DNA of 64,000 bases from Candidatus Cloacimonadales bacterium (GTDB lineage Bacteria > Cloacimonadota > Cloacimonadia > Cloacimonadales > JAFGVF01), in the NCBI GenBank assembly GCA_963678315.1, contig OY782781.1, positions 1,760,001-1,824,000 of the forward strand. The letters are read 5' to 3'. Position 1 is the stretch's first letter. Every line of letters begins with the position of its first letter. Made by a program: the position numbers and the translations under genes. Shown piece by piece: positions 1 to 64,000 of the stretch. Below the pieces are notes generated by a model that saw nothing but the letters and a program-made list of their open reading frames with translations, ran no database searches and had not been told where the DNA came from.

Positions 1-3000
1 CTTTCAGTAATATCAAGATCATTTATCCATTTAGCTGTACCTGCCTCTTCTTCTTCTTCTTCAGTATGAATAATGTCTAGACCTTGAATGTCAACATGAC
101 TTTCATAATTTCCAAGAGAGAAATGTAATCTTAGATCAACATTATATCCTGCATATTCATTAAATTTCACAATTAGTTTTGGTGAGTTTGGACTACTAAA
201 ATCTACATATAATGTGTCAAAGCCTAAGCCCATGTTAGACAATGCTTGTTGGTCATAGCAATCTATTTCATATAGATTAATTAGTGTATCTTCAGGCATA
301 TAGTATTCACCATAGATGGTAAAATAATTTAGCATCAAAGGTGGTTCATCAATACCACTCCAACCCCAAGAAGCCTGATCTACCCATTCAAAGTTGTATT
401 GAGTTTCAATAACTACTTCTTTACCAATCTCTAATTGCGGATAAAGTAGTTCATCTGTATCATTGTCATCATCAATATCGTTGAAATCTTGTAAAGTTTG
501 ATACTCATAATACCAGCTTGTTCCATGCTGATATTCAAAATTAAAGCCTTCAACTATGTAAGATGAATAATAACCATCATAGTAGTAGTCTGTCTCTTCA
601 ACATTTTTTAACATTCCATGCCATTCAATATTATGGTGTTTTGCACCAATTCCCAAGCCTGTTATTCCTGTGCTTGGATCTGGTGTATAATCATGATTAT
701 TGGTGTCTATGAACATAGGATTATCATAGATATTTGAATATCCATAAATGCCAGTTTCACCAGAATTAATCAATGAATAGTTGATTGAAATTTCTTGATT
801 TTCTCCAATGAATGGTGCTTCAGAATATTCTTCACTCCAAAAAATAGACCTATGAGCATATATTTGAGAGTTATCTAGAATTCCGAATGTTTGATAATTA
901 GAAAAAGTAGACTCATATATACTAATAGTACTATTGTTTGTTAAATCAAGTGGAATATAGCCTTCATCAATATCGTAATCATCATAGAATATAGAGCCCC
1001 ACATTTCAGCAATACTATTATTAAGAGCAATTGAAGTGTTACAATAAGCATAAGTACAATAACTTAAATCATCACCATATCCCTCTGAAATGCTAACAGC
1101 TTCCTGTAGTTGATTATAACTATTATATCTTAAGTTACTATAAGCTCCTATTGTATTAATTCCTATACCAGGGTTATTAGGTCCTCTACCGTTTATGACA
1201 GTATTTTCAACCCTAATTTCAACATCAGAGAGATAGATTGCTTGGCTGTGAATAGCAGTATGATATCCATTAATTACACAATTATCTATATATGTGTCTG
1301 ATATATCATATAAGCCAAATCCGATTGAGGATTCTGAGTCTTCTGCAAAATAGCTTAGTCTTAAACCCCAGAAATTAGCTTGATTGACAAATTCAATTCC
1401 ACTTGAATTATAACTTATTCCCTTAGGATAGTTGGAAATAGCACCTGTTTGAACATTCAAAAGTACATTTCCTAAGCCATGAATACCAATTTCATCATAG
1501 TCTGGGAAGTCGTAAGAACGATTTAAATTAATGTTACTTATGTCCGCTGATGTTTGAATTTCTGTATTCTGATTAATGATATTGATAGCTGTTTTTGTAG
1601 AATCTATATCAATATAATCCATGGTTACATTATATAGACCATAGAGAACAATACCACTACTAGAATTTTCATAATTGTTTCTAATTGTAATATTGTTGAA
1701 GGTCGGTTCAGAAACAAGAGTGAAATCGTTTCCTGTTTCAAAATAGATACCATTGGTAAAACCTCTAATCTCCATATCTTCTAATGTTGGAGATGCTGGA
1801 CAGTCAAATCTAATACCAGCATTATCAGTTCTTGAAGAGTTAGAAGAATTTTTAACTCTAACACCTGTCATCAATGGAGCTATCAAATCTTCATTATCAT
1901 CAAGGAATTCATTAAAATAGATACCATAATCATAACCTTCAATATCAATATCATCTATTTCAGGAGAGCACTTGTAATCAACAAAAATACCATATTGACC
2001 ACCACGTGAAGAGTTAGAAGAATTTTTTACTCTAACACCTGTCATTAGTGGGATTAACTCCTGAGTATCATCATAAGTTCCATGATTATTCTTTAACTCA
2101 ATACCTATATCATAATCTTCAATATCAACATTATTAATTTGCGGTGCAGATGCATAACCAACTGCTATACCTCGGGAAGTAGTACGTGAAGAATTAGAAG
2201 AATTCTTAACTCTAACACCTGTCATTAAAGGAATATCTAGGCCTTCATCATCTAAGAAAGAACCATTGTTATCTATATCAATACCAGTTGAGAAACCTTC
2301 AATATTTATGTTTTCTATTTCAACTTTATAAGAACCCAGAGCTTTAATTCCTGTTCTTTCATTTCTAGTTTCTTCTGTGTTTATTAGGTTTGTGTCTCTA
2401 ATTTTAACTTGATTAGATTGTAGTTCAGATTCATTACTTAGAACAATACCTTGTTCTACATTGATTAAGGAATCTGCAGCAATTTCTATATTCCTAACAT
2501 TAGCAACTTTAATACCAATTCTATCAGTACGTGATGAGTTTGAAGAATTTTTAACTCTAACACCAGTCATCAATGTTAAATCTAAACCATCATTATCATC
2601 TAATTCAATACCTATATCGTAGCCTGATATGTCTATACCATTAGTTGAAATTTGAGTATTGCTTACTTTCAGACCTGAACTTGAAGCACCACCATCAGCT
2701 TTACTTAGCTTTACATTATTAAGAGTTACATTAGAACGGTTTCTTGTATTATCTGTAGAAGTTAATTCAATACCGCCAGCAAAATTGTTAAACTCTGAAT
2801 TGTTTATAATTATATCAGAATCTTCTACATAAAGACCTTTACCAGAGTTTAAACTATCTTGACTGCTTAACTTAATATGGTCCAGTGAACTAATATTACG
2901 AGTTCTACTTTCAGATCCAATAATTCTAATACCTTCATTATATCCAGCTATCTCCAATGAATCTATTGTAATAGCACCGTTATTAATAACTTGAATTGCG

Positions 3001-5366
3001 TATCGTTCACCTTCTTCTTGATTAACTCTAGATATCATACAATGAGACAAGTTTAGTTCTGCATGGTCAACAATAATTGCTGTTGAAGCATCTTCGAAAG
3101 AACAATCTTCAAGCATACTTTCTCTTTGGTCATTTGAGAAATACATGCCTTCCCAGCCATTTCCATTAGATCTGAAATTAACATTCTGAGCCTCAACAGT
3201 TCCCTCAATATTTAAACTAGCCCCCTCTGAAAGAATAACTTCAGCTCCTGCTTGAATGACAAGAGTTGAATCTTCGTCAATAGTATGATTTTGTGTAATA
3301 GCAATTGAGCCCTGCCAGTTGTTTGACTCAGGGTTTTCTTTAGGAACAACATTTACTATAATAGAAGATGTTGATTGATACATTTGATTTGCTACAGTTA
3401 AATCAACTTGATATTGACCTTGGAACATAAATGTATAAGCTGGATTCTCTTCGAAAGATATTTCACCTGCAAGGTTCCATTGAGATGAAGTATATACACC
3501 AGTAGAAGCATTTACAAATTGTATCTCTGTACCTGCTTCAACATCTAATGTTATATCTAGGTTACTTACTTCGATAATACTTTGTACTTCTCCAAATGTA
3601 GAAATATAATCTGTCATAACTAAAGTGTTAGTTTCATCATAAGCATTGGTAACTGTTAATGATACACTATAATGTGACGAAGTTTCATAACTATAAGAAG
3701 GATTTTGTTCATAGGAATCTATATTTCCATCATTATCAAAATCCCACTCCCATGATATAGGGTCTCCACCAGATAAGTCAGTAAATTGCACCATCTCTCC
3801 AATTTCTGGACTTTGATTATTAACTGTGAAATTTGCTATGAGTTGATCTATCACAACTACTTGTCGTGTATATATAGATTCTCTGTTATTGTCTGTATCT
3901 CTAACAGTTAAAGTGACGGTATAATCTCCTACCTCACTAAACTGATACATAGGGTTAGTAGCATTAGAATCTATTATCCCATCACTATTAAAATCCCACA
4001 TAAACATAATATTGTCATTAATTGAGAAAACATCTGTTCCACTTAAAGCTTCAAATTGAGTGTTATTAACCAAGTATATTGGTTCTATATCTAATGAAAT
4101 TCTTGCTGAAACCCATGGTAAATATGGCATAGCCCCATCGATTAACCAGATATCATTAAAATTAAATCCATAATTACTATAAGTTATTTGGTCTGTAGAT
4201 TCAAAAATATCCATTTGCTGAACATTTGAATTTCCAGATTGATTGAAGCCCATACCTAATTCATTATTAACATAATCTGGGTCTGTGTTTAAATATAGAA
4301 CATTTTCTATTGTAGAATCTCCTCCATTAAAACCAGCAAACAAACCGACATTAGTGTATCCTGTAACATTTCCTGTAGAATAACAATGCTCTATATTAGC
4401 ATTATTACTGTTTGAAGCAACAAAACCACCACTGTTTATTCCAGAAGCATTGACATTACCAGTTGCATAGCAGTTTTCTATATTTCCACCATTATTCTCA
4501 CCAACAAAGCCACCTATTCTACTATTACCAGTGACGTCTCCTTCTGCATAACTGTTTATTATTGCTCCATCATTTTTACCAATAAGTCCACCAACATAAT
4601 CGTAACCATTGATATTTCCTGAGCTTGAACAGTTTTGAATTGTTGAATTATGAACTGATTCACCTGTAATTCCACCAATGAAATAATACAGACCTGTTAC
4701 ATCTGACATTGAAGAACAGTTTGATATAGATGAATTATACCATAATGCACCGGCAATACCACCTACTTTCTTATAATCACCATTGATTGTAGCATTACTT
4801 GTTGATAAGTATATTTCAGAATTATGTGAAACTAAACCAGTAATTCCACCTAAAAGTTGAGAATGTGCTACTATATTTCCAGTTACAGAACACCCTTCAA
4901 TACAAGCATATTCAGTTATAAGCCCAGCTACAGCACCAACTGCACTTTGTCCATTTATATCAACATTTTCTAACTCAAGATTTCGAATCTTTCCACCTAA
5001 AACATAACCAAACAAACCTATATTGCTATGATTTGGTCTGTTTATAAATAGATTTGTAATCTTGTAACCGTTACCATTGTAGTTACCAGAGAATTTATTC
5101 GAATCATAGTTGTTGTAATTATCACCAATTGGTTTAAATCCCATTCCATTATTTAAAGCCAATGATGCAGATGCATCAATATCATTAACTTGGATAAAAT
5201 AGCTATTCCAACAGGCTTGATTGTTACTAATCCAAACTAAATTGTCTAAGCTTTCTACCTGATAAGGTGCTTCAGATGTACCTTCACCACTTTGTGGCAT
5301 TACACCTTGAGCAAAAAAAGTTAATGTAAAACATATGACAAATAACATTAACAAATTTCTTTTCAT
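1..5366 (-). CDS. Giant secreted/surface protein (over 1788 aa, runs off the window start): signal peptide, GLUG-type repeats, PKD domains, right-handed beta-helix-like region
   Basis: Absent from ORF track because no stop falls in the window. ATG at 5366 with AAGGAG RBS; translates MKRNLLMLFVICFTLTFFAQGVMPQSGEGTSEAPYQVESLDNL..., FSGNYNGNGYKITNLFINRP...IGLFGYV, PKD-like SWEWDFDNDGNIDSYEQNPSYSY; same frame still open at positions 3-60. Frame spot-checked, not every codon. Confidence 0.85.
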   Translation of the reverse strand, partial: MKRNLLMLFVICFTLTFFAQGVMPQSGEGTSEAPYQVESLDNLVWISNNQACWNSYFIQVNDIDASASLALNNGMGFKPIGDNYNNYDSNKFSGNYNGNGYKITNLFINRPNHSNIGLFGYVLGGKIRNLELENVDINGQSAVGAVAGLITEYACIEGCSVTGNIVAHSQLLGGITGLVSHNSEIYLSTSNATINGDYKKVGGIAGALWYNSSISNCSSMSDVTGLYYFIGGITGESVHNSTIQNCSSSGNINGYDYVGGLIGKNDGAIINSYAEGDVTGNSRIGGFVGENNGGNIENCYATGNVNASGINSGGFVASNSNNANIEHCYSTGNVTGYTNVGLFAGFNGGDSTIENVLYLNTDPDYVNNELGMGFNQSGNSNVQQMDIFESTDQITYSNYGFNFNDIWLIDGAMPYLPWVSARISLDIEPIYLVNNTQFEALSGTDVFSINDNIMFMWDFNSDGIIDSNATNPMYQFSEVGDYTVTLTVRDTDNNRESIYTRQVVVIDQLIANFTVNNQSPEIGEMVQFTDLSGGDPISWEWDFDNDGNIDSYEQNPSYSYETSSHYSVSLTVTNAYDETNTLVMTDYISTFGEVQSIIEVSNLDITLDVEAGTEIQFVNASTGVYTSSQWNLAGEISFEENPAYTFMFQGQYQVDLTVANQMYQSTSSIIVNVVPKENPESNNWQGSIAITQNHTIDEDSTLVIQAGAEVILSEGASLNIEGTVEAQNVNFRSNGNGWEGMYFSNDQRESMLEDCSFEDASTAIIVDHAELNLSHCMISRVNQEEGERYAIQVINNGAITIDSLEIAGYNEGIRIIGSESRTRNISSLDHIKLSSQDSLNSGKGLYVEDSDIIINNSEFNNFAGGIELTSTDNTRNRSNVTLNNVKLSKADGGASSSGLKVSNTQISTNGIDISGYDIGIELDDNDGLDLTLMTGVRVKNSSNSSRTDRIGIKVANVRNIEIAADSLINVEQGIVLSNESELQSNQVKIRDTNLINTEETRNERTGIKALGSYKVEIENINIEGFSTGIDIDNNGSFLDDEGLDIPLMTGVRVKNSSNSSRTTSRGIAVGYASAPQINNVDIEDYDIGIELKNNHGTYDDTQELIPLMTGVRVKNSSNSSRGGQYGIFVDYKCSPEIDDIDIEGYDYGIYFNEFLDDNEDLIAPLMTGVRVKNSSNSSRTDNAGIRFDCPASPTLEDMEIRGFTNGIYFETGNDFTLVSEPTFNNITIRNNYENSSSGIVLYGLYNVTMDYIDIDSTKTAINIINQNTEIQTSADISNINLNRSYDFPDYDEIGIHGLGNVLLNVQTGAISNYPKGISYNSSGIEFVNQANFWGLRLSYFAEDSESSIGFGLYDISDTYIDNCVINGYHTAIHSQAIYLSDVEIRVENTVINGRGPNNPGIGINTIGAYSNLRYNSYNQLQEAVSISEGYGDDLSYCTYAYCNTSIALNNSIAEMWGSIFYDDYDIDEGYIPLDLTNNSTISIYESTFSNYQTFGILDNSQIYAHRSIFWSEEYSEAPFIGENQEISINYSLINSGETGIYGYSNIYDNPMFIDTNNHDYTPDPSTGITGLGIGAKHHNIEWHGMLKNVEETDYYYDGYYSSYIVEGFNFEYQHGTSWYYEYQTLQDFNDIDDDNDTDELLYPQLEIGKEVVIETQYNFEWVDQASWGWSGIDEPPLMLNYFTIYGEYYMPEDTLINLYEIDCYDQQALSNMGLGFDTLYVDFSSPNSPKLIVKFNEYAGYNVDLRLHFSLGNYESHVDIQGLDIIHTEEEEEEAGTAKWINDLDITE
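1830..2570 (-). repeat. Four in-frame 42-nt copies encoding MTGVRVKNSSNSSR within the giant protein
   Basis: Copies at 1830-1871, 2004-2045, 2184-2225 and 2529-2570, all in the frame of the 5366 ATG, differing only at synonymous sites. Confidence 0.9.
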
Positions 5367-5656
5367 AATTATACTCCTTGATTATAATTCATTATTAACG
5401 ATCAAAACACAATACTAATTATCTACTAAATAATAAAATAGGCAATCTTTTTTTTAATAAATATTTCTTAACTAAGGTCCTTTCTTTACACATTAAGTTT
5501 TTAAGAATTACTGCGAAATCTGATAAAAGGAGCTTATGTACTAATAATAGTCATCATTAACAATTTAGCATTTATGATTTATCTGATATAAAATGAGTTT
5601 TCTTTCAGCAAAGATATGACTTTTTGACTGTAATTTATATTAGTGGTAAGGTCGTG

Positions 5657-6300
5657 CTTACTGGCCTCTTTGAAAAAAAGCCGATTTTTCAATGAGGCAA
5701 GTAAGGGAGGAGTTAGGAGTGAGTTTAGGAGTGTAAGCATCCACCGAAGGTTGAAGGAACTTCATGCTTACGCAAACTATAGAGACGAACGAATGTTCGT
5801 CTAAATCAAAAATGAAGGAAGAGAGTTGAGATGAGATCCATTTTATCACCCATGGTTAAACCATGGGCTCTTTATTGATTTACCCTTACAGGGTATAAAT
5901 ACCTTTATGTCCCTTGGGGACATCTCACCACAAAGCCCATGATTTCAATCGTGGGTGATGTTAGAAGTTAGGACATACTGGTACCGCCTGCCTCTTTTAG
6001 GGGTGGTTTCAATCGTCTTAGCCGATTACGGTCCCTTCTGAATGCGCATCTTTAAACATGCTTGCATGGTTAAAGAGAAAAAACTTATCTTTTGGAGTGC
6101 ATTCATCCCTGAATGCGCATCTTTAAACATGCTTGCATGGTTAAAGAGAAGATACTTTAACATCATTCTTGATGAATGATGTTTCGCAAGCAAGGACTGT
6201 GACAGGCGAAGACTGTTGCTGGCAAGCCAAAGTGAATTTGTAGAGACGTTCTGCAAAAGGTCTCAAACGTAATCTACAGTCTTTACTGTCACAGTACTAT
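5657..6300. repeat. Intergenic cluster of REP-like palindromes
   Basis: Hairpin cttactggcctctttgaaaaa...tttttcaatgaggcaagtaag (5657-5705) followed by GGAGTTA/GGAGTGA units; ccatggttaaaccatgg; cccatgatttcaatcgtggg; GTAGAGACGTT...GTCTCAAA (6240-6267); related copies near 23.6-24.1, 26.2-26.4 and 62.5-62.6 kb. Confidence 0.75.
6038..6150. repeat. 42-bp perfect direct repeat x2 with internal hairpin
   Basis: ctgaatgcgcatctttaaacatgcttgcatggttaaagagaa at 6038-6079 and 6109-6150, separated by 29 nt. Confidence 0.85.
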
Positions 6301-6375
6301 TTTTGTAAAAGCTAATGCATCATCTGGGATAATAGGCATAAAAAACAGAAAAATGGGATAAAATGCAATTATGAT

Positions 6376-6403
6376 TTGACAATAATAACAATTAGCTTAA
6401 ATT
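6376..6403 (+). promoter_or_regulatory. Putative sigma70 promoter of nqr-like operon
   Basis: TTGACA at 6376-6381, TAAATT 16 nt later. Confidence 0.4.
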
Positions 6404-6453
6404 TTTATAGTAATATTGATTAATATATTAAATAAAATAAAAGAAAGGGGATT

Positions 6454-7374
6454 ATGAAGAACATTTTACTCAAACAAGCGATGATGAATAAAGTATTGTA
6501 TGCTTTAATACCATCGATAATATTTTCAGTTTTCTTGTTTGGTTGGAGATCTTTAGTAGTGATATTATTCACAAACACGATAGCTTTTCTAACTGAATAC
6601 ATGTTTATACGTAAGAAGAAAATGGGAAAAGTTTCCATGGCAGTATTTGTTACAGGAACACTTTTAGCTATGTCTTTGCCTCCAACTATTCCATTATGGA
6701 TAGCGGGAGTTGGTGCTGTTATTGCAGTAGCCTTTGGTAAGATGGTGTTTGGTGGATTTGGTATGAATATCTTTAATCCAGCAATTGTGGGTAGAACATT
6801 TATCTATGTTTCATTCCCACAGCAAATGACAATTAACTGGTTAAAACCTTTTACAAGTTTTCCTGGTGGTTTTTTACATTATCAGAATGGGATTGATATG
6901 CAAACATCAGCAACAATTCTATCTTCTTCTAAGCTAGGTCAAACAAGTGGGTACAGTTTTGTAGATGCGCTTATAGGTCTTATTCCAGGATCTATTGGTG
7001 AGACTTCAGCCATATTAATTATTCTTGGTGGTTTATATTTAATCTTAACTAAAACAGCCAAGTGGCAAGCAATGCTAGCTACATTAGCTTCTTTATATCT
7101 ATTTAATGGATTCTTCTATGGATTTAGCGAGGCTCTTTATTATCTAGTGAGTGGTGGAGCTTTATTTGGGATAGTTTACATGGTAACCGATCCTGTTTCA
7201 CAAGCAAAAACCAAAAATGGATTATGGATTTATGGAATAATGATTGGATTCCTGACAGTATTTATAAGAAAATACTCCTTGTTTAGTGAAGGCTTCATGT
7301 TTGCTATTCTGCTAGCAAATACATTTATGCCTATCATTGAATATTATCTTAAACCTAAGAAGAAAGGAGCATAA
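6454..7374 (+). CDS. nqrB: NqrB/RnfD family membrane subunit
   Basis: FGKMVFGGFGMNIFNPAIVGR, GSIGETS, MVTDPVS; QTSAT candidate FMN-attachment Thr; RnfD-like length. Confidence 0.8.
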   Translation: MKNILLKQAMMNKVLYALIPSIIFSVFLFGWRSLVVILFTNTIAFLTEYMFIRKKKMGKVSMAVFVTGTLLAMSLPPTIPLWIAGVGAVIAVAFGKMVFGGFGMNIFNPAIVGRTFIYVSFPQQMTINWLKPFTSFPGGFLHYQNGIDMQTSATILSSSKLGQTSGYSFVDALIGLIPGSIGETSAILIILGGLYLILTKTAKWQAMLATLASLYLFNGFFYGFSEALYYLVSGGALFGIVYMVTDPVSQAKTKNGLWIYGIMIGFLTVFIRKYSLFSEGFMFAILLANTFMPIIEYYLKPKKKGA

Positions 7375-7376
7375 AA

Positions 7377-8078
7377 ATGGCTAAAGAGAAAAAGTTGTTT
7401 AGAGAAACAGCGATTTATCCTATCTTCTTTATGGTTATTATCACAATAATATTTGTTGGGGTTCTTTCTGTTTTATATAACAGTCAAAAGCCAAAAATAG
7501 AAGAAAATCAAAGAGTTCTATATTATAAGAATATTCTTGATGTTTTTAAAGATAAAATAACTAGCATAAAAGTATCTGATCTGCAGGATAATGAAATTGA
7601 AGATGTAAGAAAAGATTTCTTAGAAAGTGGAGAAATAGAGACAGATCTTGGGAATAAAAGGTATTTTATTGTAAAAGAAAATAATGAAGTTATCGGCTAC
7701 TGTTTTGATATAACAGGAAGCGGATTGTGGGGAACAATGAAGGCTGTAGTCGGCTTTGCTCCAGATATGCAGACATTGATTGACTTCAATGTTTATGAAC
7801 AAGTTGAAACCCCTGGTCTTGGTGGTAAAATATCTGAACCAGCAGAGAAACTTAATTTGAGAGCTGACTTTATTGATAGTAAATTCTTCAAGGAAGATGG
7901 ATCAATAACTGAATATAAACTCATTGCTGATTCTTCTAATAGAGGAAGTGATAATGAGATAAGACAAATAACAGGAGCTACAATCACTAGTTCTTCATTC
8001 CTTAAAATGCTATCCAAAGAAATGAATATGATAAGGCCAGTTTTTATGGAAAAAGTACTTAATGGAGGGAGCAAGTAA
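7377..8078 (+). CDS. nqrC: NqrC/RnfG family FMN-binding subunit
   Basis: N-terminal TM, GSGLWGTM, ETPGLGGKI, ITGATITS flavinylation motif. Confidence 0.85.
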   Translation: MAKEKKLFRETAIYPIFFMVIITIIFVGVLSVLYNSQKPKIEENQRVLYYKNILDVFKDKITSIKVSDLQDNEIEDVRKDFLESGEIETDLGNKRYFIVKENNEVIGYCFDITGSGLWGTMKAVVGFAPDMQTLIDFNVYEQVETPGLGGKISEPAEKLNLRADFIDSKFFKEDGSITEYKLIADSSNRGSDNEIRQITGATITSSSFLKMLSKEMNMIRPVFMEKVLNGGSK

Positions 8079-8674
8079 TGACTAAAAAACAGATATTTAT
8101 GAATAGTGCATTTACAGAAAACTCCATTTGGAAGCAAGTTTTAGGTATTTGTTCATCTCTTGCTGTAACTAATCTATTGATGAATAGTTTAGTTATGGGT
8201 TTAGGTGTTATTTTTGCCATTGGATTAGCTAATTTCACTATTTCTCTAATTAGAGAATATACTCCAAAATCTGTACGAATGATGGTGCAAATTCTGATAA
8301 TAGCCGCTTTTGTGATTGTGGTAGATATAGTGCTAAAAGCTTACCTTCCTGCTGTAAGTAAAAGCTTAGGTCCTTATGTTGGCTTAATTATAACTAACTG
8401 TATATTAATGGGTAGGGCAGAAGCATTTGCTTCGAAGAATAAACCATTAGATTCAATGATAGATGGAATAGGTGCAGGTTTTGGTTACACTATAGTGTTG
8501 TTAATGATTGCTTTTGTAAGAGAATTATTTGGCTTTGGAACATTGTTTGGAATCCAAATCCTTGGAGATTGGTGGGTTAAATGGTCTATAATGGTCATGG
8601 CTCCTTCAGCTTTCTTCTTACTAGCAATCCTCATTTGGATAATTAATAATAAACTAAACGCAGAGAAAAAGTAG
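8078..8674 (+). CDS. nqrD: NqrD/RnfE family subunit
   Basis: QVLGICSSLAVT, VGLIITNCILMGRAEAFA. Confidence 0.85.
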   Translation: MTKKQIFMNSAFTENSIWKQVLGICSSLAVTNLLMNSLVMGLGVIFAIGLANFTISLIREYTPKSVRMMVQILIIAAFVIVVDIVLKAYLPAVSKSLGPYVGLIITNCILMGRAEAFASKNKPLDSMIDGIGAGFGYTIVLLMIAFVRELFGFGTLFGIQILGDWWVKWSIMVMAPSAFFLLAILIWIINNKLNAEKK

Positions 8675-8685
8675 AGGAGTAAATA

Positions 8686-9273
8686 ATGGAAATTAATTCA
8701 TGGGTTCTTTTTTGGGCTTCAATTTTTACTAGCAATATATTGTTGACCAATTTTCTAGGTATGTGCTCCTATCTTTCAGTTTCAAAGGAAGTAGAATCTT
8801 CATTTGGATTAGGAACTGCTGTTTTCTTTGTAACAACTGCTACAACTGCAATTAACTGGGCAGTTTATCATTTTATAATTGTACCTGCTGATATTGTTTA
8901 TCTGCAATATATTATTTTCATTATTGTTATAGCTGCTTTTGTACAGCTCACAGAAATAATAATTGAGAGATTCTCTCCTGCTCTATATTACTCATTGGGT
9001 ATTTTCTTACCTTTGATTACTGTAAACTGTGCTATTCTGGGTATTAGTTTATTTATGATAATCAGAGACTATAGTTTTATCCAATCTGTAGCTTTTGGTG
9101 CTGGTTCAGGCTTAGGTTGGCTATTGGCTATCCTACTTCTTGCTGGTATTAGAACAAGATTAAGAGAGAAGTTCATCCCTACAGGTCTACAAGGTGCCGG
9201 CATGAGTCTTTTGATTACTGGTATAATGGCTTTAGCATTTATCGGTTTTTCCGGTATTGTTAATGTTCAGTAA
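8686..9273 (+). CDS. nqrE: NqrE/RnfA family subunit
   Basis: FLGMCSYLSVSK, GIFLPLITVNCAILG, GSGLGWLLA. Confidence 0.85.
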   Translation: MEINSWVLFWASIFTSNILLTNFLGMCSYLSVSKEVESSFGLGTAVFFVTTATTAINWAVYHFIIVPADIVYLQYIIFIIVIAAFVQLTEIIIERFSPALYYSLGIFLPLITVNCAILGISLFMIIRDYSFIQSVAFGAGSGLGWLLAILLLAGIRTRLREKFIPTGLQGAGMSLLITGIMALAFIGFSGIVNVQ

Positions 9274-9285
9274 TTAGGAGGATAA

Positions 9286-10392
9286 GTGGATTATAACAAA
9301 ATTCTTATTGAGATATTGATTTTAGCTGGAATAAGTGGAGTTTTATCCATACTAATTGTTGTTGCTAAAAAGATATTCGAAAACTATGGTGAATGTGAGA
9401 TAGATATTAATGGTAAGCGCAAAGTCAAAGTAGAGGGAGGAAGTTCATTACTTACTTCTTTAGCTGAACACGAAATATATATTCCTTCTGCTTGTGGTGG
9501 TCGTGGTTCTTGTGGAGCATGTAAATGTAAAGTTCATGAAGGTGGTGGACCAGTATTACCTACAGAAAAACCATTCTTTAATGCTAAGGAACTAGCAGAG
9601 AACTACAGGCTTTCTTGCCAAGTAAAGGTTAAAAATGATATTAAAATTGAAATTCCTGAAGAAATATTTAATATTAGAAAGTATAAAGCCACAATAGAAG
9701 AAATTGTAGATTATACCTACGATATTAAAGGAATTACTTTCAAATTTGAAGCTGGTGCAAGTATTGACTTCAAGGCGGGGCAATATATGCAACTTAGAGC
9801 TCCAAAATATGGCAAGATAAGAGAATCAGTTGTTAGAGCTTATTCAATATCATCAAAGCCTAGTTTAAACGATAGAGTGCAATTAATAATTAGAAGAGTA
9901 CCAGAAGGTATCTGTACAACTTGGGTTCATGATTATGTAAAAGAAGGGGATCAAGTTGAATTAACAGGACCTTATGGAGATTTCTTTATAAGAGACACCG
10001 ATGCTGACATTATCTTTGTTGCAGGTGGTTCTGGTAAAGCTCCGATTAAATCAATGTTGGAAGACCTTCAAGAAAAAGGATGTAATAGAAAAATGTCTTA
10101 TTTCTTTGGAGCAAAGACTACTAAAGATTTATATTTAACTGATTATATGAATAGTTTCAGTGAGGTATTCCCTGACTTTTCTTACATTCCTGTATTATCT
10201 GATCCTGAACCAGACGATAATTGGACTGGTAAAACTGGCTGGATAATGCCACACTTCAAAGATGTGTTAAGAGACCCAAAAAATACTGAAGCTTACTTAT
10301 GTGGCTCACCAGGTATGCTGGCTGCTGTTACAAAGAGCTTAGTTGAAATGGGGATTCCAGAAGAAAAAATCTATTATGACTCATTTGCTTAG
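9286..10392 (+). CDS. nqrF: NqrF-like NADH oxidoreductase subunit (2Fe-2S, FAD, NAD domains)
   Basis: GTG start; N-terminal TM; SACGGRGSCGAC...RLSCQ 2Fe-2S; RAYS FAD motif; AGGSGKAP; YLCGSPGM. Confidence 0.85.
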   Translation: MDYNKILIEILILAGISGVLSILIVVAKKIFENYGECEIDINGKRKVKVEGGSSLLTSLAEHEIYIPSACGGRGSCGACKCKVHEGGGPVLPTEKPFFNAKELAENYRLSCQVKVKNDIKIEIPEEIFNIRKYKATIEEIVDYTYDIKGITFKFEAGASIDFKAGQYMQLRAPKYGKIRESVVRAYSISSKPSLNDRVQLIIRRVPEGICTTWVHDYVKEGDQVELTGPYGDFFIRDTDADIIFVAGGSGKAPIKSMLEDLQEKGCNRKMSYFFGAKTTKDLYLTDYMNSFSEVFPDFSYIPVLSDPEPDDNWTGKTGWIMPHFKDVLRDPKNTEAYLCGSPGMLAAVTKSLVEMGIPEEKIYYDSFA

Positions 10393-10401
10393 GAGGAAAA
10401 G

Positions 10402-10857
10402 ATGAAATTAAGTCCTACAGAAAAAGTAATCCAAGAGAAAATGAAAGCAGGAGTACTTACTTATGAAGGCTTCTTGGGAAATGATAAAAGAAACTATCTT
10501 GATATTATAGCTGATGATAAAAAGATAATAAATAGTTTTGATAAGTCTCTACAAGAAATTGCAGAAAAAATGAAATATTTAATGGAAAAATCTTTTCAAT
10601 CCTATGATGGTTCAATAGTAATTGATAAGAAATTTGAAGTAGAATATACTTCTTTTAGAGGTATTCTGATAAGTCCATTCCCTGGTGCAGGTAAGTTTGG
10701 CAAAGCTATCATTCGTGTAACAAACTTAGAAAATAACAAGAGTGTAATGTGGACTCCTTTACATGTTCATTTTATCAAAGATTATGGTTTCTTTGAAGGA
10801 CAAGGTTCTAAGTTTAGGATTGATCCTCAATTACTTTATCAGGTTCTTTTTGGATAA
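10402..10857 (+). CDS. Hypothetical protein (151 aa) directly downstream of nqrF
   Basis: AGGAGG RBS, 9 nt after nqrF stop; no motif recognised. Confidence 0.75.
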   Translation: MKLSPTEKVIQEKMKAGVLTYEGFLGNDKRNYLDIIADDKKIINSFDKSLQEIAEKMKYLMEKSFQSYDGSIVIDKKFEVEYTSFRGILISPFPGAGKFGKAIIRVTNLENNKSVMWTPLHVHFIKDYGFFEGQGSKFRIDPQLLYQVLFG

Positions 10858-12188
10858 TGAAGTATATTGATAGAATCAAAAGATTAAATAGCAAACTCCC
10901 CCGAAATGGGGAGTTTGTTCTATATTGGATGCAGCAATCTCAACGAATAAACTATAATCATGCCTTGAATATAAGCATTAAGATAGCAAATAAGAGACGA
11001 ATACCCTTAGTCGTATTATTTGTATTGAATAAGAATTTCCCTCATGCTAATCTAAGGCATTTTACCTTTATGGTTCAAGGTCTAAAAGAACTTGAAGATA
11101 ACTTTAGGGATAGAAAAATTACTTTTATCATCGAAGAAGGTGACTTTCAAGAAGTAGTTCCAGCTTATGCTAAAAAGTCAGTAATGCTATTAACCGACAG
11201 AGGCTATCTGAGCTTTCAAAGAGCTATTCGAGAAAATATTGCTAAAAGTGTTGACCTTGCTATGTATCAAGTAGAATCAGATATTGTTGTACCAGTAGAA
11301 ATTGCCTCAGATAAAGAAGAATATATGGCTCGAACTATTAGAAAGAAAATTAATAAACTTCGAGAATTCTTTCTAACTCCATTACGACCAGAAGAATATA
11401 AAATGGGATTCTATAAAAAAGTGCCTTACTTAAATTTTGAATCCTTTCTGGATAAGCTAGATACTACTGTAAAGCCTTCGATAGACTTTGTAGGAGGATA
11501 TTCTCAAGCAATAAAGAGATTAGACTTCTTTCTTGAAGATTTACTTGAAAACTATGACCAAACAAATAAGAGTTTGGTAGAAAGTAACTTTTCAAAACTG
11601 AGTCCTTATTTACATTTTGGACAGATTTCACCTCTTGAGATAGCTATGAGAGTCCTGAATTCAAATGCGAGAGATGAAGCCAAAGAAGCTTTTCTCGAAC
11701 AGTTAATTGTTAGACGTGAACTTGCTATTAATTTCTGTTACTATAATACTTCTTACGAGGATTTGCTTTCTTTCCTACCAAAGTGGGCAAGTCAGAGCTT
11801 ACTTAATCATGTTGATGATTCTAGAGAGTTTATTTATTCTATTAAAGATCTGGAAGAGGCTAAAACACATGACCATGCGTGGAATGCTTGCCAAAAACAG
11901 CTTACTAAAACAGGTTATATGGAAAATTACATGCGAATGTATTGGGGTAAGAAAGTCATTGAATGGACTCTACATCCTCAAGAAGCCTACGAAATTCTTA
12001 TATATTTAAATGATAAGTACGAACTTGATGGGAGAGATGCTAATGGCTATACGGGAGTTGCTTGGTGTTTTGGAAAGCATGATACAGCTTGGAAAGAAAG
12101 ACCTATTTTCGGGAAAACTCGCTATATGAACTTCAAGGGACTTAAAAGAAAATTTGATATTCAAGCTTATATAAATAAGTGGCTATAG
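10857..12188 (+). CDS. phrB: Deoxyribodipyrimidine photolyase, class II type
   Basis: VLYWMQQSQR, SKLSPYLHFGQIS, EQLIVRREL, YMRMYWGKK, LDGRDANGYTGVAWCFG. Confidence 0.9.
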   Translation: MKYIDRIKRLNSKLPRNGEFVLYWMQQSQRINYNHALNISIKIANKRRIPLVVLFVLNKNFPHANLRHFTFMVQGLKELEDNFRDRKITFIIEEGDFQEVVPAYAKKSVMLLTDRGYLSFQRAIRENIAKSVDLAMYQVESDIVVPVEIASDKEEYMARTIRKKINKLREFFLTPLRPEEYKMGFYKKVPYLNFESFLDKLDTTVKPSIDFVGGYSQAIKRLDFFLEDLLENYDQTNKSLVESNFSKLSPYLHFGQISPLEIAMRVLNSNARDEAKEAFLEQLIVRRELAINFCYYNTSYEDLLSFLPKWASQSLLNHVDDSREFIYSIKDLEEAKTHDHAWNACQKQLTKTGYMENYMRMYWGKKVIEWTLHPQEAYEILIYLNDKYELDGRDANGYTGVAWCFGKHDTAWKERPIFGKTRYMNFKGLKRKFDIQAYINKWL

Positions 12189-12234
12189 TATTTTTAGATA
12201 AGCTACTAATTAATAAAAAACTACTAAATAATGG

Positions 12235-12263
12235 TTGACATGTCATGACAATTAACAGATAAT
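12235..12263 (+). promoter_or_regulatory. Sigma70-like promoter with overlapping palindromes
   Basis: TTGACA-17 nt-GATAAT; palindromes TGACATGTCA and TGTCATGACA overlap or abut the -35. Confidence 0.6.
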
Positions 12264-12302
12264 ATACCAAATCATAATTGATTATCTTTATGAGGAGAAA
12301 AG

Positions 12303-12989
12303 ATGAAGAAAATAATGTTTTGGTTTATACTATTAATTACTTTTGGACAAGTTTGTGCTGACCAATCTAAGTTAACTTATGAAGAAAATCTTATATATGA
12401 TAAGCTTGTTGATGAATCAGTCTGTCATTTGTATGAAAGTTTCCTTAAAATCCCAGACTCTAAGTTTGTAGGAAAAGATGGTAGAGAAATACAAGGGTTT
12501 GGAATCGTATTTGAAAGCGATTTGGAAGATAAAGTATCGGATAAGTTTAGACAGAAGTTTACCAAGACAAAATTCAAGGTTTATAGAAAGGAAGGTGTCG
12601 ATAAACTACTTGAAGAGCAAGCAATACAATCGCAAGATTTTTATTCAAAAGCAGGTAGATTAAAGATAGGTCAATTAACTCAATGGAAAGGCTATTTAGT
12701 TGGAAAGATTAATTATAGACTTGATAATCACTTGTTCAAGAAGAGTGTATATGTTGATATAACTAGTGACTTTTTTAACCTCGAAGATGGCAATCTTATA
12801 TGGAGCGATAAGTATACTAATTCTTATAAAGTAAAATTACCAATAAAAGTATATTTGATAGGTCTTGCTGTTGTCCTAATTCTAACAATATTGTTTAACA
12901 TTCTTACTAGAGGCAAGTCAACTACTTTAATAATGGGATTAGCTCTTGTAGGCGTAACTTCCTATTCAATATGGTTTTTTGTTTTATAG
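12303..12989 (+). CDS. Exported membrane-anchored protein, CsgG/LpoB-like domain plus two C-terminal TM helices
   Basis: Signal peptide; VDKLLEEQAIQ...LKIGQLT...NLEDGNLIWS pattern; hydrophobic C-terminus. Confidence 0.55.
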   Translation: MKKIMFWFILLITFGQVCADQSKLTYEENLIYDKLVDESVCHLYESFLKIPDSKFVGKDGREIQGFGIVFESDLEDKVSDKFRQKFTKTKFKVYRKEGVDKLLEEQAIQSQDFYSKAGRLKIGQLTQWKGYLVGKINYRLDNHLFKKSVYVDITSDFFNLEDGNLIWSDKYTNSYKVKLPIKVYLIGLAVVLILTILFNILTRGKSTTLIMGLALVGVTSYSIWFFVL

Positions 12990-12997
12990 GAGGACTT

Positions 12998-14311
12998 ATG
13001 AAAAGACCTTTAATATTATGCATGTTTGTTCTTCTAAGCATGGTTATGATTTCTTGTTCAAGTAATGTAGATACAATAAAACAAGCTGAACAAACTATTC
13101 CTGAATGGTATCTAAACCCTCCGCAAGTGAATGATTTATTTGTTTACGCTACTGCTTCTGGTTATTCAGTTGATATTGCTTCTAAAAATGCAAAGAGTAA
13201 GATTTCTGAATATTATAGATCTTACATTGAGTCTGAATACCTTGAAGCAATACATTCTTCTATTAATAATGATAAAGAGAATCTAGAGCAGTATGTTTCA
13301 AGCAAAATAAGTTTGCTTTCTAATTTAGAGATTCCTGGTATTACTATTTCAAAGGCTAAAGAAGTGAATGGCTTATTCTATGTGCTTGCTGTAATGGATA
13401 GAGATGTCTTCGAACAAAGGCAGAATGATATCCGCAACAAAATGATTGCTCTAGTAAAAGATGGCGATATTGCAAAAGATATTGGAAATAAGCTAAGTAC
13501 ATACTACTTAAGTGCTTCTTTGTTACCTAAACTACTTACTCCAACAATATATAATGATCAACTTATGTATGCTTATCTGAAGAAGCAAATCAATAAGATT
13601 GTATCTGCTATAAATGTTAATTATACTTTTCATAAATACTCTCAAGTTTCTGATTATGAAGCTTTAGTTATAACAATCAAGTCTGATGGGAAATGTCTGA
13701 AAGGTATTTCATTTCTAATTGATGGTCAATCGAACTATTCTGATGAAGCAGGTAAGTTCTATCTCCAAAATGATGAACAAGAACCTTTTGATATAACTGT
13801 GAAAATTGATCTTGATAATATTAACTTATCCAGTGAACTACAAGGTAAGGAAATTCAACAAGCAAAGGAAATTATTAATTTGATGACTTCCTTTAAGCAA
13901 AACATACATATAATTCCTCCTGTTGAATATAAAGCATATATAAGAGTAAATAGCTATATTGATCAGCTTTCTTCTAATAATAGCCAGCTTGAAAATATGA
14001 TAAAGCAATATTTTCTAACTAAGAATACAAAGATTACTGATGATAAAGACAATGCTAATCTAGTTATTGAAGTATCAACTTATGCAGAAGAATCTTCCTA
14101 TAATAATTATTTAGGCTATGCTTATAAGGCTGGGGGAGAGGTGACTATAGCTAATGCTAAGAATGAAATTAGCCTTATTGATTTAAATGATGAGGGAACT
14201 AGAGAAAAGACTAAGAGCTTTAATCAAAAGAAAAACATTGCAGCTTCCTCAGCAATTAAAGAGCTCAATAAAATAATCATTAATCGAATAAAAGAGATAC
14301 AAATTAAGTAA
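12998..14311 (+). CDS. Lipoprotein with LPP20-like N-terminal domain
   Basis: Start reassigned to ATG 12998 (AGGAGG RBS); lipobox-like MISC; IPEWYLNPP...ASKNAKSKIS. Confidence 0.65.
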   Translation: MKRPLILCMFVLLSMVMISCSSNVDTIKQAEQTIPEWYLNPPQVNDLFVYATASGYSVDIASKNAKSKISEYYRSYIESEYLEAIHSSINNDKENLEQYVSSKISLLSNLEIPGITISKAKEVNGLFYVLAVMDRDVFEQRQNDIRNKMIALVKDGDIAKDIGNKLSTYYLSASLLPKLLTPTIYNDQLMYAYLKKQINKIVSAINVNYTFHKYSQVSDYEALVITIKSDGKCLKGISFLIDGQSNYSDEAGKFYLQNDEQEPFDITVKIDLDNINLSSELQGKEIQQAKEIINLMTSFKQNIHIIPPVEYKAYIRVNSYIDQLSSNNSQLENMIKQYFLTKNTKITDDKDNANLVIEVSTYAEESSYNNYLGYAYKAGGEVTIANAKNEISLIDLNDEGTREKTKSFNQKKNIAASSAIKELNKIIINRIKEIQIK

Positions 14312-14314
14312 TTA

Positions 14315-16612
14315 ATGGAGATAACATTGAATACTAACGAATTAAACAATTTAATGAACAGTCCTTCCAAGAGGTTTTACTTAATAAAAGAGATTGAAAA
14401 TATAGCTCAAAAAGAAGCCAAAAGGCACAAAGATGATAGGAGCATAGTAAGGAAAATTGTTAATGCTATGGGTTCTCAAGAAACAGCTGTTGATGCCTAT
14501 AGTGATTTACAACAAGAAGTCGACCTATGTAAAAGTGTTACTGATCCTCTTGAAAAAGCATCTGTTCTAGTTAAAGCTCTAATAGTTACAAACAAATGTC
14601 AGTTAATAATTTCGTTCAAAGACCCTCAATACAGAAGAGCTTATAAGCAATTTAAGCATGATTATCATAGATGTGTTCAAAAGTTTGTAGAATTGCAGTA
14701 TAGGACTTCTCTTGATAAAATACTAATTAACCATTTAAGAGATGCCCTTAATGTTCTAGTTGAAAAGGGAGATATTACAGCTGAAAATAGAATAAAAGAG
14801 TTACCCGAATATGAGCTTCTGATTGAAATATACCGTAAGCTAGAAGTCAAATTAAAATCTCTTTTACATGACTTTAGTAAAGAGCTCCTTCAAGAATGTA
14901 AAGAGCTCCTTCTCCAATTCAAAAATAGTTCTTTAGCTAAGAAAATTAAGGATGAGATTGTTGAAACATTGCAACTTCTATATAACAGAATTATATTTAA
15001 ATCTAAACAAGCTATTGAGAATGAAATAAGCAATATTAACCCAAGTATCACAGCCATAACAAAGGCAATTGAGAACTATCTAGAAATGAAAGAAGCCTTT
15101 GCTGGTATTGGCTTAGAACTTGGTTCAAATAGCTATGATGATTTGTACAATGATCTTCTTTCATTACAATCTAGAGTTACAAAGGAATATCATAGAATTA
15201 AAGAATTATTACAGAACTTGAAAGAAGGAAAGCAAGCTCTTGAAGAAAACATTCTTGCTCACTATCTTGTCTTGAAGGAATTGACTACTTTTCTTAGTGA
15301 ATTTGACTTTTCTTATGCAGAAGTAGGAGATATATTAACTGAAGTAGAAGCTGGTATGCAAGAGCTCATAAATAGCATTGAACAAGTCAAAAAGAAGCAT
15401 ATTGAAGACTTGCACAAGCAGCTTAATAATCTCAATAAATCATCAATATCTAAAACTACAGCTACTTGGGTCGACCTCAGATCAATTGTTGAAGAAGAGT
15501 TGATTAGCTTTGAGAAAGAAGGAATAAAGTATCCTGAACTGAATACTTTTGTAAATGAGTTGAATAGCTTTCTTATAACTTATGTCGATGAACTAATAGA
15601 TGAATATAGTTTCGAAAGCCACATATCTAAAGAATATAAAGCAATGCTTACTGAACTGATTGATAAGCTTGGAATTCTAGTTGATATAGACTTAGACCTT
15701 CCTATGAAGTTATCAGAACTTAATAATCTTATTAGCAAATTGTCTAAGTGTGAAGAGCTAATTGATAATTATGAATCATCTAGCAATTCTGGAATTGGAA
15801 AGAAGAATATTGTTTACCTAAATAACAATTTAGAGGAAGTAATTAAGGCTTATAAAAACAGTGATATAATTAAATTACTGGATATAAATCCTTTATTTTT
15901 AAGGATTAGTAGTTTCCACCAAGCACTGCAGAGTAAAGTACAAGATTATTATAAAGAAAATGCTTGGGTGGGAAATCTTGTTCTTAGAAATCCTAAGTTC
16001 AATGTAAATATTGTTCTACTCAACGACTCAAGAGTCTTTCTTGGGAGAGCAGGGCAAGAATGGGATTTGATAAAAGGAAACAGAATATATATTCCTTGGG
16101 CTAGAATATCTGCTAATCACTTGTTGTTAGATTTTGAAAAGGGAATAATTGAAGATGTAGCTTCTTCCAATGGAAGTTATATTAACAAGAAGACATCTAG
16201 TATTACATGTGAGATGATGAAAGATGTAAGTGAGTTCAATCTCGCTAGTGATATGACCTTTCAGCTATTTTATCAACCTCAAGTCTTTAGTGGTTTTGTA
16301 TTTAAATCTTTTAGTACGCCTCACAGTAAAGTATTTCATGTTTCCTCTAAAGATGAATTATTCAATATTCTTAGTACTTGTTATTTCATTTACTTACCTC
16401 AAGATTTGCCTGAAGCAGAATTAATTATCCGAAAGTATGATGGAAAAGCTATTTATGGCAATGAGGTATTGGATTATAATGATTGCTATGTTATAACAAG
16501 AAGGAATAATATCTTTTATTACTCAGATAAAGCTTCTGGAATATCTAATCTGCCTATACTGAAAAACGATAACGAAAGAATGAAATTGCTTGTGTCGGCT
16601 AGAATTATGTAG
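14315..16612 (+). CDS. Large helical/coiled-coil protein with C-terminal FHA domain
   Basis: About 550 aa helical region, then FLGR...ISANH...DVASSNGSYIN (FHA GR, SxxH, NG motifs). Confidence 0.65.
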   Translation: MEITLNTNELNNLMNSPSKRFYLIKEIENIAQKEAKRHKDDRSIVRKIVNAMGSQETAVDAYSDLQQEVDLCKSVTDPLEKASVLVKALIVTNKCQLIISFKDPQYRRAYKQFKHDYHRCVQKFVELQYRTSLDKILINHLRDALNVLVEKGDITAENRIKELPEYELLIEIYRKLEVKLKSLLHDFSKELLQECKELLLQFKNSSLAKKIKDEIVETLQLLYNRIIFKSKQAIENEISNINPSITAITKAIENYLEMKEAFAGIGLELGSNSYDDLYNDLLSLQSRVTKEYHRIKELLQNLKEGKQALEENILAHYLVLKELTTFLSEFDFSYAEVGDILTEVEAGMQELINSIEQVKKKHIEDLHKQLNNLNKSSISKTTATWVDLRSIVEEELISFEKEGIKYPELNTFVNELNSFLITYVDELIDEYSFESHISKEYKAMLTELIDKLGILVDIDLDLPMKLSELNNLISKLSKCEELIDNYESSSNSGIGKKNIVYLNNNLEEVIKAYKNSDIIKLLDINPLFLRISSFHQALQSKVQDYYKENAWVGNLVLRNPKFNVNIVLLNDSRVFLGRAGQEWDLIKGNRIYIPWARISANHLLLDFEKGIIEDVASSNGSYINKKTSSITCEMMKDVSEFNLASDMTFQLFYQPQVFSGFVFKSFSTPHSKVFHVSSKDELFNILSTCYFIYLPQDLPEAELIIRKYDGKAIYGNEVLDYNDCYVITRRNNIFYYSDKASGISNLPILKNDNERMKLLVSARIM

Positions 16613-16650
16613 TATAAAGGCATCTTAATGCACTAAAGAAGAGAGAATAT

Positions 16651-17418
16651 ATGGAATATTATGGAATATCAGCTCATGGAAAGAAATCACCTGAGAATGA
16701 AGATAGTTATATCTTGCCAACAGGGCAAGGAGTAGATAGTACAGCTTCTTTCGGAATTGAAGCAGACTTCACGGATAAAGGCTATTTGTTTCTTGTTTGC
16801 GATGGTATGGGGGGACATCAGGCTGGTGAAGTAGCTAGTAAATTAGCAGTTAGTTGGTTATGGAAAGATTTTTATAGTGATGATGATATTGGCGATTATC
16901 GGCAATGGTTACATGAAGAAATCACGGACCTTAATAGTCGTTTATTTAACTTACAGGTAGAGCATGATGTTTATAATGGTATGGGAACAACTCTAGTTGG
17001 AGCCATAGTTAAAAATAGTATCGTTTACCCTTTCAATGTGGGTGATTCTCGTTGTTACATTATTAATGATGGTAGGATAAGGCAGTTAACTAAGGATGAT
17101 TCAGAAGTTTGGAAACTTTATGAGAAAGGGGCTATAACTAAGGATGAACTGGTTAATAACAGAAAAGGACATTTGATTACACAAGCTTTAGCCTTATATC
17201 CATCACTTAGTATTCATACCTATGATGCCGTAATTATTTCAGACACAAGTAAGCTACTGTTGTGCTCAGATGGCCTACATGATGTACTAACCGATTGTGA
17301 AATAGCAGATGTAGTTAATTCTACTAAGGACTTAAAAAAAGCTTGCAAGAGGTTGATTAAGAAAGCTAAGAAAGCAGGCTCAAAAGATGATATTACAGTC
17401 GTGATGATTACTAATTAA
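16651..17418 (+). CDS. PP2C-family Ser/Thr protein phosphatase (Stp1/PrpC-like)
   Basis: ENED, VCDGMGGHQAGEVAS, GMGTT, NVGDSRCY, LLCSDGL, DDITV. Confidence 0.92.
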   Translation: MEYYGISAHGKKSPENEDSYILPTGQGVDSTASFGIEADFTDKGYLFLVCDGMGGHQAGEVASKLAVSWLWKDFYSDDDIGDYRQWLHEEITDLNSRLFNLQVEHDVYNGMGTTLVGAIVKNSIVYPFNVGDSRCYIINDGRIRQLTKDDSEVWKLYEKGAITKDELVNNRKGHLITQALALYPSLSIHTYDAVIISDTSKLLLCSDGLHDVLTDCEIADVVNSTKDLKKACKRLIKKAKKAGSKDDITVVMITN

Positions 17419-18307
17419 CTTGCTTGCGTTTTCTTTTATTTATAAGATTTTTTATTACGCTCAGGTTGACTCCAATTATAACAATAGCAATTCCCAAGAA
17501 TTGTAGAGGTGTAAGTGTTTCTTTAAATATTAGATAGGCTAGAAATGATGCTATAATTGGCTTAAGAAAGAAGAACATTGCTCCAACAGTTGTGGGAACT
17601 CTTTTCAAGCCTTCGAAGAAGGTTAAGTAAGCAATTCCAGACACAAATATACCCAGATATCCAATTAGCATAAGATTAGAAGAAGTAGCCTCAAGAGTCA
17701 CATCAAAACCTGCTAATAATGATACAAGCAAGAGAACTAAAGCTCCCATTAGAAAGGATGTTGCATTTGTAACAAAGTTACCGTATTTCTTAACATAGCT
17801 TTTGGATATGACTGTATAAAGTCCGAATGATACTGCTGCTAAGCAACCAAAGATTATGCCTAGAATAGGGTGACTAGCACTTGTTTCTGACCCATGTTCT
17901 TGCAGAATAATTATACTTAAGCCTGTTACTCCTAAGAATAAACTTGTAATCTTAATTGGTGTAAGCTTTTCTTTATAGAATAGGGAAGAGAAGATAGCAA
18001 CAAAGATGGAGTTTGAACTGACAAGGATAGCACTAATAGAAGCTTCCCCATAAGATACAGCTAGTTGTAAGAACATCATAGAAAAGGTAACGTTTATTAT
18101 TCCTGGGACTGACAACTTTAGCAAATCGACAAGTTTAATTTTGTTTTTCTTGCCTTGTTTTATAGCAAAAGGAAGAATTAACAATCCACCAATAAGGAAT
18201 CTATAAATAGTTATAGCAAATGGGGATATATCATTCCCAATAAGCTTGCCTGTAACTTCCAAAGTAGAAAATAGAACTATCGTAAATAGAATTAGTAAAT
18301 ATCCCAT
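17411..18307 (-). CDS. DMT/EamA family transporter
   Basis: About 10 TM helices in two EamA-like halves. Confidence 0.85.
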   Translation of the reverse strand: MGYLLILFTIVLFSTLEVTGKLIGNDISPFAITIYRFLIGGLLILPFAIKQGKKNKIKLVDLLKLSVPGIINVTFSMMFLQLAVSYGEASISAILVSSNSIFVAIFSSLFYKEKLTPIKITSLFLGVTGLSIIILQEHGSETSASHPILGIIFGCLAAVSFGLYTVISKSYVKKYGNFVTNATSFLMGALVLLLVSLLAGFDVTLEATSSNLMLIGYLGIFVSGIAYLTFFEGLKRVPTTVGAMFFFLKPIIASFLAYLIFKETLTPLQFLGIAIVIIGVNLSVIKNLINKRKRKQVN

Positions 18308-18396
18308 AGCCTTACCTTTTTATATAATATTTTCTTCAAATAAAAAACCTTCTAATCTATAATAAACTAGAAGGTCTGTTTCAATAATTATATTTA

Positions 18397-18822
18397 CTAA
18401 TTTGTGTCTAGTGTTTTCATGAAATTAAATGCTCTTTCTATGAGTTGTTTAAGTATATCAAGATCGACATCAGCAAGTTTATTGATGTAAAGACAAGCTT
18501 TGCCAAACTTATGTTTACCTAGTTTGTCTAGTAAATCAGCTTGCTTTTCTAATTCATACATTAAGTAAAGTGAAAACTTAGTCTTTCTTGGAGAAAAACC
18601 AACTAAGAAAGTATCTCCTTCCCGACCGGTTTTGTATTTATAGTGATACTTTCCAAAACCTATCATTGAGTCTCCCCACATAACAGCTTCCAAGCCAGTT
18701 ATATCTTTCATTAGTTGAAGAATTTTATAACTGTCAGCGATTTTTTTCTCATTATCTATTGAATTGATGAAATCATCAACACTTTTTCCATTAGCTTTTG
18801 TTTTATTTTCATTTTTAGTCAT
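18397..18822 (-). CDS. DUF1801 (YdhG-like) protein
   Basis: MWGDSMIGFGKYHYKY, GFSPRK, LGKHKFGKACLYINKLADVD. Confidence 0.8.
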   Translation of the reverse strand: MTKNENKTKANGKSVDDFINSIDNEKKIADSYKILQLMKDITGLEAVMWGDSMIGFGKYHYKYKTGREGDTFLVGFSPRKTKFSLYLMYELEKQADLLDKLGKHKFGKACLYINKLADVDLDILKQLIERAFNFMKTLDTN

Positions 18823-18882
18823 AATATCCTCTCAAAGATTATTAAGGAAATTATAGTCATTTTCTATCAAAAATCTAGATAT

Positions 18883-20022
18883 TTATTGTATAGTCTCTAA
18901 GCTAAACCAAAAGATAGACCCATTAGGTGAATTTGGTTTATAACCAATCTTCCCATGATGAGCATTAATTACCTTTTGACTAATAGCCAGCCCTAGCCCA
19001 GTCGATATCTCATCACCAGTAGGTTGGGCTGATGTTTTTGAAAACGCTTTAAAAAGTTTATCTTGCTCAGATTCAGGTATTCCTACTCCATTATCTTTCA
19101 CTTCAAAAAGTATTTCTTCACCTTGATTAAAAACATCTATTACAACAGTCGTATTTTCATAAGAGTATTTTATTGAGTTAGAAACAAGATTTTCAATAAC
19201 CTGTTTTAAATAAGTTTGGTCTACTCTTACATAAGAACGTATATTGGCAGCAATATTAATATCAAGATGAATATTCTTATTTTTAGCTCTAAATCTATTC
19301 CGATTAAGAATGTCTTTTACTAAATCTATGAGGTTATATTTCCCTAGATTCATATCAAGCTTTCCAGCATTAACCTTTGATAAGTCTAGTAAATTCTGGA
19401 TTATATATAGCATATAAGCTGATGATTCTCCAATAATATCAAGAATTTCTTTAGTAGAATCTGTTATGCCATACTCTTCTTCATCTTCTAGAAGAAGGTC
19501 AACGAAAGAGTGTATTGCACCAATTGGATTTCTTAAGTCATGAGCTGCCATACCAAGAAGTTTATTTAGCTCATTAATATTCTTTTCAAGTGTCTTATTT
19601 TTGAATTCTAGTTCTTTCTTTTTGCTTATTAGGTCTCTTTGTAGAATTGTAATTTCTTTATTTAGTTTGAAGATAGAGTTTGATGCGTCAAGAATATCAT
19701 CAAAATCATACTCAAAAATCATTACAACATAATTATCTATACGAAAAATCCTACTATCCAGAGAGATGTATCCATCTACAGACCGTTTTGATGTAAAAGT
19801 TACTATGCCACTAAAAATATCCTTATCGTCACTCTCTTTAATCTTATTGATTATTGATGACCAAGTTGGGTTTTGAAAGCACTCAACAATATCATTATCA
19901 GCAAGTAATTTTTTCATACCACTATTCTGGTAATCAATTTTATAAGTGTCATTTAATATTAAGACTGAGGATGAATTGAAGTTATCAATTAATTCAATTA
20001 ATTCTTCTCTATTCATTTTCAT
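18883..20022 (-). CDS. Soluble sensor histidine kinase (PAS-like N-terminus, coiled coil, HisKA, HATPase)
   Basis: AAHDLRNP H-box; NLVSNSIKYS; DNGVGI; GLGLAI; no TM segment. Confidence 0.9.
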   Translation of the reverse strand: MKMNREELIELIDNFNSSSVLILNDTYKIDYQNSGMKKLLADNDIVECFQNPTWSSIINKIKESDDKDIFSGIVTFTSKRSVDGYISLDSRIFRIDNYVVMIFEYDFDDILDASNSIFKLNKEITILQRDLISKKKELEFKNKTLEKNINELNKLLGMAAHDLRNPIGAIHSFVDLLLEDEEEYGITDSTKEILDIIGESSAYMLYIIQNLLDLSKVNAGKLDMNLGKYNLIDLVKDILNRNRFRAKNKNIHLDINIAANIRSYVRVDQTYLKQVIENLVSNSIKYSYENTTVVIDVFNQGEEILFEVKDNGVGIPESEQDKLFKAFSKTSAQPTGDEISTGLGLAISQKVINAHHGKIGYKPNSPNGSIFWFSLETIQ

Positions 20023-20025
20023 TAA

Positions 20026-20427
20026 CTACCCTTCAAAGTAGAAAAGTTGTGATAGCATATAGAAGTAATACTCTTTAACTTTATTGAATTCTTCAATCTC
20101 CAGAATTTCTTTATATCCTTCTAACCAGAAATTTAGTTCCAAGTAGAAATAACTTCTTTTAAACCCATGATTTAAATATGATTTAAATACCCAAGCAAGA
20201 GTATTATCTAATGTTGATAAATCACCAGCTTTCCATAAAGAAATTACAAAGTTAATGTGGTTAGTATGATTCTTTTTCATACTATTTAAATTGTTTTCAC
20301 CAATGAAATCTTCAAACTTAGTATGTTTTAAAAACTTAGAGTTTACTTGAGCAATTAGCTGCTCTTTATTAATTTCTATTTTATTGATTGTTTCGATTTC
20401 AATCTTTGCTAATGAGTTTATAGACAT
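20026..20427 (-). CDS. Small all-helical protein, putative globin-like domain
   Basis: 133 aa; FIGENNLNSMKKNHTNHINF...LAWVFKSYLNHGF resembles, from recall, the helical domain fused to B12-binding proteins. Confidence 0.5.
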   Translation of the reverse strand: MSINSLAKIEIETINKIEINKEQLIAQVNSKFLKHTKFEDFIGENNLNSMKKNHTNHINFVISLWKAGDLSTLDNTLAWVFKSYLNHGFKRSYFYLELNFWLEGYKEILEIEEFNKVKEYYFYMLSQLFYFEG

Positions 20428-20440
20428 GATCCCTCCCTTA

Positions 20441-21112
20441 TTAAATTTTAAAGTTGTCTATGTATGGTTTAAGGTCAGCAAAGCCTTTAAGATATGTTAC
20501 ATTCTCGTATTTATCTGCAATATCTTGTCCTCCATGGAGAAAGGCTTGTCCGCCTACAATAATTTTCAATTCAGGATAGTGCCTAGTAACCGTGTCAAGT
20601 GTGTTTAGCAGAATGTTGAAATTCATGAAGATACTAACTGAAATTGCTAATAGATTGGGCTTATATTCTTCAATTAATTTCAGTAAATCATTGATTGGAG
20701 TTTCAGAGCCTAAGAAGTAACAATTCCAACCTTCTTGTTCAAGAAAGTCTGTAATCATTCTTGCTCCAACTTGATGTTGTTCATTTTCAATTGTAGTTGA
20801 GATAGCCACTAAATTACTTTTTTCTTTGTAATCAAGTGAATCATAAAAATGATTCATTAAAGATTCTGTAATAGCCGTTGCTAAGTGTTCTTTGGCTACA
20901 GATATTTTATTATTTTCCCATAATGTTCCAACTTGATAAAGTGAGTCTTTTAATATCATTTCATAAACTTTTGATAAGTCGACATTTTGTTTAATTAGAT
21001 TATCAATTACTTTTATACACTCTAATTTTTGTCCATTTATGAGCTGTTCTGTCAACAAAGATGAAATCTCAACTAATTTAGCTGAATCCATAATATCTGT
21101 TTTTTCTTGCAT
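20441..21112 (-). CDS. Stand-alone cobalamin-binding protein (helical cap + Rossmann B12 domain), CarH/AerR-like
   Basis: W-x9-EH (WENNKISVAKEH), ExHxxG (EQHQVG), LAISVS, IIVGGQAF; no DNA-binding domain. Confidence 0.88.
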   Translation of the reverse strand: MQEKTDIMDSAKLVEISSLLTEQLINGQKLECIKVIDNLIKQNVDLSKVYEMILKDSLYQVGTLWENNKISVAKEHLATAITESLMNHFYDSLDYKEKSNLVAISTTIENEQHQVGARMITDFLEQEGWNCYFLGSETPINDLLKLIEEYKPNLLAISVSIFMNFNILLNTLDTVTRHYPELKIIVGGQAFLHGGQDIADKYENVTYLKGFADLKPYIDNFKI

Positions 21113-21200
21113 AATAACTCCCTATTCATAAATTAGTTGTAAAGATAATTTATGTCAAATAATTTTTATCTATAATTGAATAATATTAGGTGAGGATAAT

Positions 21201-21872
21201 ATGAGAGAGATTAATATTGTTAAGAATTTCCAAATGCACCCTAAAGGATCTGTGCTGATTTCATTAGGGCAAACAAAAGTTATATGCAGTGTTACAGTTG
21301 AAGAAAGAGTTCCTGATTTTTGTCTTGAAAAAGAACAAGGTTGGTTAACTGCTGAATATAGTATGTTGCCAAGCGCGACAAATACACGTAATAGAAGAGA
21401 GGTATCTAAGGGTAAAGTTAGTGGTAGAACTGCAGAAATACAAAGATTAATTGGTCGCTCTCTAAGAAGTGTTGTTGATTTAAAAGCCATCAAAGGAATG
21501 ACAATAACAGTTGATTGTGATGTTATTCAGGCAGATGGAGGAACAAGAACTGCTTCCATTACAGGAGCTGGTCTAGCTTTGGATATTGCTTTTAATAAAC
21601 TTCTTGCAGAAGGAAAAATATATTCTAATCCTATAAAAGAACATATTGCTGCTATAAGCGTTGGTATAATTGATGGACAAGTTGTTGCTGATTTAGATTA
21701 CTCTTTAGATTCTAGAGCAGATGTTGATATGAATGTTGTTATGACTGAATCAGGTAATTTAATTGAAGTTCAGGGTACAGCTGAGGGTAATACTTTTTCA
21801 AGAAGTCAACTTACTAAAATGTTGGACCAAGCAGAAGATGCTATTAAGAGCATTTTAACCGAAATTTATTAG
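21201..21872 (+). CDS. rph: Ribonuclease PH
   Basis: GWLTAEYSMLP, EIQRLIGRSLR, QADGGTRTASITG, EVQGTAEG. Confidence 0.95.
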   Translation: MREINIVKNFQMHPKGSVLISLGQTKVICSVTVEERVPDFCLEKEQGWLTAEYSMLPSATNTRNRREVSKGKVSGRTAEIQRLIGRSLRSVVDLKAIKGMTITVDCDVIQADGGTRTASITGAGLALDIAFNKLLAEGKIYSNPIKEHIAAISVGIIDGQVVADLDYSLDSRADVDMNVVMTESGNLIEVQGTAEGNTFSRSQLTKMLDQAEDAIKSILTEIY

Positions 21873-21958
21873 CAGTTTAGCCGAGAATTTAACAAGCTTC
21901 TTGACTATGTTGAAGATATTCTTTTTCTTGGTTTTTAATATATAGAATTGGAGGAAGG

Positions 21959-22957
21959 ATGAACAAAAAAGTTTCATTAACCGGAATTAAACCTACTGGT
22001 ATGCCACATTTAGGCAATTTTGTTGGTTCAATTAGACCAGCTTTAGAATTAGCTAAAAACTATGATGCCAGATACTTTATTGCTGATTATCATGCACTCA
22101 ATCAAGTGAAAGATCCCCAAAAATTAAAAGATATGACATTTGAAGTGGCTGCAGCATGGCTAGCTTGTGGTTTAAATCCAGAGGAAGTACTTTTTTATCG
22201 TCAATCTGATGTTCCTGAAACTTTTGAACTTGCAATTGCTCTGATGGCTTTTACTCCTAAAGGACTGATGAACAGGGCTCATGCTTATAAAGCTGTTGTT
22301 CAAAAGAACGAAGAGGAAAATAAACCTCTTGATGATGGTGTTAATATAGGACTTTTTACATATCCTGTGCTTATGGCTGCTGATATATTACTTTTTGATG
22401 CTGATATTGTTCCTGTAGGAAAGGACCAACTTCAACATATTGAAATGGCTAATGATATTGTGCAGGCTATGAATTTTAATTATAAAGCTGAAGTATTGAA
22501 GCAACCTAGTCCTTATACTCATCAAGAAGCTGGTGTTATTGTTGGGCTTGATGGCAGAAAAATGAGTAAATCTTATAATAATGTTATTCCTCTTTTCTTA
22601 CCTGAAAAGAAATTGAGAAAGACTATTATGAAGATAGTAACTAACTCACAGACTGTTGAAGAAGCTAAAGACCCTGATACTTGCAACGTCTTTGCTTTGT
22701 ACAAAGTCTTTGCTAGTCAAGAAGAGCAAGCTAAACTTCGTGAACGTTATTTAGCTGGTGGTATGGGCTGGGGACACGCTAAACAAGAACTGTTTGAAGT
22801 TGTAAATGCTCAATTAAAAGAACCTAGAGAAAAGTACTTTGAACTTTTAGAAAACAAAGATTATGTTGAGAAGATTCTTAAAGAAGGTGCTGAAAAAGCT
22901 AGAGTTATAGCCCGTCAAACCGTTAATAGAATGAGATCTATTATCGGAATTGATTAA
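21959..22957 (+). CDS. trpS: Tryptophan--tRNA ligase
   Basis: TGIKPTGMPHLGN, YPVLMAADIL, VPVGKDQLQH, KMSKS. Confidence 0.96.
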   Translation: MNKKVSLTGIKPTGMPHLGNFVGSIRPALELAKNYDARYFIADYHALNQVKDPQKLKDMTFEVAAAWLACGLNPEEVLFYRQSDVPETFELAIALMAFTPKGLMNRAHAYKAVVQKNEEENKPLDDGVNIGLFTYPVLMAADILLFDADIVPVGKDQLQHIEMANDIVQAMNFNYKAEVLKQPSPYTHQEAGVIVGLDGRKMSKSYNNVIPLFLPEKKLRKTIMKIVTNSQTVEEAKDPDTCNVFALYKVFASQEEQAKLRERYLAGGMGWGHAKQELFEVVNAQLKEPREKYFELLENKDYVEKILKEGAEKARVIARQTVNRMRSIIGID

Positions 22958-23030
22958 AAATTCTTAAAATTTACTTGACACAAAATAGATTAATTATTTT
23001 TATACATAAACATATTGCAAGGGAGACAAA

Positions 23031-23396
23031 ATGAGTGGTTTAACAATATTTTTATTAGTTGTACACATACTAATTAGTATTGTATTAGTACTAATTATAT
23101 TAGCTCAAACATCTAAGGGTGGTGGGCTAGACAGTAACCTTGGCGGTGCTGCATCTAATGTATTCGGTAGCGGTGCTTCCGATATGTTAAAGAAATGGAC
23201 ACAGATTATTGGAACTCTGTTCTTATTATCATGCGTGTTCATGGGAATTAATGTAAGTAAATCTGGTTCTAATTATAATCCAGGTTTAGACTCACAGAAT
23301 GAAAAAGCTGTAACTGAACAAGCTGAACCTTCTGCTACAGAAGATGCTCCAGCTGAAAGTTCTAGTGAAACAGCTCCACAAACTGAAAGTAACTAA
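23031..23396 (+). CDS. secG: Preprotein translocase subunit SecG
   Basis: Two TM helices, QTSKGGGL glycine loop, followed by tRNA-Leu. Confidence 0.92.
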   Translation: MSGLTIFLLVVHILISIVLVLIILAQTSKGGGLDSNLGGAASNVFGSGASDMLKKWTQIIGTLFLLSCVFMGINVSKSGSNYNPGLDSQNEKAVTEQAEPSATEDAPAESSSETAPQTESN

Positions 23397-23416
23397 TATT
23401 TAATATATATTTTATT

Positions 23417-23504
23417 GCAGAAGTGGTGGAATTGGCAGACACGCAAGACTAAGGATCTTGTGCCCACATAGGGTGTGCGGGTTCAAGTCCCGCCTTCTGC
23501 ACCA
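23417..23504 (+). tRNA. tRNA-Leu, anticodon AAG
   Basis: Acceptor GCAGAAG/CTTCTGC, D-arm GTGGAATTGGCAGACAC, anticodon arm CAAGA-CTAAGGA-TCTTG, long variable arm, T-arm GCGGG-TTCAAGT-CCCGC, ACCA end. Confidence 0.95.
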
Positions 23505-23508
23505 AGCT

Positions 23509-23547
23509 ATAGAGAACGATGAAAATTCATTGTTCTCTATTTTTTTT
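23509..23547 (+). terminator. Intrinsic terminator after tRNA-Leu
   Basis: atagagaacgatgaa-aa-ttcattgttctctat followed by T run. Confidence 0.85.
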
Positions 23548-23639
23548 GCCCCTGATTTACTAAATATTGCTTAATCTTTACTCCATCCCAACTTGCCTCA
23601 TTGAAAAATCAGCCTTTTTTCAAGGGGACTAGTAAGTTA

Positions 23640-23786
23640 GGAGTTAGGAGTTAGGAGTGAGGAGTTAGGAGTTAGGAGTGAGGAGTTAGGAGTGAGGAGT
23701 GAGGAGTTAGGAGTTAGGAGTGAGGAGTTAGGAGTTAGGAGTGAGGAGTTAGGAGTTAGGAGTGAGGAGTTAGGAGTTAGGAGTTA
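23640..23786 (+). repeat. Heptamer tandem repeat, 21 units of GGAGT(T/G)A
   Basis: Counted directly; follows the hairpin element at 23591-23636. Confidence 0.95.
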
Positions 23787-23799
23787 CTAGGCTATCCAT

Positions 23800-24095
23800 A
23801 AAAACCCCGAAGGGGTGGCATATACTAAGCATGGAGGCTTGCCCTCCATGTAATAGTTAAAAAATAAAAAAAGCCCTGAAAGGGCGACATAAAGGCTAAG
23901 CTTTATCTGCAAACAGAGAAGTTTACCACGAAAAGCACGAATAACACGAAAAACAGTCAAATTATTTAGGACTGGACAGTATGCTTGTATGCATGCTTCT
24001 AGCATGCATTTGAGACGTTCTTCCGAACGTCTCTACAGTACAGTGTGCTTACACTTCTATACGCCCTCAAGGGTGTCAGCGTCACACCCCTACAA
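23800..24095. repeat. Cluster of REP-like palindromes
   Basis: accccgaaggggt, catggaggcttgccctccatg, gccctgaaagggc, atgcatgcttctagcatgcat, gagacgttcttccgaacgtctctac, gggtgtcagcgtcacacccctac. Confidence 0.75.
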
Positions 24096-24164
24096 ACAAT
24101 TTCTTGACATATTTCCAAAGAAAGAACAAGATAAGAATTAAAGTTAACAACAAGGGGAATTAGC

Positions 24165-26195
24165 ATGCCTTTTTGTAGCAAGTGTGGTAATGAAATTAAA
24201 AATGATGATGCATTCTGTCCTGTATGTGGAACACCTAACAGGTTTTCAGAACAAGAGATATCAACGAACACTAATGAAAAGCAAGATTTTGCTAGATATA
24301 AAACTGATGTTTCTAGTGGTGGGACTTATGGCTTAGATATCCGTGATCTTCCTCAAGGTACAAAACTAGAAGATGAGCGTTATACTATCTTAGAAAAGCT
24401 GGGTGAAGGTGGTTTTGGTGTAGTCTATAAGGCTTCAGATAGTAATTATGAAGGTGATTTAAAAGCATTGAAAGTAATCTATAGCGAAAACTATAGTGAT
24501 AGATTGGTTATGCATAAGCTTAAAAGTGAAGCTAGAAACATGATTAAAATTAACCACCCTAACGTAGTAAGGCTATACGATATACATTTTCAGGGAGAAA
24601 TGAAATTTCTTGATATGGAATATGTCGATGGGGGAGATCTTGTTGGGCTAATGTTAAAGTGTCCTGATTACAAGATTGCAGAAGACAAAGTATGGGATTT
24701 AGCAATACAAATAGCTAAAGGTATGCAAGCAATCCACAAACAGAATTTAATACATCAAGACCTAAAACCTGAAAATATTCTCCTTACAAATGATGGTCAA
24801 GTTAAAATAACCGATTTCGGAATATCAGAACACTTTAGAAGTTCTAAATCCAGAATTGAAGAGACAAATATCAAGGGCACTTATGTTTACGCTTCTCCAG
24901 AACAACTTATAGGTGAAAATGTAGGCAAAGAGGCAGATGTTTGGTCTTTTGGAACCACCCTCTATCATATTTTAACTGGTGAAACTCTATATTCAGGCAA
25001 TACTAGTGGCGATGTGATTACACAAATAAAACTTAGGTCGTTTCAATCAGTTGCTAATGTATCAGAGAAGATGAACTATCTTTTGTCTAAGTGTTTGAAA
25101 AGAGACTATAAAGAAAGATTTAGGTCTTTTGGGCATATTTTAGAGTTTGTTTCGAAATCTAATGAACAGAGAAGGAAAGTCCCTCAACCATTAAAAAGTT
25201 TTAATCAACTAAATCAAGAAAAGAAGAATAGTGAAACAGATGATAGTATGCAAACAGCTACAAGTATCAAGCTTGTAAGTAGTAATTCAAAATTAAATGA
25301 TGACAAAAATCTAAAAAAAAATAAAATTCTAAAAAAAAAGACTAAAAAATTGAATAAAGAATTAACCAAATATCTTTATCTAATATTTTTGGGTATAATA
25401 TCAGTGGGGACAATCTATTATTTTGGAATGAAATATGTCAATAAAGAGCCCAAGTTGATAAAAATTGAGGGATTGTCAGAGGACTCAACCATGGTATTTG
25501 TCCAAGGGGGAACTTTTCAAATGGGGTCAAACAATATGGGCCACGATGAGAGGCCTGTTCATTCAGTAACTATAGATGATTTTTATATAAATAAGTATGA
25601 AGTAACTCAAGCTGAATATCAAGGTCTTATAGGGGAAAATCCATCTTATCACAAAGGAGATTACTATCCCGTGGAACAATTGTCTTGGTTTGATGCAGTA
25701 GAATTTTGTAATAAAAAAAGTAAACGAGAAGGATTAACCCCTTGCTATACAGGCTCAGGCTCAAATATTGTCTGCAATTTCGATGCAAATGGCTATCGGC
25801 TTCCTACTGAGGCAGAATGGGAATATGCTGCCAGAGGGGGAAATAAATCGGAGGGTTATCAATATTCTGGTTCTGATCAAATTGAAATAGTTGCTTGGTA
25901 TGTGTCCAATTCAGATGATAAAACTTCTCCTGTAGGCCAAAAAATGTCTAATGAATTAGGTATTTATGATATGTCTGGAAATGTTTGGGAATGGTGTTGG
26001 GATTGGTATGATAGTGGATATTATTCAGGTAGTAATGATGATAATCCAACTGGACCAAGTCACCAATCATGTCGTATCTTACGTAGTGGTTGTTGGAGTT
26101 TTAGTTCTGAGGGCTGTCGTGTTTCCAATAGAGGCTACTATTCTCCTATTAGAAGTGATTTTGATATAGGCTTTCGCCTAGCCCGTAAACCGTAG
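24165..26195 (+). CDS. Zinc-ribbon + Hanks Ser/Thr kinase + TM + FGE-sulfatase (C-type lectin fold) protein
   Basis: CSKC..CPVC; LGEGGFGVVY, ALK, HQDLKPEN, DFG, YASPEQ; one TM; YRLPTEAEWEYAARGG, DMSGNVWEWCWD, GFRL. Confidence 0.92.
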   Translation: MPFCSKCGNEIKNDDAFCPVCGTPNRFSEQEISTNTNEKQDFARYKTDVSSGGTYGLDIRDLPQGTKLEDERYTILEKLGEGGFGVVYKASDSNYEGDLKALKVIYSENYSDRLVMHKLKSEARNMIKINHPNVVRLYDIHFQGEMKFLDMEYVDGGDLVGLMLKCPDYKIAEDKVWDLAIQIAKGMQAIHKQNLIHQDLKPENILLTNDGQVKITDFGISEHFRSSKSRIEETNIKGTYVYASPEQLIGENVGKEADVWSFGTTLYHILTGETLYSGNTSGDVITQIKLRSFQSVANVSEKMNYLLSKCLKRDYKERFRSFGHILEFVSKSNEQRRKVPQPLKSFNQLNQEKKNSETDDSMQTATSIKLVSSNSKLNDDKNLKKNKILKKKTKKLNKELTKYLYLIFLGIISVGTIYYFGMKYVNKEPKLIKIEGLSEDSTMVFVQGGTFQMGSNNMGHDERPVHSVTIDDFYINKYEVTQAEYQGLIGENPSYHKGDYYPVEQLSWFDAVEFCNKKSKREGLTPCYTGSGSNIVCNFDANGYRLPTEAEWEYAARGGNKSEGYQYSGSDQIEIVAWYVSNSDDKTSPVGQKMSNELGIYDMSGNVWEWCWDWYDSGYYSGSNDDNPTGPSHQSCRILRSGCWSFSSEGCRVSNRGYYSPIRSDFDIGFRLARKP

Positions 26196-26358
26196 GGGCG
26201 TATGGCATACGCCAATGAAATTTGTGTAAGCATGAACAAACAAAGTTCAGCCCTAAAGGGCGGATGCTTACACTCCTATACTCTTCTGGGTACGCATGCT
26301 CCTAGCATGCATTTGAGACATTCTGCCGAACGTCTCTACAGTACAGTATGCTTACACT
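26192..26358. repeat. REP-like palindromes including a 69-bp near-copy of 23987-24055
   Basis: 26290-26358 matches 23987-24055 with 5 mismatches; also gtaggggcgtatggcatacgcc and gccctaaagggc. Confidence 0.85.
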
Positions 26359-26512
26359 CCAACACTAACACTAGCTTTGAGTTCAAGCTTAAGTGCTTAT
26401 TTCTGAAATAGGAAACATTTTCTTGACAAGTGCAAGCTCAATAGTAATATTAACAATATTTTAGATAGATTTGAAGATATTTCATCATTATTGATTAGAT
26501 AAGGAAGTTAGC

Positions 26513-28639
26513 ATGCCTTTTTGTATGGAGTGTGGATTTAAATATCCAGATAGCGCTAAGTTTTGTCCGGAGTGTGGAGCTCCTAATCATAAACTGAATA
26601 ATCCTGACTCTGATGAATCTAATAAGGTTAATAAAGCGGGATTACAGTTTAAGACAGATGTCTCAGGGAGTGGACGATATGGTTTAGACATACGTGATCT
26701 TCCTCAAGGAACACAACTTGAAAATGGGCGTTACACAATTTTATCAAAGTTAGGTGAAGGTGGCTTTGGAGTAGTTTACAAGGCATCGGATGATAATTAT
26801 GATGGTGAGTTAAAGGCACTGAAAGTAATTTACAGCGAGAACTATAGTGATAGATTGGTAATGCACAAGCTAAAAGCAGAAGCCAAGAATATGATTAAGG
26901 TAAATCATCCTCATGTAGTTCGCTTGTTTGATATTCATTTCAATGGTCAGGTTAAATTCCTTGATATGGAATATGTTGATGGAGGAGATTTAACAGGCTT
27001 AATGCTTGAATGTCCTGATTACAAGATTCCAGAAGAGAAAGTATGGGCATTAGCAAAAGGTATTGCTGAAGGTATGTTAGCTATTCATGAACAGAAGCTT
27101 ATTCATCAAGATCTTAAGCCTGAGAACATTTTGCTTAGCAAAGATGGGAAAGCTAAGATTACAGATTTCGGTATATCAGAGCATTTTAGAACTTCTAAGT
27201 CTAGAATAGAAAATAATGATGTAAAAGGGACTTATGTTTATGCTTCTCCAGAACAGTTAATAGGCAAAAATGTGGGAAAAGAGTCTGATGTTTGGTCTTT
27301 TGCTACTACCCTGTATCATATTCTGACAGGTAAAACTCTATATAGTGGACAGACTAGCGGGGATGTATTACTGCAAATAGAACGTAAGATTGTCGGAACT
27401 ATTTTTGGTATTTCAGAGGATATGAATAACTTGCTAGTGAAATGCCTTAAAATTAATTATTCAGAACGGTTGAAAGATTTTGACCAAGTCCTAAAGCTGA
27501 TAGCAGAACATTCTACAGAAAAGACTAAAACCGAAAAAAAGTCAATAAGTGAAATACCACTACCAAAATATGAAAAGAAAGATAACCCTTTCAGTCTTAA
27601 CCAACTCTCAGTAACTGCAAAGCCAGTTAATAATTATCCTAAAGCAAGTAACAATACAAATCAAGAGAAAAGTTCATTTATCAAGTATTTTGCAATTATC
27701 TTATTGATTGTTGGTTTAGCAGGAATAATCTATTATAGCTGGGGTGAACAAATAAAAAATAAAATCCAAAAAATTGCTACACAAAAGCAAGATACATTGG
27801 AAGTAATAGCAACAAATGAACAAGCCAAAGTAAAAGCTAGTAAAAATAGTGCTATAGCTATCTCAGGTCCGGTTAAACAAAAAACTAAAGCAAAAGTTAG
27901 TCAAAAGAAGGTCCCTATTGCAAAGAATATGGTCTTTGTTAAAGGGGGAACATTCTCCATGGGAAGTAATGATGGTGAAGATGACGAAAAGCCAGTTCAT
28001 AAGGTCAAAGTCAGCAATTTCTATATTGGTAAGCATGAAGTTAGTCAAGCAGACTACAAGAAAGTGATGAATGTTAATCCTTCACATTTTAAAAATGATA
28101 ATCACCCAGTTGAATTTGTCAGCTTCTATGATGCTATCAAATATTGTAATATGAGAAGCGAGAAAGAAGGCTTAACTCCATGCTATTATGGAGCTGAAGA
28201 CAATATTAAATGGAATAAAGACGCAAATGGATATAGACTGCCCACTGAGGCAGAATGGGAGTATGCTGCAAGAGGTGGTTCAAAATCAAAAGGCTTCATC
28301 TATTCAGGCAGTAATAAGCTTGAAGAAGTAGCATGGTTTGAAAGTAACGCAGATGATTCAACAAAACCGATAGGTAAGAAAAAAGCTAATGAACTAGGTA
28401 TTTATGACATGAGTGGAAATGTCTGGGAATGGTGCTTTGATTATTATGATGGTGCTTTCTATAGGAATAAGATAAAAACTAATCCGGTAAATACAACCAT
28501 AAATAAATATGCTGTTATAAGAGGTGGTTGTTGGAACTATTATGTCCAAGATTTATATAAGGTTTCTAATAGAGATTATTATAGTCGAACAAGTACAAGT
28601 TCTATTTGTGGATTTAGACTTGTTAGATCCAAAGAATAG
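26513..28639 (+). CDS. Paralogous zinc-ribbon + Ser/Thr kinase + TM + FGE-sulfatase protein
   Basis: CMEC..CPEC; same kinase motifs with HQDLKPEN; TM; YRLPTEAEWEYAARGG. Confidence 0.92.
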   Translation: MPFCMECGFKYPDSAKFCPECGAPNHKLNNPDSDESNKVNKAGLQFKTDVSGSGRYGLDIRDLPQGTQLENGRYTILSKLGEGGFGVVYKASDDNYDGELKALKVIYSENYSDRLVMHKLKAEAKNMIKVNHPHVVRLFDIHFNGQVKFLDMEYVDGGDLTGLMLECPDYKIPEEKVWALAKGIAEGMLAIHEQKLIHQDLKPENILLSKDGKAKITDFGISEHFRTSKSRIENNDVKGTYVYASPEQLIGKNVGKESDVWSFATTLYHILTGKTLYSGQTSGDVLLQIERKIVGTIFGISEDMNNLLVKCLKINYSERLKDFDQVLKLIAEHSTEKTKTEKKSISEIPLPKYEKKDNPFSLNQLSVTAKPVNNYPKASNNTNQEKSSFIKYFAIILLIVGLAGIIYYSWGEQIKNKIQKIATQKQDTLEVIATNEQAKVKASKNSAIAISGPVKQKTKAKVSQKKVPIAKNMVFVKGGTFSMGSNDGEDDEKPVHKVKVSNFYIGKHEVSQADYKKVMNVNPSHFKNDNHPVEFVSFYDAIKYCNMRSEKEGLTPCYYGAEDNIKWNKDANGYRLPTEAEWEYAARGGSKSKGFIYSGSNKLEEVAWFESNADDSTKPIGKKKANELGIYDMSGNVWEWCFDYYDGAFYRNKIKTNPVNTTINKYAVIRGGCWNYYVQDLYKVSNRDYYSRTSTSSICGFRLVRSKE

Positions 28640-28891
28640 GATAAATTCTTAAAACATTTGTAAAATAAATATCGACTTTAAGCTAAGTGTTCTAGTTGAT
28701 TTGTATAATAAGCCTTAGCAGAAAGTATTTTTGCAATAATATCATAGCTACATTCATAAATTTAATAGTAATATCTTGCTTGAAAAAGATTTATTAGCAA
28801 TTAGTTAGGTCTGTGTAGCATAAACAATTTGACAAATCAGGACAATACACAGAATTGACTTTTTAAAAACTTAAAACAAAGGTAACATGAA

Positions 28892-30238
28892 ATGAGAGAT
28901 ATATTAGTAGCAATTGTTGGTAGACCAAATGTTGGTAAGTCAACATTATTTAATAGATTATGTAAGCAAAGAAAAGCTATCATAGATTTTGAAGAAGGTA
29001 TCACACGTGACAGAAAATATGCAGATGTTGAGTGGGATGGAAAGAAATTTAGGATAGTGGATACAGGTGGTCTTGTATTTAATTCAGGTGATAGAATGGA
29101 TGATCACATCAAATTGCAGGCTGAGATTGCTATTGCAGAAGCTGATTACATATTATTTATGGTCGATGCAAAAACAGGTATAACTGATTTTGATCAAAGA
29201 ATTGCAAGAATGCTAAGACCAATGCAAGAAAAAACAATGCTCTTAGTCAATAAGGTCGATAATGAAAAAGATGAACTTGAAGTTTATGATTTCATGAGGC
29301 TTGGATATGGGGAGCCAATGATTATTTCTGCTAATTCAGGTAGAAATTCTGGAACATTCATGGATAATTTAGTTTCAAGAATACCAGCAAGAGATGTTGA
29401 TGATTTTGAAGAATTAGTAGATACAAGTATCAAAGTTGCTATAGTAGGTAAACCTAATGTAGGTAAGTCTTCTATTACTAATAGATTAATCGGTCAAGAT
29501 ACAGTAATTGTTACTGATATACCAGGAACTACCAGAGATGCTATTGACTCAAAAATTAAATATCATGGCGAAGAGATAACAATAATTGACACAGCTGGAT
29601 TACGTAAGAAAACCAGAGTAAAATATGGTGTTGAATATTTCAGTGCTATGAGAACAATTGATACAATCGATAGGGCAGATGTTGTACTATTAGTAGTTTC
29701 TGCAGATGAAGCTATTTCTCTACAAGAAAAGAAGATTGCTTCATATATAAAACGTCATTATAAGAATGTTATTATTGTTGTAAACAAATGGGATTTGCCT
29801 GAAAAGGATAATAGCACTCATAAAGAATTTAGTGTAGAAATTAAAGAAGAACTGCAATTTATTAAATATGCTCCGATAATTTTTGTATCAGCATTGACTG
29901 GTCAAAGAATATCAAAATTAATGGATTTGATTTTATCAGTAAAAGAAGAATCAGAAAGAAGAATACCTACATCAGGTTTGAATGATTTTGTAAAAGAAGT
30001 TATCGATAGACGTCCACCTTCTCATAAGACTGGTGCATTGTTGAAAATATATTACATAACTCAACCTGATACTGATCCTCCAACATTTGTATTCTTCTGT
30101 AATAGTCCTAAAAAAATATCTGAAGATTATAAGAGATTTTTACACAATCAAATTAGAAAGAGATTTAAGTTTGAGGGAGCTACTATTAAAATGATTTTCA
30201 AAGGTAAGTTACCTGAGGATGAAGATGTTATTTATTAG
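28892..30238 (+). CDS. der: Ribosome biogenesis GTPase Der (EngA)
   Basis: Two G domains GRPNVGKS and GKPNVGKS, DTGG/DTAG, NKVD/NKWD. Confidence 0.96.
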   Translation: MRDILVAIVGRPNVGKSTLFNRLCKQRKAIIDFEEGITRDRKYADVEWDGKKFRIVDTGGLVFNSGDRMDDHIKLQAEIAIAEADYILFMVDAKTGITDFDQRIARMLRPMQEKTMLLVNKVDNEKDELEVYDFMRLGYGEPMIISANSGRNSGTFMDNLVSRIPARDVDDFEELVDTSIKVAIVGKPNVGKSSITNRLIGQDTVIVTDIPGTTRDAIDSKIKYHGEEITIIDTAGLRKKTRVKYGVEYFSAMRTIDTIDRADVVLLVVSADEAISLQEKKIASYIKRHYKNVIIVVNKWDLPEKDNSTHKEFSVEIKEELQFIKYAPIIFVSALTGQRISKLMDLILSVKEESERRIPTSGLNDFVKEVIDRRPPSHKTGALLKIYYITQPDTDPPTFVFFCNSPKKISEDYKRFLHNQIRKRFKFEGATIKMIFKGKLPEDEDVIY

Positions 30239-30851
30239 TCTAGCATACCTGTGTGCTTATTTGTTGGGAGGTATTCCCAATAGTTACATAGCAGGACGAC
30301 TTCGTGGTCTTGACATAAGAGAACATGGGTCTGGAAATGTTGGAGCTACGAATGCCTTGAGAGTTTTAGGAACAAAAACAGGAGTGATTGTTATGTTGCT
30401 AGATGCTTTTAAGGGTATTTTAGCAATATTACTTGGCATATATTTAATTAAGCTAGATGGTATAGAGCTTAGTCAGGTTCATGAAATAACTTTAGGGTTA
30501 ACCGCTATTTTAGGTCATGTTTTTTCAATCTATTTGAAGTTCAAGGGAGGTAAAGGGGTTGCCACTGCTGCAGGTGTTTATGGCTTTTTGACACCTTACT
30601 CTTTCCTAGTAGCTTTAGGGGTTTTTATATTAGTTGTCTGGAAAAGTAGATATGTATCATTGGGTTCAATCTTAGCAGCAACATCATTACTAATAGCTGA
30701 GTTTGTTAGGAACTATATGATTGATTTCAAGGATATATATATACTCTGCTTTACTGCTTTGATATGTTTCTTTATAATTATAAAACATAAAGCAAATATA
30801 GCTAGATTATTAAAAGGTAATGAGAATAAATTAGAATTTAAGAAAAAATAA
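30219..30851 (+). CDS. plsY: Glycerol-3-phosphate acyltransferase PlsY
   Basis: GSGNVGATNALR, FKGGKGVATAAG, KHKANIARLL. Confidence 0.95.
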   Translation: MKMLFISLAYLCAYLLGGIPNSYIAGRLRGLDIREHGSGNVGATNALRVLGTKTGVIVMLLDAFKGILAILLGIYLIKLDGIELSQVHEITLGLTAILGHVFSIYLKFKGGKGVATAAGVYGFLTPYSFLVALGVFILVVWKSRYVSLGSILAATSLLIAEFVRNYMIDFKDIYILCFTALICFFIIIKHKANIARLLKGNENKLEFKKK

Positions 30852-30874
30852 GATAAATATCAGGAGTTTTTAAG

Positions 30875-32236
30875 ATGTGTGGAATTATTGGTGTTTTTAA
30901 CCATATGAAGGCTGCAGAGTTAGCAGCATTAGGAATGTTTGCTGAACAACACCGTGGTCAAGAAAGTTGCGGTATGGCTGTTTCCAATGGGAAAGTTTTT
31001 TCATTAAGAAAAAAAATGGGATTAGTGAAACAAGTATTCAAACCAGAAATCCTAGAAAAGATGGAAGGAAAGTTAGCAATAGGACATGTTCGCTATCCAA
31101 CCAAAGGTTCAGCAACAGATTATAATTCACAACCACATACAGTTGAATCATTGTATGGAGCAACTTATGCTTTGGCTAGTAACGGTGATGTAGTTAATTA
31201 TTATGAAGTTAAAGAAGAATTAGAAAGTAAGGGTGTTTATTTTAAGAGTCAAAATGATGGTGAGTTAATCTTAAAATATATAATATATAAAATTCAAAAC
31301 GAAGGTCATTCCATTGTTGAAGCAATAAAAGCAATGATGAAGAGAATTAAGGGTGCTTTTTCAACTGTATTGGCAACTCCAGACAAAATGTATATGATTA
31401 GAGATCCTTATGCCTTAAGACCTATGGTATGGGGAAAAATGGAAGATGGTTCTGTTGTTGTGGCATCTGAATCATGTGCTTTAGATATTTTAGGAGTAAA
31501 AAACAGATTAGAAGTTCCACCTGCGGGCATTATTCAAGTTACAGAAAGAGATGTAAAAATATTTGATAATAATCCTGACGATTATAGATTCTATAAAGAA
31601 GACAAACACTGTATCTTTGAACTAATATATTTTTCAAGACCAGATAGTTTCCATTTCAATGAAAATGTCTATGATGTAAGAGAAAAGATTGGGGCATCTT
31701 TAGCGAAAGGTGATGATTTCTGCCCAGATGTAGTTGTGCCAGTACCAGATTCAGCTAACTTTATGGCTGTTGGATACTCAAAAGAGAAGGGCTGCGATTT
31801 TAGTATGGGCTTGTTACGTAATCATTATGTTGGAAGAACTTTTATAAAACCTGAGCAAACAATTAGAGATGAATCAGTTTCACAGAAGTTTTCTACCTTA
31901 CCTAACTTCTTTAAAGACAAAAAGGTTGTACTTATAGATGATTCAATTGTTAGGGGAACAACAATCAAAAAAATAGTTAACATGATTAAAAAAGCCGGAG
32001 CTTCTGAAGTTCATTTACGTATTGGTTCTCCAGCAGTAAAATTCCCATGTTATTACGGTATTGATACTCCTACACAAACAGAGCTGATAGCTAATCAAAA
32101 GAATGTTGATGAAATTAGAGAGTATGCAGGTGCAGATTCTCTTAGATATATTGATTTAGATGATTTGATAACATGCGTTAAAGACTGTACAAATTACTGT
32201 CATGCTTGTTTCTCAGGAGATTATCCAATAAAATAA
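30875..32236 (+). CDS. purF: Amidophosphoribosyltransferase
   Basis: MCGIIG Ntn nucleophile, QHRGQES, VLIDDSIVRGTT, CYYGID. Confidence 0.95.
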   Translation: MCGIIGVFNHMKAAELAALGMFAEQHRGQESCGMAVSNGKVFSLRKKMGLVKQVFKPEILEKMEGKLAIGHVRYPTKGSATDYNSQPHTVESLYGATYALASNGDVVNYYEVKEELESKGVYFKSQNDGELILKYIIYKIQNEGHSIVEAIKAMMKRIKGAFSTVLATPDKMYMIRDPYALRPMVWGKMEDGSVVVASESCALDILGVKNRLEVPPAGIIQVTERDVKIFDNNPDDYRFYKEDKHCIFELIYFSRPDSFHFNENVYDVREKIGASLAKGDDFCPDVVVPVPDSANFMAVGYSKEKGCDFSMGLLRNHYVGRTFIKPEQTIRDESVSQKFSTLPNFFKDKKVVLIDDSIVRGTTIKKIVNMIKKAGASEVHLRIGSPAVKFPCYYGIDTPTQTELIANQKNVDEIREYAGADSLRYIDLDDLITCVKDCTNYCHACFSGDYPIK

Positions 32237-32244
32237 GGAAAAGT

Positions 32245-33228
32245 ATGGATCTAGGAAAAATTACAGAATATACAAGTGAATCTAAGAGGAAGAGAATTGT
32301 CGTTATTGGTGATGTCATGTTAGACCATTACATTATTGGTAATGTCGATAGAATTTCTCCAGAAGCACCTGTTCCTATTTTAAATGCAAAGAGTGATGAT
32401 TACCGTTTAGGTGGTGCTGCAAATGTGGCACTAAATATTGTAACTCTTGGCGCAGAAGCAATACTTATCGGGGTAATTGGTAATGAAGTTAATGGTAGGA
32501 TTTTAAGAGAACTTCTAGTGAAAAAGAATGTTAATTCGGATTATCTAATCGTTGATGACAGTAGACCAACTACTATTAAAACAAGAATTACTTCTAAAAT
32601 GCAACAAATTGTTAGAGTTGATAGAGAAGTAAAAACTGATATATCTACAGCAATAGAAGATTCTTTAATTGAAAAGTTTGCTTCTATTGTTGAATCTATA
32701 GATGGGGTCATTTTGGAAGACTATAACAAAGGTCTTTTGACTTCAAGAGTGATTGGTAAAATCCTTGAATTAACTACTAGACATAAGAAAGTAGTGACAG
32801 TTGATCCTAAAATGAATAATTTCTTTGACTATAAAAATGTAACTGTCTTTAAACCTAACTTACTTGAGCTAAGTAAAAACATGGGTGTTATTATCAAAGA
32901 TGACAAAACCCTATATAGTGTAGCTTGGGAGCTTTTTGCTAAAATATCTCCTCAAAACTTAATTGTTACATTAGGTGAAAAAGGTATGCTGATATTTAAA
33001 AAAGATAAGAAAGTTATTTCTTTACCTACCTATGCCAGAGAAGTATTTGATGTTTCAGGTGCTGGCGATACCGTTATAAGTACACTGACATTAGCATTAA
33101 CCATTACAGAGTCTGTACTAGAATCAGCTATGGTGGCTAACCACGCTGCCGGAGTAGTTTGTGGTAAAAATGGTACTTCTCCTGTGTATTGGGATGAAAT
33201 TTATGAATCAGTTGAGCAAGAACAATAA
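32245..33228 (+). CDS. rfaE1: ADP-heptose synthase kinase domain (HldA/RfaE1)
   Basis: Start reassigned to ATG 32245; GDVMLD, RISPEAPVP, GGAANVA, DVSGAGDT. Confidence 0.92.
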   Translation: MDLGKITEYTSESKRKRIVVIGDVMLDHYIIGNVDRISPEAPVPILNAKSDDYRLGGAANVALNIVTLGAEAILIGVIGNEVNGRILRELLVKKNVNSDYLIVDDSRPTTIKTRITSKMQQIVRVDREVKTDISTAIEDSLIEKFASIVESIDGVILEDYNKGLLTSRVIGKILELTTRHKKVVTVDPKMNNFFDYKNVTVFKPNLLELSKNMGVIIKDDKTLYSVAWELFAKISPQNLIVTLGEKGMLIFKKDKKVISLPTYAREVFDVSGAGDTVISTLTLALTITESVLESAMVANHAAGVVCGKNGTSPVYWDEIYESVEQEQ

Positions 33229-33710
33229 TGAAGATAATTGATAGAATTATTCCTAACGATAAAATTGAGAACTTAGTTGATAAACTGAGGAGTAATGGCA
33301 AGAAAGTTGTTTTTACAAATGGATGTTTCGATATATTACATATTGGACATGTTAGTTACTTAGAAGAAGCTAAGTCTTGTGGAGATATACTTATTGTTGG
33401 ATTAAATAGTGATGCTTCAGTAAAAAGATTGAAAGGTGAAAGTAGACCAATTAATAGCCAGCTGGAAAGAGCTTTTGTTCTTTGTGGGCTAAGACCTGTT
33501 GATTATGTGGTCGTTTTTGAAGAAGATACACCTTACAACTTGATTAGTAAAGTTTTACCTTCTGTTCTAGTAAAGGGGGGAGACTGGAAAGCTGAGCAAA
33601 TTGTTGGATCTGATATAGTTTTAGCTAATGGTGGGGAAGTGAAGAGCTTAATGTTTAAAGAAGGATTCTCTACTACAAATATCATAACAAAGATAAATGA
33701 GGAGAAATGA
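33228..33710 (+). CDS. rfaE2: ADP-heptose synthase adenylyltransferase domain (HldC/RfaE2)
   Basis: FTNGCFDILHIGH, GLNSDASVKRLKG, VKGGDW. Confidence 0.93.
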   Translation: MKIIDRIIPNDKIENLVDKLRSNGKKVVFTNGCFDILHIGHVSYLEEAKSCGDILIVGLNSDASVKRLKGESRPINSQLERAFVLCGLRPVDYVVVFEEDTPYNLISKVLPSVLVKGGDWKAEQIVGSDIVLANGGEVKSLMFKEGFSTTNIITKINEEK

Positions 33711-33711
33711 G

Positions 33712-34146
33712 ATGGCTGTAGATGAAACTCAAATAGGTCTGGTAAAAGATTTTAAAGATGGTAAGGCAACAGTTATAATGAATCCTCAAGGTGGTTGTTC
33801 AAGCTGTGCTATGCATGGATTATGTGGCACTTCTGATGGCTGTACTGAACATATTATTAGTACAGATATAGATTTGAAGCCTGGAGATAAAGTTATTGTG
33901 TATATTGACCCATCCAAAAGGATTCTTTCTGCCTTTCTACTGTTCATTTTCCCAATAACCTTACTAGTGATATTTTATTATATAGCGAATATCTACCTGG
34001 CTGAAAAATATGCAGTTATGTTTGGTTTAGCTGGATTTGTTCTTGCTTTTATAATTAATCGCTTAATTGATAAAGTTTGGGGAAAGAATGTAAGCTTTAT
34101 AATTGCATCAAAATATGAGGATGACTTAGATGAAAATCACTCTTAA
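33712..34146 (+). CDS. RseC/MucC family membrane protein
   Basis: Start at ATG 33712 after GAGGAG; CSSCAMHGLC, two C-terminal TM helices. Confidence 0.75.
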   Translation: MAVDETQIGLVKDFKDGKATVIMNPQGGCSSCAMHGLCGTSDGCTEHIISTDIDLKPGDKVIVYIDPSKRILSAFLLFIFPITLLVIFYYIANIYLAEKYAVMFGLAGFVLAFIINRLIDKVWGKNVSFIIASKYEDDLDENHS

Positions 34147-34486
34147 AGATATGGTCTTCTATGGCTACCATGGTGTTCAAGATGAAGAGAGAGTTTTAGG
34201 ACAACGTTTTGTTGTTACTGCTAGCCTAAAAACACTTGATGAGAAAGATAGGTTTATTCATAAATTAGAAGACACTGTTGATTACACCGAAGTTTATAGT
34301 GAAATCAAAAAAATCATGGAAGAAGATAAGCACTATCTACTTGAGAACTGTGCTAATGTAATATTAGATATGTTGTTAGAAAAATTCACTTTGGTGGAAG
34401 AAGCAACAATTATAATTAGAAAGCCATCTGTCCCAATCAGAGGGCAACTAAGTTATTCAGAAATTGAAATGAGCAGAGGAAGATAA
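34130..34486 (+). CDS. folB: Dihydroneopterin aldolase
   Basis: FYGYHGV..EER.LGQRF, TVDY, LLE. Confidence 0.92.
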   Translation: MKITLKDMVFYGYHGVQDEERVLGQRFVVTASLKTLDEKDRFIHKLEDTVDYTEVYSEIKKIMEEDKHYLLENCANVILDMLLEKFTLVEEATIIIRKPSVPIRGQLSYSEIEMSRGR

Positions 34487-34953
34487 TGCAAGCTGTATTG
34501 TCTCTAGGAAGTAATTTAGGAGATAAAGCAGAAAACTTAAGAAAGGCTGTTGAGTTGATTGCAAAGTTTTCTGATATAAGCAAAGAGGGAAGAGTGGTTG
34601 AAACACTTCCTTGGGGGAATGAGAATCAAGAAAACTTCTTGAATCAGATAATAGTTATTGAAACAGATTATCAAGCAGATATGTTACTGGACAAATTATT
34701 ATCTATTGAAATAGATATGGGTAGGATTAGAAAAGAGAAATGGGGACCTAGAATAATTGATTTGGATATATTATTTATTGAGAATAGAGTAATTGAATCT
34801 GAGAACTTAATAGTTCCTCATCCATTCTTACATCAAAGGGAGTTTATACTTGAACCTTTGTTGGAGATTGACCCTAACATAATTCATCCAAAGTTAAAAA
34901 AAACAGTTAGGGAACTATATCATATATTAAAAGAGACTAAGGAGAAGAAATGA
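34486..34953 (+). CDS. folK: HPPK (2-amino-4-hydroxy-6-hydroxymethyldihydropteridine diphosphokinase)
   Basis: LSLGSNLGD, KWGPRIIDLDIL, VPHP. Confidence 0.95.
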   Translation: MQAVLSLGSNLGDKAENLRKAVELIAKFSDISKEGRVVETLPWGNENQENFLNQIIVIETDYQADMLLDKLLSIEIDMGRIRKEKWGPRIIDLDILFIENRVIESENLIVPHPFLHQREFILEPLLEIDPNIIHPKLKKTVRELYHILKETKEKK

Positions 34954-35981
34954 ACAAGGTAGGAGCTATTATTTTAGCAGCAGGCAAAGGTACAAGAATG
35001 AAATCTACTAAGCCAAAGGTAGCATTCGAACTCGGTGGAAAATCTTTAGTAGAAAGAGTTGTAGAAACTTCTTTATCATTAAATTCTGAGCTTACATGTG
35101 TGGTTGTCGGTTATAAGAAAGAAATTGTTATGGAGCTTGTTGCTAGCTATGACAATGTTGAATTTGCTGAACAAGTAGAACAGCTTGGAACAGGTCATGC
35201 TGTTAAGATTGCGAAACAAGTGTTTGATGGCTTTAGTGGTGATATTTTTATTCTTTGTGGTGATGTTCCTTTAACTAAAGTAGATACTCTACAAAACATG
35301 TTAGATACTCATAGAAAAAGTAAGAATGCCTGCACTGTCTTAACTCATGTAATTGATGATCCTGCAAGATATGGTAGAATTATCAGAGATGCTAATGGAA
35401 ACATTGATTCAATAGTTGAATTTAAAGATGCAAACGATTCTCAAAGAGAAATTCATGAGATAAATACAGGTATCTACTGTTTTGATAAAGAAAAGCTATT
35501 TTCTGCTTTAGATAAAATTGATAACAATAACGCACAGAATGAGTACTACCTTCCTGATACATTGAAAATACTTAACAGTGAGGGAGAAAAAGTAGGTGGG
35601 CATATTTTGGAACATTTCGTTGAAGCTGCAGGAATCAACTCTCAAAAGCAATTAGCCCAACTAGAAACTGAATTTTATGCAAAAATTAAAGATCACTGGA
35701 TGACTGAAGGTGTCTCAATAGAAAATCCAGCTAGTGTTATTATTGGCGAGGATGTAATTATTGAAAGTGATGTAAGCATAGGTGCTAATACAATTATCAA
35801 AGGAAAATCAACAATACGTGAGGGAGCTAACATTGGTCCTTTCTGTAATTTAGTTAATTGTGTGATTGAGGAAGAAGCAATTCTGGAAGGCTATAATATT
35901 ATTGTTGATTCTCATATAAATGAACAAGAAGTGATTTCTTTTAGAGAAACAGTAATTGAGGAGAATGTTGTTGATGAATAA
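34950..35981 (+). CDS. glmU: GlmU-like UDP-GlcNAc pyrophosphorylase with shortened C-terminal beta-helix
   Basis: ILAAGKGTRMKS, QLGTGHAV, YGRIIR, EINTGIY, NAQNEYYLPD; only 343 aa. Confidence 0.8.
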   Translation: MNKVGAIILAAGKGTRMKSTKPKVAFELGGKSLVERVVETSLSLNSELTCVVVGYKKEIVMELVASYDNVEFAEQVEQLGTGHAVKIAKQVFDGFSGDIFILCGDVPLTKVDTLQNMLDTHRKSKNACTVLTHVIDDPARYGRIIRDANGNIDSIVEFKDANDSQREIHEINTGIYCFDKEKLFSALDKIDNNNAQNEYYLPDTLKILNSEGEKVGGHILEHFVEAAGINSQKQLAQLETEFYAKIKDHWMTEGVSIENPASVIIGEDVIIESDVSIGANTIIKGKSTIREGANIGPFCNLVNCVIEEEAILEGYNIIVDSHINEQEVISFRETVIEENVVDE

Positions 35982-36468
35982 GGAATATCTATATTCACCC
36001 TGGAGAATAGATTATATCCTTTCCCAAAAAGAACAAGGATGTATATTCTGTCTCAAACCTGAAGATAATGATGATGCAAAACATGGCATAGTTTATAGAA
36101 GTGAACATTGTTTTGTAATTATCAATCTTTATCCTTATAACAACGGTCATATCATGGTAGTACCATATAGTCATGTATCGTCTTTAGCAGACCTAAAAGC
36201 AGAGGAAGTAAATGATCTTTTCTCGGTAGTTAGGCTTTCTGAAATTGTTCTCAATGAAGTTTATCATTGTGAAGGAATGAATATTGGGATAAATGAAGGA
36301 AAATCAGCAGGTGCTGGAATAGCAGAACATATTCATGTTCACCTGGTACCAAGATGGGTCGGCGATGTTAATTTTATGACTTCTATCGGTGGTAAACGTG
36401 TGATACCAGAGGCTTTTGAATCTACATATATAAAATTAAAAGAACAATTTGACAAATTCAAGGGGTAA
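35974..36468 (+). CDS. HIT family hydrolase
   Basis: CIFC, NLYPYNNGH, AGAGIAEHIHVHLVPRW; start likely ATG 35974. Confidence 0.9.
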   Translation: MNKEYLYSPWRIDYILSQKEQGCIFCLKPEDNDDAKHGIVYRSEHCFVIINLYPYNNGHIMVVPYSHVSSLADLKAEEVNDLFSVVRLSEIVLNEVYHCEGMNIGINEGKSAGAGIAEHIHVHLVPRWVGDVNFMTSIGGKRVIPEAFESTYIKLKEQFDKFKG

Positions 36469-36474
36469 AATAAT

Positions 36475-36942
36475 TTGTCCAGAAAGCTCAAAATCTTAAT
36501 AGCGATTGTTTTGTTAATAGCAATTAGCTTTTTAGGTTTATATTTATTTAAAATTTTTAACGAAGAAGAAGATATCCTTGCTGATATTGATAAGAGAGAA
36601 ATCTCTGTTCAAATTCTCAATGGTTGTGGAATTTCTGGATTAGCAAGAGAATATGAAGAATTCTTGGTTAAAAAATTTGAAGAATATGGAGCTAATATGT
36701 TCAAATTCTCTGAAGCTTCAAATACTCGTAAATCAATATATAATAAGAGTATAATTGTTGTTGTTAGAGAAGTTGATTTCGCAGAAGAACCTAATAACTT
36801 AGAAATTTTACAAGAAAGAACTGGTATTGAAAACTGGATATATGCTATAGATGAAAATGAGAAGCCAGACAATCAGTTTATAATAATAATTGGAAATGAT
36901 TTCCAAAATTTAATGGAACAAGAGAGAGAATATGCAAGGTAA
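36475..36942 (+). CDS. Membrane-anchored LytR C-terminal domain protein
   Basis: N-terminal TM; VQILNGCGISGLA; IIIGNDF. Confidence 0.75.
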   Translation: MSRKLKILIAIVLLIAISFLGLYLFKIFNEEEDILADIDKREISVQILNGCGISGLAREYEEFLVKKFEEYGANMFKFSEASNTRKSIYNKSIIVVVREVDFAEEPNNLEILQERTGIENWIYAIDENEKPDNQFIIIIGNDFQNLMEQEREYAR

Positions 36943-37300
36943 AGAACTTGTTGAGAAAATAATTGAATGGGCTGTAGACAAAAAAGGTGATAACATAAAA
37001 TTTTATGATCTAAAAGGCAAAACATCTTACACTGATTATGTATTAGTTGTAGAGGGTGGTTCAGATTTGCATATAAATGCAATTGCTGAAAATATAGTCC
37101 AGAACTCTAAAAAAGAGAAAGTTCATATTTCTGGTAAAGAAGGATTTAAAAGTAGTTCATGGGTGTTACTTGACTTTGTCGATGTGATACTACATGTAGT
37201 TACACCTTCTACAAGAGAATTTTATAAGCTAGATAGTTTATTTACAAATATTCAAAATGATGTAGCAGAAGAAGCTATTCAAGAGGATATAGATGATTAA
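36932..37300 (+). CDS. rsfS: Ribosome silencing factor
   Basis: DKKGDNI, WVLLDFVDVILHV, REFYKLDSLF. Confidence 0.9.
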   Translation: MQGKELVEKIIEWAVDKKGDNIKFYDLKGKTSYTDYVLVVEGGSDLHINAIAENIVQNSKKEKVHISGKEGFKSSSWVLLDFVDVILHVVTPSTREFYKLDSLFTNIQNDVAEEAIQEDIDD

Positions 37301-39011
37301 GGAAATTTTAAAAAATAGCATTAATAATTGTATTGATACGCTTAACTTAGAAAATAACAATAAATTTAATGTTGAAGTTCCGAATAATAAGAATCATGGA
37401 GATTATTCAACTAATGTTGCAATGGTTCTTTCTAAACTAAACCAGAGAAAACCTAGAGAATTAGCTGAAGAAATTAAAACAGAACTTCTTAATGACGCTC
37501 ACATTGAAAAAGTTGAAATAGCTGGTCCTGGATTTATTAATATTACCCTAGCTAAGTCATTATTTCAAGAACTATTATACGATATATTAAAAGCAAAAGC
37601 TGACTATGGAACAACTCAACATGGTGCGGGAAAGAAGATTTTGTTAGAGTTTGTGTCTGCAAATCCAACTGGACCTTTAAACATCGTAAGTGCTAGAGCT
37701 GCTACTTATGGCGATACCTTATATCGTATCATGAATAAAGTTGGTTATGAAGCTAAAAGAGAATTCTATGTTAATGATGCTGGTAATCAAGTAGATATCT
37801 TAGCTGAATCACTAGAACTTAGACTTCGTCAGGTTCGTGGTGAAAATATTGGAGAATTTCCTGTAGAAGCTTATCATGGTGAGTATCTTGTTGAAATGGC
37901 TGATGAACTAAACTCAAATGAAGGTAATAGACTTCTAATGTTACCTGAAAAAGATAGAATTGAAAAACTCAAAGATTATGCACTCAATTCAATTCATGAG
38001 ATGCAACTCAACAGTCTTGAAAAATATGATGTAGAATTTGATAACTGGGTATCAGAAAAGAAACTTAGAAATCAAGGTGTTGTCGAAGAAGTATTAAGTT
38101 TCTTAGCTGAAGCTGAATGTACTTATGAGAAAGATGACGCTATATGGTTTAGTTCAAGTAAGTATGGTGATGATAAAGACCGTGTTTTAATGAAAGCAGA
38201 TGGTTCTATTACCTACTTTGTTCCTGATTTAGCTTATCATTTAACTAAATATCAACGTGGTTTTGATTACATCATAGACGTTCTTGGTCCTGACCATCAT
38301 GGTTATGTGCCTAGATTAAAAGCAGCAATTAAAGCTCTTAAATATGATGAAGAAAAGCTTGAAGTTGTTTTCTTACAACAAATCAATCTATTTGAAGATG
38401 GTGAAAAAATCAAGATGTCAAAACGTCTTGGTAAGATTATCACAATGGATGATTTAGTTGATGAGGTAGGTAAAGATGTAGCTCGATTCTTCTTTATTGA
38501 TAGAAGAACTAATGCTCATTTAAACTTTGATATGGATTTAGCTAGAAAGCAAAGTGATGAAAATCCTGTGTACTATATCCAGTACGCTCATGCAAGAATT
38601 TCTAGTATTATCAAGAAAGCTAGAAAAGAACATGAGATTAGAATAGGAAAACCATCTAGAACAGCATGTAATTTCTTAAATGAAGAAGCGGAAATTGAAT
38701 TAATGAAAAAATTAATTGGCTTCCCACAACTTCTAGAAAGTGTTGCCGATACTAGAGAACCTCACAGATTAGCAACTTATGTGTTTGAATTAGCTGGAAT
38801 GTTCCATAAATACTATGCAAAGCATAAAGTTATTGATGAAGAAAACATTGATGTAACTAAAGGAAGACTTTTCTTAATTACTGCTGTTAAAAATGTTCTT
38901 GCAATTGCTCTAGACTTATTAGGTGTGAATGCTCCAGATAGAATGAAGAAGACAAGTGCAGCTAAAGGAGCTAAGAAAAAGACTCCAACAAAAAAAAGTA
39001 AAGAAAAATAG
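37293..39011 (+). CDS. argS: Arginine--tRNA ligase
   Basis: HGDYSTN, AGPGFIN, EFVSANPTGPL, KMSKR, YIQYAHAR. Confidence 0.96.
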   Translation: MIKEILKNSINNCIDTLNLENNNKFNVEVPNNKNHGDYSTNVAMVLSKLNQRKPRELAEEIKTELLNDAHIEKVEIAGPGFINITLAKSLFQELLYDILKAKADYGTTQHGAGKKILLEFVSANPTGPLNIVSARAATYGDTLYRIMNKVGYEAKREFYVNDAGNQVDILAESLELRLRQVRGENIGEFPVEAYHGEYLVEMADELNSNEGNRLLMLPEKDRIEKLKDYALNSIHEMQLNSLEKYDVEFDNWVSEKKLRNQGVVEEVLSFLAEAECTYEKDDAIWFSSSKYGDDKDRVLMKADGSITYFVPDLAYHLTKYQRGFDYIIDVLGPDHHGYVPRLKAAIKALKYDEEKLEVVFLQQINLFEDGEKIKMSKRLGKIITMDDLVDEVGKDVARFFFIDRRTNAHLNFDMDLARKQSDENPVYYIQYAHARISSIIKKARKEHEIRIGKPSRTACNFLNEEAEIELMKKLIGFPQLLESVADTREPHRLATYVFELAGMFHKYYAKHKVIDEENIDVTKGRLFLITAVKNVLAIALDLLGVNAPDRMKKTSAAKGAKKKTPTKKSKEK

Positions 39012-39035
39012 ATTATAAATGTAACTTTCTAACTA

Positions 39036-39059
39036 TCCCACGTTCTACACGTGGGATTT
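39036..39059. terminator. Hairpin after argS, possible weak terminator
   Basis: atcccacg-ttctaca-cgtgggat with short T tract. Confidence 0.45.
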
Positions 39060-39075
39060 CATTATAAGGAGAATT

Positions 39076-39594
39076 ATGAAAGTTCTGCTAGTGTCAGATA
39101 CACATAAAAATATACCCCTCCTCACTGAAGTACTTAATATGCATGAATTTGATATTCTAGTACATCTTGGAGATTATTATGAAGACCCAATAAAAGCAGG
39201 TTTCAAAAAATACTGTAAAACTCTCTATAGAGTTCCTGGAATTTATCATCCTGCCTATATATCAGGAGAAATAGATGCCATAGATAAACTAGATTTTGTA
39301 TCTATTCCTACATATATTGTGCATAGTATTGATGATATAAGTTTGACAGATATTGATAATAGCATAATCTTTTATGGACATACTCACATCCAAAAGATTG
39401 AGAAAGTTGGGTCAAACTTGTTAATTAATCCAGGACATTTAAAGCTAGAAAGGGATAGAGGGCAGTCTTGTTCATACATTATTCTAGAGGTTGAACATGA
39501 TAAGGTTATTGTGAATATGTATGAAGTTAGAAGTGGTTTGAAAAAGAAAGTTATAATAAAAGATAAAGAAAAATTGGAGCTAAAGATATGCTAG
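39076..39594 (+). CDS. Metallophosphoesterase (YfcE-like)
   Basis: SDTH, HLGD, YGHTH, INPG. Confidence 0.85.
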   Translation: MKVLLVSDTHKNIPLLTEVLNMHEFDILVHLGDYYEDPIKAGFKKYCKTLYRVPGIYHPAYISGEIDAIDKLDFVSIPTYIVHSIDDISLTDIDNSIIFYGHTHIQKIEKVGSNLLINPGHLKLERDRGQSCSYIILEVEHDKVIVNMYEVRSGLKKKVIIKDKEKLELKIC

Positions 39595-40568
39595 ATAATT
39601 ACATACCTAATAATGAGAATAGTTACTCATTAAATCAACTAATTGCAGAGATTAGAAAGGTCATAGTTGGACAAGATTACATGATTGAAAGGATTCTTAT
39701 AGGTCTTTTAGCAGATGGACATATCTTAATTGAAGGTGTTCCAGGATTAGCAAAAACCTTGGCAATTAGCACTGTTGCCAAAGCACTCAAAGTTTCTTTT
39801 AAAAGAATTCAGTTTACTCCAGATTTATTACCAGCCGATATTACTGGAACCTTGATTTATAATCAAAAGACTAGTGAATTTATACCTAAGAAGGGTCCAA
39901 TATTTTCGAATTTCGTATTAGCTGACGAAATTAATAGAGCACCTTCAAAAGTACAGTCTGCTCTTCTTGAAGCTATGCAGGAAAAACAGATAACTCTTGG
40001 AGATACAACCTACAAACTCGAAAAACCTTTCTTAGTCTTAGCAACTCAAAATCCTTTAGAACAAGAAGGAACTTATCCTCTTCCTGAAGCTCAATTGGAT
40101 AGATTTATGCTTAAATTACAAGTTGAATATCCAAGTAAAGAAGAAGAAAAAGAAATTCTTAGAAGAATGGTTAAGAATACATCTATTGAAGTTAATCCAG
40201 TATTTTCTCCAGAGGATATCTTTAAAATGCGTAAAGAGGTTGAAGAAGTTTATATAGATGAAAAGCTATACGACTATATAATAGACATAGTTTTTGCAAC
40301 AAGGTTTCCATCTAAATATAGAAATCTAAAAGATCTAGAAAGCTATATTGAGTGTGGAGCTTCTCCGAGAGCAACAATCAATATTGCTAGAGCAGCTAAA
40401 GCTCATGCTTATTTACAAGGTCGAAACTTTGTGATTCCTGATGATATAAAGGCTATCAGCAAAGATGTTTTACGACACAGAATAATACTTTCTTATGAAG
40501 CTGAAGCAGAACAGTTGAGTAGTGATTTAATCATAGAAAAAATATTTGATGAAGTAGAAGTTCCGTAA
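39588..40568 (+). CDS. moxR: MoxR family AAA+ ATPase
   Basis: EGVPGLAKT, RIQFTPDLLPADITG, ADEINRA, ATQNPLEQEGTYPLPEAQLDRF. Confidence 0.95.
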   Translation: MLDNYIPNNENSYSLNQLIAEIRKVIVGQDYMIERILIGLLADGHILIEGVPGLAKTLAISTVAKALKVSFKRIQFTPDLLPADITGTLIYNQKTSEFIPKKGPIFSNFVLADEINRAPSKVQSALLEAMQEKQITLGDTTYKLEKPFLVLATQNPLEQEGTYPLPEAQLDRFMLKLQVEYPSKEEEKEILRRMVKNTSIEVNPVFSPEDIFKMRKEVEEVYIDEKLYDYIIDIVFATRFPSKYRNLKDLESYIECGASPRATINIARAAKAHAYLQGRNFVIPDDIKAISKDVLRHRIILSYEAEAEQLSSDLIIEKIFDEVEVP

Positions 40569-40569
40569 A

Positions 40570-41445
40570 ATGGATGCTAAAGAGATAATTAAGAAAATAA
40601 AGAAGATTGAGATTTCAACTAAGAACATTGTTGAAGAGATGTTCGCAGGGGAATATCATTCTCTTTTCAAAGGGCAAGGATTAGAATTCTCAGAAGTAAG
40701 AGAATATACTCCTGGGGATAATTATCGTCTTATAGATTGGAATGTTACAGCTAGGAGTCAAAAGCCTTTCATTAAAACATTTGAAGAGACAAGGGAACTA
40801 AATGTACTCTTTTTAGTTGATTGTTCTTCTTCTAACATATTTGGAACAAAGAACCAACTAAAATCTGAGTATATAGCTGAGATAACAGCTGTTCTATCTT
40901 TCTCTGCTTTGATGAATCAAGACAAGTGCGGACTTCTTATGTTCTCAGATGAGATTGAGAAATACATCCCTCCTCGCAAAGGAAAGAAAGCAGCTCTACA
41001 AATGTTAAGAGAGATTCTTTTTTACGAAGCAAAGAATCATGGGACTAATATCAAAAAAGCTCTGCAATTCATATCCAAAGTTATAAAAAAGAGATCAATT
41101 ATCTTTATTATATCTGACTTTATTGATAATAGTTATACTGATTCCCTTAAGTATTTAGGACGAAAGCATGATGTTATTGCAATTAAAGTAACTGATCCCG
41201 CAGAGGAAGAACTACCAAATGCTGGCTTACTTAGGGTTTTTGATCCTGAAACAAATCAAAATATGATGATAAATACTTCAAGTAAAAGAATTAGGAAGCT
41301 TTACTCACGAGAATCACAGAAGTTAGAGAATATTACTGACAGTATCTTTAAAGATTCCCAAATTGATTTGCTGAAACTCAGAACAGATCAATCTTATGTT
41401 AAAGAACTGCAAAAGTATTTTAAAAAGAGGCTCAGAAGAAAATGA
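40570..41445 (+). CDS. DUF58 domain protein
   Basis: GQGLEFSEVREY, IDWNVTAR, FIISDF; follows moxR. Confidence 0.9.
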   Translation: MDAKEIIKKIKKIEISTKNIVEEMFAGEYHSLFKGQGLEFSEVREYTPGDNYRLIDWNVTARSQKPFIKTFEETRELNVLFLVDCSSSNIFGTKNQLKSEYIAEITAVLSFSALMNQDKCGLLMFSDEIEKYIPPRKGKKAALQMLREILFYEAKNHGTNIKKALQFISKVIKKRSIIFIISDFIDNSYTDSLKYLGRKHDVIAIKVTDPAEEELPNAGLLRVFDPETNQNMMINTSSKRIRKLYSRESQKLENITDSIFKDSQIDLLKLRTDQSYVKELQKYFKKRLRRK

Positions 41446-42389
41446 GGCGTTTTATAATATTAATTAGTTTATTATTAGTTTTTACTGGTATATTCGCTCA
41501 AGAGGTATTGTTTGAGCAAAGTAATGATGTTCCAAATCCTCTTAAAGTGATGTATCCTTTCTCAGTAAAAGTTAAATTTGATAAGAATTTTAGTTATCTA
41601 AAAGCAAACTTAGTTGATGACAAAGATATAATGGTTGCGGATCAAGAATCATTAACTGCAAGTTCAACAGATAGCCTTGTCGTTAAACTAGTCGCTACGA
41701 GAACAGGTCTTATAGAAGTTGCTCCTATAAAGTTGTTATTATTCGATGAAATAGGTACTGATACCTTACTAACTAGTCCTTTTAAAATTGATGTCATAGC
41801 TTTAACTGATTCAACTTCAGTTATTACAGATATCAAGACAGTTAAAACCGATAGTGACCCTTTAACTCTTAAGAGTAATTTTGATTGGTTAACCAGTTGG
41901 ACGTTTTGGATTATTGTTATTTCTGCAATCTTGTTATTGATTATAGGCTTTATAATTTATAGAAAGTGGGACTATATTAGAAGCTTACTAGTCAAAACTG
42001 GAATTCTTGAAGATGATGAAGTTTTACCTGTTTGGGATTTAACTATTCAAGAACTCTTAAATATCAAGCAAAGAATGTTATTAACTGAAACTAATAAATA
42101 CAAATTCTCAATCGAAGAGTCTTTAGTTATTAGAAGATTTTTAGAAGGATACTATAACTTTCCTGCAGCTGAAAAAACAACCTTAGAACTCAAGAATATG
42201 CTTACTAAATACAGAGTTAAAGAGGGAATAAAAATCATTGATATACTCCAAAAACTTGATATAATCAAATATACAGAGGGCAAACAAGATAATAGTAACT
42301 TTAAATCTGAAGACATACATGCTTGGTTTTCAAAATATGTTTCAGATATTAAAAAGTATGAAGAATCGAAAGAAGAAAAAAGAGGGTAA
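41442..42389 (+). CDS. Bat-operon membrane protein (signal peptide, one TM)
   Basis: Position between DUF58 and batA; AAEKTTLEL motif. Confidence 0.65.
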   Translation: MRRFIILISLLLVFTGIFAQEVLFEQSNDVPNPLKVMYPFSVKVKFDKNFSYLKANLVDDKDIMVADQESLTASSTDSLVVKLVATRTGLIEVAPIKLLLFDEIGTDTLLTSPFKIDVIALTDSTSVITDIKTVKTDSDPLTLKSNFDWLTSWTFWIIVISAILLLIIGFIIYRKWDYIRSLLVKTGILEDDEVLPVWDLTIQELLNIKQRMLLTETNKYKFSIEESLVIRRFLEGYYNFPAAEKTTLELKNMLTKYRVKEGIKIIDILQKLDIIKYTEGKQDNSNFKSEDIHAWFSKYVSDIKKYEESKEEKRG

Positions 42390-42392
42390 AAG

Positions 42393-43373
42393 ATGATTCA
42401 GTTTGAAAACAAATGGATGTTATTAGCTTTATTGGTTATACCTTTCTATATCTTCTTGCAACACTATTTTACTAAGAAGTATGCAACAAAGATACCTTTC
42501 TCTAAAGCTAGTTATTTATTGAGAACATTAGTTAAAGGAAGTAAGTTCTCTAGCTTAGATATTATTCGATATCTAGCTTTAACAATCTTGATTTTCTCGC
42601 TATCAGAACCACAAATTGAAAGTGGTACTAAGGTAGAAGGTATTTGGCAGAGATCTGATACAGATGTTGTTATTTGTTTGGATGTAAGTGGTTCAATGTT
42701 AGCAGAGACCTATAATCAATTTTCCAGCAAAAGAGGACTCTCGAATAGACTAGAAGATGCTAAAATGGTTATTGATAATTTCATTGAAGGACTAAATAAT
42801 CAGCAAGTTGCTCTTGTTACGTTCTCTAATAGTGCTGAGATTCTTACACCATTATCTGATGATTATAATCTGGTTTCAACAAAGTGTAATGAAATTGCAA
42901 TTAATCGTAATCAGCAAGCATTGACTTCAATTGGTATGGGAATAGCTTTATCATCAGCAATTCTTAAAGATTCTCCAGCAAAATCTAAGTTTATTATACT
43001 GATTACGGATGGTGTAAATACTACAGGGCAATACTCTCCTTTAGAAGCTACAAAATCTTTTGCGGTTCCTTTTGATATACGTATTTATCCAATAGGATTT
43101 GATGCTTCTGCTGCAATGGTAAAATCATCTGTGGATATTGAAACTTTGAATGAGATAGCAAAGTTAACAGGTACTGGACAAGCAGGAAGAGCGAGTTCGA
43201 GTAAAGACTTAGATGACTTAGTTAAGAAGATTAGTGAATCAGAGAAAATACATGAAAAGAAGGAACTTCCGGTTGCATATAAATCGATTCATGTCTATTT
43301 GCTCATCTTATCACTGATTCTTTTATTCGTTGAATTGATAGCAAGAAAAGTACTCTATTATGAGTTCCAATAA
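42393..43373 (+). CDS. batA: BatA-like vWA domain protein
   Basis: DVSGSM MIDAS, ILITDG, terminal TM helices. Confidence 0.8.
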   Translation: MIQFENKWMLLALLVIPFYIFLQHYFTKKYATKIPFSKASYLLRTLVKGSKFSSLDIIRYLALTILIFSLSEPQIESGTKVEGIWQRSDTDVVICLDVSGSMLAETYNQFSSKRGLSNRLEDAKMVIDNFIEGLNNQQVALVTFSNSAEILTPLSDDYNLVSTKCNEIAINRNQQALTSIGMGIALSSAILKDSPAKSKFIILITDGVNTTGQYSPLEATKSFAVPFDIRIYPIGFDASAAMVKSSVDIETLNEIAKLTGTGQAGRASSSKDLDDLVKKISESEKIHEKKELPVAYKSIHVYLLILSLILLFVELIARKVLYYEFQ

Positions 43374-43382
43374 GAGGTTTAT

Positions 43383-44387
43383 ATGATTTGGGGTAATGAA
43401 TATTCGGAACTAATTATTTATGTTGGAATTGTCTCAGTGTTAGTATTAGTCGTTGGGATTATTATATTGACTGGTAGATTAAGAAAACTAAAATTTTCTA
43501 AGTTTGCAGAAGCAAGATTCTTTAATTTTTATAATCAAGGCTTTATTGATTTTTTCTGGAATCTAAAAACAGTTCTTTTTGGTTTTGCATTAGCGCTAAT
43601 TTTACTTGGTATAGCTTCTCCAAAATGGGGTAAGAAAGAAACAGACTACGTCCGCTCTGGCATAGATATAGTAGTAATGCTTGATGTCTCAAAGAGCATG
43701 GATGTAGCTGATGTGTCTCCATCTAGATTAAAACGTTCATTATCTTTAATTAGTATGTTATCCGATAAGTTACAGGGTGATAGAATTTCTTTAATCACTT
43801 TTGCTGGTGAAGCTAAAACAGTATTTCCGTTTACAGATAATATAACTATAGCAAAATCTTTATCTAATCTTGTAAATACTGATGATGTAAAGGTTATGGG
43901 AACTAATATCCCAGTTGCTCTTGCTCATGCAGAAGAACTGATAGAGCGTTCTGCGAAGAAGAATGTAGTGATTTTTCTCTTTAGTGATGGAGAGAATCTT
44001 GAGAAATCAGAAAAGCATATCATGAGTAAAGTGAAAGATTTAAATAGAAAAGGTGCTAAAATATATTCTATTGGAGTGGGTACACCAAACGGAGAACTTC
44101 TTAGTGATGATAAATCTGTTAGATCTAAACTTAATGAGGATCTTTTAACTAAGATTGCTGATGAAACAGGTGGTAAGTACATAAGCTTAAATTCTGAGAC
44201 TAATTCTGTTCAAGAGTTAGAAGAGATAATTAAAGATTATGATAAGAATAGATATATGTCCAAGAATCCACTATTTTACAAAGACCAGTTCTGGTTACCA
44301 GTTTTGATTGCAATAATATTATTAATTATTGAGTCTTTTATTCCATACAACAAAAAAATAAAATTTAAACGCTACATAGAGAGTTAA
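43383..44387 (+). CDS. batB: BatB-like vWA domain protein
   Basis: PKWG, LDVSKSMDVADVSPSRL, FSDGE, IGVGT. Confidence 0.8.
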   Translation: MIWGNEYSELIIYVGIVSVLVLVVGIIILTGRLRKLKFSKFAEARFFNFYNQGFIDFFWNLKTVLFGFALALILLGIASPKWGKKETDYVRSGIDIVVMLDVSKSMDVADVSPSRLKRSLSLISMLSDKLQGDRISLITFAGEAKTVFPFTDNITIAKSLSNLVNTDDVKVMGTNIPVALAHAEELIERSAKKNVVIFLFSDGENLEKSEKHIMSKVKDLNRKGAKIYSIGVGTPNGELLSDDKSVRSKLNEDLLTKIADETGGKYISLNSETNSVQELEEIIKDYDKNRYMSKNPLFYKDQFWLPVLIAIILLIIESFIPYNKKIKFKRYIES

Positions 44388-44390
44388 AAT

Positions 44391-45362
44391 ATGAAAAAGG
44401 TTATATTTCTTGTCTTATTATCAGTTCTAGTATGTAGTCTTATGGGCTCTAGAGTTAATCGAGAGAATAATAAAGGGACAGAATTGTTTCTTGATTCTTT
44501 ATATACTGAAGCAGAAGAACACTTCAAAGTTGCTCTAGAAGAAGATGAGTTTAACCCCATTGTTAATTACAATTATGGCTTGAACTTACTTAAAAAGTAT
44601 CAAGATTTCAAGAGTCGAGATGATTTGAAGCAGGCGATAGATTACATGTCAAAAGCTAAGCAAGATACAGTTAAATCATTAGATTATCTCGCAAGTTATA
44701 ACTTAGGAAATTTATACTACTTCAATGAGGAATATGATAAGGCTCTTGAAGAGTATAGTTCAGCAGCCTCCTTATTAGATTCTACAGCAGTAGATTTAGA
44801 TTTAGTATATAACACAGCCAATACAATCTACAAACTAACAGAGAAAGAATCGTCTAAAGATAGTCTTTTAACTCTAGTAGCTAGTATGTATAATTCAATC
44901 ATTGAGGATGTTCCTGATAATGAGAAAGCTAATATTTTACATAATCTTGGGAATGTATGTATGCAAAAACAGGATTTTCAAGGAGCTGTTGAACAATATA
45001 GCAAAGCTCTGCTAAGCAATCCTTATGATGATGAAACTAGGTATAACTATGAAATAGCTTTGCGTAAGCTAAAAGAACAAGAACAACAAAATCAACAAAA
45101 GCAGGACCAGAAACAACAAGATAAGAAGCAAGATAAGAAAGAGCAAAAGCAGGATAAACAGAATCAACAAAATCAAAAAGAACAGCAGAAAAAGGAATCT
45201 GAAAGAAAGCAAGATGAGTATAAGCAGATGAATAAGAAAGAGAAGCAGAAGTTAGATGCAGAAAAGAAATTAAATGCTCTAATACAACAGCAATCACAAG
45301 ATAAAAAAGATAAAGACAAGAAGCCTGTGATTAAGGTGCCACCATCAGGAAGGTTCTGGTAA
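44391..45362 (+). CDS. batC: BatC-like TPR protein with Q/K-rich tail
   Basis: YNLGN and HNLGN TPR motifs, Q/K low-complexity region, terminal W. Confidence 0.75.
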   Translation: MKKVIFLVLLSVLVCSLMGSRVNRENNKGTELFLDSLYTEAEEHFKVALEEDEFNPIVNYNYGLNLLKKYQDFKSRDDLKQAIDYMSKAKQDTVKSLDYLASYNLGNLYYFNEEYDKALEEYSSAASLLDSTAVDLDLVYNTANTIYKLTEKESSKDSLLTLVASMYNSIIEDVPDNEKANILHNLGNVCMQKQDFQGAVEQYSKALLSNPYDDETRYNYEIALRKLKEQEQQNQQKQDQKQQDKKQDKKEQKQDKQNQQNQKEQQKKESERKQDEYKQMNKKEKQKLDAEKKLNALIQQQSQDKKDKDKKPVIKVPPSGRFW

Positions 45363-47089
45363 TGAAGAAGCTACTTATAATATTAGTAATTCTATCTTCT
45401 GTATTTATACTCTCAGGTAATGTTACAGTTGATACAGATATTTCTTCTACTACAATCGGACTTGAAGATGTACTTACCTGGAAAGTTAGTGCTGAATCTG
45501 ATAAACAAGAAGATCTTGATATTAAGATTGATTTTAAAGATTTTGATTTCACAGTCTACGGTCCAAGTGTATCTTCAGGAACATCAATAAGCTTTGTTAA
45601 TGGTCGCTCTACAACAGCTCAATCAAAAGATTATACTTATACTCTCAAACCTAACAAAAAAGGTAAACTTCAAATTCCTTCAATGAAGATTATCGTTAAT
45701 AACAAGACATATTATTCTAAGGAATATGTTATTGATGTTAAAGAAGGCTCATTAGCTAGACGCCATGCACCCAATCGATTTGGTAGATCTTCTATTTTTG
45801 ATGATTTTTTTGGAAGTCCAGAACCCAGAAGAAGAAGTAGGGAAGAGGTATTTGTTGAAGTTGAATTTTCTAATCAGAATGTATACTTCGGAGAAGAAGT
45901 TGAGGTTAAATATATAGTCTATAACAATTTTGAGATGTTTGGTTATAATCTATCTATAGAACCTCATGTTGGTTATGGCTATGTCCTTACTGAAGAAGGT
46001 GAAAAACGATTCCAAAGAGTTAGGAAAGATGGTAAAATATATAATCGTAAAGTTATTGGAACTTATACAATAACTCCTAACATAACAGGTAAGATTAAAG
46101 TTCCAACTGTTAATATCATCAATCAATTCTATGGCTCAACTTATAAGAGCCCAGATAAATATGTTAATGTGAAAGCTCTTCCTGAGAAGAATAAAAGTAT
46201 TGATTTCTCTAACGGTATAGGTAAATTTACTATTAAAGCTAAATTATCACGTCATACGTTGCTAGTTAACAATCAATGTGATTTGATTGTAGAGATAGAA
46301 GGACAGGGTAATCTTGAAGATGTTATTTATCCTGAAGCTCCAGAAATCGAAGGAATTGAGTTTTTAGATCCTACAGGTGAATTAATACAAGATGCAGAAA
46401 ACAATAAATTAGTTTTAAAATATACTATTATACCTTCTGAGGTTGGTAAATTTATAATCCCTCCGATGTCATTCAATTTCTTTGATAAAGATAAGAAAGA
46501 TTATGTAACAGTCTATTCTGGAGAAGAAGTTTTGAAAGTTGCTTCTAATGGAAATTATAAATTAGCAGGAAATTCTAGTGATCAATTTTATACTAGAAAT
46601 AAACCCTTTATGGGGAAAATCAGTCATGAGATTATCTTATTCCATAAATCATGGTATTGGCTTTTATTAGCTATTGCTCTCATCTCTCTTATCGCTTACC
46701 TAGTTTTATACAAAATTTCTAAGCTAAGGAATAGTAACATTTCTTATGTTAGAAGGACTAGTGCAGAAAAGAAACTAAAGGAAGCTATCAAAAATGCTGA
46801 GGAGCAATCTACTTTAAACAGTACAGCCTTCTATAGTATTATTGAGAATAGTTTGCTTAGCTTCATTGCAAAGGTTACAGGTGTATCATTACAGAAATCC
46901 CAAGAAGAAATTATTCAAGCTCTAGAAAATAGCTATATAAAGAAAGTAACAGCAGAAAAGATTAATTACATGCTAAAGCATTGTGAAAGAATAAAATTTC
47001 AACCTAATAGTTCTAATCCTCAAAATCTAGAAAATGATCTAAATAGGTTTAAAGATATTTTTAAGGAGATTGTTAATGCAAGTAAGTAA
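45362..47089 (+). CDS. batD: BatD-like protein
   Basis: Signal peptide, SFVNG, IEGQGNL, FNFFD, C-terminal TM. Confidence 0.78.
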   Translation: MKKLLIILVILSSVFILSGNVTVDTDISSTTIGLEDVLTWKVSAESDKQEDLDIKIDFKDFDFTVYGPSVSSGTSISFVNGRSTTAQSKDYTYTLKPNKKGKLQIPSMKIIVNNKTYYSKEYVIDVKEGSLARRHAPNRFGRSSIFDDFFGSPEPRRRSREEVFVEVEFSNQNVYFGEEVEVKYIVYNNFEMFGYNLSIEPHVGYGYVLTEEGEKRFQRVRKDGKIYNRKVIGTYTITPNITGKIKVPTVNIINQFYGSTYKSPDKYVNVKALPEKNKSIDFSNGIGKFTIKAKLSRHTLLVNNQCDLIVEIEGQGNLEDVIYPEAPEIEGIEFLDPTGELIQDAENNKLVLKYTIIPSEVGKFIIPPMSFNFFDKDKKDYVTVYSGEEVLKVASNGNYKLAGNSSDQFYTRNKPFMGKISHEIILFHKSWYWLLLAIALISLIAYLVLYKISKLRNSNISYVRRTSAEKKLKEAIKNAEEQSTLNSTAFYSIIENSLLSFIAKVTGVSLQKSQEEIIQALENSYIKKVTAEKINYMLKHCERIKFQPNSSNPQNLENDLNRFKDIFKEIVNASK

Positions 47090-47861
47090 AATGTATAAAT
47101 ATGTGATAATCATTTTGTTTATGATTAATCTATCCTCTTTAATGAGTAGTAACCTAAAAGATACTAACATAACTTTTTCAGCTGGACTGGATTACTTTTC
47201 TAAAGCCCAGTATGAAGAAGCTCTTGATAAGTTTGAGCATTTAGAGAAATTCTCTAATGATCCAAATTTATATTATAATATTGGAACGTGTCATTATCAG
47301 CTAAACAATATTGGCAAGGCAGTCTTGTATTATAAACGTGGACTCTTGCTTGATAGTTCTAATCAAAGAATTCGTGATGCACTTGCAAGCATAGAAGAAC
47401 AAATTATTAACACTGATGATTATTCTCAAAGCTTTTTAAATAGATTGATTATGGATAGCTATAATTATTTAAGTCTTAACAGGTTAGCATGGCTGACTTT
47501 ATTTTGTATATTTCTTTTTGGCTTAATGTTATTTCTTTCATTGTCTAGTAAGTTGAATATCTCAGTTCTTGCAAAAAGATTTTATTTAACCTTCTCAGTA
47601 TTCTTACTCGCTTCAGTAGTTACTATTTCATTCATTAAGTACATTTCATTCAAAAACAATGACCAAATAGTTATTATAGAAGATAAAACAATTATTAAGA
47701 AAGCTGATGAGAATAGGGTTTTGCTTACTCAGAAGAAGTTAAAAGCTGGTACAACTCTTAAATATCTTGGTCAGAAAGATGATAATTCTATTGTTGCACT
47801 TCCTAATGGAGAACGTATACTCATAGATAAAGATTCATACAGTTTTGTTAAAGCAAAGTAG
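47070..47861 (+). CDS. batE: BatE-like TPR protein (true start may be slightly downstream)
   Basis: LYYNIGTCHYQLNNIGKAVLYYKRGL, two TM helices, last gene of bat cluster. Confidence 0.72.
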   Translation: MLMQVSKMYKYVIIILFMINLSSLMSSNLKDTNITFSAGLDYFSKAQYEEALDKFEHLEKFSNDPNLYYNIGTCHYQLNNIGKAVLYYKRGLLLDSSNQRIRDALASIEEQIINTDDYSQSFLNRLIMDSYNYLSLNRLAWLTLFCIFLFGLMLFLSLSSKLNISVLAKRFYLTFSVFLLASVVTISFIKYISFKNNDQIVIIEDKTIIKKADENRVLLTQKKLKAGTTLKYLGQKDDNSIVALPNGERILIDKDSYSFVKAK

Positions 47862-48037
47862 CCTTTCAACTCAATAAAACTGATTAGCTATAAAGAAAAA
47901 GCTTATGTTATTTACAAGTCTTTCTGCCTTTTGAAAAAAATATATGTATAAACTTATTTTATAAAGTACAAAATAAATTTGTTTTTGTAAAAAACAAAGC
48001 AAAAACACACAGACTTATAGCTTTGGCAAAAATCTAG

Positions 48038-48067
48038 AAAGAGCTTTGATTATTCAAAGCTCTTTTT
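48038..48067. terminator. Likely bidirectional terminator between convergent operons
   Basis: aaagagctttga-ttat-tcaaagctcttt-tt. Confidence 0.7.
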
Positions 48068-48091
48068 CAATATGTTTTGGGCTACACCTTT

Positions 48092-49282
48092 CTATAAGAG
48101 TGCATCTTCTTTTAAATCATATAAGTTTTCAATAATCTTTAGACCATCGAACTTAAAATGTTTGATATCTAAATCTTTAATCAAATCATCGATATCTACA
48201 TCGAATTGAAAATTATCAAAGTCTTCAGTATGCTTAAAAATATTATTACGTTCTGCAATTTCAACTGAAAAATCTTTTATTTCATCATTTCTTTTTACTT
48301 TAATTGATATTTTATCTCCAACATTATGTCGCTGGATTTCTTCTATGAAATCTTTGATTGATGTAACTTCCATATCTCCTATTGAAATGACAATATCATC
48401 TTTTTCTAATCCTGCTTTGCCTGCTGGGCTTTCTGGCATCACTTCTTCAATAACTAGACCTGACTTCTTCCCATTAACATTGGAATAACTGACCTTTACT
48501 CCGATAACATTATTATCTTGAGAATCAAATTTAAACATATAAGTTTTTTTATTCTTGTTATCAAACCAATCTGCATCTAAAAAAGAACTTGAATTGCTGA
48601 GGATTTGGGATAAATCGCTTTCTCCAAGCTCTACTTCTATTTTCCTTTCTTTTTCTTGAGAAGCTTTATAAACTAGAAGTTTAACTATATCTCCTGGTTT
48701 ATAATTCTTAAGCATACTAGCTAATTGTCCATGAGTGTATACTTTTTCACCATCCATTTTCATTATGATGTCATTAGGCTCAAGTCCAGCTTCATAAGCA
48801 GGTGAATCTTCTATAATAGTTGACAGAATCACACCATAATTGTTATTGTAGTTTAAATCTTTTTTTATTATAGAAGTTAGGGTTCCAGAAATAATACCTA
48901 GATATGCGCTTCTTGGTTGAACATCTTCTCGGGATCCTAACTCTATTTTTTTTGATATCTCTTCATTCTTACGTAAAATTACAAGTTTAACTTCATCACC
49001 TTTTTCTTTAACTGATAACATCTTAGATAATTGATTAGAAGTGTATATTTTTTCTCCATCTAGCTTTAGAACAATATCTCCAACTTCTAAATTAGCATTA
49101 TGTGCAGGACTTTTGTCAATAATTTCTTCAATCACCAGACCTTTGTTTTCTAGCTTATTTTTGGCATACTCATCTGAAGTAGGTTCTCTTAATAATACAC
49201 CAAGAAAACCCTCTGCAAATAGGACGCTACTAGTAATAAATAAGACAGTGGTTAATATTATTTTGACTGGATTCTTAATCAT
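48092..49282 (-). CDS. Exported protein with three PDZ domains and no protease domain
   Basis: Signal peptide; three units GFLGV/AYLGI/VIGV ... SPA..A.L...D. Confidence 0.85.
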   Translation of the reverse strand: MIKNPVKIILTTVLFITSSVLFAEGFLGVLLREPTSDEYAKNKLENKGLVIEEIIDKSPAHNANLEVGDIVLKLDGEKIYTSNQLSKMLSVKEKGDEVKLVILRKNEEISKKIELGSREDVQPRSAYLGIISGTLTSIIKKDLNYNNNYGVILSTIIEDSPAYEAGLEPNDIIMKMDGEKVYTHGQLASMLKNYKPGDIVKLLVYKASQEKERKIEVELGESDLSQILSNSSSFLDADWFDNKNKKTYMFKFDSQDNNVIGVKVSYSNVNGKKSGLVIEEVMPESPAGKAGLEKDDIVISIGDMEVTSIKDFIEEIQRHNVGDKISIKVKRNDEIKDFSVEIAERNNIFKHTEDFDNFQFDVDIDDLIKDLDIKHFKFDGLKIIENLYDLKEDALL

Positions 49283-49290
49283 ACTTTACC

Positions 49291-49815
49291 TCACATTTTT
49301 CTTATTACTTTCCTATTGTTATTACTTTCAATTTCGTTAATCAAGATAATACCATCAGAATTTTCTCTTTGAATTTTTCTAATCATATATATCTTTCCTT
49401 CTTCAAAATCATCAGGATTTATAGAATTGATAGTTTGAATATTATTGTTGTTTACGACATTATACTGCTTGTCCTTCTGTGTTTCCATCTTGTTTTTTGC
49501 TATAGCAGACAAGCCTTCAAAACCATTGATTTGTTCATTATTGTCACTTTCAACTGATTTAGTTACTTCAGTTTTTGGTGAATTCTCTCCCATAACTAGA
49601 TTATTTGCTTTACTTGCTAGAGAAGGCTTAATTACTAGAACCATGGAAAGTATTAAAAATAAAAATGCACTACTAAGGGCAAACCTAAATGAATTATGAT
49701 AAGTTTTTCTAAAGTACTTATTTTGTATCTTATCTCTTAATTCATACTTCAAAGAAATATCTTCAATTTCGGGAATCTTAAGGTTTGCAAGCCTTTCTTC
49801 AAATTTCTCCATCAT
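49291..49815 (-). CDS. Single-TM protein, putative anti-sigma factor
   Basis: Overlaps ECF sigma stop; short N-terminal domain then one TM. Confidence 0.55.
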   Translation of the reverse strand: MMEKFEERLANLKIPEIEDISLKYELRDKIQNKYFRKTYHNSFRFALSSAFLFLILSMVLVIKPSLASKANNLVMGENSPKTEVTKSVESDNNEQINGFEGLSAIAKNKMETQKDKQYNVVNNNNIQTINSINPDDFEEGKIYMIRKIQRENSDGIILINEIESNNNRKVIRKM

Positions 49816-50347
49816 TACTCCCTTCGAGGTTAATCATAATTTTTTTGAGTTTCTTCATTGCTCTATGCAGTTGGACCTTAACAGCACCTTCTTTTTTATT
49901 AAAAATCTCAGCTAATTCTTTATTGCTTTTCTTTTCAAAGTATTTAAGAATGATTATATTCTGATCTTTTTCTGATAATCTGCTTATTCCAACTTTTAGA
50001 TTTGAATAATCAATATGTATATCTTCCCCTAACGGGTCAGCTATATTATGCTTAACTTCTCGATCTAATTTTCTACTTCTACCAGATTTTCTATAAAAAT
50101 CTGTAACTTCATTCATAGCAATTCTATATATCCATCCAGAAAAAGCACCTTTGTATAAATATTTAAATTTATAGAGGTTTTTCATAGCCTTCATGAAGGT
50201 GTTAGATACTATGTCTCTACGTGTTTCTTCATCACTGACCTTGTGATAAACAAATCTATTTATCATAGGAAAGTACTTGTTATAAAGTTCTTCGAAGGCA
50301 TTTATATCCTTCTTTGCTTTGTTAACTAATTCTCTATCTTCCATCAT
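49799..50347 (-). CDS. ECF RNA polymerase sigma factor
   Basis: AFEELY, FSGWIYRIAMN, EIFNKKEGAVKVQLHRA. Confidence 0.92.
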   Translation of the reverse strand: MMEDRELVNKAKKDINAFEELYNKYFPMINRFVYHKVSDEETRRDIVSNTFMKAMKNLYKFKYLYKGAFSGWIYRIAMNEVTDFYRKSGRSRKLDREVKHNIADPLGEDIHIDYSNLKVGISRLSEKDQNIIILKYFEKKSNKELAEIFNKKEGAVKVQLHRAMKKLKKIMINLEGSNDGEI

Positions 50348-50362
50348 CCTCTCTCATATATT

Positions 50363-50390
50363 TGTAACGATAAAGGGGCTTGAAGTTACA
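50363..50390 (-). promoter_or_regulatory. Possible ECF autoregulatory promoter or inverted-repeat operator
   Basis: Minus strand TGTAAC-15 nt-CGTTAC; also the inverted repeat TGTAAC-N16-GTTACA. Confidence 0.45.
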
Positions 50391-50405
50391 TATAAATTGT
50401 AATTA

Positions 50406-51200
50406 TTATTGTATTATTGATTTTAGTGCTTTCTTATAAGTTTCAAATCCAGTTTCAGAATGTTTTAAATCTTTTAAATGTAGAATATGAAGGTTTATAT
50501 TAATCGAAGTTTTCATAGTGAACTTCCCCCAGAATGCATCAAATTTAGAAACAATTCTTGAATCATCAAAATTGCTTGTGCTAGTAAAAATATTCACTTC
50601 CTTGTTTAGCAAAGAGCTATTCCAATCATTAACTTTTGAGAATAAATAATCATCTGCCCACCAAACACTTGGGCTTGCTAATATGAAATCAGTAAACTTA
50701 GTGTCATTGTTGCATTCCATCAGGTAATATAAGCCCAAAAAACCACCTAATGAATGACCAAAAAAGACTCTTTTCTCTACTACAATATCTAAGTGACTTT
50801 CAACTTGTGGAATTAGCTCTTCATTGATAAAGTTAACATATTTATGAGCATATCCATGAAAAGATGTTGGCTTTTGAGGAGGCGCAGTAAAATCCTTTTC
50901 TCTATAATTAATACCTTTATAAGCTATGCTAATCAAGATTAGTGGCTGGTCTGGGTACTTAGCTTTCAAATAAGACCTAAATTGACTTAGAAAAGAGTCT
51001 CCATCGAGAATATACAAGACTATTGCAGGAGAGTCTTTTGCAATAGTCCCATTCTCAAATTTATCAATAACATAACTGTTCCCAGTATATTCCGAATCAA
51101 TATTATACCAAGCATTACAAGTATTTTTATGAATTCTAAAATACCATAGAAGTAGCAAGATAGATAATATAACGAATATTAATGTTAACAGTCTTTTCAT
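50406..51200 (-). CDS. Alpha/beta hydrolase, putative esterase (IroE/BesA-like)
   Basis: LYILDGD, FFGHSLGG, ASPSVWW. Confidence 0.85.
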   Translation of the reverse strand: MKRLLTLIFVILSILLLLWYFRIHKNTCNAWYNIDSEYTGNSYVIDKFENGTIAKDSPAIVLYILDGDSFLSQFRSYLKAKYPDQPLILISIAYKGINYREKDFTAPPQKPTSFHGYAHKYVNFINEELIPQVESHLDIVVEKRVFFGHSLGGFLGLYYLMECNNDTKFTDFILASPSVWWADDYLFSKVNDWNSSLLNKEVNIFTSTSNFDDSRIVSKFDAFWGKFTMKTSININLHILHLKDLKHSETGFETYKKALKSIIQ

Positions 51201-51218
51201 AGATTTTACTTATTCTTC

Positions 51219-52292
51219 TTAAATTACTTCACTAATCTTTTCAGTTTTTTTGAAGTGCTCATTTTCTAAATCTTCCATTTCACTTAAAGCTTTATTAAGC
51301 AGTTCAACTCTTTCAGAATAAGGAATAAAAGCTGATTTAAAACCATTGATAATAATGTTTTTAACATCTTTATATGTTAAATTCAACTTCTCAATAACAA
51401 ACATAAATTCATCAGTCATTGTTGTGTTAGAAACAGTTCTATTATCAGTATTTAAAGTTACTCTTAAACCGTAATCCAAGTAGAATCCTAGTGGATGAAC
51501 TTCTAATGATGACACTGCTTTTGTATGGAAGTTACTTTTAAAACATATTTCTAAAGGAATTCTGTGATCATTAACATAGTTTAACAAATCACCATCTTCG
51601 ATTAACCTAGTGCCATGCCCAATTCTATGTGTTCCGCAATAGTGAAGAGCCTGATGTATTGATTCAGGACCGTAGGCTTCACCAGCATGAATAGTGATGT
51701 TTAAATTGTTTTTAAGCGCTAATCTAAAAGCCTCTTCATGATCTTTAGCTGGATAATTATACTCAGCTCCAGCTAAATCAAAGCCAATAACACCCTTGTT
51801 TTTATAAGCAACAGCCAGTTCAGCTAATCTTAGAGAAGTCGCTGGGTTAATATTTCTTATACCACAAATTATCACAGCTGTCTTTATATTATAGTCATGT
51901 TCTGCTCTTCTTAATCCCTTTATTACCGCATCAGAAATTTCTGTTAGCTTCAAGCCATTGTTAGTGTGCAGAATAGGTGAGTAGCGAACTTCTATATATC
52001 TTACATTTTCTTTAGCTGAATCTTCAGCAAGTTCGTAAGCAGCTCTTTCAAGTCCTTCTTGATCTTGAAGAACTAGATTAGCAATGTGGAAACCTTGTAA
52101 ATACTCATCTAAACTCTTACAATCATCTCCACAAGAAACCATTTCCATTAACTTATCTTTATCCATGGTAGGAAGCTTTATATTATTTTTCTTGGCTAAT
52201 TCTAGCATTGTATCGATTCTAACTGAACCATCTAGGTGCACATGTAAATCACTTTTAGGTAATTTTTCAACAAATTCTCTTGTTAATTTCAT
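51219..52292 (-). CDS. add: Adenosine deaminase
   Basis: Start reassigned to ATG 52292 (GGAGG RBS); LHVHLDGS, GFDLAGAE, TIHAGEAYG, RIGHG, NTDN. Confidence 0.93.
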   Translation of the reverse strand: MKLTREFVEKLPKSDLHVHLDGSVRIDTMLELAKKNNIKLPTMDKDKLMEMVSCGDDCKSLDEYLQGFHIANLVLQDQEGLERAAYELAEDSAKENVRYIEVRYSPILHTNNGLKLTEISDAVIKGLRRAEHDYNIKTAVIICGIRNINPATSLRLAELAVAYKNKGVIGFDLAGAEYNYPAKDHEEAFRLALKNNLNITIHAGEAYGPESIHQALHYCGTHRIGHGTRLIEDGDLLNYVNDHRIPLEICFKSNFHTKAVSSLEVHPLGFYLDYGLRVTLNTDNRTVSNTTMTDEFMFVIEKLNLTYKDVKNIIINGFKSAFIPYSERVELLNKALSEMEDLENEHFKKTEKISEVI

Positions 52293-52703
52293 TTTTCCTC
52301 CATTAATTTTATATAATATGAGTGACAAGTGCTTTATTGTCAAAGTTTATCTAGATTTTTTTTTATTTTCTTGTTCTTGTGTGTATCCATTGATAGCTCC
52401 AAAATATTGATTTTAATGAGCCAAAACACGTTATCAGACTCACATAATAAATACAATTATTTAGAAATGAAATATTATAATAAGTATAAACATCTGGATA
52501 AAACTTTTCTTGACACATCTATTTAAGCACTCTTTCATTGGCTTATCAATAAATGATTGTATTCTAAATAAAGAGGTTGTTATGATAAGGTCTATATTTT
52601 TACTTCAACTACAATTTCTACAACTATGCCAAATTTTAACTATAACTATTTCATTACATATCAATAATAATCTAAAAGTTACAATACCTACTAAGGAGCC
52701 CCC

Positions 52704-54320
52704 ATGTATAAATTTTTAATTACTATGCTATTTTTTATAAGCTTATTATGCTGTTTTGCTGAAAATGAAATGCCTATAATGTATACCTTTCAAGGCCCTT
52801 GGGAAGGATCAAAATATGGTAAATTAATGACCTCGTTAGATTTCAATGCTGATGGTATTGATGACTTACTTATCTTTTCTAATGGAAATCCAGAAAACTA
52901 TCATAATGAAGTATATATCCACTATGGAGGAGAAACTTTTTCACCAGTTGCAGATGATACACTAAAAGCTATTTGCACTGGACAATTTTATTTAGGGCTT
53001 TTTGCTACAGGAGATGTTAATGGTGATGGTTATGATGATTTTGCAACTTTTGGAAGAACACCAAATATCGACAATGCCTACACTTATAACTTTTACTACG
53101 GTGGCCCAAATCCTGATTTACTTGTAGATCACCAATGTAGCTACTATGTCGGACAATCAGCAGGATATGACTGGTCTTATCCTAAAATGATCTCATGCCT
53201 TGGAGATGTTAATGGTGATGGCTGTGACGAACAAGGTATCATCTTGGAAAGAGGGTATAACGAATCATCATTTGCTTTACTAACAGGTGGAAGCTTTGAA
53301 ATGTTAGAAGTATATCCTAGTGAATATAATTTAGGCTCTCTAGATATCGACCCACTAGGAGATTTAAACAATGATGGCTATGATGATTTTTCTATAGGTT
53401 ACTGGATATATCCAGAATATAGTTATACCTATGTCTATTGGGGCAATCCTGATTTTGATTTTAATCAACATGATAGTATTGCTATCTACAATCATTCTTC
53501 AATTTCTTATCATTTTTCAGGAAGTCTTGGAGTTGGAGACTTCAACAATGATGGCTATGATGATTTTATCTATCCTCGTCAAGACAATTTAAGTAACCAT
53601 GGTTATGGCCTTAAGTTAATGACTAATGATTTACATCAAGCCCAAGGTTTTCCACTACAAAGACCTTCTTACCACCCTTACTATATAAATAATGAAAGCT
53701 ACAATGGACGCTACATCAAACATGGAGATTTTAATGGAGATGGTTATAGTGATATAGTTGGAGCAAATCCTTCTGCATATTTAAATGATGGTATCGCTGG
53801 AGTTTGGTTAGGAGGTCAAGTCCCTAATGGCACTTGTGATTTAACTTTAAATGAGGTTAGTCAGCAAGCTGACCAATTTGGATATTCTTTAGCAGTAGGC
53901 GATTTTGATAATGATGGTTATGATGATATTGCTATCTCAGAGCCCTTCATGGTTTCAGGATGGGATCAGTTTGGCTTTGTAACTATATTTAGTGGATCCG
54001 ACCAACTAACTGATACAACAGTGGCTAATGACGATACAGAAGAAGTCATAAAAGATTCATTAAAACTAAATTTATATCCAAACCCTGTAAAATCTAATAA
54101 CTTACAACTTAATTACGAAATTAAAGGAGACATCCCTAAGAATTGTTTAACCTCAAAAATGGATATATACAATTTAAAGGGACAGAAAGTACAAAGTAAT
54201 AATATCAATATCGTTAGCAAATCTGGAACTGTAGAACTAAACTCTATAGCTTCAGGAATGTACTTAGCTAAAATTAAAATCAATAATGAGATTATCTCAG
54301 CTAAATTCATTGTTAAATAA
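52704..54320 (+). CDS. Secreted FG-GAP repeat protein with T9SS-like C-terminal domain, copy 1 (N-block allele A)
   Basis: Signal peptide; repeated GD(V/F/L)NxDGYDD; YPNP...IYNLKGQKV...ASGMY tail. Confidence 0.9.
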   Translation: MYKFLITMLFFISLLCCFAENEMPIMYTFQGPWEGSKYGKLMTSLDFNADGIDDLLIFSNGNPENYHNEVYIHYGGETFSPVADDTLKAICTGQFYLGLFATGDVNGDGYDDFATFGRTPNIDNAYTYNFYYGGPNPDLLVDHQCSYYVGQSAGYDWSYPKMISCLGDVNGDGCDEQGIILERGYNESSFALLTGGSFEMLEVYPSEYNLGSLDIDPLGDLNNDGYDDFSIGYWIYPEYSYTYVYWGNPDFDFNQHDSIAIYNHSSISYHFSGSLGVGDFNNDGYDDFIYPRQDNLSNHGYGLKLMTNDLHQAQGFPLQRPSYHPYYINNESYNGRYIKHGDFNGDGYSDIVGANPSAYLNDGIAGVWLGGQVPNGTCDLTLNEVSQQADQFGYSLAVGDFDNDGYDDIAISEPFMVSGWDQFGFVTIFSGSDQLTDTTVANDDTEEVIKDSLKLNLYPNPVKSNNLQLNYEIKGDIPKNCLTSKMDIYNLKGQKVQSNNINIVSKSGTVELNSIASGMYLAKIKINNEIISAKFIVK

Positions 54321-54338
54321 CTTATAGAAGGAGCCTCC

Positions 54339-55955
54339 ATGTATAAATTTTTAATTACTATGCTATTTTTTATAAGCTTATTAAGCTGTTTTGCTGAAAA
54401 TGAAATGCCTATAATGTATACCTTTCAAGGCCCTTGGGAAGGATCAAAATATGGTAAATTAATGACCTCGTTAGATTTCAATGCTGATGGTATTGATGAC
54501 TTACTTATCTTTTCTAATGGAAATCCAGAAAACTATCATAATGAAGTATATATCCACTATGGAGGAGAAACTTTTTCACCAGTTGCAGATGATACACTAA
54601 AAGCTATTTGCACTGGACAATTTTATTTAGGGCTTTTTGCTACAGGAGATGTTAATGGTGATGGTTATGATGATTTTGCAACTTTTGGAAGAACACCAAA
54701 TATCGATAATGCCTACACTTATAGCTTTTACTACGGTGGCCCAAATCCTGATTTACTTGTAGACCACCAATGTAGCTACTATGTCGGACAATCAGCAGGA
54801 TATGACTGGTCTTATCCTAAAATGATCTCATGCCTTGGAGATGTTAATGGTGATGGCTGTGACGAACAAGGACTTATCCTTCAAAGAATAGGACTAGAAG
54901 CATCAATAGGACTTTTAGTAGGAGGAAGCTTTGAAATTTTAGAAGTTATCCCAGCTGGATTAATTTTTTCTTGTATAGATATCGATCCACTAGGAGATTT
55001 AAACAATGATGGCTATGATGATTTTTCTATAGGTTACTGGATTTATCCAGAATATAGTTATACCTATGTCTATTGGGGCAATCCTGATTTTGATTTTAAT
55101 CAACATGATAGTATTGCTATCTACAATCATTCTTCAATTTCTTATCATTTTTCAGGAAGTCTTGGAATTGGAGACTTCAACAATGATGGTTATGATGATT
55201 TTATCTATCCTCGTCAAGACAATTTTTCTAATAATGGTTATGGCCTTAAGTTAATGACTAATGATTTACATCAAGCCCAAGGTTTTCCACTACAAAGACC
55301 TTCTTACCATCCTTGTTATATCTACGATGATGGCTACAATGGGCATTACATCAAACATGGAGATTTTAATGGAGATGGTTATAGTGATATTGTTGGAGCA
55401 AATCCTTCTGCATATTTAAATGATGGTATCGCTGGAGTTTGGTTAGGAGGTCAAGTCCCTAATGGCACTTGTGATTTAACTTTAAATGAGGTTAGTCAGC
55501 AAGCTGACCAATTTGGATATTCTTTAGCAGTAGGTGATTTTGATAATGATGGTTATGATGATATTGCTATCTCAGAACCCTTCATGGTTTCAGGATGGGA
55601 TCAGTTTGGCTTTGTAACTATATTTAGTGGATCCGACCAACTAACTGATACAACAGTGGCTAATGACGATACAGAAGAAGTCATAAAAGATTCATTAAAA
55701 TTAAATTTATATCCAAACCCTGTAAAATCTAATAACTTACAACTTAATTTCGAAATTAAAGGAGACATCCCTAAGAATTGTATAACCTCAAAAATGGATA
55801 TATACAATTTAAAGGGACAGAAAGTACAAAGTAATAATATCAATATCGTTAGCAAATCTGGAACTGTAGAACTAGACTCTATAGCTTCAGGAATGTACTT
55901 AGCTAAAATTAAAATCAATAATGAGATTATCTCAGCTAAATTCATTGTTAAATAA
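54339..55955 (+). CDS. FG-GAP repeat protein copy 2 (N-block allele A)
   Basis: Near-identical scaffold to copy 1. Confidence 0.9.
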   Translation: MYKFLITMLFFISLLSCFAENEMPIMYTFQGPWEGSKYGKLMTSLDFNADGIDDLLIFSNGNPENYHNEVYIHYGGETFSPVADDTLKAICTGQFYLGLFATGDVNGDGYDDFATFGRTPNIDNAYTYSFYYGGPNPDLLVDHQCSYYVGQSAGYDWSYPKMISCLGDVNGDGCDEQGLILQRIGLEASIGLLVGGSFEILEVIPAGLIFSCIDIDPLGDLNNDGYDDFSIGYWIYPEYSYTYVYWGNPDFDFNQHDSIAIYNHSSISYHFSGSLGIGDFNNDGYDDFIYPRQDNFSNNGYGLKLMTNDLHQAQGFPLQRPSYHPCYIYDDGYNGHYIKHGDFNGDGYSDIVGANPSAYLNDGIAGVWLGGQVPNGTCDLTLNEVSQQADQFGYSLAVGDFDNDGYDDIAISEPFMVSGWDQFGFVTIFSGSDQLTDTTVANDDTEEVIKDSLKLNLYPNPVKSNNLQLNFEIKGDIPKNCITSKMDIYNLKGQKVQSNNINIVSKSGTVELDSIASGMYLAKIKINNEIISAKFIVK

Positions 55956-55974
55956 CTTTTAAGAAGGAGCCCCC

Positions 55975-57591
55975 ATGTATAAATTTTTAATTACTATGCT
56001 ACTTTTTATAAGTTTATTAAGCTGTTTTGCTGAAAATGAAATGCCTATAATGTATACCTTTCAAGGCCCTTGGGAAGGATCTTACTATGGTGAGTTTGTT
56101 ATATCATTAGACTTCAATGCAGATAACATCGACGATTTGTTAATATATAATGCTGGAGAAGAAAATCTGTACAATGGGGTTATTGATATCCATTTTGGAG
56201 GAAACGAATTTGGAATAGTCCCAGATTTACAGTTAGAGGGTACTTTTTTAGGGGAGCATGGAAAAGGATTATATGCTGTGAATGATGTTAACGGTGATGG
56301 TTATGAAGATTTCGCGACACTGAGTCCATCTGCAAATATCGACAATGCCTACACCTACAACTTTTACTACGGTGGCCCAAATCCTGATTTACTTGTAGAC
56401 CAGCAATGTAGCTACTATGTAGGACAATCAGCAGGATATGACTGGTCTTATCCTAAAATGATCTCATGCCTTGGAGATGTTAATGGTGATGGCTGTGACG
56501 AACAAGGACTTATCCTTCAAAGAATAGGACCAGAAGCATCAATAGGACTTTTAGTAGGAGGAAGCTTTGAAATTTTAGAAGTTATCCCAGCTGGATTAAT
56601 TTTTTCTTGTATAGATATCGATCCACTAGGAGATTTAAACAATGATGGCTATGATGATTTTTCTATAGGTTACTGGATTTATCCAGAATATAGTTATACC
56701 TATGTCTATTGGGGCAATCCTGATTTTGATTTTAATCAACATGATAGTATTGCTATCTACAATCATTCTTCAATTTCTTATCATTTTTCAGGAAGTCTTG
56801 GAATTGGAGACTTCAACAATGATGGCTATGATGATTTTATCTATCCTCGTCAAGACAATTTTTCTAATAATGGTTATGGCCTTAAGTTAATGACTAATGA
56901 TTTACATCAAGCCCAAGGTTTTCCACTACAAAGACCTTCTTACCATCCTTGTTATATCTACGATGATGGCTACAATGGGCATTACATCAAACATGGAGAT
57001 TTTAATGGAGATGGTTATAGTGATATTGTTGGAGCAAATCCTTCTGCATATTTAAATGATGGTATCGCTGGAGTTTGGTTAGGAGGTCAGGTCCCTAATG
57101 GCACTTGTGATTTAACTTTAAATGAGGTTAGTCAGCAAGCTGACCAATTTGGATATTCTTTAGCAGTAGGCGATTTTGATAATGATGGTTATGATGATAT
57201 TGCAATCTCAGAACCCTTTATGGTTTCAGGATGGGATCAGTTTGGCTTTGTAACTATATTTAGTGGATCCGACCAACTAACTGATACAACAGTGGCTAAT
57301 GACGATACAGAAGAAGTCATAAAAGATTCATTAAAATTAAATTTATATCCAAACCCTGTAAAATCTAATAACTTACAACTTAATTTCGAAATTAAAGGAG
57401 ACATCCCTAAGAATTGTTTAACCTCAAAAATGGATATATACAATTTAAAGGGACAGAAAGTACAAAGTAATGATATCAATATCGTTAGCAAATCTGGGAC
57501 TGTAGAACTAAACTCTATAGCTTCAGGAATGTACTTAGCTAAAATTAAAATCAATGATGAGATTATCTCAGCTAAGTTCATTGTTAAATAA
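55975..57591 (+). CDS. FG-GAP repeat protein copy 3 (N-block allele B)
   Basis: Near-identical scaffold, distinct residues about 37-120. Confidence 0.9.
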   Translation: MYKFLITMLLFISLLSCFAENEMPIMYTFQGPWEGSYYGEFVISLDFNADNIDDLLIYNAGEENLYNGVIDIHFGGNEFGIVPDLQLEGTFLGEHGKGLYAVNDVNGDGYEDFATLSPSANIDNAYTYNFYYGGPNPDLLVDQQCSYYVGQSAGYDWSYPKMISCLGDVNGDGCDEQGLILQRIGPEASIGLLVGGSFEILEVIPAGLIFSCIDIDPLGDLNNDGYDDFSIGYWIYPEYSYTYVYWGNPDFDFNQHDSIAIYNHSSISYHFSGSLGIGDFNNDGYDDFIYPRQDNFSNNGYGLKLMTNDLHQAQGFPLQRPSYHPCYIYDDGYNGHYIKHGDFNGDGYSDIVGANPSAYLNDGIAGVWLGGQVPNGTCDLTLNEVSQQADQFGYSLAVGDFDNDGYDDIAISEPFMVSGWDQFGFVTIFSGSDQLTDTTVANDDTEEVIKDSLKLNLYPNPVKSNNLQLNFEIKGDIPKNCLTSKMDIYNLKGQKVQSNDINIVSKSGTVELNSIASGMYLAKIKINDEIISAKFIVK

Positions 57592-57609
57592 CTTATAGAA
57601 GGAGCCCCC

Positions 57610-59223
57610 ATGTATAAATTTTTAATTACTATGCTATTTTTTATAAGCTTATTAAGCTGTTTTGCTGAAAATGAAATGCCTATAATGTATACCTTTCAAG
57701 GCCCTTGGGAAGGATCAGCCTATGGTAGAGATGTAATATCACTTGACTTTAACGCTGATGGAATTGATGACTTTATGACAACAGCTCAAGCAGAAGTAGA
57801 TAATCTGTATAACGTATATATCCACTATGGCGGAGAAAACTTCTGTCCTGTTCCAAATGATACTCTTCAAGTAGGTTATGATAATATTTATAGAATAGGT
57901 TTGTTTGCTACAGGAGATGTTAATGGTGATGGTTATGATGACTTTGCAACTTTTGGTAGATACCCTAATCAAGAAATAGAATACACCTACAACTTTTACT
58001 ACGGTGGCCCCAATCCTGATTTACTTGTAGATCACCAATGTAGCTACTATGTCGGACAATCAGACGGATATGACTGGTCTTATCCTAAAATGATCTCATG
58101 CCTTGGAGATGTTAATGGTGATGGCTGTGACGAACAAGCTATCATCTTGGAAAGAGGGTATAACATAGCATCCATTGCTTTACTTAGAGGAGGAAGCTTT
58201 GAAATTTTAGAAGTTATCCCAGCTGGATTAATTTTTTCTTGTATAGATATCGATCCACTAGGAGATTTAAACAATGATGGCTATGATGATTTTTCTATAG
58301 GTTACTGGATTTATCCAGAATATAGTTATACCTATGTCTATTGGGGCAATCCTGATTTTGATTTTAATCAACATGATAGTATTGCTATCTACAATCATTC
58401 TTCAATTTCTTATCATTTTTCAGGAAGTCTTGGAATTGGAGACTTCAACAATGATGGTTATGATGATTTTATCTATCCTCGTCAAGACAATTTTTCTAAT
58501 AATGGTTATGGCCTTAAGTTAATGACTAATGATTTACATCAAGCCCAAGGTTTTCCACTACAAAGACCTTCTTACCATCCTTGTTATATCTACGATGATG
58601 GCTACAATGGGCATTACATCAAACATGGAGATTTTAATGGAGATGGTTATAGTGATATTGTTGGAGCAAATCCTTCTGCATATTTAAATGATGGTATCGC
58701 TGGAGTTTGGTTAGGAGGTCAAGTCCCTAATGGCACTTGTGATTTAACTTTAAATGCGATTAGTCAAGCCCCAGACCAATTTGGATATTCTTTAGCAGTA
58801 GGTGATTTTGATAATGATGGTTATGATGATATTGCTATCTCAGAGCCCTTCATGGTTTCAGGATGGGATCAGTTTGGCTTTGTAACTATATTTAGTGGAT
58901 CCGACCAACTAACTGATACAACAGTGGCTAATGACGATACAGAAGAAGTCATAAAAGATTCATTAAAATTAAATTTATATCCAAACCCTGTAAAATCTAA
59001 TAACTTACAACTTCATTACGAAATTAAAGGAGACATCCCTAAGAATTGTTTAACCTCAAAAATGGATATATACAATTTAAAGGGACAGAAAGTACAAAGT
59101 AATAATATCAATATCGTTAGCAAATCTGGAACTGTAGAACTAGACTCTATAGCTTCAGGAATGTACTTAGCTAAAATTAAAATCAATAATGAGATTATCT
59201 CAGCTAAATTCATTGTTAAATAA
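57610..59223 (+). CDS. FG-GAP repeat protein copy 4 (N-block allele C)
   Basis: Near-identical scaffold, third N-block allele. Confidence 0.9.
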   Translation: MYKFLITMLFFISLLSCFAENEMPIMYTFQGPWEGSAYGRDVISLDFNADGIDDFMTTAQAEVDNLYNVYIHYGGENFCPVPNDTLQVGYDNIYRIGLFATGDVNGDGYDDFATFGRYPNQEIEYTYNFYYGGPNPDLLVDHQCSYYVGQSDGYDWSYPKMISCLGDVNGDGCDEQAIILERGYNIASIALLRGGSFEILEVIPAGLIFSCIDIDPLGDLNNDGYDDFSIGYWIYPEYSYTYVYWGNPDFDFNQHDSIAIYNHSSISYHFSGSLGIGDFNNDGYDDFIYPRQDNFSNNGYGLKLMTNDLHQAQGFPLQRPSYHPCYIYDDGYNGHYIKHGDFNGDGYSDIVGANPSAYLNDGIAGVWLGGQVPNGTCDLTLNAISQAPDQFGYSLAVGDFDNDGYDDIAISEPFMVSGWDQFGFVTIFSGSDQLTDTTVANDDTEEVIKDSLKLNLYPNPVKSNNLQLHYEIKGDIPKNCLTSKMDIYNLKGQKVQSNNINIVSKSGTVELDSIASGMYLAKIKINNEIISAKFIVK

Positions 59224-59242
59224 CTTTTAAGAAGGAGCCCCC

Positions 59243-60859
59243 ATGTATAAATTTTTAATTACTATGCTACTTTTTATAAGTTTATTAAGCTGTTTTGCTG
59301 AAAATGAAATGCCTATAATGTATACCTTTCAAGGCCCTTGGGAAGGATCTTACTATGGTGAGTTTGTTATATCATTAGACTTCAATGCAGATAACATCGA
59401 CGATTTGTTAATATATAATGCTGGAGAAGAAAATCTGTACAATGGGGTTATTGATATCCATTTTGGAGGAAACGAATTTGGAATAGTCCCAGATTTACAG
59501 TTAGAGGGTACTTTTTTAGGGGAGCATGGAAAAGGATTATATGCTGTGAATGATGTTAACGGTGATGGTTATGAAGATTTCGCGACACTGAGTCCATCTG
59601 CAAATATCGACAATGCCTACACCTACAACTTTTACTACGGTGGCCCAAATCCTGATTTACTTGTAGACCAGCAATGTAGCTACTATGTAGGACAATCAGC
59701 AGGATATGACTGGTCTTATCCTAAAATGATCTCATGCCTTGGAGATGTTAATGGTGATGGCTGTGACGAACAAGGACTTATCCTTCAAAGAATAGGACCA
59801 GAAGCATCAATAGGACTTTTAGTAGGAGGAAGCTTTGAAATTTTAGAAGTTATCCCAGCTGGATTAATTTTTTCTTGTATAGATATCGATCCACTAGGAG
59901 ATTTAAACAATGATGGCTATGATGATTTTTCTATAGGTTACTGGATTTATCCAGAATATAGTTATACCTATGTCTATTGGGGCAATCCTGATTTTGATTT
60001 TAATCAACATGATAGTATTGCTATCTACAATCATTCTTCAATTTCTTATCATTTTTCAGGAAGTCTTGGAATTGGAGACTTCAACAATGATGGCTATGAT
60101 GATTTTATCTATCCTCGTCAAGACAATTTTTCTAATAATGGTTATGGCCTTAAGTTAATGACTAATGATTTACATCAAGCCCAAGGTTTTCCACTACAAA
60201 GACCTTCTTACCATCCTTGTTATATCTACGATGATGGCTACAATGGGCATTACATCAAACATGGAGATTTTAATGGAGATGGTTATAGTGATATTGTTGG
60301 AGCAAATCCTTCTGCATATTTAAATGATGGTATCGCTGGAGTTTGGTTAGGAGGTCAGGTCCCTAATGGCACTTGTGATTTAACTTTAAATGAGGTTAGT
60401 CAGCAAGCTGACCAATTTGGATATTCTTTAGCAGTAGGCGATTTTGATAATGATGGTTATGATGATATTGCAATCTCAGAACCCTTTATGGTTTCAGGAT
60501 GGGATCAGTTTGGCTTTGTAACTATATTTAGTGGATCCGACCAACTAACTGATACAAAAGTGGCTAATGACGATACAGAAGAAGTCATAAAAGATTCATT
60601 AAAATTAAATTTATATCCAAACCCTGTAAAATCTAATAACTTACAACTTAATTTCGAAATTAAAGGAGACATCCCTAAGAATTGTTTAACCTCAAAAATG
60701 GATATATACAATTTAAAGGGACAGAAAGTACAAAGTAATGATATCAATATCGTTAGCAAATCTGGGACTGTAGAACTAAACTCTATAGCTTCAGGAATGT
60801 ACTTAGCTAAAATTAAAATCAATGATGAGATTATCTCAGCTAAGTTCATTGTTAAATAA
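59243..60859 (+). CDS. FG-GAP repeat protein copy 5 (N-block allele B)
   Basis: Protein matches copy 3 except TDTT to TDTK. Confidence 0.9.
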   Translation: MYKFLITMLLFISLLSCFAENEMPIMYTFQGPWEGSYYGEFVISLDFNADNIDDLLIYNAGEENLYNGVIDIHFGGNEFGIVPDLQLEGTFLGEHGKGLYAVNDVNGDGYEDFATLSPSANIDNAYTYNFYYGGPNPDLLVDQQCSYYVGQSAGYDWSYPKMISCLGDVNGDGCDEQGLILQRIGPEASIGLLVGGSFEILEVIPAGLIFSCIDIDPLGDLNNDGYDDFSIGYWIYPEYSYTYVYWGNPDFDFNQHDSIAIYNHSSISYHFSGSLGIGDFNNDGYDDFIYPRQDNFSNNGYGLKLMTNDLHQAQGFPLQRPSYHPCYIYDDGYNGHYIKHGDFNGDGYSDIVGANPSAYLNDGIAGVWLGGQVPNGTCDLTLNEVSQQADQFGYSLAVGDFDNDGYDDIAISEPFMVSGWDQFGFVTIFSGSDQLTDTKVANDDTEEVIKDSLKLNLYPNPVKSNNLQLNFEIKGDIPKNCLTSKMDIYNLKGQKVQSNDINIVSKSGTVELNSIASGMYLAKIKINDEIISAKFIVK

Positions 60860-60877
60860 CTTATAGAAGGAGCCCCC

Positions 60878-62491
60878 ATGTATAAATTTTTAATTACTAT
60901 GCTATTTTTTATAAGCTTATTAAGCTGTTTTGCTGAAAATGAAATGCCTATAATGTATACCTTTCAAGGCCCTTGGGAAGGATCAGCCTATGGTAGAGAT
61001 GTAATATCACTTGACTTTAACGCTGATGGAATTGATGACTTTATGACAACAGCTCAAGCAGAAGTAGATAATCTGTATAACGTATATATCCACTATGGCG
61101 GAGAAAACTTCTGTCCTGTTCCAAATGATACTCTTCAAGTAGGTTATGATAATATTTATAGAATAGGTTTGTTTGCTACAGGAGATGTTAATGGTGATGG
61201 TTATGATGACTTTGCAACTTTTGGTAGATACCCTAATCAAGAAATAGAATACACCTACAACTTTTACTACGGTGGCCCCAATCCTGATTTACTTGTAGAT
61301 CACCAATGTAGCTACTATGTCGGACAATCAGACGGATATGACTGGTCTTATCCTAAAATGATCTCATGCCTTGGAGATGTTAATGGTGATGGCTGTGACG
61401 AACAAGCTATCATCTTGGAAAGAGGGTATAACATAGCATCCATTGCTTTACTTAGAGGAGGAAGCTTTGAAATTTTAGAAGTGATACCTAATGAAAACAA
61501 TTTAGGTTCTATAGATATCGATCCACTAGGAGATTTAAACAATGATGGCTATGATGATTTTTCTATAGGTTACTGGATATATCCAGAATATAGTTATACC
61601 TATGTCTATTGGGGCAATCCAGATTTTGATTTTAATCAACATGATAGTATTGCTATCTACAATCATTCTTCAATTTCTTATCATTTTTCAGGAAGTCTTG
61701 GAATTGGAGACTTCAACAATGATGGCTATGATGATTTTATCTATCCTCGTCAAGACAATTTTTCTAATAATGGTTATGGCCTTAAGTTAATGACTAATGA
61801 TTTACATGAAGCCCAAGGTTTTCCACTACAAAGACCTTCTTACCATCCTTGTTATATCTACGATGATGGCTACAATGGGCATTACATCAAACATGGAGAT
61901 TTTAATGGAGATGGTTATAGTGATATTGTTGGAGCAAATCCTTCTGCATATTTAAATGATGGTATCGCTGGAGTTTGGTTAGGAGGTCAAGTCCCTAATG
62001 GCACTTGTGATTTAACTTTAAATGCGATTAGTCAAGCCCCAGACCAATTTGGATATTCTTTAGCAGTAGGTGATTTTGATAATGATGGTTATGATGATAT
62101 TGCAATCTCAGAACCCTTTATGGTTTCAGGATGGGATCAGTTTGGCTTTGTAACTATATTTAGTGGATCCGACCAACTAACTGATACAACAGTGGCTAAT
62201 GACGATACAGAAGAAGTCATAAAAGATTCATTAAAATTAAATTTATATCCAAACCCTGTAAAATCTAATAACTTACAACTTAATTTCGAAATTAAAGGAG
62301 ACATCCCTAAGAATTGTATAACCTCAAAAATGGATATATACAATTTAAAGGGACAGAAAGTACAAAGTAATGATATCAATATCGTTCGCAAATCTGGAAC
62401 TGTAGAACTAGACTCTATAGCTTCAGGAATGTACTTAGCTAAAATTAAAATCAATGATGAGATTATCTCAGCTAAGTTTATTGTTAAATGA
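60878..62491 (+). CDS. FG-GAP repeat protein copy 6 (N-block allele C)
   Basis: Like copy 4 but with IPNENNLGSID block and different tail polymorphisms. Confidence 0.9.
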   Translation: MYKFLITMLFFISLLSCFAENEMPIMYTFQGPWEGSAYGRDVISLDFNADGIDDFMTTAQAEVDNLYNVYIHYGGENFCPVPNDTLQVGYDNIYRIGLFATGDVNGDGYDDFATFGRYPNQEIEYTYNFYYGGPNPDLLVDHQCSYYVGQSDGYDWSYPKMISCLGDVNGDGCDEQAIILERGYNIASIALLRGGSFEILEVIPNENNLGSIDIDPLGDLNNDGYDDFSIGYWIYPEYSYTYVYWGNPDFDFNQHDSIAIYNHSSISYHFSGSLGIGDFNNDGYDDFIYPRQDNFSNNGYGLKLMTNDLHEAQGFPLQRPSYHPCYIYDDGYNGHYIKHGDFNGDGYSDIVGANPSAYLNDGIAGVWLGGQVPNGTCDLTLNAISQAPDQFGYSLAVGDFDNDGYDDIAISEPFMVSGWDQFGFVTIFSGSDQLTDTTVANDDTEEVIKDSLKLNLYPNPVKSNNLQLNFEIKGDIPKNCITSKMDIYNLKGQKVQSNDINIVRKSGTVELDSIASGMYLAKIKINDEIISAKFIVK

Positions 62492-62518
62492 CGGTAACAC
62501 AGTTGATTATATTCCATC

Positions 62519-62613
62519 TTGAGAGATGTTTTTCCAAAGGTCTCTACATCATTAATAGCCCCCTTGAAAAATTGGCTTTTTTTCAATGAGACCAGTAAGG
62601 GAGGAGTTAGGAG
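62519..62613. repeat. REP-like elements immediately after the FG-GAP array
   Basis: Degenerate gaga...tctctac element, then hairpin ...cttgaaaaattggctttttttcaatgagaccagtaag-ggaggagttaggag homologous to 5657-5722 and 23591-23646. Confidence 0.75.
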
Positions 62614-62773
62614 ATGTACTGCTAGTAAAATGGAGTTAGCAACATCAGAGCAGCAAGCTACTAACAATAGCTAAAAACTCATTCAATGACTGATAAAATA
62701 ATGTTTGACAGATTTTGAAAAGGCTAGTTATTATACAAAGTTGTAATTAAGAGATCTGTAATAGGAGGAAAAT

Positions 62774-63580
62774 ATGAAGAAATCAAGTTACCAAGAACAT
62801 ATAGAAAAAAAGATATTGAAACGTCTAGATAATAAAGCACTGGAAGTAACAAAATATATATTTGAAAACGAAGAGATACAAACACTTCAGGATTACTGCA
62901 ATAATGTATCAATTAAACGCTTAGGATTCAATGATCATGGACCAGTTCACATGAGGAAGGCTACATTGAATGCAATAGTTATGTTTAGGCTTCTTAAAAA
63001 GAATGGGATTGAATTTAATCTTGAAAAAGAGTGTTGGGGTAATGAAGAAGATAGTTTAATTGCTGTCATACTTGCTTCATTGTTCCATGATTTCGGGATG
63101 TCAATTGCTAGAGAGAACCATGAACTTATGAGTGTAGAAATTGCTAGACCATATATCCAAAAAATACTAGAGAAATTCTATGAGGAAAGTGATTTAAAGA
63201 AAAAAGTAGCTATTATGTCAATAGCAACTGAAGGTATTTTAGGACACATGGGTACACAGAAGATACATTCCTTAGAGGCTGGACTAGTCTTAATTGGTGA
63301 CGGAACGGATATGGAGAGGGGGAGAGCTAGAATACCAATATTGTTAGCTTCAGCACCTAAACCTGGTGATATTCATAGAACATCTGCAGATGCTATCGAG
63401 AGAGTTCGATTTGAAGAAGGCAAGGAAAAACCTATCGAGATAAAAGTAACTATGAACTCTTCAGTTGGTTTCTTCCAAATTGAAGAAGTACTATTCCCAA
63501 AAATAGCTATTAGTCCGATTAAGAAATACATTGAATTATATGCTGGTGTTGAAGGCGAAGAGTATCTTCAATATTTATAG
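62774..63580 (+). CDS. HD-domain phosphohydrolase
   Basis: RLGFNDHGPVH, SLFHDFGM, GDGTDMERGRARIP. Confidence 0.85.
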   Translation: MKKSSYQEHIEKKILKRLDNKALEVTKYIFENEEIQTLQDYCNNVSIKRLGFNDHGPVHMRKATLNAIVMFRLLKKNGIEFNLEKECWGNEEDSLIAVILASLFHDFGMSIARENHELMSVEIARPYIQKILEKFYEESDLKKKVAIMSIATEGILGHMGTQKIHSLEAGLVLIGDGTDMERGRARIPILLASAPKPGDIHRTSADAIERVRFEEGKEKPIEIKVTMNSSVGFFQIEEVLFPKIAISPIKKYIELYAGVEGEEYLQYL

Positions 63581-63595
63581 AGTAGTATAGGAAAG

Positions 63596-64000
63596 ATGAA
63601 AAACTTACTTAGAATAAGACCGATTAAAAAAAGATTCATAATATCTTTGATAATTTCAATTCTTGTTATTGTAGGGATTATTCTATATTTTAGATTTTTT
63701 GACAATACTATTAGTTTTTCCTCACTATGGACAGCATTAACTGTCCTTACTACTTCAGCAATTATATGGGTTTTGATAAATGAACGGAAAAACTATGTTC
63801 ACACATTTGCCTGGATTCTAGTATTAATATTTCTACCACTGGTAGGTATATTTTTCTACTTTGCAGTTGGTAGAAACTTTCGTAAAAATAAACTTTTCTC
63901 TAATAAAGAAATAGCTGATAGACTAGAATTCAAGGCAATCAATAAGTTTCTAGATGTTAACTATCAAGACTACAATTTCATGATTGATAGTCAAAGTAGT
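63596..64000 (+). CDS. cls: Probable cardiolipin synthase, N-terminal part (runs off window end)
   Basis: Not in ORF track; ATG 63596, open to 64000; TFAWILVLIFLPLVGIFFYFAVGRNFRK is a PLDc_N-type segment; HKD motifs lie outside the window. Confidence 0.65.
   Translation, partial: MKNLLRIRPIKKRFIISLIISILVIVGIILYFRFFDNTISFSSLWTALTVLTTSAIIWVLINERKNYVHTFAWILVLIFLPLVGIFFYFAVGRNFRKNKLFSNKEIADRLEFKAINKFLDVNYQDYNFMIDSQSS

Follow-up and report, generated by a model that had tools for sequence, protein, structure and literature searches.

Organisation of the array

The window, by which we mean the whole stretch of 64,000 nucleotides analysed here (Candidatus Cloacimonadales bacterium, assembly GCA_963678315.1, contig OY782781.1), carries six intact open reading frames on its forward strand between 52704..62491, arranged head-to-tail and encoding proteins of 537-538 aa. 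The genes lie where the original prediction had placed them and every block allele that it quoted is present as written. The first, g1 (52704..54320, + strand, like all the features below; 538 aa), combines allele A of the N-block with the first alleles of blocks 2a and 2b, the tetrapeptide LSNH and the first versions of blocks 3 and 4. Its neighbour g2 (54339..55955, 538 aa) is a fusion of N-block allele A with a remainder of g3 type, the switch falling at about nt 450 to 534 of the gene, and its product is 8 aa apart from protein P0003 of a second strain. Gene g3 (55975..57591, 538 aa) has N-block allele B, the second alleles of 2a and 2b, FSNN, the second block 3 and the first block 4; g4 (57610..59223, 537 aa) has N-block allele C, the third 2a, the second 2b, FSNN and the second versions of blocks 3 and 4. 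Only 1 nt separates g5 (59243..60859, 538 aa) from g3, and from this near-identity g5 is likely to be the second copy produced by a recent duplication of the g3-g4 pair. The last gene, g6 (60878..62491, 537 aa), is identical to g4 over its first 608 aligned nt and possesses a third version of 2b, which g4 lacks and the second strain shares. In the alignment of 1,617 nt, g4 and g6 are 30 differences apart and g1 and g2 are 76 apart, with the remaining 12 pairs, leaving aside g3 and g5, separated by 130-195.

The spacers between the genes measure 18, 19, 18, 19 and 18 nt (the first at 54321..54338), and each contains an AAGGAG motif resembling a ribosome-binding site. There is no terminator-like site in 52200-63000, and for this reason the genes of the array would be co-transcribed. 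A promoter scan returned no excess of sites (45, against 55.5 in shuffled sequence), and the 149 nt downstream of the array show no folding beyond that of shuffled versions (z -0.59).

Protein architecture and export

Each protein consists of a signal peptide, seven FG-GAP/calcium repeats and a type IX secretion system (T9SS) tail. The predicted signal peptide of g1 (52704..52760, aa 1-19), read directly from the sequence without a predictor, is near-identical in every copy, and the T9SS type A C-terminal sorting domain (PF18962; 54069..54317 in g1, aa 456-538) is homogenised among copies. Pfam matches to PF01839, PF13517 and PF18962 occur in the array proteins; the last exceeds the cut-off in the 3 copies scanned and is found at the tails of all six. 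We counted seven D-x-N-x-D-G calcium motifs, although several blades have a degenerate GAP tripeptide. An AlphaFold2 model (mean pLDDT 87.3) comprises repeated four-strand units, a disordered linker and a beta-sandwich tail, and every one of the leading matches listed by Foldseek is an integrin alpha chain (top E 2.5e-15). The seven repeats, D-x-[DN]-x-D-G loops and four-strand blades typical of integrin-type FG-GAP propellers are thus all present, and the array proteins are predicted to be integrin-like seven-bladed propellers. In such propellers, according to the available text of PMC3192720, the calcium loops sit at the end of the blade opposite the FG-GAP/cage motif; by analogy with that topology, calcium and ligand would be bound on opposite faces.

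An N-terminal signal peptide together with a C-terminal sorting domain is the combination expected of T9SS type A cargo. The genome encodes SprA, above the cut-off, and has two PorV matches, in a search that covered these two components of the machinery; T9SS tails are matched 126 times across the genome. The accessible part of PMC11285876 says of this system that it "may also be present" in Cloacimonadota and nothing firmer. From these features we infer that the array proteins reach the cell surface, and the earlier view of them as secreted FG-GAP propellers gains support from Pfam, AlphaFold2, Foldseek and the presence of SprA and PorV. Other tandem duplications of T9SS cargo exist in the same genome.

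Variable blocks and the age of their alleles

Variation among the six genes is concentrated in discrete blocks, given here in g1 coordinates. The N-block (52809..53087, aa 36-128) spans the first blade and half of the second and occurs as three alleles, distributed A, A, B, C, B, C from g1 to g6, which differ at 49-60% of silent sites. Block 2a (53235..53288, aa 178-195) corresponds to a predicted beta-hairpin of blade 3 with its tip towards the FG-GAP face, and block 2b (53310..53342, aa 203-213), with three alleles, to the connection between blades 3 and 4, predicted to lie on the same face. A fifth short block (53589..53600, aa 296-299, LSNH or FSNN), in loop 2-3 of blade 5, was missed originally, as was an additional small block at aa 153-158. 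Block 3 (53673..53711, aa 324-336) occupies the loop joining blades 5 and 6, and block 4 (53853..53870, aa 384-389) that joining blades 6 and 7. The suggestion that whole propeller blades are shuffled therefore applies to the N-block alone, which covers about 1.5 blades; the other blocks are single loops or hairpins.

Silent differences amount to 0.21-0.69 inside the blocks, exceeding 0.4 in 11 of 12 comparisons, and to 0.00-0.05 outside them. The block alleles are old, and not the product of hypermutation. Between alleles dN/dS is below 1 in 10 of the 12 comparisons, and by this measure no positive selection was found; the blocks were delimited after the differences had been seen, and sites within a block are not independent.

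Recombination among copies and the array of a second strain

Across 182 informative sites in the six-copy alignment, neighbouring sites are more compatible than under permutation (0.078, against 0.137 in 2,000 permutations; p=0.0005 in a PHI-type test), and at least 8 crossovers are required by the Hudson-Kaplan method, both tests being our own implementations. Identical tracts of 270-608 nt join copies that otherwise differ, among them a 569-nt tract (nt 582-1150) common to g2 and g4 that runs across blocks 2b, 296-299 and 3. Crossovers are scattered along the genes. The mosaic structure of the six genes is real and exceeds chance, and the breakpoint analysis, with its minimum of at least eight crossovers, upholds the proposal that recombination proceeds through shared sequence, as do recombinant alleles across strains. 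A recA gene is present in the genome.

A second strain, represented by a contig of 3,016,564 bp, encodes four distinct array proteins with N-block alleles A, A, A and B and no C. None is identical to any of the six, and three display new block haplotypes. This strain is known from proteins alone, so that four is a count of distinct sequences, irrespective of gene order and of identical duplication; a search of JGI metagenomes for its DNA retained 79 loci, all 23-42% identical and none close. The original claim that blocks assort independently goes too far for the six genes, whose alleles are coupled: five block haplotypes are present, g5-g6 being a near-copy of g3-g4, and N-block allele C is always accompanied by allele 3 of 2a and allele 2 of block 4. 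When both strains are pooled, all four allele pairs are seen for the N-block with 2a and for block 3 with block 4, and one crossover, in the second strain, falls inside block 2a. All ten known copies are intact. Conversion tracts, chimeric copies and a change of copy number between strains together correspond to the pattern of concerted evolution.

Contigs from 8 of the 9 sequencing runs that contain the region were examined (X7 was left out, and the share of 0.13 in X9 is too thin to be used); none of the runs listed as containing it is an RNA run. Contig depth relative to the flank, a rough measure of copy number, suggests about 5 copies in X1, which may be the source sample, and 2-3 in X2-X5; by N-block allele, depth in X1 is 1.5 for A, 2.1 for B and 1.4 for C. 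No contig in the 8 runs spans the whole array, contig joints with short sides being excluded from such evidence, and the figure of six copies is thus that of the assembly alone. All three N-block alleles were recovered from the runs of a separate study without differences, except for C, which has one difference in X3 and X4. One X2 contig carries a new block combination, which we did not count because collapsed contigs can be chimeric.

Position of the variation on the propeller

Loops were assigned to faces by motif topology and checked against predicted secondary structure, not model coordinates. On this basis, between aa 129 and 430, 28 of the 105 residues in FG-GAP-face loops are polymorphic; on the opposite face the figure is 2 of 41 for non-calcium loops and 1 of 45 for calcium loops. 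The linker and tail differ by 0.5-0.6 between lineages, yet polymorphism within the array is concentrated on the FG-GAP face. Six of eight multi-residue islands are centred there, where uniform placement expects 26% (p=0.005); weighting by background divergence to the power 1, 2, 4 and 8 gives p=0.02, 0.05, 0.11 and 0.23. Of the ten loops on this face after aa 129, three show no variation and a fourth has just one change. The same contrast between faces is seen in G007, G031 and G001 and in an outside paralogue pair; it is absent from G013 (0.36 vs 0.36) and weak in G005 (0.11 vs 0.08). As the original prediction had anticipated, the short blocks are not scattered: they are predicted to occupy loops on the side of the propeller away from the calcium sites. 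Peaks of divergence under gene conversion are treated as a signature of selection in the accessible text of PMC3924837, and selection is likely to act on the FG-GAP face here, although neutral persistence is not separated from it by these data.

Related arrays and candidate machinery

Similar arrays are found across the order. Copies from this genome and the second strain form one clade (support 1.0), and within-array identity in relatives is 63-96%, leaving aside two outlier copies; copies are closer within than between lineages, as under concerted evolution. In a sister genus (labelled g2, and unconnected with the gene g2) copies mix across species, and near-identical blocks (94-99% identity) are common to distant species. 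In G005, G007 and G013 the arrays are followed by a large T9SS gene, which we discounted as a partner, its N-terminal part being unmatched in this genome.

The window was originally said to lack any recombinase or reverse transcriptase, and a Pfam scan of its 47 other ORFs (8 without a family), and of 4 more ORFs, revealed none. Elsewhere in the genome there are four reverse-transcriptase loci, none of them nearer to the array than 680 kb; they are 2-kb elements with a YADD motif, repeated as two pairs. A genome-wide search for recombinases of the tyrosine type gave two, 230-300 kb from the array. Per-base rates of variation (A 0.28, C 0.38, G 0.26, T 0.23) reveal no adenine bias, and no donor tract was found outside the array, where 16 exact 18-mer matches were obtained. 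We rejected a diversity-generating retroelement on the distance of the reverse transcriptases, the want of an outside template and of adenine-specific substitution, and silent sites near saturation; a shufflon or other site-specific inversion on the single orientation, the scattered crossovers and the lack of a recombinase among window ORFs; and silent-cassette antigenic variation on the six intact copies, each with a signal peptide and an AAGGAG motif, and the lack of donor tracts elsewhere.

Discussion

The explanation that best accounts for these observations as a whole, and which we regard as probably correct, is that recombination redistributes old loop alleles whose variety is selected on one face of the propeller. 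Unequal crossover and gene conversion, presumably performed by RecA, would homogenise the scaffold and reshuffle the alleles; the variable face may bind something extracellular, whether substrate, partner cell or phage, and such binding would lead selection to retain several versions of each loop. The old alleles may have arisen by ancient divergence of paralogues or by import from related species, and the sharing of blocks in the sister genus indicates that this family makes use of the latter.

An unlikely alternative is that the array is neutral with respect to variety: copies would be kept simply for more protein, conversion would remove differences between stretches that are sufficiently similar, and the blocks would be leftovers at the most diverged loops, conferring no benefit. 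The low dN/dS in 10 of 12 block comparisons agrees with this, as do the other tandem duplications of T9SS cargo in the genome and the position of all eight islands where background divergence is 0.72-0.90, and the excess on one face fades under strong weighting. However, identical tracts of up to 569 nt pass through blocks 2b, 296-299 and 3, so that heterology is no bar to conversion, and still each strain retains the two alleles of islands that are 8-17 nt long. In stretches of equal divergence on the opposite face and in the linker (aa 249-256, 308-314 and 446-454) there is at most one polymorphic residue, and all ten known copies have remained intact.

Two further readings seem to us very improbable. 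Programmed variation by a dedicated enzyme or from silent donors, be it a shufflon, a retroelement or an expression site with cassettes, would fit discrete alternative blocks within a constant frame and a genome that contains four reverse-transcriptase loci and two tyrosine recombinases; but these lie at least 680 kb and 230-300 kb away respectively, there is no adenine bias, silent sites have diverged as much as replacement sites, and the copies are intact, in one orientation, without a donor tract, and with scattered crossovers of which one falls inside a block. It is just as hard to credit that erroneous consensus building in a repeat during assembly has created the six copies with their mosaics, even though g3 and g5 are 1 nt apart, depth in X1 implies some five copies, distributed among the three alleles otherwise than 2:2:2, no contig crosses the array in the runs examined, and the genome's single contig breaks within another tandem array. 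Against this, the three N-block alleles were recovered from the runs of a separate study, the same alleles occur in a second assembly, and the 2b allele of g6 is absent from g4 and present in the second strain. Such error could alter the exact number or order of copies, not the alleles or their multiplicity. That the second strain's array differs also disposes of two objections, that the array might be identical in all strains and that its mosaics might be assembly chimeras.

Recombination of old loop alleles under selection makes the array a candidate means by which a widespread phylum of uncultured bacteria diversifies its surface, with a fixed scaffold and a handful of swappable loops, each loop having two or three natural alleles that are mixed differently in two strains. 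Sets of loop alleles on one scaffold could reveal what such integrin-like propellers of bacteria bind, and the sharing of blocks between distant species of the sister genus points to a pool of surface genes that crosses species lines. More tentatively, and as a possibility that we would not favour on present evidence, Cloacimonadota may maintain an order-wide repertoire of integrin-like binding surfaces built from ancient loop alleles, exchanging these alleles between species only about 80% identical in housekeeping genes and reassorting them within arrays quickly enough for cells of one population to show different combinations; phages, epibionts or partner cells would exert frequency-dependent selection on them.

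Comparison with known systems

Our literature searches found no paper combining 'Cloacimonadota' and 'FG-GAP' and, among the top-ranked matches, no recombining FG-GAP array, although supplementary tables may list such genes. The original comparison with antigenic-variation arrays was not borne out, since nothing indicates a dedicated machine or a design of silent cassettes and an expression site. As reviewed in the available text of PMC4534519, Neisseria pilE/pilS, Borrelia vlsE and Anaplasma msp2 likewise generate surface variants by homologous exchange through conserved stretches, and the tandem copies of Ehrlichia p28 and Mycoplasma gallisepticum vlhA are similarly intact; unlike these systems, the present array has no silent pseudogene donors and probably no single expression site, its spacers are too short for separate promoters, and no driver in host immunity is known. 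The bacterial integrin-type propellers of PMC3192720 resemble ours in their seven repeats with a calcium motif and in having integrin alpha as the closest solved fold; the accessible part of that work leaves function and location open and describes no tandem, recombining, T9SS-tailed family.

The mechanism, exchange between tandem paralogues by homologous recombination, is largely familiar, so the surprise is limited; arrays of this kind recur throughout the order, and the leucine-rich repeat (LRR) locus of Flavobacterium psychrophilum (PMC10392669) is a published parallel. As far as the available text of that study describes it, the locus shares with ours tandem genes with a signal peptide and T9SS tail, variable residues on one modelled face, strain-specific copy number and content, and an absence of mobile-element genes, and its suggested function is adhesion or as a phage receptor. 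It encodes LRR solenoids of 2-14 repeats, with many gene fragments and junctions of 1-5 bp microhomology that reflect illegitimate recombination, whereas the array here consists of fixed-length seven-blade propellers, all intact and in register and without fragments, with long identical tracts and two or three old alleles per loop. In this last respect it resembles the red and green opsins of primates, where, in the accessible text of PMC3924837, homogenised paralogues retain short, old, diverged islands and conversion yields chimeric haplotypes; the selected sites of the opsins are functionally known and fixed by locus, whereas in the array alleles change position and copy number varies.

The array and its genomic setting

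Six head-to-tail ORFs on the forward strand (g1-g6, 537-538 aa; 52704-62491) are separated by spacers of 18-19 nt, each with an AAGGAG motif. Three copies were scanned with Pfam, and all have FG-GAP repeats as well as a Por secretion tail. The array is flanked by ordinary genes, and neither a recombinase nor a reverse transcriptase (RT) family appears among the window ORFs that were scanned, as the original prediction had stated. The window sits in one 2,988,751-bp contig (G+C 32.8%), and those array homologues that bear names come mostly from Candidatus Cloacimonetes or Cloacimonadota, which points to this phylum for the genome. The genome has SprA, PorV and 126 matches to the T9SS tail (the C-terminal sorting domain PF18962), from which it is likely that the array proteins are exported.

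Immediately 3' of g6 (62520-62625) lies a short, REP-like intergenic repeat that matches 108 genomic sites, frequently in inverted pairs. Elsewhere the window holds two tandem genes with zinc-ribbon/Ser-Thr kinase/FGE-sulfatase domains (24165-28639), and a MoxR-DUF58-vWA-TPR-BatD operon followed by an ECF sigma factor, a small unknown gene and a triple-PDZ protein (39588-50347). Three remoter paralogues are found elsewhere in this genome (G000), at 50%, 34% and 26% identity; the first of these (G000:C1:1746652-1748310) is single here and has two forms in a second strain (P0005, P0128, P0004), one combining the same C-terminal half with a different N-terminal 240 aa. A second tandem array of T9SS cargo, about six genes of 743-756 aa, occupies G000:C1:2972703-2988751 and 1-1539, the contig break falling within its last gene; its tail is near-identical, its fronts are very divergent, and alternate copies are near-identical (36 aa apart). 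Two related blocks of ~20 kb (G000:C1:2158676-2178165 and 2421075-2442722), with proteins 77-98% identical and T9SS cargo included, are possibly a mobile element, and two insertion-sequence-like families have seven copies each.

Mosaic structure and recombination

Every block allele originally quoted is present in the six genes, and there is a further block at aa 296-299 as well as a small one covering aa 153-158. Recombination among the copies is clear: a PHI-type test on the six-copy alignment, in our own implementation and with 182 informative sites, gave p=0.0005, at least eight crossovers are required, and identical tracts of 270-608 nt are common to different copies. The contention that blocks assort independently is overstated for the six copies, which are not independent draws: only 1 of 1,617 nt separates g3 from g5, and 30 separate g4 from g6. 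The simplest reading is thus that g5-g6 arose recently by duplication of g3-g4, conversion following later.

A protein search placed close relatives on a separate 3,016,564-bp contig, belonging to the second strain, which was compared from its proteins alone. Three protein clusters hold ten members, the products of g1-g6 and four distinct array proteins from that contig. The alleles are the same in both strains (N-blocks A, A, A, B in the second); none of its four proteins is identical to any of g1-g6, and three have block haplotypes absent from them. Together the ten genes give eight haplotypes, one common to both strains, and one crossover is located within block 2a when the second strain is included. 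The array is real, and active between strains.

Such mosaics are open to the objection that they are assembly chimeras, against which contigs from sequencing runs show the alleles and their multiplicity to be real. Part of the stretch is present in nine runs from three studies, eight of which were analysed, all as contigs. X1 has flanks with no mismatch to the window and is possibly the source sample. Its N alleles A, B and C, each expected from the assembly at twice flank depth, come out at 1.5, 2.1 and 1.4 times flank; in X2 the values are 1.2, 0.5 and 0.6. Absolute depths are 17.5, 10.0 and 8.7 in X3 (flank 9.9-12.6) and 16.1, 11 and 7 in X4 (flank 12.1), the constant array pieces in both lying at ~3x flank depth. 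In X6 and X8 allele A is 2.3-2.9 times B, and the aa 157-158 allele is the second strain's. X4 also has an extra 2a variant, three changes in six bases (53252-53257) at the hairpin tip, at about flank depth; X3 and X5, which belong to that study too, lack it. As a rough gauge, contig depth suggests, without proving, that array copy numbers differ and that populations are mixed. Six copies is the assembly's count; the reality of the alleles and their multiplicity rest also on the runs.

Origin of the variable blocks

Alleles differ at 21-69% of silent sites within blocks versus 0-5% outside; silent divergence exceeds 40% in 11 of 12 block comparisons, and 10 of the 12 have dN/dS below 1. There is no adenine bias, and no donor tract was found elsewhere in the genome. 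Its four RT loci, likely group II introns, are repeated 2-kb elements in two pairs, none closer to the array than 680 kb; its two tyrosine recombinases lie 230-300 kb from it. On this evidence the blocks represent old sequence kept within a homogenised frame and are not the outcome of targeted mutation or a site-specific switch. The genome encodes recA and a full-length mutS-family match. The RT elements themselves (G000:C1:983457, 1079714, 2505635 and 2875199) are 96-99.5% identical within a pair, and in one pair the RT is divided into two frames.

Structure and selection

Mature g1 was modelled with AlphaFold2 from a 119-sequence alignment (mean pLDDT 87.3); the model shows repeated units of four strands, a linker that is disordered and a tail with a beta-sandwich fold. 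Among the Foldseek matches listed, all are integrin alpha chains, and the sequence profile also matches integrins, behind one bacterial 'secreted esterase'. According to excerpts of PMC3192720, the calcium loops (1-2, 3-4) and the FG-GAP/cage loops lie at opposite ends of the blade, and residues were put on faces by these motifs, checked against predicted strands rather than by coordinates. Across aa 129-430 of the ten proteins, 28 of 105 residues are polymorphic in loops of the predicted FG-GAP face, versus 2/41 and 1/45 in the opposite face's two loop classes, which supports the expectation that blocks map to one propeller face, as far as the short blocks are concerned. The idea that whole blades are shuffled fits only the N-block, the one block of blade size. 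Signal peptide, linker and tail differ by 0.5-0.8 between lineages and by 0.01-0.04 within the array.

Beyond aa 129, six of eight multi-residue islands are centred on the FG-GAP face, the others being two-residue clusters in the tail. This excess has p=0.005 under uniform placement and p=0.02-0.23 when placement is drawn toward the most diverged sequence. Islands might simply be leftovers, but conversion tracts run across them freely, and in each of the two strains islands of 8-17 nt still have their two alleles. This favours, without proving, selection as what keeps them; a divergence-peak argument for selection under gene conversion appears in the excerpted PMC3924837.

Relatives and exchange between species

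Matches at E 1e-30 or better occur in 14 of 41 genomes, a set that includes G000 itself and no congener of it. Eleven regions from seven genomes were retrieved, and ten gave full-length copies, two to nine per region and 63-96% identical within it, two outliers excepted. The three sets with at least four copies show block mosaics and again a signal of recombination (p=0.002, the lowest value that 500 permutations allow). Among relatives, G007, G031 and G001 show the face contrast, G005 shows it weakly and G013 lacks it. A FastTree tree of 46 proteins clusters the copies by lineage, though with recombination in the family it serves as a summary only.

Five species of a sister genus are 78-85% identical in recA and 73-82% in argS, yet have far more similar blocks in different combinations (G007-G005, 4/525 nt different; G001-G005, 11/522; G007-G001, 16/282), and the shared DNA stops ~100-250 nt from the gene. 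The likely explanation is that these species exchanged DNA recently, with assembly or polishing cross-talk a conceivable alternative. In regions L023, L025, L002, L003, L005, L016 and L018 of this genus, propeller blocks are up to 99% identical across species, with recA/argS at ~80%. Between the same flanking genes, the G009 and G005 copies share 77% identity, whereas the G005 one reaches 90% with a G007 copy that lies elsewhere. In three genomes a related large gene lies directly 3' of array copies (L023:3884-8404, L021:3-1151, L022:12824-13999, L024:2-1863); in G007 its product is 1,506 aa long, with no Pfam family ahead of a T9SS tail. Nothing in G000 matches the N-terminal part of this gene.

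Comparison with known systems

By their defining tests the array does not qualify as a DGR, a shufflon or a silent-cassette system, the last compared through excerpts of PMC4534519. Our literature search, supplements aside, found no account of recombining FG-GAP arrays, nor a description of the array proteins in Cloacimonadota, including in the excerpted PMC11285876 and PMC8542988; within this literature such an array is undescribed for its protein family. Its mechanism is familiar: judged from excerpts of PMC10392669, it works like the T9SS LRR locus of F. psychrophilum, from which it differs in fold, intactness and recombination mode.
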